Positions 1-64,000 of a stretch of DNA of 64,000 bases are shown here, one piece after another. The position numbers and the translations under genes are program-made. Every line of letters begins with the position of its first letter. Positions within the stretch are counted from its first letter, which is position 1. Source of the stretch: Terriglobia bacterium (lineage in GTDB: Bacteria; Acidobacteriota; Terriglobia; 20CM-2-55-15); contig CBDCLE010000023.1 in assembly GCA_965218585.1 (NCBI GenBank), positions 1 to 64,000 of the forward strand, in the 5' to 3' direction. The notes under the pieces were generated by a model, which did not search any database, had not been told where the DNA came from, and saw only the letters and a program-made list of their open reading frames with translations.

Positions 1-107
1 GGGCTGTCTTATCGGCACGCGTGGCCAGGTTGTGTTCCAGAACCTCCACGCAGTTGTAGTCGAGGGGAAGATCGGACATCTTCATTATTTTCGCTGTCAT
101 GATATTG

Positions 108-909
108 CTATTCGTCGGAATGAAACTTTGCGGGACGTTTGTTTCGGATGGCGTCAACGCCCTCCAGCAAATCCTTGCCAAAGAAGCCCATCATTTCCAG
201 GGCCAGTGAATGATCGAAAATCGGAGCCGCCTGGAGCAACCATTGGTTGAGCGCGCGCTTCGTGAACCTGTTGGCGTCGGTGGGTCCAGTCGCAACCTTG
301 GTCGCCACTTCCATGGCTTTGTCGAGTAACTCATCGTCCGGCGTGCACAGACTGACTAAATTCATCCGTTCGGCTTCAGGTCCAGTTATGAAGTCGCACG
401 TCAACAGGTAGTATTTGGCTTTCGCCATGCCGCACAACAGGGGCCAGATAATGGCACCGTGATCGCCTGCCGCTACTCCGAGACGGGTGTGCCCGTCGGC
501 CAACCGCGCGCTTTCTCCCATGATGCTGATGTCCGATAGCAGGGCCACCACCACTCCCGCACCGACCGCTACACCGTTAACGGCTGAGATGATCGGCTTC
601 GAGCAGTGGAGCATGTTGTAGACGATGTTTCGCGCTTCGTCCAGAATCGCAACGATCTCCTCATAGTCGCCGTGGGACTCTTTGACGCGCTTCAGATCAC
701 CACCCGCGGAAAAGGCTCTCCCCCGCACCCGTGATCACCGCTACGCGTACTTCAGGATCGCGGTCTATCATCGGCCAGAGGTCCACAAAAGCCTGATGCA
801 TGGCAGCATCGGCCATGTTCAGTTTGTCGGGCTTGTTGAGTGTGATCCAGAGGATGCCGTTGTCCCGGCGTTCAAAGAGAATGTCTTTAAAAACAGAATA
901 ATCCATCAA
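108..909 (-). CDS. Crotonase/enoyl-CoA hydratase family protein (one apparent frameshift near 720)
   Basis: ORF 697..909 (ITLNKPDKLN...VAVITGAG) joins ORF 108..728 (RAFSAGGD...KPIISAVNGVAVGAG) if one G is removed from the G run at ~720-724. Confidence 0.9.
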
Positions 910-921
910 GATTTCCTTCTA

Positions 922-2607
922 TCAAACGACCTGGCTGGGGTTATACACGCCGTACACCTCACGGAGCGAGGCGCAGATCTCACCGATGGTGGCATAGGCT
1001 TTGACACTTTCGACCAACACAGGAATGAGATTATCCTTTGCTCGCGCAGCGTCGGTCAGGTCGTGGAGAGTTTGATTGAGTAGAGCGTCATCGCGTTTCT
1101 GCCGAAGTGCTTCGAGCTTCGTAATCTGTTTCCGCTGGGTCTCCGGATTGGCCTTGAAAACAGGAATCTCTTCCCTGCCTTCGCTCTGATACTCGTTGTG
1201 ACCCACAAGTATCCGTTCCTTGTTTTCGATCTGACGCTGGTAGCTGTACGCGGCATCGGACAGCGCACGATGGTAGTAGCCGTTCTCGATGCAATCGACA
1301 GCCCCACCCTGCGCGTCGATCTTTTCCAGATACTGATAAACCTCTGCCTCAATCGAATCGGTCAGCGACTCGATGGCGTAAGACCCTCCCAGGGCATCCG
1401 CCGTCCCCGTGATGCCCGACTCGTGCGCAACGATCTGCTGCGTTCGCAGGGCGATGGTCGCAGCCTCCTGGGTCGGAATGGCATAGGCTTCGTCATACGA
1501 GGAAGTCGCGATGGTCTGCACACCGCCCAACGCTGCCGCCAGGGTTTCGATAGCCACGCGGGCGATGTTGTTCAGTGGTTGCTGAGCGACGAGGTTGCCG
1601 CCCAGGGTGTAGGCAAAGATCTTGAGCTTCATCGTTTCGGGATTTCGTGCTCCGTAGCGCTCCCGCATAAGCTTGGCCCAGACTCGCCGACCCGCGCGGA
1701 ACTTGGCGACCTCTTCGAGGACGTCGATCCCGGCGGAGAGAAACGTCCATATCTGCCCGGCGAAATCGTCGATCTTGAGGCCGCGGGCGAGGACTTCATC
1801 CACATATGCCAGGCCGTTGGCGAACGTAAATGCCAGTTCCTGGGCCGCAGTGCTTCCGCTGTCGCGGATGTGATACCCACTCATCGCCAGAGGCGTCCAC
1901 GCAGGCAGATTGCGGCCGCAATACTCGATGACGTCGGACGACAGCTTGAGCCCGGCTTGGGGTGGAAAAATGTCAGTGCCCCGCGCGAAGTACTCCTTGA
2001 GCACGTCGTTTTGAAGGAACATACGGGTGTTGCTGATGTCGACGCCCTTCTTCTCGAACGCCGCGATATACATCGCGGCGATTATCGGACCGATCGAGTT
2101 CGCCGTAGTCCGGATCTGGCGTACTTTTTCGAGGGGAATGCCTTCAAAAAGCCGCTCCATATCGTCGAGGGAGCCGATATGAACTCCGGTGACACCCACC
2201 TCACCGGGAGCCCTCGGATCATCGGCGTTGTATCCAAGTTGAGTGGGGAGATCCAGGGCAATGGAAAAACCGGTCTGGCCTCTTTCGAGTAAGGCCCGGT
2301 AGCGCTCGTTGGCCTCTTCGGCCGAGCCGAAGCCGGAATACATGCCCATAACCCAGAAGTCGCCACGATACATCGTCGGGCTGACGCCACGGGTGTACGG
2401 GTAGGAACCGGGGTAACCCAGTTTTTCCTTCAGCGCTTCTGGAGCCGGGGAGCCGTTCGGCGACGAGTCCTCTGCGGTGTACGCCCGCTCCATCGACTTT
2501 CCGGAAATCGTCTTGAATTCGGTCTTCCGCTCGGGTTCAGCCTCGAGATGAGGCTCTACGATCCTGGATTCCCAATCGGCTTTGCTGTTTACATCCTGAT
2601 CAGACAT
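922..2607 (-). CDS. Methylmalonyl-CoA-mutase-family substrate-binding (large) subunit, divergent
   Basis: YPYTRG..TMY, GQTGFSIALDLPTQLG, QNDVLKEY.AR, SGYHIR and DEA motifs; no C-terminal DxHxxG B12 domain. Confidence 0.93.
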   Translation of the reverse strand: MSDQDVNSKADWESRIVEPHLEAEPERKTEFKTISGKSMERAYTAEDSSPNGSPAPEALKEKLGYPGSYPYTRGVSPTMYRGDFWVMGMYSGFGSAEEANERYRALLERGQTGFSIALDLPTQLGYNADDPRAPGEVGVTGVHIGSLDDMERLFEGIPLEKVRQIRTTANSIGPIIAAMYIAAFEKKGVDISNTRMFLQNDVLKEYFARGTDIFPPQAGLKLSSDVIEYCGRNLPAWTPLAMSGYHIRDSGSTAAQELAFTFANGLAYVDEVLARGLKIDDFAGQIWTFLSAGIDVLEEVAKFRAGRRVWAKLMRERYGARNPETMKLKIFAYTLGGNLVAQQPLNNIARVAIETLAAALGGVQTIATSSYDEAYAIPTQEAATIALRTQQIVAHESGITGTADALGGSYAIESLTDSIEAEVYQYLEKIDAQGGAVDCIENGYYHRALSDAAYSYQRQIENKERILVGHNEYQSEGREEIPVFKANPETQRKQITKLEALRQKRDDALLNQTLHDLTDAARAKDNLIPVLVESVKAYATIGEICASLREVYGVYNPSQVV

Positions 2608-2616
2608 TTCTCTTTC

Positions 2617-3837
2617 TCAGGCTGCTACCTTCACGATGACGGATTCGGCCTCACCGATGCCGCCACAGATGGTCACCAGGCCGTAGAACGGACGGTCCTC
2701 ATCGGAGGCCTGCTGACGTCGACGAAGTTCATGAATCAGCGTTGTGATCAGCCGGCCACCGGTAGCACCTGTCGGGTGACCAATGGCAATCGCGCCGCCG
2801 TTGACGTTGGTCTTGGCCCGGATCTCCTCGGCCTTTTCCTTATCGCGACCCGCCATGATCAGGGTTGAAACCAGAGGCACTGCGGCAAAAGCCTCGTTGA
2901 TCTCGATCAGGTCGATGTCGTCAATCGTCATGCCTGCCTTCTCCAGGGCAAGGCGGGCGCCTTCTGCTGGAATTGATGCAATCTTGTCGGGATGACCGGA
3001 GGCCATCGCCCACGCGACCAGGTTGGCCAACGGTTTCTTACCTCTCTTCTCCGCTTCTTCAGGCGACATCAACACCAGCGCAGAAGCGCCCGTGCTGAGC
3101 CCCGGAGCGTTCCCCGGAGTAACGGTTGGGCTGCCGTAAATTGTCCTGAGCTTGGCCAGTCTCTCAATCGTTGTGTCCGCCCTGGGAGATTCGTCGTCGG
3201 TAACGATGAGCGGATCACCCTTCCGTTGCGGCACTTCGATCGACATCAATTCGTCCTGGAAGTGGCAGGCTTCCTTGGCTTTGAAGTAATTCTGGTGACT
3301 CCGGAGCGCCCAGGCGTCCTGCTCCTCTCGGTTGACATCGAATTCGACGGCTTCTTCACCCGCCTGTAGTGCGCGGGGTCGGCCCGTCATGGGGCAGGCA
3401 ATGATCAACTGATCCTTCAGATTGATATCCCCCAGCCTGTTCCCCCAACGCAGATCGGTCAGGAAATAAGGAACCTTGCTCATGTTCTCAACGCCGCCGG
3501 CCAGCGTCACTTTGGCCTCTCCAAGCCGGATCGAACGGGAACCCATGTTGACGGCGGCCATCGACGAGCAGCAGGCCCGGTCCACCGTATAAGCCACCCG
3601 GTTGGGCGGGATGCCGGACTCGATCAGAACCTGGCGGGCGATCGAACGGTCCGCGCCCGGCAGGTTGACGCCCGTTGCGACCTCTTCGACGTCCTCCCCC
3701 TCGATACCGGCACGACGAATGGCTTCGGCCATGACCATGCCACCGAGCTGGGGCAAACTGAAATCTTTCAGAGCACCGCCGAACTTGCCGAACGGGCTGC
3801 GGACTGCGCTGATGACTGCAACTTCTTCCTGACTCAC
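2617..3837 (-). CDS. Thiolase (acetyl-CoA acyltransferase family)
   Basis: RSPFGKFGG, RACCSS (nucleophile Cys), EINEAF, NGGAIAIGHP, C-terminal TICGGIG. Confidence 0.93.
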   Translation of the reverse strand: MSQEEVAVISAVRSPFGKFGGALKDFSLPQLGGMVMAEAIRRAGIEGEDVEEVATGVNLPGADRSIARQVLIESGIPPNRVAYTVDRACCSSMAAVNMGSRSIRLGEAKVTLAGGVENMSKVPYFLTDLRWGNRLGDINLKDQLIIACPMTGRPRALQAGEEAVEFDVNREEQDAWALRSHQNYFKAKEACHFQDELMSIEVPQRKGDPLIVTDDESPRADTTIERLAKLRTIYGSPTVTPGNAPGLSTGASALVLMSPEEAEKRGKKPLANLVAWAMASGHPDKIASIPAEGARLALEKAGMTIDDIDLIEINEAFAAVPLVSTLIMAGRDKEKAEEIRAKTNVNGGAIAIGHPTGATGGRLITTLIHELRRRQQASDEDRPFYGLVTICGGIGEAESVIVKVAA

Positions 3838-3880
3838 GATAGTTCTCCTAGGTCGTTCGGATATCTTCCCGGCACAACCG

Positions 3881-5101
3881 CTAGATAATTGACTGCTGCT
3901 TCAACTCGTCCACCTGGTCCTCGGTGTAGCCCAGTTGCTCGGTCAGGATCTGGGCGTTGTGCTGGCCCAATTGCGGGGCAGCTTCGGTTCGAGGTTCCGG
4001 ATTCGCGGACAACTTGGCCACTGGGCCGACGAGCTTGACTGAACCCAGGATGGGATCCGGCACGTCGATCATCAGCTTCCGCGCATCAACGTGAGGGTCA
4101 TCATAAATGTCCTGAGCGTTCTGCACCGGACCCACGGGCAGGCCAGCGGCCAGCAACTTCTCTGTAGCTTCAGCTCGCGTCTGAGGGGCGAACCATCCGC
4201 TGATGATCTCGCCCAGCCAGCCGGACATGTTTCCTGCACGCTCGGGACCGGAAGTCGTTCCTTCATGCCCGACCAGATCGGGCCTCTCGATCGCCTCGCA
4301 GAACTTACCCCAATCCCGCTCGGTTGCAACGATCAGACCGACATATCCATCCTTGCACTCGAACGGCCCCCAGGGCGCCATGTACGGTTCGCGACCCCTT
4401 GAAAGAGTGGTTCCAGCCAGCGAATAAGCCGAAACCGAACGCTCAGCCAGACCGATGATCGTGTCGTACATCGCAACGTCGATGTACTGACCCTTGCCAG
4501 TGTCCTTGCGTTGGTAGAGTGCCAGCATGATGGCGTAAGCGGCATTCATCCCGGACACGATGTCCCCTAGTGCTGCGCCGAGCCACGTTGGGGGACCATC
4601 TGCCTGGCCGCAGGTGTGCATCATTCCACCCATCGCCTGGGCCACGATGTCGTATGCCGGTCGCTTGCTGTAGGGACCAAGGTAGCCGTCCAGGCTCCCG
4701 AAACCGGAAATGCACGTGTAAATGAGGCCGGGATTCAGCTCGGAAAGGGCTTTGTAGCCGATTCCCATGTCATCGAGCAGGCCGGGCCGGAAGTTTTCGA
4801 CAACGACATCCGACTTGCTGGCCAACTCGCGGAAGAGCTCTCGACCCTTATCGCTCTTGAGGTTGAGCGTCAGACTCTGCTTGTTGCGATTAAATCGGAG
4901 GAAGTAACCACTCTGGACATCGCCGTCGTCGTTCTTGAGTTTCGGCGCGCCACCCCGAGCAGTGTCACCGCCCTGGGGGCGTTCCACTTTGACAACGTTC
5001 GCACCTCGATCCGCCAACATCATGGTGCAATAGGGACCAGCCACCTGGATTTCAAAACTCAGTACTTTTATACCGTCAAGGGGTCTACTGGGACGACTCA
5101 C
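3881..5101 (-). CDS. Family III (CaiB/BaiF) CoA-transferase
   Basis: PLDGIKVL, AGPYCTMMLAD, KVERP.GGD, NRNKQS, DVVVENFRPG, SGFG..GPY, ALGD (catalytic Asp), APQLGQHN. Confidence 0.93.
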   Translation of the reverse strand: MSRPSRPLDGIKVLSFEIQVAGPYCTMMLADRGANVVKVERPQGGDTARGGAPKLKNDDGDVQSGYFLRFNRNKQSLTLNLKSDKGRELFRELASKSDVVVENFRPGLLDDMGIGYKALSELNPGLIYTCISGFGSLDGYLGPYSKRPAYDIVAQAMGGMMHTCGQADGPPTWLGAALGDIVSGMNAAYAIMLALYQRKDTGKGQYIDVAMYDTIIGLAERSVSAYSLAGTTLSRGREPYMAPWGPFECKDGYVGLIVATERDWGKFCEAIERPDLVGHEGTTSGPERAGNMSGWLGEIISGWFAPQTRAEATEKLLAAGLPVGPVQNAQDIYDDPHVDARKLMIDVPDPILGSVKLVGPVAKLSANPEPRTEAAPQLGQHNAQILTEQLGYTEDQVDELKQQSII

Positions 5102-5428
5102 TATTTCCTCCAGGATTGGGAGAGAAGGTCAAGAAGAGGTAAACAGAAGGAATCGACTTTATAATATTTCCCTCCGCAACGCAAGTCACGCACCTGTTTG
5201 AACTTCTGCCACTTTTGGCATCGGCCAGATGTCACTTTCCAATCAGAAATCGCTGCAGGTTAATGAAGAATTTTCACCGGCGGGAGCCAATCCTCATCAC
5301 GACTTTTTTGATTCCGAGGCTCCATAGTCCTTTATTATAGCTCTTTGAGTGCGGCTCTTGCCGAGGGTGGTGTCCTTCCTGATCGGCCTCAAGACGTTAA
5401 GCACTATTTTCCCGGAGATGGTCGAATT

Positions 5429-5830
5429 ATGACGAACGAGAAGATCCGCGTTGTCGTTGCCAAGCCAGGCCTCGACGGTCATGACCGCGGTGCCAAGGTG
5501 ATCGCCCGGGCCTTTCGTGATGCCGGCTTCGAGGTGATCTACACGGGACTGAGGCAGACACCTGAGCAAATTGTCAACGCTGCGCTGCAGGAAGACGCTG
5601 ATGTCATTGGAATTTCAGTCCTTTCGGGAGCACATATGACGCTTTGCCCCCGGATTACGGAACTCATGGCGAAGGAAGGTCTCGATGACGTCATGGTCGT
5701 GGTCGGCGGCATCATCCCGGATCAGGACATCGAGGAACTGAAAAAGTGTGGCGTGTCCGAAGTCTTTCAGCCCGGAGCCAACACGCAGGACATCGTGGTG
5801 TACGTGAAGGAGAACGTACGTCAGAAATGA
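5429..5830 (+). CDS. Stand-alone cobalamin-binding subunit of an acyl-CoA mutase
   Basis: [21 protein letters not shown] and VGGIIP motifs; ATG at 5429 with GGAG upstream. Confidence 0.93.
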
Positions 5831-5908
5831 GAAGGACCGGATCACGTTATCTCCTTTCACCAGCCGCTCTTAACCCCGCGCTAGACTAGGTAACCCCAGA
5901 ATCTCTCA

Positions 5909-6562
5909 ATGCGCTATGCCCTGGTACCGGTGAAGGAATTGACCCAGGCGAAGGAGCGACTGGCTCCCCTCCTCTCGCCCGATGAGCGCCAGGCACTGGC
6001 AGCAGCCATGCTCAGTGACGTACTCTCGGTCCTGGAGCAGGTCCCCCGACTCGATCGCATCGCCATCGTGACGCGGGACGCCCACGCAATATCCCTGTCA
6101 GAAGAAAGGGGGTTCGAACTGGTCGATGAAGGTTCCGGAGAGGGATTGACCGAAGCTGTCGAATTGGCCGTCCAGGTCTGCATGGAGCGGGGTGCAAGTT
6201 CGCTTGCGGTCATTCCCGGCGATATCCCCTTGTTGCGGCCGGAAGACATCGATCGCGTCATAGAGCAGGGAACGGACCACGAAGTCGTCATCGTGCCGTC
6301 ATGGAACAGCCGCGGCACCAACACGGTTCTCCTGCGGCCTCCCGACGTTCTTGGTTTGCGCTTCGGCTCCTGGAGCTTCTATCCCCACGTCAAGCAAGCC
6401 AAGCGGGCCGGGCTCGCCTACAAGGTACTGCGCCTGCCGCGGATCGGGTCCGACGTTGACACACCGGAAGACCTGGCTCGCCTGATGCCCAGGGCCCAGG
6501 GAACGCGCACTTATGCGGCCCTCGAAGAAATGGAATTGCTGACCAGAATAGAGGCGATATAG
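5909..6562 (+). CDS. cofC: 2-phospho-L-lactate/PEP guanylyltransferase (F420 biosynthesis)
   Basis: LVPVK...AKERLAP.L, AMLSDVL, GDIP, GTN, DVDTPEDL; adjacent to cofE. Confidence 0.9.
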   Translation: MRYALVPVKELTQAKERLAPLLSPDERQALAAAMLSDVLSVLEQVPRLDRIAIVTRDAHAISLSEERGFELVDEGSGEGLTEAVELAVQVCMERGASSLAVIPGDIPLLRPEDIDRVIEQGTDHEVVIVPSWNSRGTNTVLLRPPDVLGLRFGSWSFYPHVKQAKRAGLAYKVLRLPRIGSDVDTPEDLARLMPRAQGTRTYAALEEMELLTRIEAI

Positions 6563-6571
6563 ACGGGCACG

Positions 6572-7324
6572 ATGTCATCGGAAATGCACATTATTGGATT
6601 GCAGGGACTACCGGACGTCGAACCGGGATTGGATCTGGGGGCGGCCATCACCGAAGCGGCCCAGGCTCAAAACCTTGTCCTGGCCGCTGACGACATACTG
6701 GTCGTCACACATAAGATCGTGTCGAAGGCTGAGGGCCGGTTAGTGGACCTGGGAACGGTCACGCCATCGCCTTTTGCCGAACAGATTGCCGAGTCATATG
6801 ACAAAGACCCGCGGGTGGTCGAGGTTGTTCTTAGCGAAAGCAGACGCATCGTGAAAATGGACCACGGGACGATTATCTCGGAGACACACCACGGTCTGGT
6901 GTGCGCCAACGCGGGTGTCGACGAGTCGAACCTCGCGGAGGAGACCGTGGCATTGCTGCCTGAAGACGCCGATCGGTCGGCAGACCAGCTCCGGGATTCT
7001 ATTGAAAGACATGCCCGGATTCGACCCGCCATCATCATCTCGGATACCTTCGGTCGCCCCTGGCGCGACGGGCTGGTAGATGTCGCTATCGGCGTTGCAG
7101 GCCTGGAACCGATGAAAGACTATCGCGACCAGGCGGATACCGAGGGTCGGATCATGAAAGTGACTGCTGTAGCCATTGCAGACGAATTAGCGGCGGCGGC
7201 GGAGTTGGTGATGGGAAAGCTGGACAGGGTTCCCGTGGCCGTTGTGCGGGGATATGCCTACGAACCGGGAGACGGAGGGGCTAGCAAGCTTATTCGACCA
7301 CCCGAAAAGGACCTGTTTCGATAG
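6572..7324 (+). CDS. cofE: Coenzyme F420-0:L-glutamate ligase
   Basis: KIVSKAEGR, CANAGVDESN, ISDTFGRPWR.G, ADELA.AA.LVMGK, DLFR end; no fused nitroreductase domain. Confidence 0.95.
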   Translation: MSSEMHIIGLQGLPDVEPGLDLGAAITEAAQAQNLVLAADDILVVTHKIVSKAEGRLVDLGTVTPSPFAEQIAESYDKDPRVVEVVLSESRRIVKMDHGTIISETHHGLVCANAGVDESNLAEETVALLPEDADRSADQLRDSIERHARIRPAIIISDTFGRPWRDGLVDVAIGVAGLEPMKDYRDQADTEGRIMKVTAVAIADELAAAAELVMGKLDRVPVAVVRGYAYEPGDGGASKLIRPPEKDLFR

Positions 7325-7362
7325 ATAGATCTGTTTTGAAAAGTTAGAAGGAGGAACCAGAA

Positions 7363-8016
7363 GTGAAGATCGCGATTTTGGGTGGAACCGGAGAACAGGG
7401 GCCTGGGCTGGCGCTGCGCTGGGCGAAGGCGGGAGAAGAAATCATCATCGGGTCACGCACCAGTGAGAAAGCTGAGAAAGTCGCTGCAGAATTGAATGCG
7501 GAACAACCGGGCGCCGGAATCATCGGGATGGCGAACGCCGAGGCGGCCGAAGCCGCCGAGATCGTCGTCCTGACAGTCCCCTATTCGGCACACCTGAAGA
7601 CCTTGGAAGGCGTCAAACAACAGGTCCAAGGCAAGATCTTCATCGACGTTTCCGTCCCCCTCGATCCTGACAACCCACGTCACATGAAGATGCCCGCGGC
7701 GGGTTCGGCTACCGAAGAAGCACAGGCGTTCCTGGGACCGGAAACGAAGGTCGTCGCAGCGTTCCAGAACGTCGCAGCTCACCTGTTACGCGACCCGAAC
7801 CACCCGATCGACTGCGATGTACTGATCTGTGGCGACGACAAGGAAGCACGTAAAACGGTCCGGGAACTGGTCGCCAAGATGGGCTTTAAGGTCCACGATG
7901 TGGGTACGGCCGACAGCGCACGCGTGGTCGAAGGCATGACTTCGATTCTGGTTCGCCTTAATATTCGAAACAAAGTGAAGGCCGGAGGAATCCGACTGAC
8001 AGGGCTCCCCGAATAG
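7363..8016 (+). CDS. npdG: NADPH-dependent F420 reductase (FNO)
   Basis: MKIAILGGTGEQG.GLALRWA, IGSR, VVAAFQNV, C-terminal GIRLTG. Confidence 0.93.
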   Translation: MKIAILGGTGEQGPGLALRWAKAGEEIIIGSRTSEKAEKVAAELNAEQPGAGIIGMANAEAAEAAEIVVLTVPYSAHLKTLEGVKQQVQGKIFIDVSVPLDPDNPRHMKMPAAGSATEEAQAFLGPETKVVAAFQNVAAHLLRDPNHPIDCDVLICGDDKEARKTVRELVAKMGFKVHDVGTADSARVVEGMTSILVRLNIRNKVKAGGIRLTGLPE

Positions 8017-8102
8017 GTCACGCTGGAAACGTGGGCTCGAGCGTGTGGGTAAGCCGGACGTGATGCCGAGGCGCTTTCCTTAGTTCTGCTTCCCCCAAGT
8101 TA

Positions 8103-8155
8103 ATTCGCATAATGCGATCATTCCCCTTGACGTATTCGCATAATGCGAATACCAT
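8103..8155 (+). promoter_or_regulatory. Sigma70-like promoter with two palindromic operators upstream of higBA
   Basis: TTGACG (8127)-17 bp-TACCAT (8150); perfect palindrome TATTCGCAT-A-ATGCGAATA at 8133-8151 covers the spacer; second copy TCGCATAATGCGA at 8105-8117. Confidence 0.75.
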
Positions 8156-8176
8156 AGGTGTGCATTCAGGAAACCG

Positions 8177-8464
8177 ATGCACATCGTTTCAATCAAAAGA
8201 CTGAAAGCGTTCTGGCAGAAAAATCCGGATGCCGAGACACCTCTAAGGGCATGGTACCGCGTCGCCAGGAACGCTCAGTGGAAGAATCTGGTTGAAGTTC
8301 GTAAGACCTACCCGCATGCGGATTCGGTGGACGGGTTCACGGTCTTCAACATCGGTGGCAACAAGTATCGGCTGATCGTCACCCTCCGTTACGAAAACGG
8401 CCGCATCTTCGTTCGTTACGTCTTGACCCATCCTGAATACGACAGGGGCAATTGGAAGAAGTAG
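8177..8464 (+). CDS. higB: HigB-family toxin (mRNA interferase)
   Basis: MHIVS...LKAFW, VFNIGGNKYRLI, LTHPEYD. Confidence 0.92.
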   Translation: MHIVSIKRLKAFWQKNPDAETPLRAWYRVARNAQWKNLVEVRKTYPHADSVDGFTVFNIGGNKYRLIVTLRYENGRIFVRYVLTHPEYDRGNWKK

Positions 8465-8490
8465 TCGGTGAAAGTTTAGGGGGAGCCGAA

Positions 8491-8964
8491 ATGAAGGGAA
8501 AAGGAAAAGCTGTATCCGAAAAGTACCTGGGATTGATCAGACGGTTTCCGCTTCGACCGATCCGGTCGGATCGAGATTTGAAGGCAGCGAGCAATCTGGT
8601 CGACGAGTTGCTCGACCGCAAGCTGACCAAATATGAAGACGCGTATGTTGAAGTGCTGAGCATTCTGATCGAACAGTACGAGTCGGTACGTCACGCGATC
8701 GCGCCGGTGTCGGACCGGGAAATGCTGGCACACCTGATTGAGGAACGAGGCCTAAGTCAGCGCCGGGTGGCCCTGGACGCAGGCATTGCCGTGTCAACAA
8801 TGTCCGAGTTGGTCTCGGGCAAGCGAGCAATCAACCGCACTCACATCGAGAAGCTTGCGCCGTACTTCAATGTTCGGCCGAGTGTCTTCCTCGAAGGAAC
8901 AAATGCTGCGCCTCGGAAGGCCTCGCGTGTTAAGGGCAAGGAAACCGTTGTAGCGACTGTGTGA
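8491..8964 (+). CDS. higA: HigA-family HTH antitoxin
   Basis: PIRSDRD, LSILIEQYE, Xre HTH (LSQRRVA...MSELVSGKRAIN); lies downstream of higB. Confidence 0.9.
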   Translation: MKGKGKAVSEKYLGLIRRFPLRPIRSDRDLKAASNLVDELLDRKLTKYEDAYVEVLSILIEQYESVRHAIAPVSDREMLAHLIEERGLSQRRVALDAGIAVSTMSELVSGKRAINRTHIEKLAPYFNVRPSVFLEGTNAAPRKASRVKGKETVVATV

Positions 8965-8970
8965 AGGGAG

Positions 8971-9023
8971 ATCGTCCTGAACTGGTTTGAAGAACTGACC
9001 GAGCGGGTGCCGGTTCCCTGATT
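8971..9023 (+). repeat. 53-bp dispersed direct repeat, copy 1
   Basis: ATCGTCCTGAACTGGTTTGAAGAACTGACCGAGCGGGTGCCGGTTCCCTGATT; 50/53 identical to 12178-12230. Confidence 0.85.
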
Positions 9024-9186
9024 TACGAGTTCGAGTTCTTTAGTTCATTTTCGCGGAAGTTGGGCATACATTTTCACTGCCTCCCAAACTCCCGCTTTGC
9101 TAAACTGCCCCGAGCGACATAGGTCGGTCGGCCCGGACCGGGTCGTTGATGGGTATAAAACCAAAAAACAAGGGAGACGCGTCGTG

Positions 9187-9867
9187 ATGCATAGACACAT
9201 CATTCTTGCCGCAGTCGCGGCCATCGCTTTGGGTTCGGCCGCGGTATCGGCCCAGGGTCAGGAATCGCAGCTGGGTTTCTTTGTCACAAGCACCACACAT
9301 AGCGGTGATCTCGGTGGCCTCGCCGGTGCCGACGCCGAGTGCCAACGTCTGGCGGGCGCCGCAGGCGCGGGAAATCGCACCTGGCGCGCCTATCTCAGCA
9401 CCCAGGGCAGCCAGGCCACGCCGGCCGTCAACGCTCGTGATCGTATCGGTAACGGACCCTGGTTCAACGCCAACGGGATCATGGTAGGGGCCAGCCTCGC
9501 AGACCTGCATGGCGATGTTCAGCGTGACACCAACCTCATCAATGTGAACACTGCGGTGACGGAAGCCGGCGATCTCGTGAACGGCTTTGGTCGTGCCGAG
9601 GGAAACCCGCAAGAACACGACATCCTTACGGGATCGGATTCGCATGGTCGAGCATTTCCGCCAGGCATGTCCAACCAGGCCGACGACCGCACGTGCAACA
9701 ACTGGACATCCGATAGCCCCGATGCCCATGCCATGATCGGCCACCATGACCGCATGAGCGGCTGGAATACATCGTGGAATTCGTCGCACTCAACCGCAGG
9801 CTGTAGCCTGGCGTTGTTCAACCAGACCGGAGGCTCTGGACGCTTCTATTGCTTCGCCGCTGACTGA
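9187..9867 (+). CDS. Secreted Cys-containing lectin-like (endostatin/DUF1554-like) protein
   Basis: Signal peptide; FFVTS...GDLGGLAGADAECQRLA, WRAYLS, ARDRIG.GPW, TCNNWTS, FYCFA. Confidence 0.7.
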   Translation: MHRHIILAAVAAIALGSAAVSAQGQESQLGFFVTSTTHSGDLGGLAGADAECQRLAGAAGAGNRTWRAYLSTQGSQATPAVNARDRIGNGPWFNANGIMVGASLADLHGDVQRDTNLINVNTAVTEAGDLVNGFGRAEGNPQEHDILTGSDSHGRAFPPGMSNQADDRTCNNWTSDSPDAHAMIGHHDRMSGWNTSWNSSHSTAGCSLALFNQTGGSGRFYCFAAD

Positions 9868-9957
9868 GACAGCGCGAACAGGATCTCGCCCGATCGATCA
9901 TTTGGATATGAGCGACTCGGCGACCTCGAACCCTGAACGTCACTTGAAGGAGTCCCG

Positions 9958-11571
9958 ATGCAGAGTAAGTGTTTTTCACCTTTTATTCTGTTGGTGATTA
10001 CCCTGCTAAGTGCGGCATGCAGTTCCTCTCCACCCCTCATCCAAGGAATTGAGCTGGACCCGAAACCCAGTGAAGCAGTACCCCTTGCGGCAGTCGTGGC
10101 GTTCCAGACGGATCGACCCACGACAGTCGCGTTGGAGTTTGATGATGGCGAGAGGAACTGGGTTGCAGACACAAAGGTTCCTGCGGCCATGAATCATGTC
10201 GTTCCGATCCTCGGCATGAGACCGGGTCGGACTCACACGATCCGGGTTGTCGTCACGGACGAAGATGGTGTCAGCGCCTCGTCAGAACCACTGGAGGTCA
10301 CAACGGATGCACTGCCGGAGGATTTCCCTCCCATCGATGTTCGCATCAGCGTGCCGGACCGTATGGAGCCGGGTGTCACGCTGTTGGAACCGAGTTACAG
10401 CCCGGAGGATGGCTCGCAAAACGACTACCAGTTCCTCGTTGCAATTGATGAGGCGGGAGAGGTGGTCTGGTACTACAAGGCGGTGCACGGCGTATCGGAC
10501 GCACAGCGGCTTCAGAACGGTAACCTCCTCTATCGCTCTGGTAACGCGCACTTGTATGAAATCGATATGCTTGGGAATCTGGTGTCCAATTGGAGATCGG
10601 ACCTCGCTGCCGCAGATCGGATTCGAGCCGACAGCGTCCATGTGGCTACAGACACGCTACACCACGAAGCACTCGAAACTCCTTCCGGCAATATCATGGC
10701 GATCAGTACAGAGGTCCGTACTTATGACGACTATCCGACCAGTGAAACCGATCCCGACGCTCCCAGAATGACTTCTGATGTGGTCGGGGACGTTCTGGTC
10801 GAGTTTACACGGCAGGGGCAGGTGGATCGCGAGATCGGGTTGCTGGATCTGTTTGACCCCTACAGGATTGGCTACGGATCTCTGGGAAGGTTCTGGGCGA
10901 ACACCTACCCGACCGGATCAAGTCCTCCCAGGGATTGGTCTCATGCCAACGGCATCGCAGTGGATGAGACCGGGCGCTATCTGCTCGTGTCGATGAGACG
11001 GCAGGCGGTGGCCAAGCTCGACCTCGAGACCAACGAAGTGGTCTGGATTCTCGGTGATCACAAGGGTTGGGGACCCGAGTGGCAGCACCTGCTTCTGGAA
11101 CCGCAGGGCGAATTGACGTGGCAGTCCGATCAGCACGCCGCAATGTTTACACCTCAAGGAACAATTTTGATGTTCGACAATGGGGCCAGTCGGGCACGCC
11201 CTTTCGATCCACCCATGGCGCCTGAGGAATCGTTCAGCCGGGCCGTCGAGTACAGCGTTGATGAAGAGCGTATGGAAGTACGCGAAATATGGTCATATGG
11301 CGGACCGGGAGAAGAGAGATTTTTCGCCCGTCGCGTCGGTGACGCCGACTGGATGCCGGAAACTGGGAACGTCCTCGTGACGTACGGCGGGCTGAGCACG
11401 GACGCTGACGGCAATTCCATATCTGGGGGGGGTGGCCATGACTGGGTCAGGATCGTAGAGGTGACACACGATTCACCTGCGGAGGAGGTCTTCGAGCTCT
11501 TCGTCGATGATGAAAGACCCCGGGGCTGGCTTAGCTTCCAGGCCGAACGACTGCCGAGCCTCTATCCCTGA
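9958..11571 (+). CDS. Aryl-sulfate sulfotransferase (ASST)-like lipoprotein
   Basis: Lipobox-like LSAAC; N-terminal Ig-like region (PLAAVV.F.T, VPILGM); HHE, DWSHAN, QH, FDNG, SRAVEY motifs. Confidence 0.85.
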   Translation: MQSKCFSPFILLVITLLSAACSSSPPLIQGIELDPKPSEAVPLAAVVAFQTDRPTTVALEFDDGERNWVADTKVPAAMNHVVPILGMRPGRTHTIRVVVTDEDGVSASSEPLEVTTDALPEDFPPIDVRISVPDRMEPGVTLLEPSYSPEDGSQNDYQFLVAIDEAGEVVWYYKAVHGVSDAQRLQNGNLLYRSGNAHLYEIDMLGNLVSNWRSDLAAADRIRADSVHVATDTLHHEALETPSGNIMAISTEVRTYDDYPTSETDPDAPRMTSDVVGDVLVEFTRQGQVDREIGLLDLFDPYRIGYGSLGRFWANTYPTGSSPPRDWSHANGIAVDETGRYLLVSMRRQAVAKLDLETNEVVWILGDHKGWGPEWQHLLLEPQGELTWQSDQHAAMFTPQGTILMFDNGASRARPFDPPMAPEESFSRAVEYSVDEERMEVREIWSYGGPGEERFFARRVGDADWMPETGNVLVTYGGLSTDADGNSISGGGGHDWVRIVEVTHDSPAEEVFELFVDDERPRGWLSFQAERLPSLYP

Positions 11572-11621
11572 CGAATGGGATCTGTGGTCTCACTGAAGGA
11601 ACGGGTGCCGGTTCTATGACT

Positions 11622-11643
11622 GTAGGGGCGGCTACGACCGCCC
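11622..11643 (+). repeat. GTAG-type REP-like hairpin
   Basis: GTAG-GGGCGG-CTACGA-CCGCCC downstream of the ASST gene; single copy in window. Confidence 0.4.
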
Positions 11644-11805
11644 GATCTGTTGACGACTCCAGGAACGACTGGACTGCCATCGGTCGTCGGAGCAACACTC
11701 GCTACCAAAAGGGTCAATTTCGCGATTGTCGCGTAAAAGCAGGCCGCATATTGCCCTCCCCCCAGTCAAGTCTCCCGAAGCAAAGTGTCTCGTTATTCAA
11801 TGGCA

Positions 11806-11835
11806 CGCTCCATGCTCATAACAGAGCATGGAGCG
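11806..11835. repeat. 12-bp perfect inverted repeat upstream of the small coiled-coil gene
   Basis: CGCTCCATGCTC-ATAACA-GAGCATGGAGCG. Confidence 0.6.
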
Positions 11836-11871
11836 GAAGATTAAGCGATATAATTTGCAAGGACAGTCAAG

Positions 11872-12114
11872 ATGACAGCATCGGTAGAGGAACGCGTAGC
11901 CTACCTGGAGGGGAAAATGGAAGAGCACTCCAGAGGATTCGGGGAGATTCGCGAACTCCTGGTTCATCTCAACGGGCGCATCGACACCATGGACCAGAGG
12001 TTTGATTCCCGAATCGACTCACTGGACCAGAAGGTTTCCCGCCATTTTACGTGGCTTGTCGGTATTCAGGTGGCGATTCTCGTGTCGATCATCGGTGCTC
12101 TAATCGGCGGATAG
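11872..12114 (+). CDS. Small coiled-coil protein with a C-terminal transmembrane helix
   Basis: EERVAYLEGK; repetitive RIDTMDQRFDSRIDSLDQK; hydrophobic C-terminus; AAGGA RBS. Confidence 0.75.
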   Translation: MTASVEERVAYLEGKMEEHSRGFGEIRELLVHLNGRIDTMDQRFDSRIDSLDQKVSRHFTWLVGIQVAILVSIIGALIGG

Positions 12115-12177
12115 AAGGTCTAAGCCCCGCTGGAGAATGTATTTTTCTCCGCCTCCGTTTCACTTTCCCTTAACGGC

Positions 12178-12230
12178 ATCGTCCTGAACGGGTTTGAAGA
12201 ACTGACCGAACGGGTGCCGGTCCCCTGATT
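12178..12230 (+). repeat. 53-bp dispersed direct repeat, copy 2
   Basis: Matches 8971-9023 with 3 mismatches. Confidence 0.85.
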
Positions 12231-12250
12231 CCGAGCTCAAGTCAGAGGCC

Positions 12251-12280
12251 CCGGAAGTTGTCACACTTCCGGAGCTTTTT
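12251..12280 (+). terminator. Probable intrinsic terminator
   Basis: CCGGAAGT-TGTCAC-ACTTCCGG followed by AGCTTTTT, between convergent genes. Confidence 0.6.
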
Positions 12281-12362
12281 CCTCAGGCACCGATCTTTTC
12301 AACAGAAGCGTCGATGGTGACGCCTTCGGCAATGGAGTTATGGACCGGGGAGAAGTCAATGG

Positions 12363-13001
12363 CTAGGGCTGATTCTCCAGGAAATCGAGGTGGATCCGGG
12401 CGACGGTGTGCATGTAACCGCCTCCTCTGTAGCGATCGGCTGCTGCCGCCTGAATATTTCGAAGCGACCCGGGCCCGTCCCCGATCGCTTCGTAATACAG
12501 GCCGACATAGAGATAGGCGTAGAACTCGGACAGCGTCCCACCGTTCCCGGCCCTCAACACGTCTTCGGGACCGAGGTCGCCGGCAAACATCTGGTAAACC
12601 TGACGCATCGGCACGCGCGCGTCGGGTCCCACGGGAAGCAGGGCCGAGAGAGCCTCGGCTGGAGATTCCGATCGGGCCACGCAGAGGAAATGCCAGGCGG
12701 CATTCTCGACGTCGTTGGGGTTCACGAGGCGGTGCGATTCGAACTGGGCACGGCAGTCCTGGTAGCGCTCAGCGTAGTAGAGGGCAATGCCGCGTTGCCA
12801 GAGTTGGGGAGCGAAGGCTGGGACAAGCCGGGCTACATCATCGAATCCCTCGACGGATTCTTCTATCCGACCCGCCTGGAAGTCGCTGATGGCCTCCTCG
12901 AGGATCGACTGCGGATCATCCTGAGACTCAGAGAAAGCACCGGCGGAAACTAATAATATTGCGAAGAATGTCGCGACCAGTGGCCGAAGCGTTCTAGCCA
13001 T
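12363..13001 (-). CDS. Secreted TPR-repeat protein
   Basis: Signal peptide; PQLWQRGIALYYA, VNPNDVENAAWHFLC, FYAYLYVGLYYEA; ATG at 13001 with GAGGGGG RBS. Confidence 0.8.
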   Translation of the reverse strand: MARTLRPLVATFFAILLVSAGAFSESQDDPQSILEEAISDFQAGRIEESVEGFDDVARLVPAFAPQLWQRGIALYYAERYQDCRAQFESHRLVNPNDVENAAWHFLCVARSESPAEALSALLPVGPDARVPMRQVYQMFAGDLGPEDVLRAGNGGTLSEFYAYLYVGLYYEAIGDGPGSLRNIQAAAADRYRGGGYMHTVARIHLDFLENQP

Positions 13002-13086
13002 CCCCCTCGACCTTCCCCGATAGAGATGCGCTCCGAATAAGTCGGTCTTCATCAGATGGTCTCTCATCGACTCTCTTTCCACTGAC

Positions 13087-14316
13087 TTATTGGAGGCCCA
13101 GGTTGAACGCGGCCAGGGTATCGCCGTTTCGAAGATAGAGAATGCCGTCTACAAGCGCCGGGTAGGCCCGCACAGTCTCGGGAAGAAGCTGGGCCCGTGC
13201 CAGGGGCTGGAACCCCTCGGGCGATGCCTGGGCCAATACCAGTTCGCCTCTCTCCCGCAGGATCAACACATGGTCGCCTGCAAGAATAACGCTTCCCGCA
13301 CGAAACTGTTCTACGCTCCAGGCTACCTCACCGGTTTCAAAATGGATGGCCCGGAGGCTGGGACCAAACTCCTGACGGCCATGATATCCATACAGGTAGC
13401 CGTCGTGGTAGACGCTGGTCGCGTAGTGGTTCGTGAGCACATCATTGGAAACCCACAGCGGGCTGAGTTGCTCTCCGTCCCATCGCAGCACACCGGCGCC
13501 GGGCCCGTACTCGGCTGAAACGAAGATGAGATCCTCGACAACGATCGGCGATGCCGCGTTTATCGAAGACGCCGAACGCGAACGCCACCTTTGGTTGAAC
13601 GCCACTTCTCCGTTTCGAGGATCGAGTCCAATCAAACCGTTGCGCGTCAGAAAGATCGCGTAACGGCGTCCCGAGATGTTGACGCTGACGGGAGACGAAT
13701 AACTGGCCCCATCCTCAGTCGCCGTCCAGAGAACCTCCCCGGTAGCCGCGTCGAACGCCACGATCCCAGCATCGGGGCCTCCGATGTTCGCGATGACCCT
13801 CCCATCCTCGACCAAAGGGGACCCGCCTGCGCCAAAAAACCCCTTTGAAACGTCAAAGCGGTCCATGGTGTCATGGCTCCAAATTCTTCGTCCGGTTTCA
13901 AGTTCGACAGCATGCAGCTGTCCCTGGGCTCCGAACGTGTAGACGACGCCGTCCACGATAACCGGGACGGCCCGGGGTCCTTCGTCGAATCCAAAATCAT
14001 CGCGATAGGATGTAGGATAACTGTAGTCCCACAGACTTGTCCCGGTCTCCGGATCGAAGGCTTCGACAACCTCACGATTCGAGACACGATGGAACAGGAT
14101 GAGGCGGCCATCGGAAACAACGGGCCCACTGAAACCTTCACCGACGTCCTGCTCCCAGACCAAAGGAGGGCCGTCCTCTCCCCACGCTTCGGCCAGTGGC
14201 GAGCCTCTATAGACACCGTTGCGCTCCGGACCGAAGAACTGCGGCCAGTCCTGGGCGGCGCATTCAATGCCCATGGCGAGGAAAACGACTGCCAGAGGGG
14301 CCATCACTCTTTGCAT
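13087..14316 (-). CDS. PQQ-binding-like (BamB-type) beta-propeller protein
   Basis: Signal peptide; DWPQFFGPERNG; repeated A.D..TG...W motifs; SYSSP. Confidence 0.88.
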   Translation of the reverse strand: MQRVMAPLAVVFLAMGIECAAQDWPQFFGPERNGVYRGSPLAEAWGEDGPPLVWEQDVGEGFSGPVVSDGRLILFHRVSNREVVEAFDPETGTSLWDYSYPTSYRDDFGFDEGPRAVPVIVDGVVYTFGAQGQLHAVELETGRRIWSHDTMDRFDVSKGFFGAGGSPLVEDGRVIANIGGPDAGIVAFDAATGEVLWTATEDGASYSSPVSVNISGRRYAIFLTRNGLIGLDPRNGEVAFNQRWRSRSASSINAASPIVVEDLIFVSAEYGPGAGVLRWDGEQLSPLWVSNDVLTNHYATSVYHDGYLYGYHGRQEFGPSLRAIHFETGEVAWSVEQFRAGSVILAGDHVLILRERGELVLAQASPEGFQPLARAQLLPETVRAYPALVDGILYLRNGDTLAAFNLGLQ

Positions 14317-14377
14317 TTCCGTTGTTCCTTCCAATGAGAACGCGATGTGCGCTCATAGAGCGCACTACAGAAGAATC

Positions 14378-15652
14378 CTACTTAGAGACTGCCTTGGCCC
14401 GAGGCTCGTAGCGGAACTGCTTCGATCCGGCCAGCTTGGAATAGGAGCCAAAGCGCTCCTCTGCGTCTTCGATAAGATCGAGCGGCGTAGCCTCGTCGTC
14501 GCCGTCCTCATATACGTGCAACAATTTGTAGTTCGTCTTTCTCTGGGCGGGGATCCGTCCTGCGTCGCGAATCAGACGGCGAAGTTCCCGGGGTTGGACC
14601 AGCTGTCCGTATTGCGCTCCAGCCGAGGTGGAAATGCTCTCGTTCATCAGAGTCCCGCCGACATCGTTCGCACCCGCCGCAAGCAGGTACTGGGCGAACT
14701 TCGGTCCCTCCTTCACCCACGATGACTGAAGATTCGGTATAGAAGCTCCCAGCATCAGCCGGGCAAGGGCATGTAGTTTGACCACTTCCATCCCGCTCGG
14801 GCCGGGACGCAGGTTCGGAAGCAGACGATGTTGATACATCGGAGCTTCCTCAGAGATCATTGACAGAGGCACAAACTCGGTGATTCCACCCGTCTGACGC
14901 TGGATGTCCCTCAACAGGTCCATGTGTTTTACCCAGTGAACAGGCGTCTCGATGTGGCCGTACATGATCGTCGAGGTCGTGGGAATGTCGAGGCTGTGGG
15001 CCGTAGTAATGACTTCAACCCACTCGTTCACTGTGATACGGCCCGGAGAAATGGCGTCACGCACCTCCTGATCCAGAATCTCGGCCGATGTGCCCGGAAG
15101 CGATCCCAACCCCGCCTCTTTCAGCGCCTTGAGATAATCCTCGATCGACGTGCCCGAACGCGTTGAGCCGTACAGCACTTCCTCGGGCGAAAACGCGTGT
15201 ATATGGACGTCGGGAACCGCTTTCTTCACTTCGCGTGTGAGGTCGATGTAGAGGTTACCGTCCATATCGGGCGGCATACCCGCCTGCAGGCAAACCTCTG
15301 TCGCCCCCATATCCACTGCTTCGAGTGTCCGCCGGATGATTTCCTCGGAATTGAGAAGATAGCCCTCTTCGTTACGGTATGTTCGGCTGAAGGCGCAGAA
15401 GCCGCAGTGCTTCACACACACGTTGGTGAAGTTGATATTGCGGTTGATGACATAGGTCACCGTGTCGCCGACCTGAAGCTTCCTCAGCTGGTCGGCCGCA
15501 AAAACCATCGCGTGAAAGTCCGCTCCGTTGGTTTCCGACAACTGCAGTGCTTCGGATACCGAAATCTCCTCACCTTCCAGCGCCCGGGACAGAATCCGGT
15601 GGATGTTGGGATCTATGTTGCCGGGAAGTGAAGGCAGTGTCTCTGGTGTCAT
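14378..15652 (-). CDS. cofH: FO synthase subunit CofH (radical SAM)
   Basis: NRNINFTNVCVKHCGFCAF, SLPGTSAEIL, TTSTIMYGH, QSSWVK.G, GGTLMNESIS. Confidence 0.93.
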   Translation of the reverse strand: MTPETLPSLPGNIDPNIHRILSRALEGEEISVSEALQLSETNGADFHAMVFAADQLRKLQVGDTVTYVINRNINFTNVCVKHCGFCAFSRTYRNEEGYLLNSEEIIRRTLEAVDMGATEVCLQAGMPPDMDGNLYIDLTREVKKAVPDVHIHAFSPEEVLYGSTRSGTSIEDYLKALKEAGLGSLPGTSAEILDQEVRDAISPGRITVNEWVEVITTAHSLDIPTTSTIMYGHIETPVHWVKHMDLLRDIQRQTGGITEFVPLSMISEEAPMYQHRLLPNLRPGPSGMEVVKLHALARLMLGASIPNLQSSWVKEGPKFAQYLLAAGANDVGGTLMNESISTSAGAQYGQLVQPRELRRLIRDAGRIPAQRKTNYKLLHVYEDGDDEATPLDLIEDAEERFGSYSKLAGSKQFRYEPRAKAVSK

Positions 15653-15664
15653 CGTGTTCCTCGT

Positions 15665-16816
15665 CTATGCAATTGCTGTTTGAAGATTCGAAACTATCGG
15701 TTCGAGCCGGGTCGGGAGAAAACCGGGGCGTTCGATGTACTCATCATAGATCGCCAGTCGTTCCGAGAGCGTATAGCCCTCTTCCCGGCAAGTTTCCCGA
15801 AGCGTGCGAATATGCGGCCAAGCGGCTTCGGGATTGACGTAGTCCTGGGTCACCGGAGAAATTCCGCCCCAGTCGTTGATGCCTGCACGGAGTAGAAGCC
15901 GATGGTCGTCAGGATTCAGGTTTGGCGGAACCTGGAGGTTCATCGCCCCGCCCAGAATCAGGCGCCCTACGGCAACGGCTTTCGCCACCTCGAGGCCATC
16001 GGGTTCAGGAAACTCTTCCATGCGCGTGTCGGGCTTGGCACGGAAATTCTGGATTATGACTTCCTGGATGTGGCCGTACCTCTCGTGAAGATCACGAATG
16101 GCAATGAGGCTATCGACGATCTCTTCGACGGTTTCTCCAATCCCGATAAGAATTCCTGTCGTGAACGCTATCGACAGCTCCCCCGCCTCACGAATCATCT
16201 GCAAACGTACGTCCGGATGCTTGTCCGGTGCCGAAAAGTGAGGCATGCCTTTCATCGTGAGTCTGGGGCTGACATTCTCGAGCATCAAGCCGAGGCTGGC
16301 GTTCACCGGCTTGAGGAGTTCCATTTGCTGGTACGTGAGCACACCCGCGTTTGTGTGGGGCAGAAATCCATGCCCAACTGCTATTTCACAAGCCTCGAAG
16401 ACATATTCGACTGTCGTCTCATGTCCGAAATCCGCAAGGGTCTCCCGATAATGTGGATAGGCCGCTTCCGGTCTGTCGCCCAGGCACATCAGGGCTTCTT
16501 TGCAACCCTGCGCGCTTCCCGATCGCAGCGTATGACGAATGTCGTCCGGGGTCATCGTCCATGCGTCCGGGTCGGTCGGATCCTTCCGGAAGGTGCAGTA
16601 CGAACAACGATCCCGGCACAGGTTCGTCACCGGGAGAAATACCTTTCGGGAATAGGTCACGGTCCTGCCCTTCGATCGGTCCCGCAGACGGCCGGCGGCT
16701 TCGATCACCGAGTAGACCTGGGAACCTTTCGAGTGGATCAGGTCATAACCCTCTCCGGCGGAGAGGGACTCACCGTCGAGAGCCTTTCGCAGAATCGCGT
16801 CTATCTTCAGGGGCAT
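15665..16816 (-). CDS. cofG: FO synthase subunit CofG (radical SAM)
   Basis: TYSRKVFLPVTNLCRDRCSYCTF, LPHTNAG, TTGILIGIGE, QEVIIQNF, QVPPNL, DWGGISP. Confidence 0.94.
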   Translation of the reverse strand: MPLKIDAILRKALDGESLSAGEGYDLIHSKGSQVYSVIEAAGRLRDRSKGRTVTYSRKVFLPVTNLCRDRCSYCTFRKDPTDPDAWTMTPDDIRHTLRSGSAQGCKEALMCLGDRPEAAYPHYRETLADFGHETTVEYVFEACEIAVGHGFLPHTNAGVLTYQQMELLKPVNASLGLMLENVSPRLTMKGMPHFSAPDKHPDVRLQMIREAGELSIAFTTGILIGIGETVEEIVDSLIAIRDLHERYGHIQEVIIQNFRAKPDTRMEEFPEPDGLEVAKAVAVGRLILGGAMNLQVPPNLNPDDHRLLLRAGINDWGGISPVTQDYVNPEAAWPHIRTLRETCREEGYTLSERLAIYDEYIERPGFLPTRLEPIVSNLQTAIA

Positions 16817-16916
16817 CTGGCTATTTTACACGGTAATGCCGGAGCGGCGACAGGTGGGTCGGACAGTCAGAGGGGAGGTCTACTCGTCTCGCGAAACGTT
16901 CTGGCTTGGTCCTGAA

Positions 16917-17010
16917 GGGCTTGCGATCAGGATGATCGCGAGCGTCGCCCTGCTTTCACATAGAAGACTCAGACAGGATGTCTGAAGAACGACCGAGCGA
17001 AATCTTCTCC
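16917..17010 (+). repeat. Double-hairpin AGGAT-loop repeat, copy A
   Basis: GGGCTTGCGATC-AGGAT-GATCGCGAGCGTCGCC...TCAGAC-AGGAT-GTCTGAAGAACGACCGAGCGAAATCTTCTCC. Confidence 0.85.
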
Positions 17011-17020
17011 CGACCCCCAC

Positions 17021-17974
17021 CTAAGCCTTTCCGAACTTCGAGTTACCGACGATCTTTTCCACAATCGAGTAGGGATCCTGCTTGCGTTCTGCAATCTCTT
17101 TAATGAGCTGATCCAGGTCTCCATCAGGGAACACTTCATCGACGGCAGCCGCCACAAGTCTCTCCTGTAACTGGGTCATCAGGCGTTGCCGGGCGGCATC
17201 CCGCTTCTTCTGTGTTCGGATCTTCGAATCTTCGAAAACCTGTCTGCACTCCTCGATTCGTTCGACCAGTTCGGTGGTTCCTTCTCCGGTGGTCGCCACG
17301 GTCTTGACGATCGGGGGATTCCAGTCATCCGGGCGGTGGGCCAGGGAGAGCATGGCGCCAATCGCGCTCTCGATCTTGTCGACACCGGGATGATCGGACT
17401 TGTTGATCACGAAGATATCGCCGATTTCCATAAGGCCGGCCTTGATCGCCTGAACGTCGTCTCCCATACCCGGAACCAGGACGACCACCGAAATATCCGC
17501 CAACTTTACGATCTCGATCTCATCCTGACCCACACCGACAGTTTCGACGATGATCGGGTCGCGACCCGCCGCATCCAGAACTGTGACTACATCAGCAGTC
17601 GTCGATGCCAGACCGCCCAGGTTACCGCGAGTCGCCATACTGCGAATGTAGATCCCCGGATCGACACCCAGAGTCTGCATCCGAATCCGATCACCGAGAA
17701 TTGCGCCGCCCGTGAAAGGGCTGCTCGGATCGACAGCCACAATCCCCACGCTTTTGTCGCTCTGCCTGTAATCGATCGCCAATCGATCCACCAGTGAACT
17801 CTTCCCCGCTCCCGGACTGCCGGTCACACCGATCACCTGAGACTGCCCGGTCTTGGGGAACAGCGCTTTAAGAATCTCCAGGCTGTCCGGGGATCGGTTT
17901 TCGACCCGTGTGATCGCCCGGGCCAAGGCCCGTATGTCACCGCTAAGGACTTCTTTTAGAAGTGAGTTATCCAT
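17021..17974 (-). CDS. meaB: Mutase-associated GTPase MeaB/ArgK (copy 1)
   Basis: GVTGSPGAGKS, AVDPSSPFTGGAILGDRIRM, ETVGVGQ, NKSD. Confidence 0.93.
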   Translation of the reverse strand: MDNSLLKEVLSGDIRALARAITRVENRSPDSLEILKALFPKTGQSQVIGVTGSPGAGKSSLVDRLAIDYRQSDKSVGIVAVDPSSPFTGGAILGDRIRMQTLGVDPGIYIRSMATRGNLGGLASTTADVVTVLDAAGRDPIIVETVGVGQDEIEIVKLADISVVVLVPGMGDDVQAIKAGLMEIGDIFVINKSDHPGVDKIESAIGAMLSLAHRPDDWNPPIVKTVATTGEGTTELVERIEECRQVFEDSKIRTQKKRDAARQRLMTQLQERLVAAAVDEVFPDGDLDQLIKEIAERKQDPYSIVEKIVGNSKFGKA

Positions 17975-18150
17975 CAGTGGCTTAGTTCTCGTTGGTAATT
18001 TCCATCAATGGCATTGTATCGCAGCCACGACCAGCGGAACCGAAACCCGCTGGTGGGAAATTCAGGACAGACCCCTGTTTCCAAAAAACGAAAGAGTTGC
18101 TTACGGAAAGAGGGATCTGTCCCTGGAATTTCCCGTAAAATACACCGCCT

Positions 18151-18552
18151 ATGACCGAAGTACGACTGCAAACCCACTGGCCCGATTGCGATCCCGCCGG
18201 GATCGTCTATTTCGCAAACTTTTTCCGCTTTGTGGGCATCGCCGAGGAAGAGATGTTCCTTCTCGCCAACAAGCGACGTCAGAAGATACTCGATGACCAC
18301 GACATCTGGATGCCCCGGGTGGAAACCCACGCGAAGTTCATCAGACCGATTCAGAGTGGATCGGCGATTCGAATACGCATGGACCCGCAGTTCAAAGGCT
18401 CAAAGACCGTGCGCTTCGAGTTTGAGGTTATCGACGACGAGACAGAGGCATTGTTTGCAACCGGCTTTTTGACGGTGGTCTGCGTGGATCGGGAAACGTT
18501 CAAAGCCAAACCGATACCGGAAGAAATTAAAAACATCTTGAGTGGAAAGTAA
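18151..18552 (+). CDS. Acyl-CoA thioesterase (4HBT/YbgC hotdog fold)
   Basis: W.DCDPAGIVYFANFF motif. Confidence 0.85.
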   Translation: MTEVRLQTHWPDCDPAGIVYFANFFRFVGIAEEEMFLLANKRRQKILDDHDIWMPRVETHAKFIRPIQSGSAIRIRMDPQFKGSKTVRFEFEVIDDETEALFATGFLTVVCVDRETFKAKPIPEEIKNILSGK

Positions 18553-18666
18553 CTTCTTAGCGCGCCGACGCCTCGGCTCCGCGTCTTTATTTGAAAGCGG
18601 TCCACCCGCACCGGCGGACCGGCGCGGGTCCTCCTCTACCTGCTTCAAAATTCCCCTGATCCAATT

Positions 18667-18748
18667 GGCCTCTCCATCATCCTGATGGAGAGGGTCGCCG
18701 GTCGTTCGGCCAGGATGGCCGATTGAACGACCGAGCGAAATCTTCTCC
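18667..18748 (+). repeat. Double-hairpin AGGAT-loop repeat, copy B
   Basis: GGCCTCTCCATC-ATCCT-GATGGAGAGGGTCGCCGGTCGTTCGGCC-AGGAT-GGCCGATTGAACGACCGAGCGAAATCTTCTCC. Confidence 0.88.
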
Positions 18749-18802
18749 AGTGAGCATTTGACTAATCCCAACTTTCCCAACACTAATCATGAATAGACAC
18801 GC

Positions 18803-18838
18803 AAAAAAGCCGGTACCCGCTTTATAGCAGGTACCGGC
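18803..18838 (-). terminator. Intrinsic terminator of the LLM gene
   Basis: Minus strand GCCGGTACCTGC-TATAAA-GCGGGTACCGGC-TTTTTT. Confidence 0.8.
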
Positions 18839-18859
18839 CCATAAGACTGTGCGATTAGT

Positions 18860-19786
18860 TTACTTAATGTGAGGCAACACGTCCTTGGCAAACCATTCGA
18901 TCTTCTCTCGACGCTCCGGCCAACGGCCTTTCATGAACTGAAGCGCGATGTGCTTCACGCCGATGTCCTTGAACTTGTTGATCGACTCGATCAACTGTTC
19001 GGGCGTACCCTCGAAGACATCATCCTGCTGGTCTACCGGATCCTTGGTAATCTCAACCGGACGGCAGCAGCAAAGGTCAACCTGACCCTCCCTGCCGAGC
19101 TCGGCAGCGGCTTTCTGAACCCTGCTGTACTTGGCAGCCAGATCCTCGGCCGAGATCTTCACGTGGTAAGAGAACCATGCATCACCATACTTGGCCGCGC
19201 GGTTGACCGCAGCTTCACTCTCTCCACCCGTCCAGATCGGGAAACGGGGATCCTGAACCGGTCTGGGACTGACCGACAGCGGTTCGAAATCGTAATGTTT
19301 TCCGTGGTAACTCGGCTTGTCCGATTTCCAGAGGGTATTGAAGATCTCGAGCTGCTCGTTACCCATCGCGCCCCTCTTTTTGAAAGGCACACCCAGGGCG
19401 TTGAATTCCTCGATCATCCAGCCGATTCCGGCTCCAAGGATGAGCCGACCGTTTGAAAGCGTATCGATGGATGTCGCGACGCGGGCCGTATAGAGCGGAT
19501 GGCGAAACGGCAAAACGGCTACGCTGATACCCAGTTTGACCTTCTTGGTCACTCCGGACAGGAAAGCCAGGCAGGTCAGCGGCTCAAGAAACGGAACGTC
19601 AGGTGGAACGAACCACTGTGAGTTGTCCTTATAGGGGTAGGCCGTTTCCATTAGCCATGGATTCACAAGGCGTTCTGCTGCCCAGACCGAATCGTAGCCT
19701 GCGTTCTCGGCCTGCTGGGCAGCGTCGGTCAAAACTTCAGGAACCGCGGCGCGGCCAGAGACTGGGAGAAAGACTCCAACTTCCAT
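18860..19786 (-). CDS. LLM-class, probably F420-dependent, oxidoreductase
   Basis: AE.AGYDSVW, EPLTCLAFL, LPFRHP, ID.LS.GRLILGAGIGW..EF, PIWTGG; cof genes nearby. Confidence 0.87.
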   Translation of the reverse strand: MEVGVFLPVSGRAAVPEVLTDAAQQAENAGYDSVWAAERLVNPWLMETAYPYKDNSQWFVPPDVPFLEPLTCLAFLSGVTKKVKLGISVAVLPFRHPLYTARVATSIDTLSNGRLILGAGIGWMIEEFNALGVPFKKRGAMGNEQLEIFNTLWKSDKPSYHGKHYDFEPLSVSPRPVQDPRFPIWTGGESEAAVNRAAKYGDAWFSYHVKISAEDLAAKYSRVQKAAAELGREGQVDLCCCRPVEITKDPVDQQDDVFEGTPEQLIESINKFKDIGVKHIALQFMKGRWPERREKIEWFAKDVLPHIK

Positions 19787-20199
19787 AAGAAATGTGCCTC
19801 CTTACTTTGATTAGGCAGAATTGTATTCTTGTTAAAACTTCGGCGAATCTTCAAACCAGTCGCGGGTCATCGCAGGAAAGAGGAGCTCTGCCGATCGCAC
19901 AGAGTAGCAGATGCACCGCATCTGGTGCAAGCTGCGGGTGGTACTGGAAAAAACGCCGCTAAAGGCGTCTCGGGTCCGGCTATTTCAAACGCGAGTCAGG
20001 GCCATAGCCAACTGCTTCCCCTGTCTCATTTTCAATCACTTCCGGCCCCATTCCGGCCCCCACTCTTGATATATACTGGGCCCTCGGATCAGCCAATGGC
20101 CCTCCTGTCCGGCCAACCTCAGAGGTTCAAGAGTCCGCTGGGTGCTCCCGGACCCGTTCCCGATAACAGCCATTGCGGATCTCCAATAGAATTAAGCAC

Positions 20200-22389
20200 A
20201 TGACCACGGGAAAACATCCAGAACCTGATCGGCCGGAGGACTGGCAGGAGCGGGCTCGGACAGAATCCAGGGGCAGGCCTCTCGAAGAACTCAACTGGGA
20301 GACCCCCGAGGGCATCCGCGTCAAGCCTCTGTACACGGCCGACGATTTGGACGAGATCTCCCACCTCGGCAACCTGCCCGGGTTCGCACCGTACGTCCGC
20401 GGCCCAAAAGCCACGATGTATGCCGGTCGGCCATGGACGGTTCGCCAGTACGCGGGTTTTTCCACAGCCGAGGAATCCAACGCGTTTTACCGGAATAACT
20501 TGGCCGCTGGTCAGACCGGTCTTTCGGTCGCATTCGACCTGGCTACACACAGGGGCTACGACTCGGATCATCCGCGTGTGGTGGGCGATGTGGGCAAGGC
20601 CGGCGTGGCTATCGATACGATCGAGGACATGAAGATCCTGTTCGACGGTATGCCCCTGGAGCAGATGTCGGTGTCGATGACGATGAACGGAGCGGTCCTG
20701 CCAATCATGGCGATGTACATCGTTGCCGCCGAGGAACAGGGCGTCAGTCCGGACCAGTTGGCGGGTACGCTCCAGAACGACATCCTGAAGGAATTCATGG
20801 TCCGAAATACCTATATCTATCCGCCCGAGCCTTCGATGCGAATAGTGGCCGACATCATTTCTTATACCGCCCGGCACATGCCCAAATTCAACTCGGTATC
20901 CATCTCCGGCTACCACATGCTGGAAGCCGGAGCCACCAGCGTGCAGGAACTGGGGTTCACGCTGGCCGACGGGATCGAATACGTGCGTGCAGCCCTCGGC
21001 AACGGATTAAAGGTCGATCAATTCGCACCCCGACTTTCGTTCTTCTTTGGTATCGGAATGAACTTCTTCATGGAAGTCGCAAAACTCCGGGCGGCAAGGT
21101 TGCTCTGGTCCTCGCTGATCGAGGAACTGTTCTCGCCCCAAGACCCCCGCTCGTTGATGCTGCGAACACATTGCCAGACATCAGGCGTCAGCCTGACGAG
21201 TCAGGACGCTTACAACAACATCGTCCGCACGACCGTGGAGGCCATGGCTGCTGCCCTGGGCGGCACCCAGTCACTCCACACAAATTCCTTCGACGAAGCC
21301 CTCGCCTTGCCCACGCCGTTCTCCGCTCACATCGCACGCAATACACAGCTTGTGCTACAAGAAGAAACTGGAATCACACGCGTGGTCGATCCGCTCGCCG
21401 GGTCCTACTACGTCGAGAGTCTGACCGCTTCGCTTGCAGCCGAAGCCCGGAAGCTCATCGATGAAGTCGAAGAACTCGGGGGTATGACCCGGGCCGTCGA
21501 ATCCGGCATGCCGAAGATGCGAATCGAGCAGGCCGCGGCGCTCAGGCAGGCTCGCATCGACCGTGGGGAAGAGGTCGTCGTCGGTGTGAACAAGTATCGG
21601 CGCGAGGACGAACCGGACATTGAAATTCTGGACATCGATAACCGAGCGGTGCGGAAGGGCCAGATTGAGCGTCTGGACAGGGTTCGGAAAGAGAGGGACG
21701 AGTCGCCATGCCAGGCTCGACTGGAGGCTTTGACAGCCGCAGCAGAAGCAGGCACCGAGAACCTGCTTGTCCTGGCCATCGATGCCGCCAGGGCACGAGC
21801 AAGCGTCGGGGAAATTTCCGATGCTGTTGAGAAGGTGTACGGACGCCACAAGGCAGTCATTCACTCGGTTAGCGGCGTCTACGGATCTGCTTACGAGGGA
21901 GACATTGGCTTTATGGAGATCCAGCGGGACATCGACGCGTTCGCACGTGAAGAAGGCCGGCGGCCCCGCATACTGATTGCCAAGCTGGGTCAAGATGGGC
22001 ATGATCGCGGCGCCAAGGTTATCGCGACGGCGTTCGCCGACATCGGGTTTGACGTCGATATCGGCCCGCTGTTCCAAACTCCGGAAGAAGCCGCAGGGCA
22101 TGCCATCGAAAACGACGTTCACGTCGTCGGCGTGTCGTCTCAAGCGGCAGGCCACAAAACGCTTGTTCCCCAGCTGTTGGATTCGCTCAAGAAGCAAGGC
22201 GCGAACGAAATCATCGTTGTGTGCGGGGGTGTCATCCCACCGCAGGACTACGACGAACTGAAGGCCGCCGGCGTAGCCGCGGTGTATGGACCGGGAACGA
22301 ACATCCCTGTGGCGGCCGGTGAAGTACTGAACCTGATTCGTGAAAGGCGGAAAGCCACACTAGCGACGCCACAACCAAAGAAGGTTTAA
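20200..22389 (+). CDS. scpA: Methylmalonyl-CoA mutase (canonical, fused B12 domain)
   Basis: [41 protein letters not shown]. Confidence 0.97.
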
Positions 22390-22401
22390 TCGGAGACGTT
22401 C

Positions 22402-23934
22402 ATGCAAGACATCATCGAACAATTGGAACAAATGCGATCAGCCGCGAAACTCGGCGGCGGCAAAGACCGTATCCAGAAACAACATGCGAAGGGCAAACTG
22501 ACAGCGCGCGAGCGCATCGAACTGCTCCTCGACTCCGGTAGCTTCGAAGAATGGGATATGTTCGTCGAACATCGGTCGACCGACTTCGGCATGGGCGACA
22601 ACAAGATACCCGGTGACGGCGTCGTTACCGGCTACGGAACGATCAACGGCCGACTCGTCTTCGTCTTCAGCCAGGACTTCACCGTGTTCGGTGGGTCGTT
22701 GTCGGAAGCCCACGCGGAAAAAATCTGCAAGGTAATGAAGCAGGCCATGAAGGTCGGCGCTCCGCTGATCGGATTGAACGATTCCGGGGGTGCACGCATC
22801 CAGGAAGGAGTTGCCTCCCTGGGCGGCTATGCCGATGTCTTTCAGCAGAACGTCCTGGCCTCAGGTGTCGTCCCCCAGATCTCGCTGATCATGGGCCCCA
22901 GTGCCGGCGGTGCAGTCTACTCCCCAGCGATCACTGACTTTATCTTCATGGTACGAGACAGTGCTTACATGTTTGTGACCGGGCCCGACGTCGTCAAGAC
23001 TGTCACTCATGAAGAAGTCACGGCCGAGGAACTCGGCGGGGCGGTCACACACACCTCGAAATCCGGGGTGGCCGATCTGGCATTCGAAAACGACGTCGAA
23101 GCGCTGCTGATGACGCGGCGGCTCGTCAATTTCCTTCCTCCGAATAACAAAGACAAACCGCCTACCTGGCCCACATCTGATCCGATGAGCCGCGTGGAAT
23201 GGTCCCTGGACAGCCTTGTACCTGACGATCCGGCCAAGCCATACGACATGAAGGAATTGATCGTGAAGGTAGCCGACGAAGGCGATTTCTTCGAGATACA
23301 GACCGAATACGCCAAGAACATTGTTGTGGGGTTCATTCGCATGGAAGGATCGACCGTCGGCGTCATAGCCAATCAGCCCATGGTCCTGGCAGGCTGTCTG
23401 GACATCAATTCGTCGGTGAAAGGAGCGCGTTTTGTCCGTTTCTGCGACGCTTTCAACATACCCATGCTGACGCTGGTCGATGTGCCGGGATTCATGCCGG
23501 GCACCGCCCAGGAATACGGCGGCATCATCAAACAAGGGGCAAAACTACTGTATGCCTATGCGGAAGCCACGGTGCCCAAAGTTACCGTCATTACGCGCAA
23601 AGCCTACGGTGGGGCCTATGACGTCATGTCCTCGAAGCACCTGCGCGGAGACGTCAATTTTGCATGGCCGAGCGCCGAGATTGCAGTGATGGGACCGAAA
23701 GGAGCCGTAGAAATCATTTTCCGCCAGGACCTGGGAGACGAAGAGAAGATCGCGGAGCGGACCGAAGAATATCGGAAAAAGTTCGCGAATCCATTCATCG
23801 CGGGAAGCCGCGGATACATCGACGATGTCATCATGCCGAGAAATACACGCGCACGGGTTGCACGGTCCTTCGCGATGCTCAGGAACAAGTCGCTGGAGAA
23901 TCCCTGGCGTAAACATGGAAACATTCCTTTGTAG
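22402..23934 (+). CDS. pccB: Propionyl-CoA carboxylase beta (carboxyltransferase) subunit
   Basis: [33 protein letters not shown] end. Confidence 0.95.
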
Positions 23935-23963
23935 ATGAAGCAGCACGCCAAGAAAGCGATCAC

Positions 23964-25949
23964 ATGTTCGAAAAGATTCTGATAGCAAACCGGGGTGAAA
24001 TCGCCTGCCGGGTCATGAAAACCGCGAAGAAGATGGGAATCCGCACGGTGGCCGTGTATTCGGATGCCGACCGGGACGCCGTGCACCGGCGGATGGCAGA
24101 TGAAGCCGTGCGTATAGGCCCGCCGCCCGCAGCCGAGAGCTATCTGGTGGTAAACAACATTCTGGACGCGATCAGGGAAACAGGCGCCGAGGCCGTGCAT
24201 CCCGGCTACGGCTTCCTTTCTGAAAACGCAGCCTTCCGAGAGGCACTCGAGGGCGCTGGCGTCACCTTTATCGGTCCCGGCGTTGAGGCGATCAACAGCA
24301 TGGGCGACAAGATCACGTCCAAGAAGCTGGCCGCCGATGCCGGCGTCAATACGATTCCCGGATTCGGGGAGACAATCGAGAGTGGGGATCATGCCGTAAA
24401 AGTGGCGCGTGAAATTGGTTACCCCGTGATGCTGAAGGCCAGCGCGGGTGGTGGCGGAAAAGGCATGCGCGTTGTGATCAGCGACGAAGAGACACGCGAG
24501 GGTTTCGAGCGTGCGACAAACGAGGCTCAGACCAGCTTCGGCGACGGTCGTGTGTTCGCCGAGAAATTCATCGAACAGCCGCGGCACATCGAAATCCAGG
24601 TGCTCGCCGACACGCAGGGGAACACGATCTTTCTGGGCGAACGCGAGTGTTCCATTCAGCGGCGCCACCAGAAAGTGATCGAAGAGGCCCCGTCGCCTTT
24701 CCTGAACAGGTCCACACGAGAAGCAATGGGTAAACAGGCCGTGGCACTAGCCAGATCGGTGAACTACTGTTCGGCGGGAACGGTTGAATTCATCGTCGAT
24801 GCCAAGCGTGACTTCTATTTCCTCGAGATGAATACGCGCTTGCAGGTCGAACACCCTGTGACCGAACTGGTAACCGGCCTGGATCTGGTGGAGTTGATGA
24901 TTCGTATCGCTGCAGGTGAGGCACTCGACATCCGGCAAAAGGACGTGAAGCTGAAAGGCTCGGCGATCGAGAGCCGGATCTATGCGGAGGATCCGTTCCG
25001 CAATTTCATGCCGTCCACAGGCCGACTGGTGCGCTATCAGGCACCGATTGAGACAAAAGTCACCCGGATTGATACGGGAATCGAAGAAGGCAGTGAAGTT
25101 TCCATGTTTTACGACCCGATGATCGCCAAGCTCATCACCTATGGAGACGACCGGGCCCAGGCTCTCCGGCGAATGGGCGACGCGCTCGACGCCTACTATA
25201 TCCGCGGCGTGTCGCATAACATCAGCTTCCTGAACGCTCTGATCGCCCATCCCAGGTTCATTAAGGGGAAACTGAGCACGAGTTTCATCGCTGACGAATT
25301 CCCTGACGGCTTTCATGCAAACCACGTCCCTCACCACGATCCTGTCCTGCCGGTAGCTGTCGCCGGAGCCGTCCACCAGAAACATATGCTCCGTGGAGCA
25401 GAACTCTCAGGCCAGCTGCCCAGCCACGAACGCCGGGTCGGTGACAGATGGACGGTCATTGTCGACAAGAAACACTGGGCCATAACCGCAAGGCCCATTG
25501 AGGGCGGTTTCGAGATCAAGCACGGTAAGAGCACTTACAGTGTCATGACGGAATGGGAGATTGGTAATCCCTTGTTTCGGGCGGAGATCAACGGCCAACA
25601 AGTCTGCTTTCAGATTGACGACGAGGGCGCCCGATATCGGTTGTCACATCGCGGCTCACAAGTGGATGCGCTTGTCATAACGCAGAAGGCGGCGGAACTG
25701 AACCGTCATATGCTCGAAAAGCAGCCGCCAGATCTTTCGAAGTTTCTGCTGTCGCCAATGCCGGGGCTCTTGATCCAGCTCCGGGTGAAGGCGGGTGACC
25801 AGGTCAAGGCGGGCGAGGAACTGGCCGTGGTCGAAGCGATGAAAATGGAAAACAGCCTACGGTCTTCCGAAGACGTCACTATTCGGAAAACACTCGCAGC
25901 CCAAGGGGATAGCCTCGTCGTCGATCAACCGATCTTGGAATTTGAATAA
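23964..25949 (+). CDS. pccA: Propionyl-CoA carboxylase alpha (biotin carboxylase/BCCP) subunit
   Basis: KILIANRGEIA, GGGGKGM, RECSIQRR, EAMKME biotinylation site. Confidence 0.95.
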   Translation: MFEKILIANRGEIACRVMKTAKKMGIRTVAVYSDADRDAVHRRMADEAVRIGPPPAAESYLVVNNILDAIRETGAEAVHPGYGFLSENAAFREALEGAGVTFIGPGVEAINSMGDKITSKKLAADAGVNTIPGFGETIESGDHAVKVAREIGYPVMLKASAGGGGKGMRVVISDEETREGFERATNEAQTSFGDGRVFAEKFIEQPRHIEIQVLADTQGNTIFLGERECSIQRRHQKVIEEAPSPFLNRSTREAMGKQAVALARSVNYCSAGTVEFIVDAKRDFYFLEMNTRLQVEHPVTELVTGLDLVELMIRIAAGEALDIRQKDVKLKGSAIESRIYAEDPFRNFMPSTGRLVRYQAPIETKVTRIDTGIEEGSEVSMFYDPMIAKLITYGDDRAQALRRMGDALDAYYIRGVSHNISFLNALIAHPRFIKGKLSTSFIADEFPDGFHANHVPHHDPVLPVAVAGAVHQKHMLRGAELSGQLPSHERRVGDRWTVIVDKKHWAITARPIEGGFEIKHGKSTYSVMTEWEIGNPLFRAEINGQQVCFQIDDEGARYRLSHRGSQVDALVITQKAAELNRHMLEKQPPDLSKFLLSPMPGLLIQLRVKAGDQVKAGEELAVVEAMKMENSLRSSEDVTIRKTLAAQGDSLVVDQPILEFE

Positions 25950-25955
25950 CGCGGC

Positions 25956-26945
25956 ATGTCGTCACCCGATGCCAACAAGCTCGCCCAAACCGTCCTCGGC
26001 GGGGATCGCCGAGCCCTCGCCCAAGCCATTACCCTGATCGAATCTACCCGCCCTGAAGATCGTCAAGGGGCCCATGTCCTTCTGGAAATACTCGTTCCGA
26101 AAGCAGGTCAGTCGATTCGAATCGGTATTTCGGGTGCCCCGGGTGTCGGAAAATCTACCTTCATTGAAAGCCTTGGAAACTACCTGATCGGTGAAGGCCA
26201 CAAGGTTGCTGTCCTCGCAGTCGATCCCTCTTCGGCCCTCAGCGGAGGATCGATACTCGGCGACAAGACGCGGATGGAACTGTTGTCACGAAAGCCGGAA
26301 GCTTTTATCCGGCCGTCTCCCTCCGGAACGACGTTGGGAGGAGTCACGCGGCGAACCCGGGAAACGATGCTCGTCGCCGAAGCTGCTGGTTTCGACGTGT
26401 TGCTCATCGAAACCGTCGGCGTCGGACAGTCCGAAACCGCCGTCGCCCAAATGACTGATATGTTCATCCTGATGCTGTTGCCGGGAGGCGGGGATGACCT
26501 GCAGGGAATCAAGAGGGGCATCGTTGAACTGGCGGACTTGATCCTGGTCAACAAGTCCGATGGCGACATGCAGCCGGTTGCCGAACGCTCGGTCACCGAC
26601 TATCGAAACGGATTGCACTTCTTGCGTCCGCGCAGTGAGCACTGGCAAGTGCCGGTGGAGGGCTATTCGGCGATCGAGGGTTCAGCTACTCCCCGGGTGT
26701 GGGAGATTGTAGAGCAATACCAGAAGGCGCTGGTCGACGCAGGTGAGATCGAACGAAAACGTGAGGATCAGGCAAGGGCGTGGATGTGGAGCGAGGTCAC
26801 CGATGAATTGCTCGATGAGCTCAAGGACGATCCCGACGTGAAGGGAAAGATCGCCGAGCTCGAGCGGAGGGTCACAGAAGGCAGTTTGTCACCGACTGTG
26901 GCCGCACAGGAATTGATCGCCGCTTTCCTGAAGCGAGATAGCTGA
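25956..26945 (+). CDS. meaB: Mutase-associated GTPase MeaB (copy 2)
   Basis: GAPGVGKST, GGSILGDKTRM, ETVGVGQSE, NKSD. Confidence 0.94.
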   Translation: MSSPDANKLAQTVLGGDRRALAQAITLIESTRPEDRQGAHVLLEILVPKAGQSIRIGISGAPGVGKSTFIESLGNYLIGEGHKVAVLAVDPSSALSGGSILGDKTRMELLSRKPEAFIRPSPSGTTLGGVTRRTRETMLVAEAAGFDVLLIETVGVGQSETAVAQMTDMFILMLLPGGGDDLQGIKRGIVELADLILVNKSDGDMQPVAERSVTDYRNGLHFLRPRSEHWQVPVEGYSAIEGSATPRVWEIVEQYQKALVDAGEIERKREDQARAWMWSEVTDELLDELKDDPDVKGKIAELERRVTEGSLSPTVAAQELIAAFLKRDS

Positions 26946-26959
26946 CGTTTGTGAGGGTC

Positions 26960-27364
26960 ATGATTGGAAAGCTCAATCACGTGGCAATAGCCGTACCGGA
27001 TCTCGAGCAGGCGGTCGCCGTCTACAAGGGACTTCTGGGCGCGAGCGTGTCGCCCCCAGTCGAGCTTCCCGAACACGGCGTGACGACAGTCTTTGTCGAA
27101 TTGCCCAACACCAAGATCGAACTGCTGCATCCGCTGGGAGAGGACTCACCGATCGGACGGTTCCTCGAGCGCAATCCTTCGGGAGGAATGCATCACGTCT
27201 GCTATGAGGTGGAGGATATTCTCGCGGCCCGTGACAAGCTGACGGCAGCTGGTGCGAGAGTGCTCGGGGATGGAGAACCGAGTATCGGGGCTCACGGGAA
27301 ACCCGTGCTGTTTCTGCACCCTAAGGATTTCTGCGGGACGCTGATTGAGCTCGAGCAGGTCTAG
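26960..27364 (+). CDS. mce: Methylmalonyl-CoA epimerase
   Basis: LNHVAIAVPD, HHVCYEV, FLHPK...GTLIELEQ. Confidence 0.95.
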   Translation: MIGKLNHVAIAVPDLEQAVAVYKGLLGASVSPPVELPEHGVTTVFVELPNTKIELLHPLGEDSPIGRFLERNPSGGMHHVCYEVEDILAARDKLTAAGARVLGDGEPSIGAHGKPVLFLHPKDFCGTLIELEQV

Positions 27365-27451
27365 AAGCCGCCGGCTATCGAAAATCGCCTTCTCTCCCGA
27401 CGGCCTGTCCCCAAGCCGGCACACTCCAGCTGATCCCACTTTACTCACTTC

Positions 27452-27530
27452 GAAGATTTCGCTCGGTTGTTCATTCGGACATCCTGTCCGAACGACCGGC
27501 GACGCTCGCGATCATCCTGATCGCAAGCCC
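27452..27530 (-). repeat. Double-hairpin AGGAT-loop repeat, copy C
   Basis: Minus strand GGGCTTGCGATC-AGGAT-GATCGCGAGCGTCGCCGGTCGTTCGGAC-AGGAT-GTCCGAATGAACAACCGAGCGAAATCTTC; T6 follows it on the plus strand. Confidence 0.88.
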
Positions 27531-27575
27531 TTTTTTCGGACAAGATTGGACGTTGTGGGGAGAGGCTGTCAGGCA

Positions 27576-28705
27576 CTACCCAAAAACATAAACGACGCCG
27601 TCGGTCGAACCGATCACGACCCGGCCATCGGCGATCGCCGGGGACGCGGTCAAGTCGGCTCCCGTGTTGAACTCCCACAGGTTAGATCCCGTGGTGGCGT
27701 CGAGCACGTACAGTCGCCCATCACTCGACCCGACGTAGACACGGCCGCCCGCGATTGCCGGAGACGAGTCCACGCGAGCGCGTGTCTCGAAGGTCCAGGC
27801 TGCTTCGCCGGTCGCGGTGTCAATCGCATGTACGAACTTGTCCCGTCCGCCGAGAATGATCCGACCGTCTTCCAGAGCTGCGGAAGAGTAATAGGGAAAC
27901 TGTCTGTTCGGGTTGCTGTAGCGCCAGAGAACACTTCGGTCGGTGAGGTCCAGCCCCAGGACTTCGTACTCGAAGGTTCCGAAATAGGCCCGATCGCGAT
28001 CTAGCAACGGAGAGGCGGCCGTGTAGGCGCCCGCGATAATCTGGTACGCCTCTGTCCCGTCAGCGACACGGACCGCGCGGAAGATTCCATCGCACCCTGC
28101 AATAAACGCCAAACCGTCCTGGACTGCAGGCGTTGCATGCACCATGCTATCGGTCTGAAGTTTCCAACGGAGACTCCATCACCCGTGTCGAGCGCGTACA
28201 GGTGGGTGTCATAGGAACCAATTAGCACGACATCGTCTACGACGACCGGTGACGCCTTGATCTCCCCGTCCGTTTGATATGTCCACAGAGGCTGGCCGTC
28301 TTCGGTACGCACCGCGTGAACGAACCCGTCGAGATCACCGACGTAGACAGTGCCCTGGTCGATAGCGGGGGAAGATTCCACGATGAAACTCCCCGTGGAA
28401 TAGCTCCACTTGAGTTCCCCGGATTCCAGATCAAGAGCAATCAGGTCGCCGTTGCCGACGCCCACATACACAACACCGTCTGCGATCGCGGCTGATGAGT
28501 CGATGGCATCCCCTGTCTCATAACTCCAGAGCAACTCCAAACTGCTGGGTGGAACCGTAGCCGCAACACCCGTCAGAGCAGGATCGCCACGAAACTGACT
28601 CCAGTTTTTGCTTCGAGCCGGGTCGGGTGTCTGGGCGGACACAGACGCAACCACGCCCATGAGGATCAGGAGAACGGATGACTTACGAATCAAACCAGAC
28701 TTCAT
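27576..28705 (-). CDS. PQQ-like beta-propeller protein (1-nt frameshift near 28173)
   Basis: Signal peptide and WSQFRGD; regular SSPAI..G.VYVG repeats; ORFs 28001..28735 and 27576..28145 join as DTGDG(S)LRWKLQTDSMV. Confidence 0.85.
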
Positions 28706-28715
28706 TGGTCCATGG

Positions 28716-30179
28716 TTATTCGGCCGACAGCGCAAACAACTGGTTGCGGTTGTTCATGAACAATGCCCCGTGCGCTGGAACGACAGTCGAATAGACTGCA
28801 CTCCCCATGTTCATTTCAGCGAGCACATTTTCATCTCGCCCGTGTTCGAGGACGACGACGTCGCCGTCTTCGTCTCCAAGATAGACTCTACCGTCAACTA
28901 CGAAAGCCGAGCCCCAAATGGCTGCGAAGGTATCGTGAACCCAGTAGGGCTCACCTGTGGCAGCATCGAGGCAGTGCAGGTAGCCGCTGAAGTCGGCGAT
29001 ATAGACCAGGCCGTCAACAACGGCAGCCGTGGAAATGGAACGACGGATATCCTCGTAGTGCCAAATGGCGCCGCTTTCTGTAATATCCCCGCTTCGGGTC
29101 GCATCGATCGCATAGAAATGCCCGACGCCTTCTCCATGCTCCGGGTCCTGTCCGTTTCCGATGTAAACACGGTCTTCGTAGATGACAGGCGTTGAGATGA
29201 CTTCGTTGCGTGTTCGCGGCCACACCGAGTCTTTCGGGTTCGTGTCAAACTCCCACAGCTTTTCGCCTGTCTCGGCCACGTAGCCACGCACCCACCCGTC
29301 ACCCTGCGCAGAAACCACCTGGATGACGCCGTCGATCTCGCCCACCGAAGGCGTTGACCACTGCCCGTGCAGGATCCGATCTTCGACAGAGTTGTCTTCC
29401 CAGACCCACTCGCCCGTGTCTTTGTTGATAGCGACAATCGACGGAGCCAGGGGAGAAGGCACATTGACATGACTTTCATCATGACCGTTGGACGTGCTTA
29501 CAAATATCAAATCCTCCCACATGACGGGAGAGGAGTTGGACATGTTGTGCGGGTAAGCACCCACTTCTTCCAACATGTCGAATTCCCAGAGGACATCGGC
29601 ATCGAATTCCCCGGTGCGTTCCTCATCGGTGATCGCGCCATCGTTCTCTCCGTCACGGAAACCCTGAATGTCCAACGCCGTGACCACTCCGCGATTCGTC
29701 GTGTAATAGAGACGCTCGTCCACAACCAATGGTGAGGAGGCTACGCCCTGAAATGGCCAATCGTTGGCCCGTCCCGCCTCCAGCTTCGTATGCGTCTGCT
29801 GCCACAGGAACTCGCCGTCGGACTCTCGAAACGCCATCAGAACGCCACGATCTCCAGGTTGATCGGGATCGCGCAACAACTCGTTGTTCGTTCCAACGAA
29901 GACCATTCCTCCTGCAACAACGGGATTGCCATAACTCTGTGAACCCAGATCAGCCACCCACTTGACGTTACGTCCGGTTTCCACGTCCCACTCCGCCGGC
30001 AGACCGGTCATTTCCGACACCATGTTGCGGTCCGCGGTCCCGCCCCACATCGGCCAGTCTCCGGTTCCCGGCTCTCCGGGCTGCGTTCTCGCCGGAGCGC
30101 CCTCGGGGGCACACACCAATGCGATAACGAGAATGACAAAAGGCTTTGAGTTTTTCAAAAATCGCATATATCTATCCAT
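28716..30179 (-). CDS. PQQ-like beta-propeller protein
   Basis: DWPMWGGTADRNMVS, WVADLGSQSYGNP, HGQWSTP, NGQDPEHGEG. Confidence 0.88.
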   Translation of the reverse strand: MDRYMRFLKNSKPFVILVIALVCAPEGAPARTQPGEPGTGDWPMWGGTADRNMVSEMTGLPAEWDVETGRNVKWVADLGSQSYGNPVVAGGMVFVGTNNELLRDPDQPGDRGVLMAFRESDGEFLWQQTHTKLEAGRANDWPFQGVASSPLVVDERLYYTTNRGVVTALDIQGFRDGENDGAITDEERTGEFDADVLWEFDMLEEVGAYPHNMSNSSPVMWEDLIFVSTSNGHDESHVNVPSPLAPSIVAINKDTGEWVWEDNSVEDRILHGQWSTPSVGEIDGVIQVVSAQGDGWVRGYVAETGEKLWEFDTNPKDSVWPRTRNEVISTPVIYEDRVYIGNGQDPEHGEGVGHFYAIDATRSGDITESGAIWHYEDIRRSISTAAVVDGLVYIADFSGYLHCLDAATGEPYWVHDTFAAIWGSAFVVDGRVYLGDEDGDVVVLEHGRDENVLAEMNMGSAVYSTVVPAHGALFMNNRNQLFALSAE

Positions 30180-30209
30180 TACCTCTGCCTTCCGACCCTT
30201 CCCCCCAAC

Positions 30210-30292
30210 GGCTTGCAATCAGGATGATTGGGAGCGTCGCCGGGCTTCTTGCATTCAGACGTCCTGTCTGAATGCAAGATCAAGCGAAATCC
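30210..30292 (+). repeat. Double-hairpin AGGAT-loop repeat, copy E (divergent)
   Basis: GGCTTGCAATC-AGGAT-GATTGGGAGCGTCGCCGGGCTTCTTGCATTCAGAC-GTCCT-GTCTGAATGCAAGATCAAGCGAAATCCT. Confidence 0.8.
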
Positions 30293-30318
30293 TATTCTTG
30301 CGAGCCTAACTCAAGCCC

Positions 30319-32541
30319 CTAATTCGCCGTTAACACGAAGTTATCCAGATACGCGCCATACTCCGCATCGAGAAACAGTCCCGGCGCACCCTCACGATTC
30401 CCAATCGGATCCACTTTGTCGATCAGCCATTCCGACGGCTCTGCCTCGTCGACCTGCCACGCCTTGCCCTGGATTCGGACCTGTCCGTCCGGCAGGTTTT
30501 CGACACGCACCTTCATCCGATACCACGTATCCGGCTCCCAGCTGAACGGAATAGTCACGGAGCGCTCGATCTCGGGCTCCCAGGGTTCCAGCTTCAGCTT
30601 CTGTGTGGTTCCGTAAAGGACGAGGGAATAGGCCTGGGCCGTGATTCCTACGTCGGCCATCTGACGACGACGCGTCGGCGCACGGACGTCCGCCTGGAAA
30701 GTGTAGTCCGACCAGTCTGGCGGTCCCAGGAACATCCGAGCCCTTCCGAAGATCGTATTGTCGGGAGGTTTTTCGAAGACCCGGTCTCCGCCGAGTGTTG
30801 AGATCGTAAATCGTCCGGCTTGCGCGTTGACCCAACCCGGAGGCAGATCCCCATCCATATAGGAATCGAACCCTTCTTCATAGGGAAGCGGATGAGACAC
30901 TCGCGCTCTGGATTCTCCTGTCAGTCCACCCGCCACAGCCCGGATCACACCCGCCTGCAACTGAGGTTCATTCGAAACAGTAAAAGTTCCGTCCTCACCC
31001 ACCGTCCCTTCCAAACCGTCCAGTGACCACTCGGCCTCGGTCTCGCTCAGGAACCGACCCTGACTGTCAAACAGCCGCGCACGAAGACGCACCGTATCCC
31101 CCGGATCGAGCACCATTTCAGTCGGCACGACCTGGAGGTGGGTGGGAGCACCTTCCCCCTGGCCGATGGGCTCATCGACGGCCCATCCCTCGAGCGAAGA
31201 CGCCTGGGCCGAACCGATGGCGTAGACTGCGTCACTGGTAACAAAGAAAACACGGCCTCTCGAAACAGCCGCTCCCGCGACGATTTGTTCCGGTGTGCCC
31301 TCTGAACTGCAACAACTGTCCGTACTCACCGGCAACTCGACGCGACTCAGAACCTCGGCATTCGATTCTCCGGGCCGCACGATGTAGAAGGCTCCTCCGT
31401 TTGTCCCGACATAAATTTTGCCGTCTGCCAACACGGGCGCCGCACGCTGGGCATTGCCCAGGGGCAGTTCCCAAAGCTCGTCGCCGGTTTCGGTATCAAA
31501 CGCCAGCAGGGTTGATCCTGAATCAATTTGATAGATGCGATCTCCATCGATGACCGGGGACGAGTAACCAAGCTCGCGCCCCTTCACATCCCAGATCGTC
31601 TCTGTGATCTCCCCCGTACGGCCACCGGCGATGGCCGCGATCATGCCCAGTTCGGTACCCTCTAGATTTTCATCGCCGTGAGACATGAACACGACGTCGT
31701 CCTTAACGACCACGCCTGTGTTGACAGCCCTGCGCGCCGCAGGAAAACTCCAGACAACTTCGCCGGTTTGGGGTTTGATCGCGTGGACACCACCGTTACC
31801 GAGCCCCTGGATCAGCAGCCTCTGACCGCCAATAGTCGCTATCGTGGGCGGCCCATAGGCCGTGTCGAACGGACGGCTGCCCGGAGCAGATGCGTAAACG
31901 ATCTCACCCGTCCGCTTGTCGAGCCCCACGAGCCGATGAGCCCGATTCCAGTTCGATCCCCAGCTCGAAATCGCGGCAGACACGATCACCAGATCGCCGT
32001 CGATCAACGGGGAGGCGGTCCGTCCGCCGTGGGTTGTGAAGGCTGCCCATTCCTCGGCAAACGATCGCTTCCAGAGAAGTTGCCCATCGGAGCTCAAGGC
32101 CACGACCATTGCATTGCCGCTCATGGCGTAGATGTTTCCGGTTTCGGGATCTGCAGCAGGCGAGGCCCAGCCGACGCGGTGGGGCGGTACGTCGCTCTGA
32201 AAGATATTGAACCGGTACTCCCAAACTATCTCTCCGGTGTCGACGTCGAGCGCCATCACACGTTCCTGAAGTGCGCTGCCCTGCTCGGCAGGGTTCTGCA
32301 CGTAGAGACGGTCGCTCATCACGATCGGAGTAGAACGGCCACCGTAAGGAGCGCGCCAGAGGAAGTTCGCTCCGTTGACCTCCCATGTTTCCGGAAGGCC
32401 GGTCTCCAGAGAAGAGCCATCCCGGTGGGGTCCACGGATCTCCGGCCAGTCACCCAGGGCCACCCGGCCCGGATCCTGTCCGGTTGCGGTCACGGCCACC
32501 CCGACCAGCAGTGCCAGGAAGAGGGTCGGTTGTCTCAACAT
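30319..32541 (-). CDS. Large PQQ-like beta-propeller with C-terminal Ig-like and ConA/DUF1080-like domains
   Basis: DWPEIRGPHRDG; propeller repeats; C-terminal WSDYTFQADV...W.PDTWYRMKVRV...GKAW. Confidence 0.82.
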   Translation of the reverse strand: MLRQPTLFLALLVGVAVTATGQDPGRVALGDWPEIRGPHRDGSSLETGLPETWEVNGANFLWRAPYGGRSTPIVMSDRLYVQNPAEQGSALQERVMALDVDTGEIVWEYRFNIFQSDVPPHRVGWASPAADPETGNIYAMSGNAMVVALSSDGQLLWKRSFAEEWAAFTTHGGRTASPLIDGDLVIVSAAISSWGSNWNRAHRLVGLDKRTGEIVYASAPGSRPFDTAYGPPTIATIGGQRLLIQGLGNGGVHAIKPQTGEVVWSFPAARRAVNTGVVVKDDVVFMSHGDENLEGTELGMIAAIAGGRTGEITETIWDVKGRELGYSSPVIDGDRIYQIDSGSTLLAFDTETGDELWELPLGNAQRAAPVLADGKIYVGTNGGAFYIVRPGESNAEVLSRVELPVSTDSCCSSEGTPEQIVAGAAVSRGRVFFVTSDAVYAIGSAQASSLEGWAVDEPIGQGEGAPTHLQVVPTEMVLDPGDTVRLRARLFDSQGRFLSETEAEWSLDGLEGTVGEDGTFTVSNEPQLQAGVIRAVAGGLTGESRARVSHPLPYEEGFDSYMDGDLPPGWVNAQAGRFTISTLGGDRVFEKPPDNTIFGRARMFLGPPDWSDYTFQADVRAPTRRRQMADVGITAQAYSLVLYGTTQKLKLEPWEPEIERSVTIPFSWEPDTWYRMKVRVENLPDGQVRIQGKAWQVDEAEPSEWLIDKVDPIGNREGAPGLFLDAEYGAYLDNFVLTAN

Positions 32542-32640
32542 AAGAATTTTCCTTCCGCAAAAGTGAAGAAACTCTGGGAATCGGAATAGCTAGAAAATAT
32601 ATCGTAGGTAGTTGAGGATTGGGCGAAATTCTGTCAAAAA

Positions 32641-33885
32641 TCAGCGCCCGCGAATGTCGTACGCCGTGACTGTGCCCTGATCCCGAATATAGAGAGTCCC
32701 ATCACTGACTACCGGATGGGCACGACTGGGGAAACCCTGGTCAGACATCTCGAATCGGCCCTTTTCCGAATAGCCGGTCGGCGTAGCTTCAACCAGGCCT
32801 ACGACATTGTTCTCGCTCAAGATATAAAGATGACCGTCCGCGTAAGCGAGGGAACCCTTTCCCACGCTACGGTCCCTCCACATCCTTTCTCCGGTCTCGA
32901 AATCCAGACACGTCAGAATAGAGTTATTGAATCCGTAGAGATATCCATCGACAACGACGACACCACCATGATGGTTCCGCATGTCCCTAGTAAAATAGAG
33001 CTCCTCGGCAGCCACCTCTCCGCCCTGGGCTCTGAGTTCCAACAATCCTCCACCCGTCCCGTAAGCCGAGGTATAGAAAACCTTGTTGTCATAAAAGACA
33101 GGCGTCGCGACATTGGCAGTCCTGTTGGCTGGCCGCGTGTATCTCCACATCAGTCGGCCGTCCGCGGCCCGGAGACCCACACCTGCTTCGCCGGTCAGCG
33201 TCATCACCGTTCGAACGCCACCGATGTCGGCAACTATGGGTGAAGCATAGCCCGCCGGGTCGCTGAACCCCTGGCTGGTCCACATCGTTTCGCCGGTCCG
33301 CTTGTCGAGGGCGACCACTCCGGCATCGGAACCTCCCGGCGTAACGATGACCATGTCTCCGTCGATCAGAGGGGATTCGCTGATCAGCCAACTGATATTG
33401 CGACCGCCAAACTCTCGAAGGATGTTGAGTTGCCAGACGATGGAGCCGTCGTCGGCCTCGAGACACACCAAATCGCCAGTTTCGGTCAGGACGTAAAGCC
33501 GATCACCGTCGACGGTCGGCGTTCCCCTCGGTCCGGGGCCTTCCCGGTTTCTGAGCGTTCCACCGAGAGCACGAGACCAGATCAATCGCCCGTCGGCCCG
33601 GTCCAGACTGGCCACAGCGCTCTGCTCCCCGACGAGCATTTGAAGGTAGATTCGGTCTCCGGCAACAGCCAACGACCCGTATCCGCTGCCGAGACCCTGG
33701 GTTCGCCAAAGCTGGGCCGGGCCCGAGGCCGGCCATTCACTCATCAAACCGGACTCTTGGGAAAGACCGTCGCGGTTTGGCCCGCGCCACTGCGGCCAGT
33801 CGGTCAGAGTCAGGGACTGCCCCCCAACGAGGGTCGCCATCCCCACGAAGACCGCGAAGCTCATCACCCACAGGCGCGCCCGCAT
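32641..33885 (-). CDS. PQQ-like beta-propeller protein
   Basis: DWPQWRGPNRDG, GPRGTPTVDG, ISESPLIDG, AGYASP; GGAGGA RBS. Confidence 0.88.
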   Translation of the reverse strand: MRARLWVMSFAVFVGMATLVGGQSLTLTDWPQWRGPNRDGLSQESGLMSEWPASGPAQLWRTQGLGSGYGSLAVAGDRIYLQMLVGEQSAVASLDRADGRLIWSRALGGTLRNREGPGPRGTPTVDGDRLYVLTETGDLVCLEADDGSIVWQLNILREFGGRNISWLISESPLIDGDMVIVTPGGSDAGVVALDKRTGETMWTSQGFSDPAGYASPIVADIGGVRTVMTLTGEAGVGLRAADGRLMWRYTRPANRTANVATPVFYDNKVFYTSAYGTGGGLLELRAQGGEVAAEELYFTRDMRNHHGGVVVVDGYLYGFNNSILTCLDFETGERMWRDRSVGKGSLAYADGHLYILSENNVVGLVEATPTGYSEKGRFEMSDQGFPSRAHPVVSDGTLYIRDQGTVTAYDIRGR

Positions 33886-33969
33886 CGCTGCACTCCTCCA
33901 GTTACGTTTGTCCCGAGCCTGGCACTGGCTATCCGGGGACGAGACGGCTAACATATTTCTCCGAACACC

Positions 33970-36900
33970 ATGACACTTTCGGAAAAAGCCTTCAACATGA
34001 TTTCAGGGTTTGCCCTGACACTGGCCCTGACGCTGTCTCTGGCGGGCCCTCTCGAGGCACAATCCTACCGCGCGTCGATCCGCGGAGTCGTCGTCGACCC
34101 TTCAGGCGCCAGCGTTCCGGGGGCACAGCTTGAGGTCACCAATGAAGTCACCGGAGACAGGCGCATCACACTGGCCCGCACCGACGGAAGCTTTGCCATA
34201 TCTACGCTTCCGCCCGGCACCTACGTAATCGAAGCGGAACTTGACGGGTACCAACGGTACGTGTACCGCACCGAGTTACAGGTTGGCCAGCAGTTGCGGC
34301 TCGACGTGGGTCTCACACTGGGTAACGTCACTGAAGCAATCGAAGTGAGGGCACCCGCCGTGGTCATCGATTCTCAGTCGGCCGCACTCGGCACCGTAAT
34401 AGGCGGTGAGCAGCTCGCGGGGCTTCCCCTGGACGGCCGCAATTTTCTGGAATTATCCCTGCTCGCACCCGGGGCCGCACCGGCGCCTGAAGGCTCCGCC
34501 AGTTCTCTGAGAGGTGACTTTTCCTTCACTGTCAATGGTGCCCGCGAAGATGCGCACAGCTTCATGCTCGACGGTGTGTATAACGTCGACCCCAAACTGA
34601 ACACCCCCGGTGTGCGACCACCGGTGGACGCGATCCAGGAGTTTGAAGTTCTGACCGGAACCTACGATGCGTCGTTTGGACGCAATGCAGCGGGTCAGGT
34701 GAACGTCGTCACCCGGTCAGGTGGAAACGATTTTCACGGAACCGCTTACGGTTTCTTCCGAACCCGCTCTCTGAATTCACGGAATTTCTTTGCCCCCCGC
34801 AACGAAGAGGAACCCGCTTACAGCCGGGGTCAATACGGTGGATCGATCGGCGGACCCATCGTCACCAACCGTACGTTTTCTTCGCCGACTACGAACACAC
34901 CCGGCTTCGGGAGGGCATCACACGGGTGACCAACGTACCGACACTGGCCGAACGAAGCGGCGACTTTTCCGAAAGCCTGCTCAACGCCCCCTTCAACCCG
35001 TTCAGTGGGCAGCCGTTTTCCGGCAGAAGAATCCCCGACTTTTTCATTCATCCGGTCGGACAGGCAATAGCAAACCTGTATCCGGAACCCAACCGCGCCA
35101 CACCGTTCGCAAACTACGTGTCTTCGCCGACGCTCACCGACGAGATCGACCATTTCGACGTGAGGATCGATCACAACTTCGCCCAGGGGCTCGCGGTTGA
35201 TGACTCGATACAGCCTTCAACGATCGGCGCTTTTTCGAGCCGTTTGCTTCTGCGGTCAGTGTGCCGGGATACGGCACCGATGTGCCCAGCACGCGGACAG
35301 AACCTGGTCATAGGGTTTACCCAGCCTCTCGGCGGAAAACACCATTCATGATTTTCGCGTCGGATACACGCCGGTCTCGATCGCGGTCCTTCACCAGAAC
35401 CGGGGCCAAAGCGTCAACCAGGACGTGGGCCCTGCCCGACCTGTCGTCGAAACCGCCGCGACTTCGGACTGAGTCAGATCACCGTGACAGGCTTCTCTCC
35501 CCTGGGCGACGAGTTCACGTCTCCACAAGAGAGTGCGACTGATATGTGGCAGGTGATGGACACGGTGACCTGGACACGTGGTTCGCACATGGTTGCGACC
35601 GGCTTCGATTTTCGGCATGTCGGGCAGGAGGCTTTTCGCGATGTCCCAGTCTCGCGGTTTCCTGAACTTCTCGGACCGGTACATAACCGGAAATGCGCTG
35701 GCCGACCTTCTGCTCGGTTTTCCTCTTGTGACGGGAGGGGCGATTTCCGACAATCCCCAACGCCTGCGCTCTTCTGCGTGGAGCGCCTTCGTGCAGGACA
35801 GTTGGAGAGTGCGACCCGATCTGACGCTGACAGCCGGCCTCCGCTACGAATACGTCGCACCAGGAGTCGATGCCGACGATCGGGCGAACCTATATGACCC
35901 GGCGACCGGTGGGTTCGTGCAGGTGGGCACGGGCAGCATGCCCCGAGGTGGTTACAGACCGGACCGCAACAACTGGGGCCCGCGAATCGGATTGGCGTGG
36001 ACCCCGGACGCGGACAGGCAGACCGTCATCCGCGGGGGGTACGGTGTCTATTACAACCAGGGTGCTCTGGCCACAGGCGAAGGCCTCTACTTCAACGCTC
36101 CCTATTTCGATTTGAAACTCTTCGTCCCTGCTCCAGGCATTCCACCGGTGACACTCCAGGATCCCTTTCCCGACTCCTACCCCATCGCGCTTCCGGTTTC
36201 GGCCACGGCGTATCAGGGCGACCTCCAGACCGGCCGAATCGAGCACTGGAGCTTCGGTGTACAGCGCCAACTGGGGGATACCCGAACCATCGAGGTGGCG
36301 TACGTAGGATCGCGAGGTCGCAATCTGATCGCCGCAAAAGACATCAACCAGCCCGCTCCAAGCACCGCCCCGCGGAATCTCAGACCGAACCCCCTGTTCG
36401 ATGACATCACGCTGATCGAGTCCCGCGGAAAGTCCGACTACAACGCGCTTCAGATCAAGTTCCGGCAGCGCTTCGACCGGGGCTTGTCCGTCCTGACGGC
36501 ATACACGTTGGGTGAATCCAACGATGATGCCTCCGGTTTTTTTGCCAGTTCGGGCGACCCCAATTTCCCGCAGGACAGCCGGAACCCTGGCCTTGAATAC
36601 GGACGTTCGAGTTTTGACGTACGGCACCGGTTCTCAACGAGTTTTGCCTGGGAGATGCCGTTTGGAGAGGGTCAGAGATGGCTGGGGAATAACGGCACGC
36701 TTTCGACGATCCTGTCCGACTGGGAACTGCAGGGCATCGTAACCCTCCAGAGTGGCCGCCCGTTTACGGTAGCCCTGCTGCCCGAATTCGACAACAGCAA
36801 CACCGGGCGTTCCACACTGGGATTCGGTGCGAATGACCGGCCCGATCTCGTCGGTAACGCGGTCCTCGCGAACCCATCGCCCGAGCGATGGTTCGACACG

Positions 36901-37173
36901 ACGGCTTTCGCCGTACCCAACTTTGGGAGTTTTGGCGACGCGGGAAGGAACATCCTCACCGGGCCCGATTTTCAGAACGTGAATCTGGCGCTTTCGAAAG
37001 AAGTGTCGCTAAACGAGGACGTCACTCTCGAGCTTCGCGCGGAAACGTTCAACCTCTTCAATCGAACAAACTTCAACCTGCCGGATGCCTTCGTCGGCTC
37101 ACCGACATTTGGTCAGATCGTATCGGCCCAGAGCCCGCGAAGGTGCCAGTTCGGCGTCAAGTTGATCTTCTGA
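33970..37173 (+). pseudogene. Oar-like TonB-dependent receptor with several frameshifts at ~34870-35650
   Basis: Carboxypeptidase-regulatory-like N-domain (G.VVDPSGASVPGA), [44 protein letters not shown], terminal aromatic F; middle part split across frames (could be sequencing error). Confidence 0.85.
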
Positions 37174-37247
37174 GAAACAATTCGGTCAGATCGTATCGGC
37201 CCAGAGCCCGCGAAGGTGCCAGTTCGGCCGTCAAGTTCATCTTTTGA
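37111..37247 (+). repeat. Tandem duplication of the last ~63 nt of the TonB receptor gene
   Basis: 37111-37173 is repeated at 37184-37247 with one insertion and two substitutions. Confidence 0.85.
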
Positions 37248-37428
37248 AACGGAATTCGGAGATGCGGGGAGTCGGCTTTAAGTTTGATCCCCGTATCGGT
37301 CTCCTGTAACCTGTAGGCGATTTTTCCTAACACAGGTCAAGAGACGGTTGCTGGCATTACGCCGAATTGAAAGACTGTGGTTCTTCTCGCCTGTGTACGT
37401 GCTCATAGGCGTCGAAAAGGGGGTAGAA

Positions 37429-39483
37429 ATGAAACGGACGAACGGTTTTGTGGCCCGATGGGTTGGGCTCGTAGCTTTGACTGTCGCTGCCGGCGGGTTC
37501 CTGGTAGCTTCGGAGGCGAGTGCCCAGGATCAGAGGCTGTCGCTGGAAAACTACCTGGACATGGAGTCCGTCTCTAACCCTCAGATCTCACCTGACGGTT
37601 CGCGGATCATCTACACGCGCCGGTGGGTGGACAACGTGAACGACCGCAACCAATCGTCGCTCTGGATCATGAACAGCGATGGTAGCCGGAACCGGCATCT
37701 CCTGGAGGGAAGCGGGGCGCGGTGGTCTCCAGACGGTACCCGAATCCTGTTCACGAAACAAGGAGATCCGAGCGGTTCTCAGGTCTTCGTCCGTTGGATG
37801 GACGATGAAAGAGCTGTGAGCCAGATCACTCGCCTGGAGAACGGACCCTCGAACGCACGCTGGTCGCCGGATGGTGAATCGATCGCCTTTACGAGCCGCG
37901 TCGACGAACGCGGAGACTTTGTGAACGTTCAGCTACCATCCCGCCCCGATGGTGCCAGTTGGACGGGCCCGCCGAAGGTGGTCGAGCGCCTTCGCTACAA
38001 ACGCGACCGCCAGGGTTACATCGATACGGGTTGGACGCACATCTTCGTGGTGCCGGCCGAGGGCGGGACTCCACGCCAGCTCACCGACGGCAATTGGAAC
38101 CACAACGGCGTCGCCTGGAGCCAGGACAGTTCTCGAATCTACTTCACTTCATACCGCACCGAAGACTGGGACCGCCCCGACAACGAAGGGGAATCGGATA
38201 TCTACTCTGTGAACGTCGCGACGGAGGAAATTTCCCAACTGACCAATAAGCGCGGTCCCGACAGCGGGCCGGTACCCTCTCCCGACGGAGAGCTCGTCGC
38301 CTACAGAGCGGGAGACGAACACGAAGACTTCTACCGTAACCAGCGCATTTACGTAATGAACCCGGACGGATCGGGCTCACGGCTGATTTCGGGCGACTAC
38401 GACCGCCAGTCCGGTAATCTACAGTGGGCTTCCAACAGCAGCGGGCTCTACTTCAGTGTTTCGCGCGAGGGTTACCGCAGCCTCCACTTCGTGTCGGTAG
38501 ACGGCGGCGTCACCGAACTCACCGAGGGCGAACAGCTTCTCTCGCTTTCGTCCTTCTCCGAAAACGGTATGGCGGTCGGAACGATCTCGAGCGCGTACGA
38601 GCCGGGCGACATCTACAGCTTCTCCCTTTCGAATCCCGACGATGTCACGCGCCTCACCGAGGTTAACGCTGATGTACTGCATGGGATCACACTCGGCGAA
38701 GTTGAGGAAATCTGGTACGATTCCGATCCTTTCGAGGTCCAGGGATGGCTTGTGAAGCCTCCCGACTTCGATCCGTCACGGGAGTATCCACTGATGCTCG
38801 CTATCCACGGTGGGCCCGCCGCCATGTATAACGGAGGGTTCAATTTCGCTTTTCAGGAACACGCGGCAAACGACTACGTCGTGCTGTATACAAACCCGCG
38901 GGGAAGCACAGGGTATGGCACGGAGTTCGCTAACGCAATCGCCTACGATTACCCGGGCATCGACATGCAGGATCTGATGAGAGGCGTCGACGAGGCAGTC
39001 GATACGGGCTACGTAGACGAGGACAACCTCTTCCTCTACGGTTGTTCGGGGGGCGGAATCCTCACGACTTACATCGTCGGCAACACGGACCGTTTCACTG
39101 CGGCGTCGGCGCACTGTGCAATCGTGAACTGGATGTCCGCCATGGGAACCTCGGACATCGGCGGTTACATACGCCGGTTCGAACAGCCCTTCTGGGAAGA
39201 TCCGACGGAGTGGATCGATCGCTCCTCGATCTTTTACGTAGGAAACGTCACGACCCCAACGATGCTCATGACGGGTGAGAATGACCTTCGCACGCCCATC
39301 GGTCAGGCCGAGGAGTTCTATCAGGCACTCCAGCACCTTGACGTTCCTACGGTCATGGTTCGATTCAAGGACGAATGGCACGGCACCACGTCGCGTCCGT
39401 CCAACTTCATGAGAACACAGCTGTACGTGAGGAAATGGTTTGAGCAGTGGGGCACCCACGAACCGCTGGGAACCACTCAGTAA
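37429..39483 (+). CDS. S9 (prolyl oligopeptidase/acylaminoacyl peptidase) family secreted peptidase
   Basis: Signal peptide; WSPDG repeats, IHGGP, NPRGSTGYG, GCSGGG nucleophile, GENDLR, EWHG. Confidence 0.92.
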   Translation: MKRTNGFVARWVGLVALTVAAGGFLVASEASAQDQRLSLENYLDMESVSNPQISPDGSRIIYTRRWVDNVNDRNQSSLWIMNSDGSRNRHLLEGSGARWSPDGTRILFTKQGDPSGSQVFVRWMDDERAVSQITRLENGPSNARWSPDGESIAFTSRVDERGDFVNVQLPSRPDGASWTGPPKVVERLRYKRDRQGYIDTGWTHIFVVPAEGGTPRQLTDGNWNHNGVAWSQDSSRIYFTSYRTEDWDRPDNEGESDIYSVNVATEEISQLTNKRGPDSGPVPSPDGELVAYRAGDEHEDFYRNQRIYVMNPDGSGSRLISGDYDRQSGNLQWASNSSGLYFSVSREGYRSLHFVSVDGGVTELTEGEQLLSLSSFSENGMAVGTISSAYEPGDIYSFSLSNPDDVTRLTEVNADVLHGITLGEVEEIWYDSDPFEVQGWLVKPPDFDPSREYPLMLAIHGGPAAMYNGGFNFAFQEHAANDYVVLYTNPRGSTGYGTEFANAIAYDYPGIDMQDLMRGVDEAVDTGYVDEDNLFLYGCSGGGILTTYIVGNTDRFTAASAHCAIVNWMSAMGTSDIGGYIRRFEQPFWEDPTEWIDRSSIFYVGNVTTPTMLMTGENDLRTPIGQAEEFYQALQHLDVPTVMVRFKDEWHGTTSRPSNFMRTQLYVRKWFEQWGTHEPLGTTQ

Positions 39484-39545
39484 CAACTCGAGATCTGTTT
39501 GGAGACCGACGGGAATCGTAGTATTCGTCCTCAAAGGAGCTCTAG

Positions 39546-41453
39546 ATGAGAGGTAAATTGCGTGTTTCCCTGTCGGTGCTGACACTTGTCGGTTTCGCCG
39601 TCTTGCTGGCGGGAATTTTCGTCGAGGCCCGGCAGGTGCCCATCCAGGACCAACAACCTGCGGGATCCGCGCTTCGGCCTGCTGTGATGGGTCCGTCGGG
39701 CGGAGTGTCCACTGGGCACCTGCTGACGACGGCGGCGGCTTTCGGCATCCTCCTCGATGGTGGAAACGCCTTTGATGCAGGTGTCACGGCCTTGCTTGCC
39801 GCGGGGTGCTCGAACAGGATCTTTACAGTCTCGGGGGCGAGGCGTTGGTCCTGGTTTACCCCACCAGCGAAGACAAAGTCACTTCAGTCGTCGGCCAGGG
39901 TTGGGCGCCTGGCGCCGTGGACGTGGATTGGTACCAGTCGAGAAACAAGACTCTCCAGGGGGAAGGACTCGATCCGGCTGTCGTTCCGGGCGCTGTTCAC
40001 GCCGCCCTCACGGTGCTGGAGCGTTGGGGAACGATGAGCTTCGAAGAGGTCGCTCGACCAGCGATCGAGTATGCCGAAGAGGGTTTTCCGCTACGGCCGA
40101 GCACCGCGCGGGCTATTGGGAACCAGCTCACGTTCTTCGAGAGCTGGCCGGACAACCGGGAGTACTGGTTCAAACCCGACGGGTCCCTGTACGAGGCCGG
40201 TGAAACGATCCAGCTGCCGACTCTGGCCAGGACACTCAATAGAATGGTTGAGGCCGAGCGCGGAGCGAAATCGGCAGGACGCGCCGCCGGAATCGCAGCC
40301 GCTCGCGATCTCTTCTACAAGGGTGACATCGCTCGCGAGATGGTAGCGTTCCTCGAGGATAACGGTGCCCCGTTCACGTACGCGGATTTCGCCGAATTCT
40401 TGCAAGAATCGAGGAACCGGCAAAAACGACCTATCGTGAATACACCGTCTACAAACACGGTTTTGGCAGTCAGGGTCCCGCTCTTCTTCAGGCGCTGAAC
40501 ATCCTCGAAAATTTCGACCTGAAAGCGATGGGATATGCCAGCGCAGATTACCTTCATACAGTGGTCGAGGCGATGAAGCTGGCCTACGCAGATCGGGACA
40601 CCTACTACGGGGATCCTGAATTCGTGGCGGTACCGGGAGAGGGGTTGCTGTCGAAAGACTACGCCCGGGAACGGGCACAGCTCATCGATCCACGGCTCGC
40701 TTCCCGTTCTTTTGTCGCCGGTGATCCGCTGCCCTACGACACGAACGTCGATGAGTGGAACTACTGGAGGGCCGAAATCGAGAATGCCTCTGCAGATAGC
40801 GCCGCTCTCTCCGGGGACGCGATGGCATCGCTCGGGCAAGATTCCGCCGGGGTCATGAAAGACACGACGCACATGGCGATCATCGACAAGGACGGGAACA
40901 TCTTCGACTCGACGCCGAGCGGCGGCTGGATCGGCGGCGCAGTGATCCTCGGGGACACAGGTATCGGCATGAGCGTACGCGGTGAGCAGTTCTGGCTGGA
41001 CAGTACCCGGGCAAACCAGATTCGCCCCCGGGCGCGGCCGCGATACACGCTAACGCCAACTCTGGTTTTCAGGAATGACGAACCATGATGGCTCTGGGGA
41101 CTCCGGGAGGCGACAATCAGGAGCAGACAATACTGCAGGCTTTTCTCAGCATTGTAGAGTTCTGGGATCACTGGTATCCGAATCTGCATGCCGCACTCGA
41201 GCGGCCGCGAGCGCAGACCCAGCATCTCTACGGTTCGTTCTGGCCACACTCCCCCGGCTTCAACAGGCTGAGAGTCGAGATCCCGATTCCAGATGCGGTT
41301 TACAACGAATTGTAATCCCGGGGACACGAGGTGAGCCGATTGCGTTCTTTCGGAATGTCCGGATGCGCCACGGCAGTGATGATCGATCCGCTCACCGAGA
41401 ATCGACTCGCGGGCGCCGACCCGCGCCGTGACTGTTACGCAATCGCGTACTAG
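39546..41453 (+). pseudogene. ggt: Gamma-glutamyltransferase family protein (frameshifts near 39805, 40400 and 41070; in-frame TAA at 41313)
   Basis: GGNAFDA, VPGAV, FYKGDIA, EAMKLAYADRD, DTTH (catalytic Thr), GTPGGD, GADPRR spread over fragments. Confidence 0.85.
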
Positions 41454-41454
41454 C

Positions 41455-42804
41455 CTAGAGCACGAACACCAGGACCATGCCTGCCGGCACGACGAATCGG
41501 ACCAGGAACTTCCAGAGCCGGTACAAGGGGGTCCGCACACCGTATTCTTCGCTCCGCATCTTTTCGCTGATCCGCCAACCCGCAAAGGCGAGACCAGGAA
41601 CGCCCCGATGGGCAGGAACACACCTGTAACGGCGAAATCCAGCGAGTCGAAGATATTCATGTCTTCGAACCGGGCGAGAATTGCCAGCGGCCTTACCTCA
41701 GACCAGACATTGAACGAGAACACGGTCGCCAGCCCGATGAACCACGCCACAAAGCCGGCAAGCACGGCGCCCCATTTTCTGGGAACGCCCCGGGTATCCT
41801 CTAGCCAGGCGACGACCGGTTCGAACATTGAAAGTGCCGATGTCAACGTCGCCATCAGCATCAACAGGAAGAACATCAACCCGAAAACGATACCGCCCGG
41901 CATCTGACCAAACGCAATAGGCAGGGTGACGAATATCAGGCCCGGGCCTTCACCGGGCGTGAGTCCGTAGGCGAACACCAGTGGGAAAATCACCAGTCCC
42001 GCGACGATAGCGGCCGCGGTATCGGCCAGGGCGATCACGGCTCCCGAACGCGGAATAGACGCCTCGTCGCTCAGGTAGGCGCCGTAGACGATCATGCCGG
42101 CGCCACCGACGCTCAGAGTCAGCAGGGCCTGCCCCAGTGCGATTAAAGTCGTCGAGCCATCAATCCTGCCGAAGTCGGGAGTGAACAGGAACGAGAGGGC
42201 CTGGGCAGCGTCGCCCACGATCAGTGAGTAGACGGTCAGGACCAGTATCAGGACGAACAGGCCCGGCATCATGATCTTGATGGCCCGTTCGATGCCGCGC
42301 CGTATGCCGCGGCCGACTATGAAGAGCGTAAAGACCATGAAGAGTCCGTGCCAAAGGGCAAGTCTCAATGGATTGGCAGTGAGGCCACCGAACAAGGACA
42401 CGGACGAATCGGCGTCCAGCCCGGAAAACGCTCCGGAAACGGATTTGAAGGAGGTAATCGAAGGTCCAACTGGCCACGACGCTGAAGTAAGACAGCAACA
42501 GGAACGCAGAGATCACCAGCATCCATCCCAGATATATCCATGCCTTGCTGAAGCCTTCCTGCTGGGCGACCTTTTCGAAACACCGGATAGGGCTGAGTTT
42601 GCCGCGCCGCCCGATCATGATCGTTGCGATCAGGGCGGGAAGTCCCACACCGAGGACGAAGCAGAGATAGAGAATGACGAACGCCCCTCCGCCGTTCGCA
42701 CCCGCGACATAGGGGAATCGCCAGATGTTGCCGAGCCCAACCGCGCTTCCCAACGCGGCTAGGATGAAGGTCGCCTCCGAGGACCACTGTTCACGATCGC
42801 TCAT
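41455..42804 (-). pseudogene. Sodium:neurotransmitter symporter (SNF) family transporter (frameshifts near 42440 and 41580)
   Basis: REQWSS..FILAALGSAVGLGNIWRFPY..G.NGGGAF, GPGLIFVTLP, TSALSMFE. Confidence 0.88.
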
Positions 42805-43788
42805 AAGGCAAATATCCGTTCGGCGTTTGCACTGCGGACTACGTCCCGCGTTGCCGGATCCAGTTTGTCCACACGTGACAGGCATCCGGGCATGTCGCCG
42901 ATGTTGAAGGGATAGTCCGAGCCATACATCACGTGATCGGCGCCCCCGACTTCAACGCATAACTCGAGCGACTCCTGTCGATACGTGACAGCGTCGTAGT
43001 AGATGTGCCGCAGATACTCACTCGGGGGTCGATCGATCTTGACGCGCGCTCGCTTTGTTCTGTCGAAGACGCGTTCGAGGCGTCCCGCCAGGTAAGGTAG
43101 TGTCGCGCCGGCGTGAGCTGCGATCAGTTTCAGATTGGGATAGCGGTCGAAGAAACCGTCAAAAATCATGCGGGTTACGGCGACAGTCGTATCGACCATG
43201 AAACCGACCGAAGCCACCATCGCGAAATGCGACAGGCTGAGTCCATCGAGACCCGGAGGCGCCGTGGGATGGAGCAGGACCGGCAGGGCTCTGTCGTCGA
43301 TCGCCTGCCATACAGGCGCAAACAACTCATCGGTCAGGTGTCTGTTGTTGATGTTTCCCAACGTCAGGACGCCCACGGCTCCGTTGTCGCATGCTCTGGC
43401 CAACTCTCCCACAGCAGAGGCGGGATGTTCCCAGGGCAGACTGGCCATCCACCCGGATCCTTTCAGGATAGTTGCTCTGTTCTTGGGCGAACTCGTCATT
43501 CGCCGCGCGGGCAGCTTCGAGACTCTGCTCCCCGTTGCCCCAGAAGACACTCGGTGCGGGCAGCGTCAGGATCGCAATATCGACACCAGCCGCGTCCATA
43601 TTTTTGATGCGCTCTTCGTAATCGAAATGCGGTGGTTCCAGGACACAGAAGCTCGCACCCCGGTTGAAGATTGTCTCGGGACTGTCGAGGCTCTCCCTGA
43701 CTTCCAGGTCCGGCCCCCCATGTTGACGCAAAAGGGCCAACCACTTCTTCGTGAACATGTGAGTGTGGACATCTATAACCCGATGCAT
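42801..43788 (-). CDS. Amidohydrolase_2 family (ACMSD/decarboxylase-like), frameshift near 43455
   Basis: IDVHTH, LLHP, AHAGATLPY, YYD, YGSDYPF; stop overlaps the SNF start (ATGA). Confidence 0.85.
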
Positions 43789-43888
43789 AGCATTCCCTCT
43801 GAGTCGTGACCTAGGACCCACGCATAGTAAAACAGAATTCGTGGACGGAGACCGAATTCTCTCTTCAAACTCGTTAGAATCAAAGCGC

Positions 43889-43928
43889 GGCCCTTTAGCT
43901 CAGGTGGATAGAGCAGCGGTTTAACTGC
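43889..43928 (+). pseudogene. 5' half of a tRNA (Arg-CCT-like), truncated at the anticodon loop
   Basis: GGCCCTT-TA-GCTCAGGTGGATAGAGC-A-GCGGTTT gives acceptor 5' strand, D arm and anticodon 5' stem; no T arm or 3' half follows; TAGAAT at 43875 upstream. Confidence 0.65.
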
Positions 43929-44033
43929 TGCAACTCTCCTAAAGATTCTCCGAAACAGAGCCTCAACAGGGCCTATGAAGGAGCGCCCATCCTCTTTAGC
44001 TAGGACATAGCCCAGGCGATTCTTCTACTCTTC

Positions 44034-44078
44034 TTGACAAAATTCCGTCTATTTTGTACAATTTGTTCATGTCGTACA
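44034..44078 (+). promoter_or_regulatory. Sigma70 promoter of the RelE/Phd locus with TGTACA-type operator
   Basis: TTGACA (44034)-17 bp-TACAAT (44057); ATG at 44069; TGTACA, TGTTCA and CGTACA repeats overlap the -10 and start. Confidence 0.75.
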
Positions 44079-44329
44079 CAGTACGCATCGACCGGGCAGC
44101 GGAAAAGGAAATCAGAAATCTGGACACTAAGATTCGGAAACGGATTCTGGCTGCGCTGCACGACCTAGAAGCGGACCCGTTTAGAAGGGGCGTTAAAAAG
44201 TTGAAGGACGCAAGCGATCCCTACCGCTATCGGGTTGGTTCTTATCGCATTCTCTTCACAATTAAAGGGAAACAACTGGTCGTTCGGGTTGTTGGGGTCC
44301 GGCACCGCAGCAAAGCCTACCACGGCTGA
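44069..44329 (+). CDS. relE: RelE/ParE family toxin
   Basis: Y.V.I...AEKEI..L, KKL, YRYRVGSYRILF.I, VGVRHRSKAY. Confidence 0.9.
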   Translation: MSYTVRIDRAAEKEIRNLDTKIRKRILAALHDLEADPFRRGVKKLKDASDPYRYRVGSYRILFTIKGKQLVVRVVGVRHRSKAYHG

Positions 44330-44383
44330 AGCTGTGCGGTGCATGACTCCCGGTGCTGGTGTGGCGGTTAAAGGAGAATCAAT

Positions 44384-44653
44384 ATGGCTGCATCCAACCA
44401 ACCTACAAGGATTAGTACATCCACGGCTCGTGGAAAACTGGCACTGGTCTTGGACATGGTTCGAACTGAAGATGAACGAATTGTCCTGACTCATCACGGG
44501 CGCGACGTTGCCGCGCTTATACCCGTAGAAGATCTCGAACTACTGGAAGAATTGGAAGATCGATCAGATGCGGCAGAGATCCGCCGACGCCTGAAGATTT
44601 CCAGCGAAACAATCACACTGAAACAGCTAGAGCGGAGCTTGACGCCGAAATAG
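44384..44653 (+). CDS. Phd/YefM family antitoxin
   Basis: ISTSTARGKL..VLD, ERIVLTHHGRDVAALIPVEDLE; AAGGAG RBS. Confidence 0.9.
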   Translation: MAASNQPTRISTSTARGKLALVLDMVRTEDERIVLTHHGRDVAALIPVEDLELLEELEDRSDAAEIRRRLKISSETITLKQLERSLTPK

Positions 44654-44830
44654 AGAAAAGCCGAAAAAATAGCAGCAAAATGAAAAGGACGACGGGAGGG
44701 GACTTACATACTCCCCCAGCTTGCCGACACTCTAAATCACCACCAATATAGCGATTAGTGTATTAATATGTGCTGATAATCCGATTCCTTTCATGGCGAC
44801 GAATCAGAAAACGAAATAATCAGCGCTGAG

Positions 44831-47464
44831 GTGAAAAGAACCATGACGACCAACTTCTATCGCATCTCGATCTCTCTGAGCATTTTGCTATTGCTCGGTG
44901 CGTCCAGCTTCGAAGCATTCGGCCAACAGAGGGTTCCAAGCCCAGAGGAATATCTAGGCTTCGAGGTCGGTGCAGACCGGAAGCTTGCCCGATGGGATCA
45001 GATCCTGGGTTATATCGGGCAGGTGGATGAGGCGTTTGACCGGGTGGGGATGGAGGTTGTCGGCGAAACGACCTCGGGCAATCCGTTCGTCGTCGTCGTG
45101 GTCTCCTCACCAGAGAACATGCGCCAGTTGGAGCGGTATGAAGACATCGCCGCGCAACTTGCCAGCGGAAGACTCGAAGCTGACGATGCACGGGACCTGG
45201 CCGCCAGCGGCAAGGTCATCGTCTTTCTCAACCATAATGTTCATTCCACGGAGATCGCGTCGTCCCAGACGACTTTGCGGCTTCTTCATTTCCTTTCTAC
45301 GGACACGTCAGAAGAAGTCCGGGAGATCCTGGATAAAGTGATTCTGGTCCACCTCCCGTCCGGAAACCCGGACGGTCAGATCATGGCTGTCGACTGGTAC
45401 AGGCAGAACGTGGGTACAGAGTACGAACAATCCCCGATGCCATGGCTCTACCATCCGTATATCGGCCACGACAACAATCGAGACTTCTTCATGGGCAACG
45501 TCGTGGAGTCGGCTCTGATGATGCAGCTCGTTTACAAGGACTGGCATCCGCAGATCTACCTGGATCAGCACCAGATGGGGGCCTTTGGAGCTCGCATGTT
45601 CGTTCCGCCGTTTCCCGACCCGCCGAACGAGCACGTTGATCCCTTGATCTGGCAGCAGATCAAGTTTCTCGGTGGGGGAATTGCAACCGACCTTCAGGTG
45701 GCTGGAAAGCAGGGCGTCCTGACCAACGCCATGTACCGGATCTACCACCAGGGAGGCCCGTTATCGGTCTGGTGGCACAACATCGTCGGCCTGCTCACTG
45801 AAACCGCAAGCGCGTCCATGGCGACACCGCTGACGCTTGATCGGGAAGACCTCAGACCCACACGACCCGACCAGGGGCTTCCTGTCTACGAGACGGCCAA
45901 GAATTTTCCGGATCCGTGGTACGGGGGGGAATGGCATCTCAGTGACATTGTCGACCATCAGTTCATTGCTGCAATGTCCGTACTCAAACAGGCAGCGCGC
46001 TACAAGAGTGAGTTCCTGTTCAACAATTATCTGATGGCCCAGAGGGCAATAGAGGCGGCCGAGGTCGAAGGCCCGTTTGCCTACGTTGTTCCGGCCGGAC
46101 AAAAGGACGGGCCCACGGCAGACGAAATGATCGAGAGATTGATGTTGCAGGGCATCGAAGTTCATCGGGCGGATAGCAACGTTCAGGTCGGGGGAGAAAC
46201 GTATCTCGAAGGTTCTTTCTTCTTATTGGCGGCTCAACCGGCTCGGTCTGCCCTGGTCGATCTTTTCGAAAGTCAGGACTATCCGGATGTCCGTCTGTAT
46301 CCGGAAGGACCACCAATCTTGCCGTATGACGTCACCGGCTACACTCTTCCCATGCAGATGGGAGTCACGTATGCGGCGATCGAGGCCGGATTCGATGTTT
46401 CTAATCTGAGATTGATCAGCAGCGTCGAAAACGACACCGTGGCTCCGGTTCCGGCAGCCACAGAGACTTTCGTCCTGAATCATGAGATCAACAAGACGGC
46501 CGTTCTGGTCAACCGGCTTCTCGCCAGGGACGTTCCGGTCTACCGCGTGCCTCAGGCAATAGATTTCAACGGTACGCCCATTTCCTCAGGTGCCTTCGCG
46601 GTTCCCGCATCAGCCCAGGTCCGAACTACACTCATGGATTTGAACGCCGATCTTTCGCTGCCGATCGGGGCCGATCCCAGCGACTTCGATGTCAACGATT
46701 CCGGATTGCCACTCAACGAGCCACGAGTAGGCCTTTACAGGTCGTGGGTCCCTTCGATCGACGAGGGTTGGACCCGGTGGATTCTTGAAGAGTTCGATTT
46801 TGCTTACGTTGGATTGCAGAACGAGGCGGTCCGCAACGGAAATCTCAGGGATGACTATGACGTGATTATCCTGCCGGCTCAACTCTCACTCCGGCAACTG
46901 GTGGAGGGCCGTCGGCCTGGAGAGATACCCGAACCTTACGTCGGCGGGATAGGCGAGGAAGGAATAGAAAACCTCAAACGATTCGTAGTGGACGGTGGAA
47001 CCTTGATCGCCCTTGACTCGGGAGGTGAGGTTGTCCTGGAACATTTTGACGTTCCTCTGACCGATGCGCTCGACGACGTATCGACAGATCAGTTCTATTG
47101 TCCCGGTTGTATCGTCCGGCTGGGGATCGACACGGACCACCCGATCGGGTTCGGCCTCGAACCCGAAGTTGCCGCGAAGTTTGCCAACAGTCCTGGATAC
47201 GTCGTTGATACCGAATCGAGCAATGACGTCCGCGTTCTGGCCAGCTACCCGTCAGACGGTCCGTTGTTGATGAGCGGCCTGATCATCGGGGAGGAAGTCC
47301 TGCAGGATAAAGCAGCGGTCGTTCAAATAGGATACGGCAGCGGATCAATCATCATGCTCGGCTTTCGGGTCCAGCACCGTGGCCAGACACACGGGACCTA
47401 TAAGCTCCTTTTCAACTCCATATACGACGGCGGCAGCAGTAGCCTTGCTCTGGAGTCCGATTGA
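44831..47464 (+). CDS. Secreted M14 zinc carboxypeptidase family protein with C-terminal GAT-like domain
   Basis: PEEYLGF.VG, HNVHSTE (HxxE), NPDG, HDNNRD, DQHQM, YDVTG.TLP, DEGWTRW. Confidence 0.87.
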   Translation: MKRTMTTNFYRISISLSILLLLGASSFEAFGQQRVPSPEEYLGFEVGADRKLARWDQILGYIGQVDEAFDRVGMEVVGETTSGNPFVVVVVSSPENMRQLERYEDIAAQLASGRLEADDARDLAASGKVIVFLNHNVHSTEIASSQTTLRLLHFLSTDTSEEVREILDKVILVHLPSGNPDGQIMAVDWYRQNVGTEYEQSPMPWLYHPYIGHDNNRDFFMGNVVESALMMQLVYKDWHPQIYLDQHQMGAFGARMFVPPFPDPPNEHVDPLIWQQIKFLGGGIATDLQVAGKQGVLTNAMYRIYHQGGPLSVWWHNIVGLLTETASASMATPLTLDREDLRPTRPDQGLPVYETAKNFPDPWYGGEWHLSDIVDHQFIAAMSVLKQAARYKSEFLFNNYLMAQRAIEAAEVEGPFAYVVPAGQKDGPTADEMIERLMLQGIEVHRADSNVQVGGETYLEGSFFLLAAQPARSALVDLFESQDYPDVRLYPEGPPILPYDVTGYTLPMQMGVTYAAIEAGFDVSNLRLISSVENDTVAPVPAATETFVLNHEINKTAVLVNRLLARDVPVYRVPQAIDFNGTPISSGAFAVPASAQVRTTLMDLNADLSLPIGADPSDFDVNDSGLPLNEPRVGLYRSWVPSIDEGWTRWILEEFDFAYVGLQNEAVRNGNLRDDYDVIILPAQLSLRQLVEGRRPGEIPEPYVGGIGEEGIENLKRFVVDGGTLIALDSGGEVVLEHFDVPLTDALDDVSTDQFYCPGCIVRLGIDTDHPIGFGLEPEVAAKFANSPGYVVDTESSNDVRVLASYPSDGPLLMSGLIIGEEVLQDKAAVVQIGYGSGSIIMLGFRVQHRGQTHGTYKLLFNSIYDGGSSSLALESD

Positions 47465-47619
47465 CAGGTCGCCGTTAGAAGAGCACGATACGCGACCGGT
47501 GTCAGCATTAACGATCAGAAACCACTCCCAGTGCCGGTCACCTGACGACCACAACTGCGGGTTCGATAACATCCCCGACGCCATCTCGGTGGTGCGAAGT
47601 TCGTTATACTATTTCGGCT

Positions 47620-48735
47620 ATGGAAGTTGCTGGTCCCACAAACAGGGAGGCCTCCCCAGCCCAGGTAGAAGCAGCTCGCAATGCGCTCGATGACTGGGTC
47701 CGTGAAGTCGTTGACTGGCACTTTGATCCGGCAACCGGGTCTCCATTCTGGCTTGAGCGCGCGAAGGAACTCGGCTGGGACCCCCGCCGGGAAATCCTGA
47801 GCTTCAGCGATCTCGGCCGCTTCGGGCCGTTCGAAGACGAGTGGTTGCGCGGCGGTCCCGTCGAGCGATGGGTACCCAGTGGTCTCGCGGATAAGGCCGT
47901 ATTCGTATTCGAAACAGGCGGTACCACAGGCATTCCGAAGACACGCATCAACTGCGAAGACTTCAGGACGGACTACGAGGTGTTCAGCGACACGCTTCCC
48001 GAAGAGTATTTCCCGAAGGGAGCAAACTGGCTCATGGTCGGACCTTCCGGTCCCCGTCGGCTGCGCCTGGCTGTAGAACACCTTGCCCAGTACCGCGGCG
48101 GCATCTGCTTCCTGGTGGATCTGGATCCCCGCTGGGTCATCAAGCTCATCAAGAAAGGATGGACCGAACACCTGGAGGCCTACAAGAACCACGTGATCGA
48201 TCAGGCTGTAACGATCCTCCAGGCCAACCACGACATTCACTGCCTGTTTGCAACGCCGAAACTACTTGAAGCCCTGGCCTTGCGCCTGGAATCGATGGAC
48301 ACGACGATTCACAAGGAAGGCATCACAGGTGTGTTCTCCGGAGGCACCGAGTTCACACCCCAGTGGAATCGTTTTGCGCACGAAGAATTGCTCGACGGAG
48401 CATACATGACCCCGACATACGGCAACACCTTGATGGGCCTTGCCCCAAGTGCTCCCAGCGGTCCAGCGAACGCCTACAAGATCTCTTACTACGCACCACA
48501 ACCGCGCGGAGTCATTGAAGTCATCGATCCCGATGATCCGGACCGTGTCGTCGGATACGGCGAAACCGGCCGAATCAAGGTCACCACCCTGACAAAGGAA
48601 TTCTTCATGCCGGGCTTCCTCGAACGCGATGAAGGTGAACGGGAACCGCCGTCGGATCTCTACCCATGGGATGGAGTGAGCGGTGTGCGGCCTTTCGGTA
48701 AACTGCCTACGGCGACCACCGTAGGCGTGTACTAG
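47620..48735 (+). CDS. EhpF-like adenylate-forming enzyme (PaaK/LuxE-like superfamily)
   Basis: WHF.PATGSPFW, FETGGTTGIPK, GPSGP, DLDPRWV, FSGGTE, YGNT, ERD and terminal GVY match the EhpF motif order as I recall it. Confidence 0.8.
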   Translation: MEVAGPTNREASPAQVEAARNALDDWVREVVDWHFDPATGSPFWLERAKELGWDPRREILSFSDLGRFGPFEDEWLRGGPVERWVPSGLADKAVFVFETGGTTGIPKTRINCEDFRTDYEVFSDTLPEEYFPKGANWLMVGPSGPRRLRLAVEHLAQYRGGICFLVDLDPRWVIKLIKKGWTEHLEAYKNHVIDQAVTILQANHDIHCLFATPKLLEALALRLESMDTTIHKEGITGVFSGGTEFTPQWNRFAHEELLDGAYMTPTYGNTLMGLAPSAPSGPANAYKISYYAPQPRGVIEVIDPDDPDRVVGYGETGRIKVTTLTKEFFMPGFLERDEGEREPPSDLYPWDGVSGVRPFGKLPTATTVGVY

Positions 48736-48743
48736 TTTATAAA

Positions 48744-50174
48744 ATGATTACCCTTCCCGTCCTGCGCTGGGGTCAACCCTACGACAGCCTCGATATAGAC
48801 GAAGTCGTCCATTTCTCGACGGGTGAGCCGGTCGCAAGGATCGGGCGCGCCAACAGCGGACTGATCCAGCGGGACATGCGCCGCGCCCAACGGGCCCGGG
48901 ACGCCCTCAGGACCATCCCGGTCGGCGAACTGCTCGAAAGGTTCCAGCGTGCGGGCGAGATTTACATGACCGGCACGGTTCCAATGGGTGACGGAGGGCA
49001 GACCCCTGAACAGTTTGTGACAGCCCAGTCGGCCAGCACCGGTCTGCCCGAAAACATGTGCCGGGCAAACATGGACAAGAACCGTTTCGTCCTGAACGAA
49101 ATGGGAAACATCCTCGCTTCGTTGACACGGGGATTAGACCTGGAGATCCTGAACCGGGGTTTCGGCGAGGAGCATGAGGTCCCGATAAGCTATCAGGCTC
49201 AGAGTCCGGTCCTCGGCGTCGTACTGCCGTCTAATTCTCCCGGTGTACACACCCTGTGGCTGCCGATGCTCGCGTTGCAGATCGGCCTCGTCCTCAAGCC
49301 CGGACCGCAGGAACCCTGGACGCCATACCGAATGGCCAACGCTTTCTTCGAAGCGGGCATTCCAAGGGAAGCGATTTCAGTGTATCCGGGCGAAGCCGAC
49401 GTCGGTGCGGCCGTACTCGCAGCCTGCCCCCGCAGCATGATCTTTGGTGATGAGACGACCGTGGACCGTTATCGGGGTGATCCGCGGGTCCAACCGCACG
49501 GACCGGGCTTCTCGAAGATTATCTTCGGTGACGACCAGGTGGACGATTGGGAAAAACACCTGGACCTGATGGTGGAAAGTGTTGCTGTCAACAGCGGACG
49601 TAGCTGTATCAATACCTCGGGGATATGGGTGAGTCGACACGCCGGAGAAATCGCCAATGCCCTGGCCAGAAGACTCGCCGAGATACAACCCCTTCCGCCC
49701 CAGGATCCGGAGGCCGGATTGGCGGCGTTCACGGTGCCCGGCGTAGCCGAAGCCATTTCGCAATCGATCGATGTCGATGTCCAGGCACCCGGGGTTCGGG
49801 ACGTCTCTTCCGAGTATCGTGAAGGGAGTCGCGTCGTAGACGCCGGACTCGCCGACTATCTGCTGCCAACCGTGATCCACTCCGAGTCACCGGACACCAG
49901 CATTGCGAGAAAGGAATACATGTTCCCTTTTGTCAGCGTCGTCGAGTGTTCCGAAGCTGACATGATTCGGGCCATCGGACCCACGTTGGTTTGCAGCGCG
50001 ATCACCTGTAACGAAGATTTCCGCAGACAACTCGTGGATGCGGTAAACATCGACCGGCTGAACCTCGGCCCGGTGCCGACGACCAAGCTCAACTGGCTGC
50101 AACCCCACGAAGGGAACATCGTCGATTTCCTATTTCGCGCACGGGCATTCCAGAACGCGCCGTTCACGGGTTGA
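48744..50174 (+). CDS. ALDH-fold protein, EhpG/LuxC-like acyl reductase
   Basis: LPSNSP (oxyanion Asn), LKPG..EP, NSGRSCIN (catalytic Cys), EYMFP; HGPGFSK replaces ELGG. Confidence 0.8.
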   Translation: MITLPVLRWGQPYDSLDIDEVVHFSTGEPVARIGRANSGLIQRDMRRAQRARDALRTIPVGELLERFQRAGEIYMTGTVPMGDGGQTPEQFVTAQSASTGLPENMCRANMDKNRFVLNEMGNILASLTRGLDLEILNRGFGEEHEVPISYQAQSPVLGVVLPSNSPGVHTLWLPMLALQIGLVLKPGPQEPWTPYRMANAFFEAGIPREAISVYPGEADVGAAVLAACPRSMIFGDETTVDRYRGDPRVQPHGPGFSKIIFGDDQVDDWEKHLDLMVESVAVNSGRSCINTSGIWVSRHAGEIANALARRLAEIQPLPPQDPEAGLAAFTVPGVAEAISQSIDVDVQAPGVRDVSSEYREGSRVVDAGLADYLLPTVIHSESPDTSIARKEYMFPFVSVVECSEADMIRAIGPTLVCSAITCNEDFRRQLVDAVNIDRLNLGPVPTTKLNWLQPHEGNIVDFLFRARAFQNAPFTG

Positions 50175-50197
50175 CGTGAGTCCTAATTTGCACGACG

Positions 50198-50276
50198 GAA
50201 GATTTCGCTCCCTCGTTCATTCAGACATCCTGTCTGAACGAGGGGCGACCCTCTCCATCATCCTGATGGAGAGGCC
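50198..50276 (-). repeat. Double-hairpin AGGAT-loop repeat, copy D
   Basis: Minus strand GGCCTCTCCATC-AGGAT-GATGGAGAGGGTCGCCCCTCGTTCAGAC-AGGAT-GTCTGAATGAACGAGGGAGCGAAATCTTC. Confidence 0.88.
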
Positions 50277-50316
50277 TATCGGGATCGAGGGAACATTAAC
50301 TTAAGGCCTAGAGCCC

Positions 50317-51648
50317 ATGAAGGTCTTGTCGATCACAGCCGGCGCGGCGGGAATGTACTGCGGGAGTTGTGCCCGCGATAACGCTCTGGCGCGAGAACTC
50401 TTGTCCCTCGGGCACGACTGCACTCTCATACCCGTCTACACGCCCACACGGACAGACGAACCGAACGCAAGCCGCAACCGAGTCCTGTTCGGCGGCATCA
50501 GCGTCTATCTTCAGCAGTATGCCCCTCTCTTCCGTAAGACCCCACGACTTCTGGACCGGATGTGGGATTCGCCATGGGTGATCAACCGCTTCAGAGGACG
50601 TGCGGTGTCGAACGACCCGCAGTTATTGGGAGACCTCACGATCTCCATGCTCGAAGGCGAACAGGGCGTCTTAAGTAAGGAATTCGACAAACTTGTGGAT
50701 TGGATCAGCCACCAGCCCAGACCCGATATCATCAACCTGCCCAACTCGCTGTTGATCGCGCTCGCGGCACCGCTGAAAGAAACGTTCGATTTACCTGTGT
50801 GCTGCACCTTGCAGGGAGAAGAGCTCTTCATCGACGGATTGCTGGCGCCCTACCGCGACGAGGCTCTGCGGCTGATCCGAGGGCAGGTCTCCACTGTGGA
50901 TCGTTTTATCGCCGTCAGCGAATACTGTCAGCGCTTCATGACAGAGTATCTCCAGATACCTCTCGAGCGTATTGGCGTTGTGCCTCTGGGTATCAACCTG
51001 ACCGGTTATCCTGACAGCCCGGTCTCCACAGACGATGACGGCGAATTCCGTGTGGGATATTTCGCCCGCATTGCGCCGGAAAAAGGTCTGGACGCGTTGG
51101 CCGACGCCTATGTCCGGTTCCGCAAACGGAGCGGGAGTGCTTTGGTGCGATTGTGTGTCGCGGGCTACACGGCTCCGGCTCACGCTGATTACTTGAACCA
51201 GGTCCGCAACATGCTGACCGAAGCCGGTTATGGTGATGAGTTCTCCTATCAAGGCGTTGTGGACCGGGAGGGAAAGCTGCGGTTTCTCCAGGAACTCGAT
51301 ATCCTTTCGGTGCCGGCAACCTACGATGAACCGAAGGGCATGTTCCTGCTCGAAGCCATGGCGAATGGCGTTCCAGTCGTTCAACCCCGTCGCGGCGCCT
51401 TTACTGAGATCGTCGAAAAAACCGGCGGCGGCCTGTTGGTTGAACCCGACAGTGCGGAAAGTCTGGCTGAAGGCCTGTACCAGCTATGGAAGGATCGTCA
51501 ACAGAGGTCCGAATTGGGAAAGTCCGGCCTGGAGGGCGTGCATGAACACTATTCGGTCCGACACTCCGCGGACCGGTTGCTGGAAATTTACGATGATGTT
51601 CTGAACGCACGGTCTGAGGGAACTATCCCGGTCGGTGCCAGCGTTTGA
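50317..51648 (+). CDS. Glycosyltransferase family 4 (GT-B) with an N-terminal CxxC motif
   Basis: FIAVSEY, VPLGIN, RIAPEKG, EPKGMFLLEAMANGVPVV; N-terminus GMYCGSCARDN. Confidence 0.88.
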   Translation: MKVLSITAGAAGMYCGSCARDNALARELLSLGHDCTLIPVYTPTRTDEPNASRNRVLFGGISVYLQQYAPLFRKTPRLLDRMWDSPWVINRFRGRAVSNDPQLLGDLTISMLEGEQGVLSKEFDKLVDWISHQPRPDIINLPNSLLIALAAPLKETFDLPVCCTLQGEELFIDGLLAPYRDEALRLIRGQVSTVDRFIAVSEYCQRFMTEYLQIPLERIGVVPLGINLTGYPDSPVSTDDDGEFRVGYFARIAPEKGLDALADAYVRFRKRSGSALVRLCVAGYTAPAHADYLNQVRNMLTEAGYGDEFSYQGVVDREGKLRFLQELDILSVPATYDEPKGMFLLEAMANGVPVVQPRRGAFTEIVEKTGGGLLVEPDSAESLAEGLYQLWKDRQQRSELGKSGLEGVHEHYSVRHSADRLLEIYDDVLNARSEGTIPVGASV

Positions 51649-52358
51649 GTGCAGAGGACTCATTGCTCGAAGTCTCACATCTCAGCAAGGAATACCCGAC
51701 GCCCCGAGGACCACTCGAAGTCCTGTCGGACGTCAACCTGTCGCTCGCTCCGGGGGAGGCTGCGGCGATCATGGGTCCGTCCGGCAGCGGGAAGAGCTCG
51801 CTGCTTTACGTCCTGGGAGGTCTGGAGCCACCATCGTCTGGAAGCGTAAAGCTCGAGGGAAACGACCTGTTTGGAATGAAGCCTTCCCAGCAGGCCAGGT
51901 TCCGGAACACGCAGATCGGCTTCATCTTCCAGGATCACTGTCTGCTCCCCCAATGTTCGGTCCTGGAAAACGTGCTCCTGCCAACGCTGGTAAGGCATGG
52001 GAACGACATAAACGAAGATAGGGAACGGAAGAATTTCGCCGAAGACGCGCGCTTGCTCGTCGAACAGGTGGGACTTGGCGATCGTATCGACCACCGGCCG
52101 GCGGAGTTATCGGGAGGGGAAAGACAGCGAGTGGCCATCGCCCGCGCATTGATTCGCAGCCCCCGTCTCATTCTGTGCGATGAACCCACCGGGAACCTGG
52201 ACGAAACGACTGCGGACACCGTCGCATCGCTTTTGCTGGAACTCCATCGTGTTCAGAAAAACATCCTGATCGCCGTCACACACAGCGCACATCTCGCGGC
52301 ACGGTTTCCGATTCGTTTTGAGCTTGCACAGCGGCGACTCGGTCGGGTTGAATCATAG
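51645..52358 (+). CDS. ABC transporter ATP-binding protein (LolD/MacB type)
   Basis: [40 protein letters not shown]. Confidence 0.95.
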
Positions 52359-52373
52359 ATGACGAGTTAAACA

Positions 52374-55300
52374 ATGGCTGATGGCATAAAACAACGTCGT
52401 CTCATCTTCGAGGGTTTGGCGTTTTATTGGCGCACAAACATCGCCGTGATCGCCGGCGTTGCAACCGCGGTCGCCGTTCTTGCGGGAGCCTTGCTGGTGG
52501 GCGACTCCGTACGCGGCAGTCTCCGCGACATGGTCCTCGAGCGAATCGGAAACACAGACCATATCGTCGTGTCGACGACTTTCTTTCGAGAGGCCCTGGC
52601 CCGGGATCTGGGCAATCATCCCGACTTCCCTGCCAGTTTCAACGGTGTGGCTCCGATCATTGTCACCGAGGGACTCGTGACCACTCCAACGGGCGAGGGG
52701 CGAATGGACCGGGTTCGTGTGTACGGTATCGACGACCGGTTCTGGCGGTTCCACGGTGTGGAGGAGTTCACCGGTCCCGGAGGCCGTCAGGCATTAGTCA
52801 GCCCTGCCCTGGCCGAGGGACTCGGTGTTGAGGCAGGAGCCACCATTCTTGTCCGCGTCGAACGACCCTCTGAGATCCCACTGGAGTCCCTCCACGGAAA
52901 CAAGGCCGACCTGGGCCGTACGATTCGCGCCACACTCGGAAGTGTTGTCCCTGGCGAAACGCTCGGCGAATTCTCTCTCGAAGCGGGCCAGGGGGAGGTT
53001 CACGCAGTCTTTCTTCCTCTGGAGCTTGTCACCGAGGACCTCGAAATAGAAGAACGCGTCAACGCGTTGCTCGTTTCGACCACTTTGGCAGATGCCGATG
53101 CCGCAACGGCGGAATTGGAAAGGATGGTTCGGAGCGAAGCCGAATTGGAAGATCTGGGTCTCGGTCTGAGACTCTTGGGACAACCCCAGGCGCTCGCAAT
53201 TGAAGGCTCTGGCGGTTTGATCGACGATCAAAAGGTTGATATCGCACTGGAGGCCGGGGCAGCCATGGGCCTGGAAGCACGCCCAATTTTCACCTATCTG
53301 GTCAACAGGCTCGGCAACGCTTCAACTGAAATCCCTTATTCGCTTGTAACCGCAACCGACCTCACCCGCTTAGTCGGAGAAGAACTGTCTTCTGTGTCAG
53401 GTCTGCCGCCAATCGTCCTCACTGACTGGGCCGCCGAGGATCTCAGCGTTTCAAGCGGAGATCGTCTCTCGATGGAATACTACGTCTGGGTGGAACCTGG
53501 TCAACTGGTCACTCGGGAAACCGACTTCGAAGTCGTGAACGTAGTTCCCATCGACGCCGGAGATCGCGACATGGCTCCGACCTACCCGGGCATTACGGAT
53601 TCGGAAGCTCTGGCTGACTGGAATCCGCCGTTTCCGATCGATCTCGCACGTATCCGCCCTGTCGACGAAGAGTTCTGGAATCTTTATCGGACGACACCCA
53701 AGGCGTTTATCCCGCTCGAAGTCGGCCGCGAGCTCTGGCAGTCCCGTTACGGATCCATTTCGTCTATTCGTCTGGCTCCGGAAACGGAGACAGAAGAACT
53801 AGCGGGGGAGACTCTTGTCGCCAATTACGCCGAACGTCTTGGAACACTTCTCGACCCGCTCGGTTTTGGCCTGGCCGTTCGGTCGGTGCGTTCCGAAGGT
53901 CTCGAGGCCTCGCGCGGCGCGACGAACTTTGGCGAGTACTTTGTGTACTTCAGTTTCTTCCTGGTTGTCTCGGCCCTGATGTTGGCGGCGTTGTTCTTCA
54001 AGTTGAGTGTCGAGCAACGTGGCCGTGAGATTGGGTTGCTGCGGTCGGTTGGCTTTACTCCGCCAATGGTCCGACGCCTATTTCTCATTGAAGGATTGAT
54101 CCTGTCTTCAATCGGTGCCCTCATCGGTGTGTGGGGCGGGATCGGGTACGCCTCGCTCCTGGTCACCGGCCTCGGCACATGGTGGGTCGATGCCGTTGGA
54201 ACCACCGCTGTAACGCTTCATGTTTCGGGCTTATCTCTGGCAGCAGGCGTAGTGGGTGGAATCGCAGCGGCCATGGCATGCATCTGGGTAACTCTCCGAA
54301 GCCTGTCATCGGTGTCCGAACGCCGGTTGCTGGCGGGGCAGCTTTCCCAGGAGAACGCTGGACAGAGGGGTCGAACTCGGCCAGCCCGGCTGGGGGCGGT
54401 GTCGCTGGGCAGCCTCGGCATCGCACTCATCGTCGGAGCGGGAATGGGTTTCGTCGATCAGGCGGCTGGCTTTTTTGGAGCGGGAATGGCGTTTCTGGCA
54501 GCCAGTCTTTGTTTTCTCGCACTTCGATTCGGCCGTCGGCGCGAAGCGGTGCTCGGAGGCCAGGGCTGGTGGCCGGTCTCGCGGCTGGGTCTCCGGAACG
54601 CGACCTATCGTCCCGCTCGAAGCGTCACTGCAATCGGAATGATCGCGGCGGCAACTTTCATTTTGATATCGGTCGATGCCTTCAGAAGGGACACGGTATC
54701 GAACGCGGGTCCCGAGTCCGGACTGGGGGGTTACCCCTTGCTCGTCGAGTCCCTTCTGCCTATGTTGGAAGATCCAACCAGCCCTGCAGGCCAGGAATTT
54801 CTGGGGTTGGGAAGCATCGACTCCGCAGCTGTATCTCCGTTCCGACTCAGACCGGGTGACGACGCCAGTTGCCTGAACCTGTACGCCCCCACAAATCCGA
54901 GGATCGCGGCACCCAGCGACGCGTTCATCGAACAGGGACGTTTTGCGTTTCAGGATTCGCTTGCGTCGAATGATGCAGAACGTGCCAACCCGTGGCTCCT
55001 CCTCCAACGGGATGGACCCGACGGAACAATTCCCGTGATCGGCGATGCAAACTCGATGACCTATGTCCTGCACCGGAAGCTGGGCGAGGAGATCCTCATA
55101 ACCGAAGGAGACCGCACAATTCGGCTGCGGCTCGTTGCGACTCTGGACGACAGTATTTTCCAGGGCGAGCTCCTGATGTCTGAAACTCATTTCCTGGAAC
55201 AGTTTCCTTCACAGGAAGGATATCGACTCCTGCTTGTGGAGACAGAAGCAGGAAGCGTGGCCCAGGCCGAAGAATCGATCGAAAACGCCCTGGCGGACTA

Positions 55301-55739
55301 TGGAGCGACGGCGACGCCGACTGCCGAGCGTCTCGCCCAGTTCCACCAGGTCGAGAACACCTACCTGTCGACGTTTCAGATGCTGGGTGGACTGGGCCTG
55401 CTGCTTGGAACCGTCGGCCTGGGCGCGGTCCTGTTGCGAAACGTTCTGGAACGACGGCGGGAACTGGCACTGATGCGTGCGCTCGGTTACCTCGAACGAG
55501 ACTTTCTCGCGATGTCGATGGCAGAGAACGTGATGTTGCTGACCGTGGGACTGGTGACCGGCGCGGCATGCGCCTTCCTGGCTACGCTTCCGGTTATCCT
55601 GGATCGTGGCGGGCAACTTCCCGGTATGCTTGTCTTCGGACTATTGGGTGGCGTTCTGGCGGTTGGACTGGTCACCTCCCTGGGGGCGACGATTGCCGTC
55701 CTCCAGTCACCTCTGTTGCCGGCTCTAAGAGAGGAGTGA
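52374..55739 (+). CDS. Duplicated FtsX/MacB-type ABC permease (1121 aa)
   Basis: Two FtsX-like TM bundles (EQRGREIGLLRSVGF; ERRRELALMRALG) with large periplasmic loops. Confidence 0.9.
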   Translation: MADGIKQRRLIFEGLAFYWRTNIAVIAGVATAVAVLAGALLVGDSVRGSLRDMVLERIGNTDHIVVSTTFFREALARDLGNHPDFPASFNGVAPIIVTEGLVTTPTGEGRMDRVRVYGIDDRFWRFHGVEEFTGPGGRQALVSPALAEGLGVEAGATILVRVERPSEIPLESLHGNKADLGRTIRATLGSVVPGETLGEFSLEAGQGEVHAVFLPLELVTEDLEIEERVNALLVSTTLADADAATAELERMVRSEAELEDLGLGLRLLGQPQALAIEGSGGLIDDQKVDIALEAGAAMGLEARPIFTYLVNRLGNASTEIPYSLVTATDLTRLVGEELSSVSGLPPIVLTDWAAEDLSVSSGDRLSMEYYVWVEPGQLVTRETDFEVVNVVPIDAGDRDMAPTYPGITDSEALADWNPPFPIDLARIRPVDEEFWNLYRTTPKAFIPLEVGRELWQSRYGSISSIRLAPETETEELAGETLVANYAERLGTLLDPLGFGLAVRSVRSEGLEASRGATNFGEYFVYFSFFLVVSALMLAALFFKLSVEQRGREIGLLRSVGFTPPMVRRLFLIEGLILSSIGALIGVWGGIGYASLLVTGLGTWWVDAVGTTAVTLHVSGLSLAAGVVGGIAAAMACIWVTLRSLSSVSERRLLAGQLSQENAGQRGRTRPARLGAVSLGSLGIALIVGAGMGFVDQAAGFFGAGMAFLAASLCFLALRFGRRREAVLGGQGWWPVSRLGLRNATYRPARSVTAIGMIAAATFILISVDAFRRDTVSNAGPESGLGGYPLLVESLLPMLEDPTSPAGQEFLGLGSIDSAAVSPFRLRPGDDASCLNLYAPTNPRIAAPSDAFIEQGRFAFQDSLASNDAERANPWLLLQRDGPDGTIPVIGDANSMTYVLHRKLGEEILITEGDRTIRLRLVATLDDSIFQGELLMSETHFLEQFPSQEGYRLLLVETEAGSVAQAEESIENALADYGATATPTAERLAQFHQVENTYLSTFQMLGGLGLLLGTVGLGAVLLRNVLERRRELALMRALGYLERDFLAMSMAENVMLLTVGLVTGAACAFLATLPVILDRGGQLPGMLVFGLLGGVLAVGLVTSLGATIAVLQSPLLPALREE

Positions 55740-56780
55740 CTCGAAGCTTGACATGACAAGAATCAAACGCACAACGAAGTGGATTTTCGTTCTCCTTTCA
55801 GGAATGACGCTGGTGGGTGGAGCCCTGTCGGTCACGACGACGTCCCAGGAGTTGGGAATCCCCTCCAGCGGACTCGGCGAAAGTTTGGGCGTTCGAATGG
55901 TTCCCGTCGAGGGCGAGGGTGCACAGTATTGGTCCCGTTGGCGGGGACCGTCGGGTCAAGGACAGGTGGAAGGGAGCGGCTATCCCGATACCTGGTCCGC
56001 GACCGAAAACGTCCTCTGGAAGACGCCCGTTCCCGGAAGCAGAAATTCGTCTCCCATCGTGTGGGATGACCTCATTTTCCTGACGACGTCCTACGACCGG
56101 GGGGACCGACTGTCCCTTCTGGCGTACCGGCGCTCTGATGGCGAGTTGCTCTGGGAGAGCTTCGCCCCGGACGGGGTATCGGAACGGCCCCATCAGAAGA
56201 ACGGCCATGCCTCCGCGACGCCGACGACCGATGGCGAACGCGTCTACGTCTCGTTTGGTGCCCGCGGGATGGCGGCATTTAGTTTGGACGGTGAACTGCT
56301 CTGGAATCAGGATGTGGGGCGGATCAACAACTATCACGGCACGGCCGGTTCACCTCTGGTTTATAAGGACCGCATCATCATCTTTCAGGATCACTCCGCA
56401 GGTTCGTTCGTGGCTGCTTTCGATACGCGAACAGGCCAGGAGTTGTGGCGAACACCCCGCCAGGCGAGTGTTGGCTGGGGCTCACCGATCGCGGTTCAGG
56501 TGGACGACCACGACGAGATCATCGTCCACAGCCAGAGACGGGTGAATGCATACGATCCCGACACTGGAAGAGAGTTGTGGTACTGCAACGGAAACACCTT
56601 CGAGGTGATTCCCACACCTGTCGTCGGCTACGGAATGCTGTTCTGCTCCTCGGGCCGCGCGGGTCCGACGATGGCTATAAAGCCCGGTGGTACGGGCAAC
56701 GTCACCGACAGCCACCTGGTGTGGTCGAGTCCCAGAGGATCTCCATTCGTTCCGTCTCCGATTCTCTATGGCGACCAACT

Positions 56781-58640
56781 CTTGTCCAACGTCAATCAGA
56801 ATTCCTTCTCGCATTGACTCATTGAAAATGTTACCGAACTGAGGGTTGTTGCCTCATTAGAAATGTTACCCAACTCTATGAGAACGGAGGTGGGAAGTGA
56901 GGACACACATGACTGTTGCGGCAAGGCGAGAATTAGCTCTACGAACGGCGGTTCGCTACAAGAATGCGGCGCGACCGGAGAAGAAGCGAATCCTGGATGA
57001 GTTCCTTGAATCGACCGGGTTCCATCGGAAGCACGCGACACGGCTTCTGAACGACATTCTGAGGGGCGAACGGCCCCGACGGCAACCGCGCGGCCGGGTC
57101 CGTCGATACGGCCCCGCGGTGCAGGCCGCCCTGATCGCGGCCTGGCGCACAGTCAATGATGTCTGTGGCAAACGGCTCGTTCCGTTTCTGCCGGAGCTGA
57201 TCCCGACCATGGAGCGTCACGGGCATCTGTTATTGTCTGATAAAACGCGGGCGGATCTGCTTGAGCTGAGCGCCGCCACGGCTGATCGGATCTTCCGTCA
57301 ATTCCGATTCGATCATCGACCGCACGGCAAGACCACCACCAAGTCCGGACAGTTACTCAAACACCGCGTTCCGATTCGCACATTCGCCGACTGGGCGGAC
57401 ACGCGGCCGGGATTCATGGAAGCGGACTTGGTTGCACACTGCGGCGGGAACTCGGAAGGCCCTTTCCTCCACACCCTGGTACTGACCGACGTGGCGACCG
57501 GCTGGACCGAATGTCTGGCGTTGCTACGGCGTACGGAGGCGGACATTCTGCAGGCGCTCACGACGGCACGGCAGATCCTTCCGTTTCAGCTTGTCGGCCT
57601 GGACACGGATAACGGTTCCGAGTTCATGAACTACGGACTCCTCGCCTACTGCGAGCGTGAAACGATTCAATTCACCCGAGGCCGGGCGCGCCGGAAGAAC
57701 GACCAGTGCTTCGTCGAACAGAAGAACGGCTCGATCGTCCGCCAATTGGTCGGCTACGACCGCTACGAAGGCTCACTGGCATACAGGCAGCTTGCCGAGC
57801 TCTACCGAGTGGTCCGGCTCTACGTGAACTTCTTCCAGCCGTCCATGAAGCTCACGACGAAGACTCGCGATGGATCCCGGGTGACGAAACGCTACGATAT
57901 CGCGCAAACACCCTATCAACGGCTCTCGAATTCGGATGCGCTCGACCCGGAGGTTCGCGTTCGCCTTGCTGCGATTTATGAACGTTCGGATCCGGTCGAT
58001 CTCCTACGACAGCTTGAGAAACTCCAGGATGCATTCTGGAGACATGCGAAGGAACTGGCCTCTCCCACGCTAACGGACGACATCGTGCGCGCCGCCCTTG
58101 TGTCCCCGAACTGCGACGCAGATGCAGACCGAGCCCCGATTGAGGCGGAACTCCCCGATCCCGGCTTCGAGCAACGAATCACGCGTCGGTATCGCAAAAC
58201 ACGGAAACAACCTGTGCCCCACATCTGGCGTACTCGCCCGGACCCGTTCGACGGCGTCTGGGAGGAGATGCGGTCATGGCTTGAATCCGATCCCGGGCGA
58301 ACATCAAAGTCGCTGTTGCTTGAGCTTCAGCAGCGGCGCCCGGGACGTTACCCCAACGGTCAGTTACGGACCCTGCAGCGGCGCGTGCGCGAATGGCGGC
58401 GTCAGATTCTGGAGACTTTCGATGGCGAGTGGCTCGAACTGGATCGGGTCCGCCCGGCTTCAGCATCTGCGGGCGACGGGGGCTGTGGAAAAGGCGGTCG
58501 CCCCACAGCCTCGACGGCGGGAAGAACTCTCCCGTTTGACCGGTCGTTCGGTAACATTTTCGATGAGGCAACAACCCTCAGTTCGGTAACATTTTTAAAT
58601 GAGGCAATACGGCCGGGAGTTTTGATTGTCGCTGATCAAG
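56781..58640 (+). mobile_element. 1860-bp IS (ISNCY-like DDE element) with terminal and subterminal inverted repeats; probable 2-bp CT duplication
   Basis: Terminal IR CTTGTCCAACGTCAATCAGAATTCC vs CTTGATCAGCGACAATCAAAACTCC (19/25); ~63-bp subterminal IR begins exactly 32 nt inside both ends; host reading frame rejoins across it. Confidence 0.9.
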
Positions 58641-58738
58641 CTCTACATCGTCAACGACATGGCGAGCATCGCGACGTCCTTCGATGCCAGAACCGGAGAC
58701 AGTCTGTGGCAGGGACGGCTGGGAGTTGTAAGGCGTGA
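56897..58738 (+). CDS. DDE (integrase-core) transposase
   Basis: EADLVAHCG, TDVATGW, DTDNGSEF, KNDQCFVEQKN; C-terminal WRTRPDPF...LRTLQRRV; ORF reads through the right end. Confidence 0.9.
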   Translation: MRTHMTVAARRELALRTAVRYKNAARPEKKRILDEFLESTGFHRKHATRLLNDILRGERPRRQPRGRVRRYGPAVQAALIAAWRTVNDVCGKRLVPFLPELIPTMERHGHLLLSDKTRADLLELSAATADRIFRQFRFDHRPHGKTTTKSGQLLKHRVPIRTFADWADTRPGFMEADLVAHCGGNSEGPFLHTLVLTDVATGWTECLALLRRTEADILQALTTARQILPFQLVGLDTDNGSEFMNYGLLAYCERETIQFTRGRARRKNDQCFVEQKNGSIVRQLVGYDRYEGSLAYRQLAELYRVVRLYVNFFQPSMKLTTKTRDGSRVTKRYDIAQTPYQRLSNSDALDPEVRVRLAAIYERSDPVDLLRQLEKLQDAFWRHAKELASPTLTDDIVRAALVSPNCDADADRAPIEAELPDPGFEQRITRRYRKTRKQPVPHIWRTRPDPFDGVWEEMRSWLESDPGRTSKSLLLELQQRRPGRYPNGQLRTLQRRVREWRRQILETFDGEWLELDRVRPASASAGDGGCGKGGRPTASTAGRTLPFDRSFGNIFDEATTLSSVTFLNEAIRPGVLIVADQALHRQRHGEHRDVLRCQNRRQSVAGTAGSCKA

Positions 58739-59026
58739 GGGTTTTTCCGCATCACCAGTTGCCGTGGATGGCAAAGTCTTCTTCACCAACGACAACGGTG
58801 AAACCTTTGTACTCCGGGCCGGCAGAGAATTCGAGCTGTTGCATGTGAACGATATCGGGGAACGCACGCTGGCTTCACTGGCGCTCGTCGATGGCCGATG
58901 GTATATCCGGACCGGACAGAATCTGATTTCGATCGGCGAGTGAGGTAATCGATCCGCTGGTTTAATGTTTGTCATAGCAGTTTGACAAGCGTAAACTTTG
59001 TGAGTTGAGTTGAGGGAGGACAGTCA

Positions 59027-59656
59027 GTGGTTCAGTCAGAGTCAGTTGTTCCAACCGCACAAGGGGAGGCGACCCGGAGCCGGATACTCGATGCAGCAGC
59101 GCAGGCCTTTTCAGAACGCGGTTTCAGCGGTGCCACTTTGCGTGATATCGGAGCGGCTGCGGGTGTTCCATTTCAGTCGATCCGTCACCACTTTGGGTCC
59201 AAGGAAGATCTCTAGGAAGCGGTCGTTGAGGAATTGAGCCGACACAGCCAGGAAGGCGCACTCCGTAATGAGGAGGTCATCGCATCACTTCCGCCCCGTG
59301 AACAACTCCGTGCGCAGATCTTCGCGCTTGTTGCCCGTGTAGCGGAACACCCCCAACTGTCCCGGATGCTCTTGCGCGAGGCGATGAAGGACAGTGACCG
59401 CTATCGAAAGGCCTACGAATTGCATGTCCGCGACCTTACAGTATTAGCGGGCAGGTTCTTCGGGCGCATGCAAGAGGCCGGTGTCGTCAAGGAAATTCCC
59501 ATTGAGGATTTCCTGTTCGTCTGGGAGGGTGCCCTACTCCACCGTTTGGTGGCTCCCGCTGCCAACCAGCTTCGCACCGGAAAACCCATCACGGACCGCG
59601 GTGTCATCGAACGCCATGCAAATGCGGTGACACAGTTACTCCTGAAGGACGGGTAA
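59027..59656 (+). pseudogene. TetR-family regulator with an in-frame TAG at 59213-59215
   Basis: RILDAAAQAFSERGF.GATLRDI...HFGSKEDL*EAVV; the TAG sits where TGG (Trp) would be expected and the frame continues to 59656. Confidence 0.85.
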
Positions 59657-59676
59657 CAGGACCATCCTGAGGCCAG

Positions 59677-60078
59677 GTGAAACATCTGACACACGGCGTC
59701 GCCGTCCTGGTCTCTCTGATGTTCGTGTTCATCGGCAGTGTGAAACTCTTCGGGGTACCCCAGTCGATGTTCGAATTCCAGCTCGAAAACTACTTCAATG
59801 CGTACGGCCTGACCCGAGGGCATATGTTTGCCGTAGGGCTGGCCGAACTGTTTGGAGCCGTCGCGATCTGGTGGCACCGCACACGGTGGATCGGGCTTGC
59901 GGGACCCGCCGTTCTTGTCGTCGTGACCCTCGGGGCCACTTATTACCATCTCCAGTTCGACACGGTTCGAGAAGCACGCCCCGCGATAATGATGCTGACC
60001 TTGTCTTCGTTCGTTCTGTTGATGTCGTGGTATCTCCACTTTCGCCCTTCAAATGTGTTGGAGAGAAGCCCGGAGTAA
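59677..60078 (+). CDS. DoxX-like membrane protein
   Basis: Four hydrophobic segments; F...G..KL, VGLAELFGA, GA.YYH. Confidence 0.8.
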   Translation: MKHLTHGVAVLVSLMFVFIGSVKLFGVPQSMFEFQLENYFNAYGLTRGHMFAVGLAELFGAVAIWWHRTRWIGLAGPAVLVVVTLGATYYHLQFDTVREARPAIMMLTLSSFVLLMSWYLHFRPSNVLERSPE

Positions 60079-60233
60079 GGCCAGCCGGGCAATCCGCCAC
60101 CTCGAACGGGCGTTTTTCCCCCCAATACCCCTCCCCTATTGTTAGACTCACCGGAATCTCAACCTCTACTGTAGGTGCGCTCTATGAGCGCACAGTCAAA
60201 AGGACGAAGAGAAGTTCAACAGAAGGAGGCCGC

Positions 60234-61782
60234 ATGCATATCCGGCATCTCTATTTCGCGATTCTAGTCGTTGTCGTTGCGCTCGGTAGCGCATGCAGTT
60301 CTCCGCCTCTTATCATCGAAGGGTTGACGTTGGACCCAAGACCGAGTGAGTCGGTTCCCCTGGCCGCACAGGTGACCTTTGAAACAAACCGGCCGACAAC
60401 GGTGGCACTGCTGTTCGACGATGGTGATCGAACCTGGACCTCCGACTTGGGGCTCTCAAGCCAGACACGCCATGTCGTTCCGGTCCTGGGCATGCGTCCG
60501 GGTCGGACACATCAAGTTCGTGTGGTCGTTACCGATCAGGACGGACTCACGGCAACGTCCGAACTGCTGGCGATCACGACCGATCCTCTCCCCGAACTCT
60601 TTCCTCCGATAGACGTTCGCATCAGCGAGCCGGAACGAATGGAGCCGGGTGTGACTGTTTTCAGCCTTTCCTACAGGCCCGAAGGGGGAGGCGGTGGAAA
60701 CGTGGGCCTCGCCGTCGCGGTGGACGAGGCCGGAGAAGTAGTCTGGTACTACACCACCGACCATGGCGTTCGGGATATCCGGCAGCTCGACAACGGCCAT
60801 ATCCAGTATCTCTCCCGAAATCCCGGTGAGCCCTTATACGAAATCGAGTTTTCACCACGAAGCCTTCCGGACAGCAACGGGAAACATCCTGACCTCCAGT
60901 GCGGATCTGAGAACCTATGACAACTACCCGACCAGCGATTCGGACCCCAATGCACCTCGAGGTGCCGCCGAATTGATCGGGGACACTCTGATCGAATTCA
61001 CTCCCGAGGGAGAAATCGTTCGTGAAGTGAAACTACTGGACCTGGTCGATCCCTACCGTTTTGGATATGGATCGATCGGAGGGGGAGCAGCCCTGGGAAA
61101 CGTCTTCGGTCCTCGGGGTGAGAATCCCCGTCACGACTGGGCCCATCTCAACGCCGTCATTCCAGACGACACCGGACGCTACGCGATTGCATCCCTCAGG
61201 CACCAGGACGCTGTAGTGAAGGTCGACATGGAGACAGGTGAACTGGTTTGGATTCTGGGCAACCACGACGGATGGGGACCCCGATGGCAGGATCTTCTAT
61301 TAGAGCCCCAGGGCGACCTCCTCTGGAACTACCATCAGCATGCGTCCACGATCACGCCAAGCGGAACACTCCTCATGTTCGACAACGGCAATTTCCGCGC
61401 GTCACCGTACGAGGAACCGATGACGCCGGCAGAGTCCTTCAGCCGAGCGGTTGAATACCGCATCGACGAAGAGAGCATGCAGGTGACGGAAGTGTGGTCC
61501 TCTGGAGATGATGGAGACGAACGCTTCTTCGCTAACTTCCAGGGTGACGCCGACTGGATGCCACAGACGGGCAACGTTCTTATTACGTATGGAGGACTGG
61601 TCTCAGACGCTGACGGGATCTCTGTGGAAGGCCAAGCCGGTCACAGTTGGGCTCGAATCGCGGAGGTGACCCATGATACTCCTGCGGAAAAAGTGTTCGA
61701 GTTTTTCATAGACGATCAGCGCCCTGAAGGCTGGTCTGTTTATCGCGCTGAACGACTTCCCAGCCTCTATCCCTCAAGATAG
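60234..61782 (+). pseudogene. Second aryl-sulfate sulfotransferase paralog with an internal deletion/frameshift near 60848
   Basis: Collinear with 9958..11571 (both end AERLPSLYP); about 30 codons between LYEI and HHE are missing and the frame shifts. Confidence 0.85.
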
Positions 61783-61864
61783 ATTCCACGGTTGAAAATA
61801 GTTCGAGGAACTGAAGGAAGGGCGCTGCCGCGGGCCCAAACCAACGGCAGCGATGATTCGAATA

Positions 61865-63268
61865 TTACCGTTCCAGCAAATCCGCCGGAGTCTGACCCTC
61901 GTCGTTTTCGATCGTCATCGAGGCTCCGAAGGCGACGAGTGCATCATAGATGCTCTGAGCTCCATTCGACGCAGCAAGATGCAGGGGAGTATTCCCGGTT
62001 CCCCGATCCACGGTATCGACACGGGCACCCGCCGCAAGCAGCGCCTTTGCCATTTCAAATCGGGCAGGCAGATCCCTGAGCGGGCGCCTCCGACCGCCGG
62101 GACCCGGGGCCCCACCGCCGAGGACGGCTAACAGCGGCGTGACACCGAGTTCAGTCTGGATCGAGGGGTATGCTCCGGCTTCAACAAGCAAGCTTACAGC
62201 CTCCGGACTCGCGATGGTGGTCGCCAGATACAGCGGGGTTGCACCAGCGGCGATCCTGGCCCCGTAACCCCGATGACGCGCAATCCTCTTCGTGTATGTT
62301 TGATTCGGATCCGCACCGGCATCCAGAAGCCGCTCCAACGTGATCAGCGCATTTCCCTTATCGGTTGTTGCGCCTAGCCTCTGGGCGTAGTTGATCGCAT
62401 CCACGGCAAGATACAACGCACCGTCATCCAGATTCGCGCCGGATTCGATCATCGAAGCTACGAAGTCGGCCTGTTGATTTGCGACCGCCGTCTGCAACGG
62501 CGTGTATCCGTATGCCTCCTCCTCAATGGTCATGTCGGCTCCGGCCGCGATCAGTTCAGCCCCGGCTTCGACATGCCCGGCCCGGGCCGCAAAATGAAGC
62601 GCCGTAAAGCTTCCCGCGGTCCTGTCGTTTCTTCCCATACCCGCCAGGGCCCGCCCGACGTCCGGATGCTCAAAGTAGCTCGTGACCTGATCGGTATCCG
62701 CACCGTTCTCAATCAGCATCTTGACGACCGGTGCATGGCCCTGGGAAGCAGCAAACATCAGCGCGCTCTGTCCCCATGCGTTTTCGATCGGTCGGACTTC
62801 CGTTCCGGCGTCGAGCAACATCTGGACAACTTCGGTGTTCCCCACACGAGCCGCAGCCATCAAAGGCGTTTCGCCTGATTCGAAAGCCGGTGCGTTCACA
62901 TCCGCTCCAGCATCGACGAGCACCTCGACCATCTCCCGATTGCCCAGCGTAATCGCCTCGTGGAGCGGGCCCACGTTGAAGCGATTCACGAGATTCGGAT
63001 CTGCACCTGCATCAAGCAACAGCATCGTGGCGTCGATGTCATCGCCGAATGCAGCCCACGCCAATGCCGAAGTGGTGTCGCCACCCACCTCATTCGGATC
63101 CGCGCCCGTGTCAAGAAGTCGACGGACTTGGTCCAGATCCCCGGACCGGACCGCAGTGACCAGTTCCGTGTTGCCGGGGCCGATCGAACTCTGGGCCGAC
63201 AGCGGAGTCACAACGCCCACGGCTCCGATCATCAAGACCGTCATAAACAGAATCGTGTAGTTACGCAT
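61865..63268 (-). CDS. Secreted ankyrin-repeat protein
   Basis: Signal peptide; repeated G.TPL..AA...LL..GAD.N motifs. Confidence 0.92.
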   Translation of the reverse strand: MRNYTILFMTVLMIGAVGVVTPLSAQSSIGPGNTELVTAVRSGDLDQVRRLLDTGADPNEVGGDTTSALAWAAFGDDIDATMLLLDAGADPNLVNRFNVGPLHEAITLGNREMVEVLVDAGADVNAPAFESGETPLMAAARVGNTEVVQMLLDAGTEVRPIENAWGQSALMFAASQGHAPVVKMLIENGADTDQVTSYFEHPDVGRALAGMGRNDRTAGSFTALHFAARAGHVEAGAELIAAGADMTIEEEAYGYTPLQTAVANQQADFVASMIESGANLDDGALYLAVDAINYAQRLGATTDKGNALITLERLLDAGADPNQTYTKRIARHRGYGARIAAGATPLYLATTIASPEAVSLLVEAGAYPSIQTELGVTPLLAVLGGGAPGPGGRRRPLRDLPARFEMAKALLAAGARVDTVDRGTGNTPLHLAASNGAQSIYDALVAFGASMTIENDEGQTPADLLER

Positions 63269-63297
63269 GTTTTTCTCCCGACAGCAGTAATCGATTC

Positions 63298-64000
63298 CTA
63301 GAGAGGAACAACGACATCTGTACTCTGGTTTTCCGCAGCCCCGAACGAATCGACCTCGACGCCGGCCAGATTCTGCATCGCCACGTGCAGATTCGAAATC
63401 GGCACCATTTCATCGAAGAACGGAATCCCGGGAATGTTCTCTTCCGCAGCCATTCGCCCCATCTGGATATGCCGATCTCCGCGGAGTTTTCCCGCTCCGC
63501 CGCCGACGAGCAGCACTGGCATGTTCATGTGATCGTGGACCTGGGAGTTGCTCATTCCCGCGCCGTACATGATCACAATCGAATCGAGCAGGTTGCCATC
63601 GCCCTCTGGTGTCGACTTCAACTTATTCACGAACCGCTCGAACAGGCTCATGTGGTAAGCGTCGATCCGCGCCTTCATCTCCATCCTCTCCGGCAAATAA
63701 CCGTGGTGCGACACCGGATGGTGGGGATCCGGAACGCCGAACTCAGGATAGGTCTGGCCGCTCAGTTCCCGCGCCAGCATGTACGACGTGACACGCGTCA
63801 GATCGCCCTGGAACGCCAGCGCCTGCAACTCGAACATCATGTCGATCTGTTGTTCAAACCCCAGGACATCAACCGGCACTTCGGGCGCCTCAAGATTTCT
63901 CGACTGTCGCTGCTCTTCGCCCCGAACCAACTGGCGCTCTACCGTACGGACATTCTCCATGTACTGATCCACTCGCGCGCGGTCTGAAGAGCCCAGCTCA
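63298..64000 (-). CDS. DUF1552-domain protein (5' end beyond the window)
   Basis: MFELQALAFQGDLTRV, HHPVSHH, EGDGNLLD, GAGMSNS..H...P.LLVGG. Confidence 0.8.
   Translation of the reverse strand, partial: ELGSSDRARVDQYMENVRTVERQLVRGEEQRQSRNLEAPEVPVDVLGFEQQIDMMFELQALAFQGDLTRVTSYMLARELSGQTYPEFGVPDPHHPVSHHGYLPERMEMKARIDAYHMSLFERFVNKLKSTPEGDGNLLDSIVIMYGAGMSNSQVHDHMNMPVLLVGGGAGKLRGDRHIQMGRMAAEENIPGIPFFDEMVPISNLHVAMQNLAGVEVDSFGAAENQSTDVVVPL

Follow-up and report, generated by a model that had tools for sequence, protein, structure and literature searches.

To our knowledge, only a handful of substrate specificities have been established for the B12-dependent mutases that share the methylmalonyl-CoA mutase (MCM) fold, namely those of MCM, ICM/IcmF, HCM/RCM, ECM, and PCM. 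The positions occupied by Tyr89 and Arg207 in MCM are Phe and Gln in ICM/IcmF, Asp117 of HcmA serves the hydroxyl group of its substrate, and the barrel of MutA, the inactive β chain of heterodimeric MCM, is filled and binds no CoA. Some mutases of this kind are described together with a dedicated CoA-activating enzyme. In one report, the IaaL phenylsuccinyl-CoA transferase, a family III enzyme, is proposed to pair with the IaaGH phenylsuccinyl/benzylmalonyl-CoA mutase of Aromatoleum aromaticum (PMC8360864), and another pairs the assK ligase with a putative (1-methylalkyl)succinyl-CoA mutase, mcmLS, in anaerobic alkane degradation (PMC6776118). As the two routes are described, β-oxidation-type steps follow the mutase, and the substrate bears a hydrophobic group while its succinyl carboxylate is retained (PMC8360864, PMC6776118).

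The mutase described here, P0001, is likewise encoded in one operon with a CoA-activating enzyme, a likeness to IaaGH and McmLS that is one of pathway logic only. It lies in a 64-kb window, by which we mean the whole stretch of DNA analyzed, within a compact minus-strand operon that begins with the gene for a family III CoA-transferase, continues with those for a thiolase and the mutase, and ends with a crotonase-fold gene; the successive intergenic distances are 43, 9, and 15 bp. The features to which we refer are the following.

108..906, minus strand: crotonase-fold (enoyl-CoA hydratase/isomerase family) gene, last in the operon; ECH_1; NF005595 326.4 against 292
922..2607, minus strand: P0001, large (catalytic, TIM-barrel) subunit of a split AdoCbl-dependent mutase, 561 aa; PF01642, TIGR00641, AlphaFold2
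2617..3837, minus strand: thiolase, 406 aa; Thiolase_N and Thiolase_C; TIGR01930 372 against a cut-off of 240.55
3881..5101, minus strand: family III (CaiB/BaiF) CoA-transferase, first in the operon; PF02515 391.1 bits
5429..5830, plus strand: B12-binding small subunit, 133 aa; PF02310 106.6 bits; TIGR00640 189.7 against a cut-off of 57.45
17021..17974, minus strand: MeaB-type G-protein chaperone; PF03308 312 bits; TIGR00750 344.2 against a cut-off of 240.75
20173..22389, plus strand: canonical fused MCM with its own B12 domain, homodimer type; NF006944 1260.1

The reading that we consider probable has P0001 as the catalytic component of a two-subunit AdoCbl-dependent acyl-CoA mutase from a conserved, uncharacterized branch of the family, with a predicted substrate that is a carboxylate-bearing CoA ester other than methylmalonyl-CoA.

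Family and fold of the large subunit

P0001 matches the Pfam family MM_CoA_mutase (PF01642) at 606.9 bits (cut-off 22.1) over profile positions 1-512 of 512, and TIGR00641 at 596.2 bits, above the cut-off of 303.8. It falls below the cut-offs of the MCM equivalog NF006944 (490.4 against 876), of the IcmF equivalog NF045497 (258.5 against 1500), and of TIGR00642, which describes the inactive MCM β subunit (167 against 617.25); the canonical MCM of the window scores 1260.1 with the first of these. BLASTP aligns P0001 to that canonical MCM with 202 identities in 545 positions (37%), which bears out the initial annotation of P0001 as its paralog; P0001 is a full-length mutase large subunit. The AlphaFold2 model of P0001 has a pLDDT of 94.0 and a pTM of 0.93, and Foldseek searches with this model returned a TM of 0.87 to 4r3u, 2xiq, and 4req, the structures of HcmA and of MCM substrate complexes. 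By sequence, the closest relative in the PDB is HcmA (4r3u; E 6.9e-136, 40% identity), the IcmF chains match at E 2e-61, and the MutA chains (1req_B/D and 6oxc_B) match weakly, at E 3.3e-22 and 3.7e-21.

Comparison with the MCM enzymes (that of the window, human 2xij, and P. shermanii 1req) reveals the same fold and the same Y89, Q197, R207, Y243, H244, and DEA residues. However, P0001 is only 34-37% identical to them, is split and not fused, has at least 16 barrel or lid residues replaced, and lacks a carboxylase/epimerase context. It resembles HcmAB of Aquincola tertiaricarbonis (4r3u) in its split organization, with a large subunit of ~560 aa and a small B12 subunit of ~135 aa, and HcmA also in an N-terminal region that can be aligned from residue 7. 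In contrast to P0001, which has Tyr and Arg at the Tyr89 and Arg207 positions, HcmA has Ile and Gln there; HcmA also keeps Y75, R82, T85, R87, and R283, unlike P0001, and P0001 carries Ala where HcmA has what we take to be Asp117. The Tyr/Arg pair also differs from the residues of IcmF. Because these signature residues differ, an identity of P0001 as an HCM or an ICM was rejected. The mutase-fold barrel is shared with MutA (1req_B/D, 6oxc_B), but unlike MutA, P0001 keeps the catalytic residues. Nesting within a characterized clade, which the initial annotation had named as grounds for refutation, is not seen: P0001 lies outside the characterized or solved groups compared, with its best PDB relative at 40% identity and an MCM equivalog score below the cut-off. 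Judged from its sequence, then, P0001 is an uncharacterized branch of the MCM/ICM/HCM family in which the radical residues are kept and the substrate channel appears rebuilt.

Residues kept and replaced in the barrel

Residues of P0001 were mapped onto P. shermanii MCM through a HMMER alignment to 1req_A, with the literature numbering equal to the SEQRES numbering plus 1, as checked on Tyr89, Arg207, and His244. The acyl-pocket set of MCM is present in full, with Tyr89, Gln197, Arg207, Tyr243, and His244 found in P0001 as Y90, Q199, R209, Y245, and H246. S114 (S115 in P0001), M78 (M79), Q361 (Q364), and the D369-E-A motif are also kept. The alignment to the MCM of the window confirms the kept set that had been read from it at the outset (the Tyr of RQY, LQND..R, SGYH, and DEA), and all seven motif replacements reported alongside are visible in the BLASTP alignment, from MCM to P0001: GRPWTVRQY to GDFWVMGMY, SVSMT to QIRTT, GTLQ to MFLQ, FNSVS to WTPLA, PRLSFF to GQIWTF, LRTHCQ to LKIFAY, and QSLHTN to QTIATS. 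Position by position, the replacements are Y75 to S76, R82 to D83, T85 to V86, R87 to G88, S162 to R163, S164 to I165, M165 to R166, T195 to F197, S239 to A241, R283 to Q285, S285 to W287, R326 to K329, H328 to F331, Q330 to Y333, H364 to A367, and N366 to S369, where the register of β-3 (163-167) is uncertain owing to a 1-residue indel, the gap being placed differently by HMMER and by MAFFT.

The barrel strands in the AlphaFold2 model of P0001 comprise residues 86-88, 113-116, 164-168, 196-199, 240-243, 286-292, 329-334, and 365-367, and the replaced residues lie on, or at most two residues from, seven of these eight strands. Strand 113-116 carries the kept S115, and S76 and D83 precede strand 1. 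We take Y75, M78, R82, T85, R87, S114, T195, R283, and S285 to be the CoA contacts of P. shermanii MCM; only M78 and S114 of these nine presumed contacts are kept in P0001, the others now being S, D, V, G, F, Q, and W. Those seven (Y75, R82, T85, R87, T195, R283, and S285) are also the ones replaced among the 13 substrate and CoA contacts of MCM on the list that we assume. Thus, the original description of an enzyme with its radical residues kept and its barrel interior and presumed CoA-contact residues replaced agrees with the alignments, to which the retention of the acyl-pocket residues can be added.

The side chains are enlarged at some positions (S to W, T to F, S to I, and H to F) and reduced at others (R87 to G, Y75 to S, W334 to G, and H364 to A). 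In addition, strand 3 gains arginines, with R163 present in 118 and R166 in all of the 120 relatives listed, a set that spans 72-100% identity to P0001. Because the size changes go both ways and new arginines appear on strand 3, a CoA path that has shifted seems no less plausible than one that has closed.

The same set of 120 relatives listed shows how firmly the pattern is held. G at the R87 position, F at T195, W at S285, F at H328, and R at M165 each occur in 120 of 120, Y at Q330 in 119, and Y89 is kept in 119, with Q197, R207, Y243, and H244 each kept in all. Every one of the seven motif replacements is fixed in 116-120 of the 120, and F117 to L and N208 to G, in the upper barrel layers, are also fixed among them. 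The initial annotation had asked whether the substitutions are conserved in homologs or reflect decay; they are conserved, and a decay or pseudogene reading was rejected for this reason.

A wider clade (n = 49; SH-aLRT 99), distributed across several phyla, has the same core pattern. Y89, Q197, R207, and H244 are all kept in each of the 30 members sampled for residues, whereas the 177 sequences compared from outside the clade mostly have the MCM residue, with R87 retained in 153, T195 in 148, and S285 in 131. All 30 sampled members combine a constant acyl pocket with an altered tunnel, the opposite of what is found in ICM/HCM-like sequences, and the characterized-type sequences in the sample all keep the seven MCM contacts that are replaced in P0001. 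The clade therein appears to invert the usual pattern, in which, as in HcmA and in the MCM-, ICM-, and HCM-signature sequences compared, the acyl pocket varies and the CoA channel is constant.

The clade has members in records labelled Acidobacteria or Anaerolineae as well as in genomes of Chloroflexota, Actinomycetota, and Bacillota, and the closest branch is abundant, with at least 120 clusters at 90% identity. The TRG..TMY lid segment ahead of strand 1 is still conserved, and in one clade member, P0128, an N-terminal B12-binding domain is fused to the mutase domain. PDB sequence and Foldseek comparisons placed no characterized or solved member inside the clade, and a literature search by text, a means poorly suited to sequence clades, did not turn up any mutase branch with such a residue pattern. 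Plasmid records gave 434 matches to the mutase, every one below 60% identity, the best of which (Brevibacillus) is a canonical split MCM with epimerase and carboxyltransferase. The ESM Atlas returned generic mutase clusters only.

Operon, synteny, and the B12-binding subunit

The top NCBIfam match of the CoA-transferase is succinyl-CoA:mesaconate CoA-transferase, at 326.7 and below the cut-off of 700, and the solved chains nearest to it are formyl-CoA transferase and succinate-hydroxymethylglutarate CoA-transferase. This enzyme presumably makes the CoA-ester substrate of the mutase. A spacing of 9 bp separates the end of the thiolase gene, whose product has acetoacetyl-CoA thiolases as its nearest solved chains, from the start of the mutase gene downstream. 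In the window, a frameshift near 717-720 interrupts the crotonase-fold gene; its N-terminal part lies in the other frame, from an ATG at 906, and the ECH_1 match in the 108-728 ORF covers profile positions 50-249. Neither an epimerase nor a carboxylase was found in the surroundings of the mutase here or in L001 (see below), and the 64-kb window holds no glycyl-radical or indoleacetate genes and no cobalamin riboswitch or other Rfam family.

To place this arrangement among other genomes, contigs were scanned with a generic QNDVLKEY-type pattern and 80 loci, mostly canonical split MCMs, were taken, 11 of which carry the rebuilt barrel. Among the matches listed, L001 and L002 are the only close relatives of P0001. 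The L001 locus (Anaerolineales), with a mutase 75% identical to P0001, has the order mutase, thiolase, CoA_transf_3, thiolase, and its transferase and second thiolase are 77.1% and 76.9% identical to their counterparts in the window. In L006, a thiolase 56% identical to that of the window lies directly downstream of the mutase. Seventeen of the 120 transferase relatives listed sit on a contig exactly as long as that of a listed mutase relative, 13 of them on contigs of 5.9-97 kb, where a shared contig is inferred from equal size and not from contig identity; an 18th match (2,046 bp) was left out because the contig is too short for both genes. An AMP-binding acyl-CoA ligase gene abuts the mutase in nine of the 11 clade loci (L002, L003, L009, L011, L012, L016, L023, L026, and L029), and an ADP-forming acyl-CoA synthetase lies just upstream in five (L011, L016, L023, L026, and L029). 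Collectively, these associations with CoA-transferase, thiolase, and acyl-CoA ligase genes suggest that a CoA thioester is the substrate of the mutase, though what such neighbors establish is the handling of CoA esters close by and not their binding by the mutase.

The small-subunit gene is divergent from the operon, and its start was taken at ATG 5429, the mechanical ORF beginning at TTG 5345. The DxHxxG-type loop of the encoded protein (G14 L15 D16 G17 H18 D19 R20 G21) is invariant in 45 sequences. Relatives of the small subunit (86-98% identity) lie on a contig equal in size to that of a mutase relative in six cases. This linkage is seen solely in the closest relatives of P0001, and no B12 small subunit was found in the 11 clade loci from other genomes within the 3.9-17.7 kb available per locus. 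The B12 domain of AdoCbl acyl-CoA mutases is represented both by this small subunit with its DxHxxG loop and by the P0128 fusion. When the two subunits were modeled as a complex, with CoA included but unscored, the prediction reached 0.66 compared with 0.00 for the best of three controls, a pass that shows likeness and may reflect memory of the solved HcmAB and MCM complexes. In calibration, 58 of 80 solved complexes attained this mark, as did 2 of 110 mismatched pairs. The complex runs agreed in no less than 87% of contacts, partner pLDDT was 85 or higher, and loop 14-21 of the small subunit is predicted to contact residues 120-140, 209-211, and 249-251 of the large subunit.

The MeaB encoded at 17021-17974 is the likely B12-loading partner of the split mutase. 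It is 44-49% identical to the MeaB genes that adjoin split-type mutases in L018, L025, L028, L034, and L076, compared with just 33-41% identity to the MeaB of the same loci for the second MeaB of the window (25956-26945). The latter lies behind the fused MCM, which is accompanied in the window by PCC beta and PCC alpha as well.

Predicted reaction and competing readings

The mutase most likely acts on a carboxylate-bearing, differently substituted acyl-CoA by way of a re-routed CoA path. In such a scheme, the family III CoA-transferase would load an organic acid onto CoA, and the holoenzyme would assemble from the large subunit and the B12-binding protein of 133 aa (5429-5830), probably together with the MeaB encoded at 17021-17974. 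As in MCM, the 5'-deoxyadenosyl radical would take a hydrogen and the thioester carbonyl would migrate to the adjacent carbon, with a carboxylate or similarly polar oxo group held by Arg209 and Tyr90 (Arg207 and Tyr89 of MCM) and the thioester held by His246 and Gln199. The substrate would be a substituted succinyl- or methylmalonyl-CoA-type ester and not methylmalonyl-CoA itself. Residues V86, I165, F197, W287, F331, and Y333, on strands 1, 3, 4, 6, and 7, together with the cavity produced by the R87 to G change, may reshape the channel such that it fits a different, probably bulkier or more hydrophobic substituent, and the route of the pantetheine arm would move. The crotonase-fold enzyme and the thiolase would carry the product on to acetyl-CoA-level units.

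Two more specific proposals were considered and not adopted, both of which would fit the transferase-mutase-thiolase trio. One is a 4-oxoacyl-CoA mutase (levulinyl-CoA to 2-methylacetoacetyl-CoA) that would feed the thiolase directly; levulinyl-CoA was not found in connection with a B12 mutase in the literature search. The other is a glutaryl-CoA/methylsuccinyl-CoA mutase, an idea that arose because the transferase resembles succinate-hydroxymethylglutarate CoA-transferase.

P0001 might instead be a second methylmalonyl-CoA mutase isozyme, converting succinyl-CoA to methylmalonyl-CoA with a CoA channel that has drifted around the same substrate and serving, with the transferase, a succinate/propionate shunt, for which the scpA-scpB-scpC operon of E. 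coli is a loose comparison. All of the methylmalonyl-binding residues of MCM (Y89, Q197, R207, Y243, and H244) are indeed kept, and the operon encodes a relative of dicarboxylate CoA-transferases along with a crotonase-fold protein that could be a decarboxylase. We nonetheless hold an isozyme to be unlikely. The window already has a canonical MCM with PCC and MeaB, and the NF006944 score of 490 is far under 876, which together suggest a function distinct from that of MCM. Moreover, the fixed changes H328 to F, Q330 to Y, T195 to F, F117 to L, and N208 to G alter the upper barrel layers; H328 and Q330 are positions that vary in ECM-like sequences, a label inferred from signatures and B12 fusions. 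The missing epimerase and carboxylase genes beside the mutase, both here and in L001, also argue against the same substrate.

The initial annotation had favored a different idea, that the enzyme acts on a free carboxylate or another non-CoA substrate. Such an AdoCbl mutase, with its pantetheine tunnel filled or turned into a hydrophobic pocket, could use a free dicarboxylate, an acyl-adenylate from the ligase that is adjacent in sister groups, or the ester of another carrier. The complete replacement of Y75, R82, T85, R87, T195, R283, and S285, the presumed CoA contacts, around a fixed acyl pocket speaks for this idea, as do the polar tunnel residues that are now invariant F, W, F, Y, and I; the constant pocket and changed tunnel recur in all 30 sampled clade members, and the clade is one with no characterized or solved member in the comparisons made. 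In its broadest form, to which we give little credence, the whole clade would have dropped CoA as a substrate handle, the Arg/Tyr/His/Gln pocket holding a succinyl- or methylmalonyl-like head group and the Phe/Trp/Phe/Tyr/Ile tunnel accommodating either a free substituted succinate by its hydrophobic tail or a ligase-delivered acyl-adenylate by its adenine. If true, this would be the first MCM-fold B12 mutase on a non-CoA substrate. However, the proposal went unsupported because CoA-handling genes, which the initial annotation had left out of account, adjoin the mutase here and in its relatives: the CoA-transferase/thiolase operon is conserved in the synteny of L001, and sister groups adjoin acyl-CoA ligases and ADP-forming acyl-CoA synthetases. 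In addition, the TRG..TMY lid segment ahead of strand 1 is retained, a shifted path is possible given the invariant strand-3 arginines and the shrunken residues (R87 to G), and migration of a free carboxylate is less favorable than migration of a thioester carbonyl. A non-CoA substrate for P0001 therefore seems to us quite improbable.

A noncatalytic structural or regulatory subunit akin to MutA, which the bulkier barrel interior and the lost basic CoA contacts would recall, was rejected because the catalytic residues are kept, and is most improbable also in view of the invariant DEA motif, the far weaker similarity to MutA (E 3.3e-22 and 3.7e-21) than to HcmA (E 6.9e-136), the fused, homodimer-type canonical MCM of the window with its own B12 domain, the P0128 fusion, and the small subunit that P0001 has of its own.

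For the preferred reading, a CoA-ester mutase with a re-routed channel, naming the substrate of the clade would bring to light a radical rearrangement and a catabolic route that are both new, the latter probably serving a substituted dicarboxylic or oxo acid that is frequent in soil and water. The extent to which CoA recognition can be remodeled in the mutase fold would become clearer too, which is relevant to mutase design.

Beyond this clade, the 50%-identity representatives sampled from the mutase family show dozens of further unassigned residue signatures, and the P0001 clade therefore offers an entry point to an enzyme space that is still mostly uncharted.

Substrate-channel residues of P0001 and its relatives

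The 561-aa AdoCbl-dependent mutase large subunit, P0001, shares 37% identity with the window's own methylmalonyl-CoA mutase (MCM) by BLASTP, and this alignment bears out each of the seven motif changes listed in the initial annotation, as well as the reported retention of the Tyr, Gln..Arg, SGYH and DEA elements. Residues were placed on the P. shermanii MCM chain 1req_A with HMMER (literature number = SEQRES + 1); the MCM residues that we take to be CoA contacts are those of database and structure annotation. P0001 keeps Y89, Q197, R207, Y243, H244, S114, M78 and Q361. It carries the changes Y75>S, R82>D, T85>V, R87>G, S162>R, S164>I, M165>R, T195>F, S239>A, R283>Q, S285>W, R326>K, H328>F, Q330>Y, H364>A and N366>S, with a one-residue doubt over the register of strand 3, where HMMER and MAFFT disagree on the position of an indel. 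The AlphaFold2 model (pLDDT 94.0, pTM 0.93) puts the replaced residues on seven of the eight barrel strands or no more than two residues away, with S76 and D83 in the segment preceding strand 1. Larger side chains appear on strands 3, 4, 6 and 7 (I165, F197, W287, F331, Y333), the strand 1 arginine becomes glycine, and Y75, W334 and H364 also shrink. Strand 3 gains two invariant arginines, and the TRG..TMY lid segment is retained. As the changes run in both size directions, a re-routed channel with a reshaped pocket would fit them at least as well as a plugged channel.

The replacements, which the initial annotation had allowed might reflect decay, are fixed among close relatives (120 clusters listed by protein search, 72–100% identity). 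The few clusters that have names are MAG proteins from Acidobacteria, Anaerolineae and Chloroflexota, with no annotation beyond methylmalonyl-CoA mutase (family). All 120 have G (R87), M (Q88), F (T195), W (S285), F (H328), R (M165), A (S239) and A (H364); Y (Q330), K (R326) and S (N366) each occur in 119, R (S162) in 118 and Q (R283) in 116. The catalytic residues Y89, Q197, R207, Y243 and H244 are present in 119–120.

A FastTree phylogeny was built from 226 sequences, comprising thinned close relatives, 50%-identity representatives, 80 listed loci from other genomes and the window's MCM. The P0001 branch groups with that of L002, a locus from an Alkalihalobacillus MAG (59% identity; support 0.997), inside a 30-member clade (support 0.958) that also includes an actinobacterial group (Stackebrandtia, Planktophila, Solirubrobacteraceae and others) and a third group (Natronosporangium, Acidimicrobiia and protein P0128). 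IQ-TREE on 87 of the 226 sequences recovered the same split, 22 versus 65, with SH-aLRT 99. In all 30 members R87 is Gly, H328 is Phe, M165 is Arg, S285 and Q330 are aromatic and T195 is F, L or M, and Y89, Q197, R207 and H244 are kept throughout. Among the 177 sampled sequences outside a wider 49-member clade, Arg at R87 occurs in 153, Thr at T195 in 148, Ser at S285 in 131, His at H328 in 128 and Gln at Q330 in 123; all five are present in 103 (Ser or Ala accepted at S285). Sampled sequences whose pockets resemble ICM or HCM (F or I at Y89, Q at R207) retain the channel residues; the labels follow these signatures, and that of HcmA was checked by alignment. Judged by these residues, the clade inverts the usual pattern, with the acyl pocket constant and the channel rebuilt.

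As to whether P0001 nests in a characterized clade, a point raised in the initial annotation, structure, protein and fold searches found no solved or named member in the clade. A literature text search, which cannot find a sequence clade, returned no published description of it. We file the P0001 clade as a putative MCM-fold B12 mutase branch whose substrate channel has been redesigned in an unusual and conserved way. The same 50%-identity representatives (P0121–P0270, among them P0130, fused to a glyoxalase-fold domain, and P0186, fused to MeaB) display dozens of other unassigned residue signatures at acyl-pocket and channel positions, most seen once, so a large share of the mutase family appears to be functionally unassigned.

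Operon, CoA linkage and B12 subunit

P0001 is encoded in a tightly packed four-gene unit (gaps of 43, 9 and 15 bp, from the transferase to the crotonase-fold gene), and a canonical propionate module (fused MCM, PCC beta, PCC alpha, MeaB) lies ~15 kb beyond the operon genes.

Mutase genes and operon members in the window
108–906, minus strand: crotonase-fold gene, operon member, reads in two frames
922–2607, minus strand: mutase large subunit P0001 (561 aa), operon member
2617–3837, minus strand: thiolase, operon member
3881–5101, minus strand: family III CoA-transferase, operon member
5429 (ATG)–5830, divergent, upstream of the operon: B12-binding small subunit (133 aa), TIGR00640 189.7 bits
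17021–17974, minus strand: second MeaB, outside the propionate module
20173–22389, plus strand: canonical fused MCM, NF006944 1260 bits against a cut-off of 876

The second MeaB is 44–49% identical to MeaBs adjoining split mutases elsewhere, compared with 33–41% for the MCM-linked MeaB. The accessory mutase genes are interspersed with coenzyme F420 genes: on the plus strand (5429–8016) CofC, CofE and an NADPH-dependent F420 reductase come after the small subunit, and on the minus strand (14378–19786) the order is F420-dependent LLM oxidoreductase, MeaB, CofG, CofH.

The initial annotation proposed a possible non-CoA substrate; conserved linkage to CoA-transferase, thiolase and acyl-CoA ligase genes argues against it. 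In L001, an Anaerolineales locus whose mutase is 75% identical, the mutase is followed by a thiolase, a CoA-transferase and a second thiolase, the last two being 77.1% and 76.9% identical to their window counterparts. For 17 of 120 listed transferase relatives, the longest contig is exactly as long as that of a listed mutase relative, 13 of these on contigs of 5.9–97 kb, lengths that would hardly ever agree by chance; another match, at 2,046 bp, was left out because that contig is too short for both genes. The rebuilt barrel occurs at 11 of the 80 loci, and in nine the gene overlapping or directly adjoining the mutase encodes an AMP-forming acyl-CoA ligase (L002, L003, L009, L011, L012, L016, L023, L026, L029); an ADP-forming acyl-CoA synthetase lies just upstream in five of the 11, and in L006 a thiolase 56% identical to the window's follows the mutase. 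The other 69 loci have Arg at R87, many with the usual small subunit and MeaB adjoining. The neighboring genes all encode enzymes of CoA esters, in a linkage that is conserved, and this context argues that CoA remains the substrate handle. Sister groups with an adjoining ligase include streamlined freshwater Planktophila genomes. Immediately upstream of its mutase (4418–7744, plus strand), L001 also carries genes for E1-beta and E2 of a 2-oxoacid dehydrogenase complex; a 366-aa ORF, possibly E1-alpha, comes before them, and an AtuA-family gene comes after the second thiolase. Neither the dehydrogenase-complex genes nor the AtuA-family gene adjoins the window's operon.

P0001 is most likely still a B12 enzyme. 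Its fold matches HcmA and MCM substrate complexes (TM 0.87), P0128, from the same clade, naturally combines a B12-binding and a mutase domain in one fused protein, and the window's small subunit carries the invariant DxHxxG loop. The closest small-subunit relatives (86–98% identity) include six on a contig as long as that of a close mutase relative, three of these 12–55 kb. Complex prediction for the two subunits, with CoA riding along, scored 0.66 (best of three controls, 0.00). Of 80 solved complexes 58 reach this mark, and of 110 mismatched pairs 2 do; the score carries no information on CoA. Since the like complexes HcmAB and MCM are solved, it shows likeness and may reflect memorized structures. 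Contact agreement across runs was at least 87% and partner pLDDT at least 85, with the small-subunit B12 loop predicted to contact large-subunit residues 120–140, 209–211 and 249–251. No B12 small subunit was found at the 11 clade loci in the DNA examined per locus.

Proposed reaction

P0001 is probably a CoA-ester mutase with a new specificity. The transferase would put an acid onto CoA, and the mutase, with AdoCbl on the small subunit, would catalyze an MCM-type 1,2-shift of the thioester carbonyl; the substrate would keep a carboxylate (or oxo) group for Arg209/Tyr90 and carry a substituent different from that of MCM's, probably more hydrophobic, and the product would pass to the crotonase-fold enzyme and thiolase. 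The transferase's nearest solved relatives act on formyl/oxalyl and glutarate/HMG-type dicarboxylates and the thiolase is nearest to short-chain acetoacetyl-CoA thiolases, a hint, no more, of a small substrate, perhaps C5–C7. In two published systems a succinyl-type mutase likewise has its own CoA-activating enzyme: IaaL/IaaGH, for (amino)phenylsuccinyl-CoA (PMC8360864), and AssK/McmLS, proposed for (1-methylalkyl)succinyl-CoA (PMC6776118). The window's transferase and mutase may be a similar pair; the likeness to IaaGH and McmLS is one of analogy and makes no claim of clade membership.

A second MCM isozyme is unlikely, as the window already encodes a canonical MCM with PCC and MeaB. Action on a non-CoA substrate is slightly less likely still: the CoA-handling neighbors are conserved, the residue changes go both ways and the lid segment is kept. 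The near-invariant catalytic residues make an inactive subunit very improbable.

Other genes and assembly quality of the window

The crotonase-fold gene breaks near 717–720, in a run of G: frame 1 runs from the ATG at 906 to ...VITGAGE and a stop, and frame 2 (AFSAGGDLK...) from 716. The gene is a pseudogene or the break comes from an assembly error. No fewer than three frames share a TonB-dependent receptor (CarboxypepD_reg, Plug, barrel; 33952–37173, plus strand), and an arylsulfotransferase is split over two (59646–61782, plus strand). Three broken genes in 64 kb suggest that the frame breaks are assembly indel errors rather than biology. The window also encodes a 613-aa ORF (56897–58738, plus strand) that has an integrase core (rve) domain and may be a transposase, and six PQQ-like/BamB-like beta-propeller ORFs (13087–14334, 28001–33954, 55753–56817), four of them consecutive on the minus strand at 28001–33954.

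Follow-up and report, generated by a model that had tools for sequence, protein, structure and literature searches.

Described carboxylate reductases and type VII ABC systems

EhpF and EhpG, encoded in the D-alanylgriseoluteic acid cluster of Pantoea (Erwinia) agglomerans, are proposed to reduce a phenazine carboxylate, and the members of these families studied so far are known only from phenazine antibiotic clusters. LuxE/LuxC, the fatty-acid reductase of bacterial luminescence, includes an ALDH-like reductase that holds the acyl group on a cysteine. NRPS-like CAR enzymes combine an SDR-type reductase and a phosphopantetheine carrier domain in one polypeptide, and use ATP and NADPH in a route through an acyl-adenylate and a thioester. 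The available excerpt of PMC3175449 assigns the conversion of PDC to AGA to EhpF-O. For membrane systems, PMC5985334, in its available part, describes YbbP as a pair of MacB units connected by two helices, and MacB-type (type VII) ABC systems as moving no substrate across the inner membrane; the accessible section of PMC12646458 states that type VII ABC systems act on hydrophobic molecules embedded in the membrane and that YbbAP presents membrane-extracted compounds to TesA.

Organization of the locus

The window, the whole 64,000-nucleotide stretch analysed (contig CBDCLE010000023.1 of a Terriglobia bacterium, assembly GCA_965218585.1), contains a row of genes, g1 to g6, all on the + strand (Table 1). 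They are separated by 8, 142, −4, 15 and 13 nt, the negative value being a 4-nt overlap of g3 and g4. Coordinates, strand and gaps agree with the six co-oriented genes reported in the first-pass annotation of this DNA. The first five ORFs of that span are intact; the remainder, 55753–58943, proved to be two gene pieces and an insertion, not one gene. The literature searched contained no described function for the arrangement g1–g2–GT4–ABC–propeller, and a search for YbbP led to the YbbAP–TesA work only.

Table 1 Features of the locus (window coordinates)
Feature	Position	Strand	Description
g1	47620–48735	+	Putative adenylating enzyme of the EhpF family (371 aa) with only the N-terminal domain of ANL enzymes
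g2	48744–50174	+	Predicted EhpG-like ALDH-fold reductase, 476 aa
Two palindromic hairpins	50211–50244 and 50249–50274	.	g2–g3 gap
g3	50317–51648	+	GT4 (GT-B) glycosyltransferase, 443 aa
g4	51645–52358	+	LolD/YbbA/MacB-type ABC ATPase, 237 aa, TTG start
g5	52374–55739	+	Fused double-FtsX permease, 1121 aa
g6, N-terminal part	55753–56817	+	BamB/PQQ_2-type beta-propeller, cut by insertion
Insertion sequence	56783–58640 (approximate ends)	+	Inverted repeats, rve transposase ORF
g6, C-terminal part	58626–58943	+	105 codons, frame differs from N-terminal part

The 142-nt gap between g2 and g3, described earlier as filled by a repeat, does hold two strong hairpins (RNA fold z = −3.7). The second is a dispersed REP-like repeat that recurs at 18668–18694, and the first is single-copy in the window. 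A terminator scan found no T-run terminator in this gap, and an Rfam search of the window and four related loci gave no match, so that no riboswitch points to a ligand.

An insertion sequence knocks out the propeller gene here and leaves the other five genes intact. The propeller ORF ends at 56817, inside the inserted element, with propeller-derived coding ending at about 56782. The element is of ISNCY type and about 1.8 kb long, with inverted ends at 56814–56875 and 58546–58607, at each of which the 15-mer GTTCGGTAACATTTT is present twice; its outer ends were set by eye against the orthologue in a related locus, L073. It carries a DDE transposase ORF (56897–58738) with a Pfam rve domain, plasmid relatives of which are annotated as ISNCY-family transposase. 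The intact L073 orthologue of g6, 470 aa long, is continuous across the break point; the N-terminal part of g6 is 78% identical to its residues 42–371 and the C-terminal part, which weakly matches PQQ_2, is 88% identical to its residues 370–470.

A putative EhpF-like adenylating enzyme and its ALDH-fold partner

Residues 18–359 of g1 align with residues 15–353 of the EhpF structure (PDB 3hgu/3l2k; phmmer, E 2e-40), a full-length homology that bears out the earlier reading of g1 as EhpF-like. The usual ANL C-terminal domain is absent, and the Pfam AMP-binding model covers residues 202–319 only, scoring 20.9 bits (cut-off 29.9). The P-loop, GGTTGxPK, is nearly invariant among relatives, R336–D337 is conserved, and the chain terminates in an invariant G-V-Y, the family-wide ending. 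EhpF likewise lacks the C-terminal domain and has the GVY tail, but g1 is only 30% identical to the Pantoea EhpF protein. Pfam and NCBIfam have no models dedicated to either EhpF or EhpG; an Atlas search with the g1 homologue P0009 yielded only clusters named ‘putative AMP-binding enzyme’, of Acidobacteriota and Planctomycetota origin, and PGAP labels some g1 relatives arylcarboxylate reductase.

The product of g2 matches Pfam Aldedh (66 bits). Alignment with a solved ALDH places the Asn in PSNSP, the Cys in GRSC and PHGPG opposite LEAGG, in agreement with the initial description of an ALDH fold that keeps catalytic Cys and Asn and has HGPG in place of the general-base Glu. Across 26 relatives N164, C288 and H252-G-P-G do not vary. 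The NAD-site Glu391 is invariant as well, and His252 occupies the position of the absent general base. The ALDH that follows EhpF in Pantoea also lacks this Glu, with Gln there and His in g2; g2 is nearer to it (26% identity, E 2e-32) than to any solved ALDH (best E 5.9e-12). With these residues, and its position directly after g1, g2 is EhpG-like, and the two loci share these families, their order and their tight linkage.

The pair also resembles LuxE/LuxC in joining an adenylating protein of approximately 370 aa to an ALDH-like reductase of approximately 480 aa, but an invariant Cys comparable with the acyl-carrying LuxE residue is absent from g1. The models PF04443 and PF05893, which we take to be Pfam LuxE and LuxC, did not match g1 or g2 in hmmscan at E up to 10, which returned only AMP-binding and Aldedh. 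Like CAR, the pair would convert acid to aldehyde by way of acyl-adenylate and thioester intermediates, but it is split over two proteins, has a reductase of ALDH fold and lacks a carrier domain. From homology and the catalytic-residue pattern, we consider it quite probable that g1 and g2 form a reductase pair.

Distribution and genomic context of the pair

Related loci were taken as the best 80 of 537 confirmed relatives, 73 of these 80 carrying Acidobacteriota-type names. All locus counts come from tblastn, and frames of neighbouring ORFs were picked by codon-position GC, an imperfect guide. The pair is not rare and recurs across these loci: g2 directly follows g1 in 73 of 74, with median identities over the 80 loci of 77.6% for g1 and 72% for g2. 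Searches of public metagenomes gave at least 8,000 scored candidates for each protein, the best 120 clusters being 77–95% identical to g1 and 73–95% to g2. On these matches, a distinct clade of the pair is very abundant in public metagenomes; in the g1 tree, read without the Halomarina row, whose translation is in a wrong frame, the clade separates from phz-linked rows with support 100/99. Fusions join the EhpF-like domain to a class-III aminotransferase in eight Streptomyces clusters and to a Zn-ADH in one protein; g1, g2 and an Fe-ADH are joined in a further single protein, and six single-member proteins combine g1 with an ALDH. These fused forms link the EhpF-like domain to aldehyde-using enzymes. 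At a Pirellulales locus g1, g2, an Fe-ADH and a propeller lie consecutively, with no GT4 or ABC genes.

A Pfam scan of the window found no phz core genes, and five Pantoea queries (PhzA/B, D, E, F and G) gave no tblastn match at E ≤1e-5 in any of 81 sources, the window and the 80 loci. Nor were aromatic-scaffold biosynthesis genes found in the window or within 10 kb of the pair at the 80 loci. The first-pass statements that the window lacks phz core genes and that the pair is an orphan therefore hold, the latter for the 80 loci as well. Relatives of the pair in Pantoea, Burkholderia and Streptomyces reside in phenazine or aromatic clusters; unlike the ehp cluster, the loci described here surround the pair with a GT4, a type VII ABC system, a propeller and, in relatives, a symporter.

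Among 75 loci with at least 2.2 kb of upstream sequence, a divergent gene within 1.5 kb of g1 encodes an MFS transporter in 23 and an SSF transporter in 20 (together 43 of 75); 18 loci, like the window, have no symporter there. Thirteen have a GH77 gene in its place, which looks like lineage-specific synteny and was not counted as part of the system. The window has an M14 peptidase-like gene upstream, without a counterpart in any of the 80 loci (tblastn). On Halalkalicoccus and Halomarina plasmids an SSF gene, an EhpF-like gene and an ALDH-like gene follow one another in the same direction. Because of the symporter beside g1 in those 43 loci and this haloarchaeal gene order, import of the acid handled by the pair has, in our estimate, about an even chance of being correct. 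The SSF and MFS neighbours match characterized transporter families only far below cut-off, the best NCBIfam match of the MFS neighbour being an aromatic-acid symporter family (89.7 bits, cut-off 418.55). Their PDB matches, to glucose transporters and SV2, are weak and say nothing about substrate. The proposal that the substrate is a (hetero)aromatic acid draws only on the roles of distant relatives and on the weak MFS match, and must be graded weak to unsupported.

A glycosyltransferase, a type VII ABC machine and a propeller

The Pfam models Glycos_transf_1 and Glyco_transf_4 match g3 above cut-off, at 86 and 54.5 bits, and a conserved EPKG..LEA..G.PVV stretch, which we take to be the EX7E region, completes the features of a GT4 enzyme. 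No NCBIfam equivalog reached its cut-off. An N-terminal MYCGSCxRDN motif is conserved across 26 orthologues, and PDB matches include lipid glycosyltransferases such as PimA, which do not indicate the acceptor.

The ATPase, g4, matches Pfam ABC_tran and falls below the NCBIfam cut-offs for LolD (237 against 307.75 bits) and YbbA (198.9 against 336 bits). The permease, g5, contains two FtsX stretches and, at profile level, weakly resembles YtrF and MacB chains; g4 and g5 also weakly match DevA and DevC models. A simple hydropathy scan, which is not a topology predictor, fits 4+2+4 membrane helices in g5, with two large periplasmic domains at about 42–522 and 770–1002. Two FtsX-type units joined by two helices, each with a large periplasmic domain between its first and second helix, and a separate ATPase make up the layout of the YbbAP subtype of type VII systems, to which g4 and g5 conform. 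As in YbbAP–TesA of Escherichia coli, the ATPase is YbbA-like and separate, the permease appears to comprise two MacB-like units joined by two helices, and the gene for a periplasmic protein adjoins the transporter genes; g5 differs from YbbP in its length of 1121 aa and its much larger periplasmic domains, and its neighbour is a propeller, not a hydrolase. No significant sequence match of g5 to a YbbP chain was returned, and tblastn against plasmids gave no match to the permease.

FtsX-type permease domains and a LolD/MacB-like ATPase are shared with MacAB–TolC and LolCDE, but g5 is fused and about three times as long as LolC/E, all NCBIfam scores lie below cut-off, and the ORFs of 44831–63268 include neither a MacA-type adaptor nor a TolC outer-membrane duct. 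Of the MacB-type exporter named in the first-pass annotation, the FtsX and LolD/MacB-like components stand; the separate ATPase and YbbP-like double-FtsX permease, in a superfamily that is not known to carry substrates across the inner membrane, speak against the rest. Export to the periplasm is contradicted by the type VII ABC literature as far as the available parts of PMC5985334 and PMC12646458 extend.

The propeller matches Pfam PQQ_2 and has a hydrophobic N terminus, in which no lipobox Cys was seen by eye. Its best profile match among natural PDB proteins is BamB (E 1.4e-25), but it scores 42.8 bits against 285.2 for NCBIfam BamB (TIGR03300) and 33.6 against 480.05 for the quinoprotein model TIGR03075, whose members have approximately 550–600 aa compared with 470 in the intact orthologue; it also weakly matches ‘acido-empty-quinoprotein group A’. 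The secreted beta-propeller described earlier is of PQQ_2/BamB type, but its gene is split by the ISNCY-type insertion.

The order g1–g2–GT4–ATPase–permease recurs in most of the 80 loci, mainly in Vicinamibacterales-type Acidobacteriota, so an absence of conserved order in other genomes, which had been named as counting against the original reading, does not apply. Of 65 loci 58 have the GT4, and the ATPase was found in 57 of 64 and the permease in 50 of 62; four loci place the GT4 before g1, with the ABC genes still downstream (GT4–g1–g2–ATPase–permease). This conservation may reflect inherited synteny, not coupling, because the loci are the best 80 of 537 and 73 are Acidobacteriota-type. 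Seven of 65 loci with enough downstream sequence (L023, L027, L045, L060, L067, L072 and L080, of which L045 and L067 are planctomycetes) carry the pair but neither GT4 nor ABC genes, so the pair can work alone. Median identities are 63% for the GT4, 63% for the ATPase and 52% for the permease, compared with 78% for g1 and 72% for g2. Four loci have the GT4 and ATPase with no permease found, three of them carrying a fused spermidine-synthase-like membrane protein instead. In about two dozen loci the gene right after the permease, less than 700 nt away, encodes a propeller. Propellers of this kind abound in these genomes, and those after the permease are of two very different types, with 25–40% or 55–88% identity to g6. 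Only seven loci have a HemN-like radical SAM gene behind the propeller, and this gene was left out of the system.

Proposed function and alternatives

We tentatively favour, at somewhat below an even chance, a two-protein carboxylate reductase dependent on ATP and NAD(P)H that feeds an envelope module of GT4, type VII ABC machine and propeller. An SSF or MFS symporter, divergent upstream in most relatives though not in the window, would take up the acid, and g1, an ANL enzyme without the C-terminal domain, would activate it as an acyl-AMP. The acyl group would pass from g1 to Cys288 of g2, where the thioester could not be hydrolysed, because His replaces the general-base Glu, and would be reduced by NAD(P)H to the aldehyde. 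This aldehyde, or an alcohol derived from it, might then be glycosylated or built into a glycoconjugate by the cytoplasmic GT4. The ABC machine may handle the product on the periplasmic side of the inner membrane and pass it to the propeller, in parallel with the transfer from YbbAP to TesA; that the module handles a glycosylated product at all we regard as doubtful. A product made in the cytoplasm would still need a further route across the membrane.

The separate occurrence of the pair, in the seven loci without GT4 or ABC genes, planctomycetes included, and in haloarchaea beside nothing but a symporter, favours two unrelated modules in one operon: pair and symporter would convert an environmental acid, and an envelope module of GT4, type VII ABC and propeller, serving a glycoconjugate or the extraction of hydrophobic compounds, would never meet the product. 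The lower conservation of the module genes, and the loci in which GT4 and ATPase occur without the permease, fit this account, but the GT4 stays next to the pair even in the four rearranged loci, and the window operon has short gaps and no terminator found between g2 and g3; we consider it rather unlikely. A lipid route, which we would liken to LuxE/LuxC combined with heterocyst-glycolipid export by DevBCA, would have the pair reduce a fatty or hydroxy-fatty acid, the GT4 make an alkyl glycoside or glycolipid, and the ABC machine extract it for the outer envelope. The weak DevA and DevC matches and the PimA match of the GT4 point in this direction, as does the handling of membrane-embedded hydrophobic molecules by type VII systems (PMC12646458, available part). 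Against it stand the absence of Pfam LuxE and LuxC matches, the presence beside the pair of an SSF or MFS symporter dedicated to soluble acids, the absence of acyl carrier or fatty-acid genes from the operon, and the aromatic-acid or phenazine context of every characterized or annotated relative of the pair, which together make this route distinctly unlikely.

The same context, with the arylcarboxylate reductase names given by PGAP and the best NCBIfam match of the MFS neighbour, is what recommends the original proposal of an exported, glycosylated (hetero)aromatic metabolite or cofactor for PQQ-like propellers. The propeller is a recurrent neighbour, also at the Pirellulales locus, and g6 has its weak ‘empty quinoprotein’ match, but aromatic-scaffold genes are absent from the window and from within 10 kb at the 80 loci, and g6 lies far below the BamB and PQQ-dehydrogenase cut-offs with BamB as its best natural profile match. 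The propeller is moreover the one gene disrupted in the window, and MacB-type systems, in the part of PMC5985334 available, do not export across the inner membrane; we judge the proposal improbable. Slimmer still, and highly speculative, is a salvage-and-loading pathway in which an imported acid would be reduced and glycosylated, and a mechanotransmission machine resembling YbbAP would hand the product, as a periplasmic ligand or prosthetic group, to an ‘empty quinoprotein’ propeller of BamB-like type; if true, it would explain the many such propellers in PQQ-less Acidobacteria and Planctomycetes.

Returning to the two-protein reductase that we favour, the pair belongs to a conserved operon of Vicinamibacteria-type soil bacteria and to an abundant, distinct clade. 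Were it to act generally as a carboxylate reductase of two proteins on an imported acid, it would provide an ATP-dependent route from acid to aldehyde in a dominant soil group and in haloarchaea, and biocatalysis would gain a compact substitute for the large CAR enzymes. If the YbbAP-like machine and the propeller work together, they would be a second case of a type VII ABC system feeding a periplasmic protein.

Gene layout and the interrupted sixth gene

The operon comprises six head-to-tail open reading frames (ORFs), g1 to g6, all on the plus strand, and the gaps of 8, 142, −4, 15 and 13 nt in the first-pass annotation match the ORF coordinates exactly. The 142-nt gap between g2 and g3 contains two perfect hairpins, whose folding as RNA is much better than that of shuffled controls (z = −3.7); no T-run was found after them in the gap. 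The first hairpin is unique in the window; the second has a further copy at 18668–18694, and therefore behaves like a dispersed REP-type repeat.

Features of the g1–g6 region
Feature	Position	Strand	Description
g1	47620–48735	+	ORF, 371 aa; EhpF-family adenylating enzyme
g2	48744–50174	+	ORF, 476 aa; EhpG-like ALDH-fold reductase
Hairpin 1	50211–50244		g2–g3 gap
Hairpin 2	50249–50274		g2–g3 gap
g3	50317–51648	+	ORF, 443 aa; GT4 glycosyltransferase
g4	51645–52358	+	ORF, 237 aa; ABC ATPase
g5	52374–55739	+	ORF, 1121 aa; fused double-FtsX permease
g6 ORF (N part)	55753–56817	+	ORF; BamB/PQQ_2-type beta-propeller
Insertion sequence	~56783–58640		ISNCY-type, single-ORF; interrupts the g6 propeller gene
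Inverted repeats	56822–56874, 58546–58598		ends of the insertion sequence
g6 C part	58626–58943		last 105 codons; frame other than that of the N part

The six co-oriented ORFs stand as first annotated, but the sixth gene is not intact: g6 is split by an insertion sequence, and the stop of its ORF lies inside the inserted element. An orthologue from one related locus (L073) is a continuous protein of 470 aa across the position of the break, and the two parts of g6 align with its residues 42–371 (N part, 78% identity) and 370–470 (C part, 88% identity). The ends of the element were placed by eye against this orthologue and are approximate, as is the extent of the short target duplication. The inverted repeats, of 53 nt, each carry two sub-terminal copies of one 15-mer, and no second copy of the element's end motif was found in the window. 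Its single ORF, 613 codons long, contains an rve (DDE) domain (Pfam), and plasmid-borne relatives of this ORF are annotated as ISNCY-family transposases.

Other genes in the window also appear broken. The neighbouring TetR-family regulator gene (59027–59656) has one in-frame TAG at 59213–59215, and is either a pseudogene or affected by a sequencing error. An arylsulfotransferase gene (59871–61782) consists of two overlapping ORFs corresponding to residues 10–204 and 233–537 of an intact paralogue at 9958–11571. Pfam scans revealed further apparently broken genes at 33970–37173, 39806–40498 and 28001–30218: a TonB-receptor-like outer-membrane barrel split in two with the middle absent, a 230-aa gamma-glutamyltranspeptidase fragment and a propeller spread over two ORFs that overlap. 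Together with g6, these cases suggest either that the assembly contains numerous indel errors or that gene decay is under way. Elsewhere, coenzyme F420 genes at 5909–8016 and 14378–16816 (CofC-like, F420 gamma-glutamyl ligase, F420-dependent NADP oxidoreductase and two CofG/H-like radical SAM genes) adjoin a methylmalonyl-CoA mutase/propionyl-CoA carboxylase/MeaB cluster at 17021–26945, and a 467-aa protein encoded on the minus strand (61865–63268) is made up almost entirely of ankyrin repeats (Pfam).

The EhpF-like and ALDH-fold pair

Residues 18–359 of g1 match the solved EhpF chains 3hgu and 3l2k with an E value of 2e-40, the next-best PDB match having an E value of 0.1. Pfam returned only a sub-threshold piece of AMP-binding; neither Pfam nor NCBIfam holds a model of the EhpF family, and Pantoea EhpF itself is likewise unmatched. 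Across 41 aligned family members (31–85% identity), the P-loop GGTTGxPK is conserved, as is an ERD motif. All 41 aligned rows end in G-[V/L/A/M]-Y, an ending shared by six proteins outside the alignment, which come from Pantoea, Burkholderia, Streptomyces and two haloarchaea. The invariance of this extreme C-terminus suggests a role in docking or in the active site.

The ALDH fold of g2 was assigned by Pfam. Aligned with a solved ALDH, g2 has PSNSP for PWNFP, GRSC for GEVC and PHGPG for LEAGG. Asn164, Cys288, His252-Gly-Pro-Gly and Glu391 are invariant among 26 relatives, and the position of His252 is occupied by Tyr, Arg or Gln in remoter partners. The ALDH encoded directly after EhpF on a plasmid of Pantoea resembles g2 (26% identity, E 2e-32) more closely than any solved ALDH does (best E 5.9e-12). 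The EhpF match, the residue pattern of g2 and its similarity to the Pantoea ALDH bear out the earlier description of the pair as an EhpF-like protein with an ALDH-fold partner that retains Cys and Asn and lacks the general-base Glu.

Abundance and conservation of gene order

Searches for close relatives yielded at least 8,000 scored candidates each for g1 and g2, of which the best 120 clusters, 77–95% identical for g1 and 73–95% for g2, carry generic names only. When 1.84 billion representatives (50% identity) were searched, g1 had 1,509 matches at E ≤1e-3 and 295 at ≤1e-30, many of them fragments. Close relatives of both g1 and g2 are thus very numerous, yet the diversity of the family is narrow. 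Scanning a single genome for each species confirmed at least 537 relatives, and the best 80 loci were kept with 10 kb on each side. By the taxon labels as given, 73 of these 80 are of Acidobacteriota type, mostly Vicinamibacterales; the others are three planctomycetes, one of them the cultured Kolteria novifilia Pan216, three labelled Bifidobacteriaceae and one labelled Acidimicrobiia.

Gene presence was scored by tblastn with the window proteins, each gene being counted only in loci long enough to contain it. g2 follows g1 on the same strand in 73 of 74 loci, and same-strand copies were found for the GT4 enzyme in 58 of 65, the ATPase in 57 of 64, the permease in 50 of 62 and the propeller in 38 of 61. 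Median identity to the window proteins declines from g1 to g6 (78%, 72%, 63%, 63%, 52% and 34%). The first-pass annotation had staked its reading on the gene order recurring in other genomes, and it does: of the 62 loci whose downstream sequence extends for 7.5 kb or more, drawn from the best 80 of at least 537 relatives, 29 keep the order g1-g2-g3-g4-g5-g6. The remainder have g1-g2-g3-g4-g5 (9), g6-g1-g2-g3-g4-g5 (7), g1-g2 only (6), g1-g2-g3-g4 (4), g3-g1-g2-g4-g5 (4) or other orders (3). Because these loci belong to the closest 80 relatives, some of the conservation is due to common descent. In three loci (L020, L021 and L061), tblastn found no double-FtsX permease after the GT4 and ATPase genes, its place being taken by an approximately 820-aa protein with fused membrane and spermidine-synthase-like domains.

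Phenazine context and source of the acid

Pfam scans found no Phz families in the window, and tblastn with Pantoea PhzA/B, D, E, F and G gave no hit in any of 81 sources (the window and the 80 loci), of which EhpF hit 81 and EhpG 76, in agreement with the initial observation that phenazine core genes are absent from the window. By contrast, relatives with 30–39% identity that are plasmid-borne in Pantoea, Burkholderia and some Streptomyces lie within phz-type clusters. In a tree of 38 EhpF-family rows (the mistranslated Halomarina row being disregarded), g1 falls in a clade of eight with Kolteria (support 100/99), separate from the group containing the Pantoea and Burkholderia EhpF rows.

Upstream regions were surveyed in 75 loci with at least 2.2 kb before g1. 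Within 1.5 kb of g1, a divergent MFS transporter is present in 23 loci and a divergent sodium:solute symporter (SSF) in 20; a co-directional GH77 gene lies upstream in 13, something else in one and none of these in 18. The window falls into this final group; the gene upstream of its g1 is M14 peptidase-like (Pfam). The SSF proteins match PutP, PanF and MctP models, and the MFS proteins aromatic-acid and sialate symporter models, all far below cut-off. In locus L018 (9667–9963) and seven other loci, a small DUF3311 membrane protein is encoded beside the SSF gene that precedes g1. On haloarchaeal plasmids of Halalkalicoccus jeotgali and Halomarina sp., SSF, EhpF-like and ALDH-like genes are consecutive on one strand. 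The sharing of one position by two unrelated symporter families, and the occurrence of the same trio in haloarchaea, argue that the acid probably comes from outside the cell.

Possible fate of the proposed aldehyde

Among the longer proteins examined, an EhpF-like domain carries an N-terminal class-III aminotransferase in eight Streptomyces clusters and is joined to a Zn-alcohol dehydrogenase in one protein; another protein fuses g1, g2 and an Fe-alcohol dehydrogenase C-terminal domain. Six g1–ALDH fusions and two fusions to propeller repeats may be assembly artefacts, as they come from single-member, single-contig clusters. In a Pirellulales locus, g1, g2, an Fe-alcohol dehydrogenase, a propeller and a HemN-like radical SAM gene stand in series. 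The aminotransferase and dehydrogenase fusions and these neighbours would fit an aldehyde product that is subsequently aminated or reduced.

The glycosyltransferase, ABC module and propeller

g3 is a GT4 enzyme above Pfam cut-offs that reached no NCBIfam equivalog. Its nearest solved relatives, sucrose-phosphate-synthase-like, GlgM, MshA and PimA enzymes, offer no clue to the acceptor; an N-terminal MYCGSCxRDN motif is common to 26 orthologues. g4 is a LolD/YbbA/MacB-type ATPase (NCBIfam), and g5 has two FtsX domains (Pfam) with hydropathy peaks that fit 4+2+4 helices and periplasmic stretches of approximately 480 and 230 residues. This predicted layout agrees with that of YbbP, which the review PMC5985334 presents as a pair of MacB units connected by two helices. 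Orthologues of g6 have BamB as their best natural match (E 1.4e-25), followed by PQQ alcohol dehydrogenases, but its scores fall far short of the NCBIfam cut-offs for either family. The window holds at least four more propeller genes of the BamB/PQQ_2 type (13087–14334 and 28001–33954), three of them in tandem, and several paralogues occur in related loci (72 members in 40 loci).

The export of a product to the periplasm, as originally proposed, is unlikely, because type VII systems act on the periplasmic side; in the account given in PMC5985334, MacB-type proteins do not move their substrates through the inner membrane. A Pfam scan of ORFs around the operon showed neither a MacA nor a TolC gene. 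For YbbAP, PMC12646458 describes the extraction of hydrophobic compounds from the inner membrane and their presentation to the periplasmic partner TesA. A machine that extracts an amphiphilic product from the membrane, or one with a separate role in the envelope, would fit better than export.

In the best-supported reading of these comparisons, the core of the system would be a two-protein carboxylate reductase, formed by g1 and g2, acting on an imported acid. g1 would adenylate the carboxylic acid, a thioester would then form on Cys288 of g2, and hydride transfer to this thioester would bring about the reduction; the substrate may be an aromatic, hydroxy, sugar or fatty acid. Conserved adjacency, which survives one rearrangement, suggests that the pair may be linked to the GT4 enzyme and to a machine of the YbbAP type that would have the propeller as its partner.
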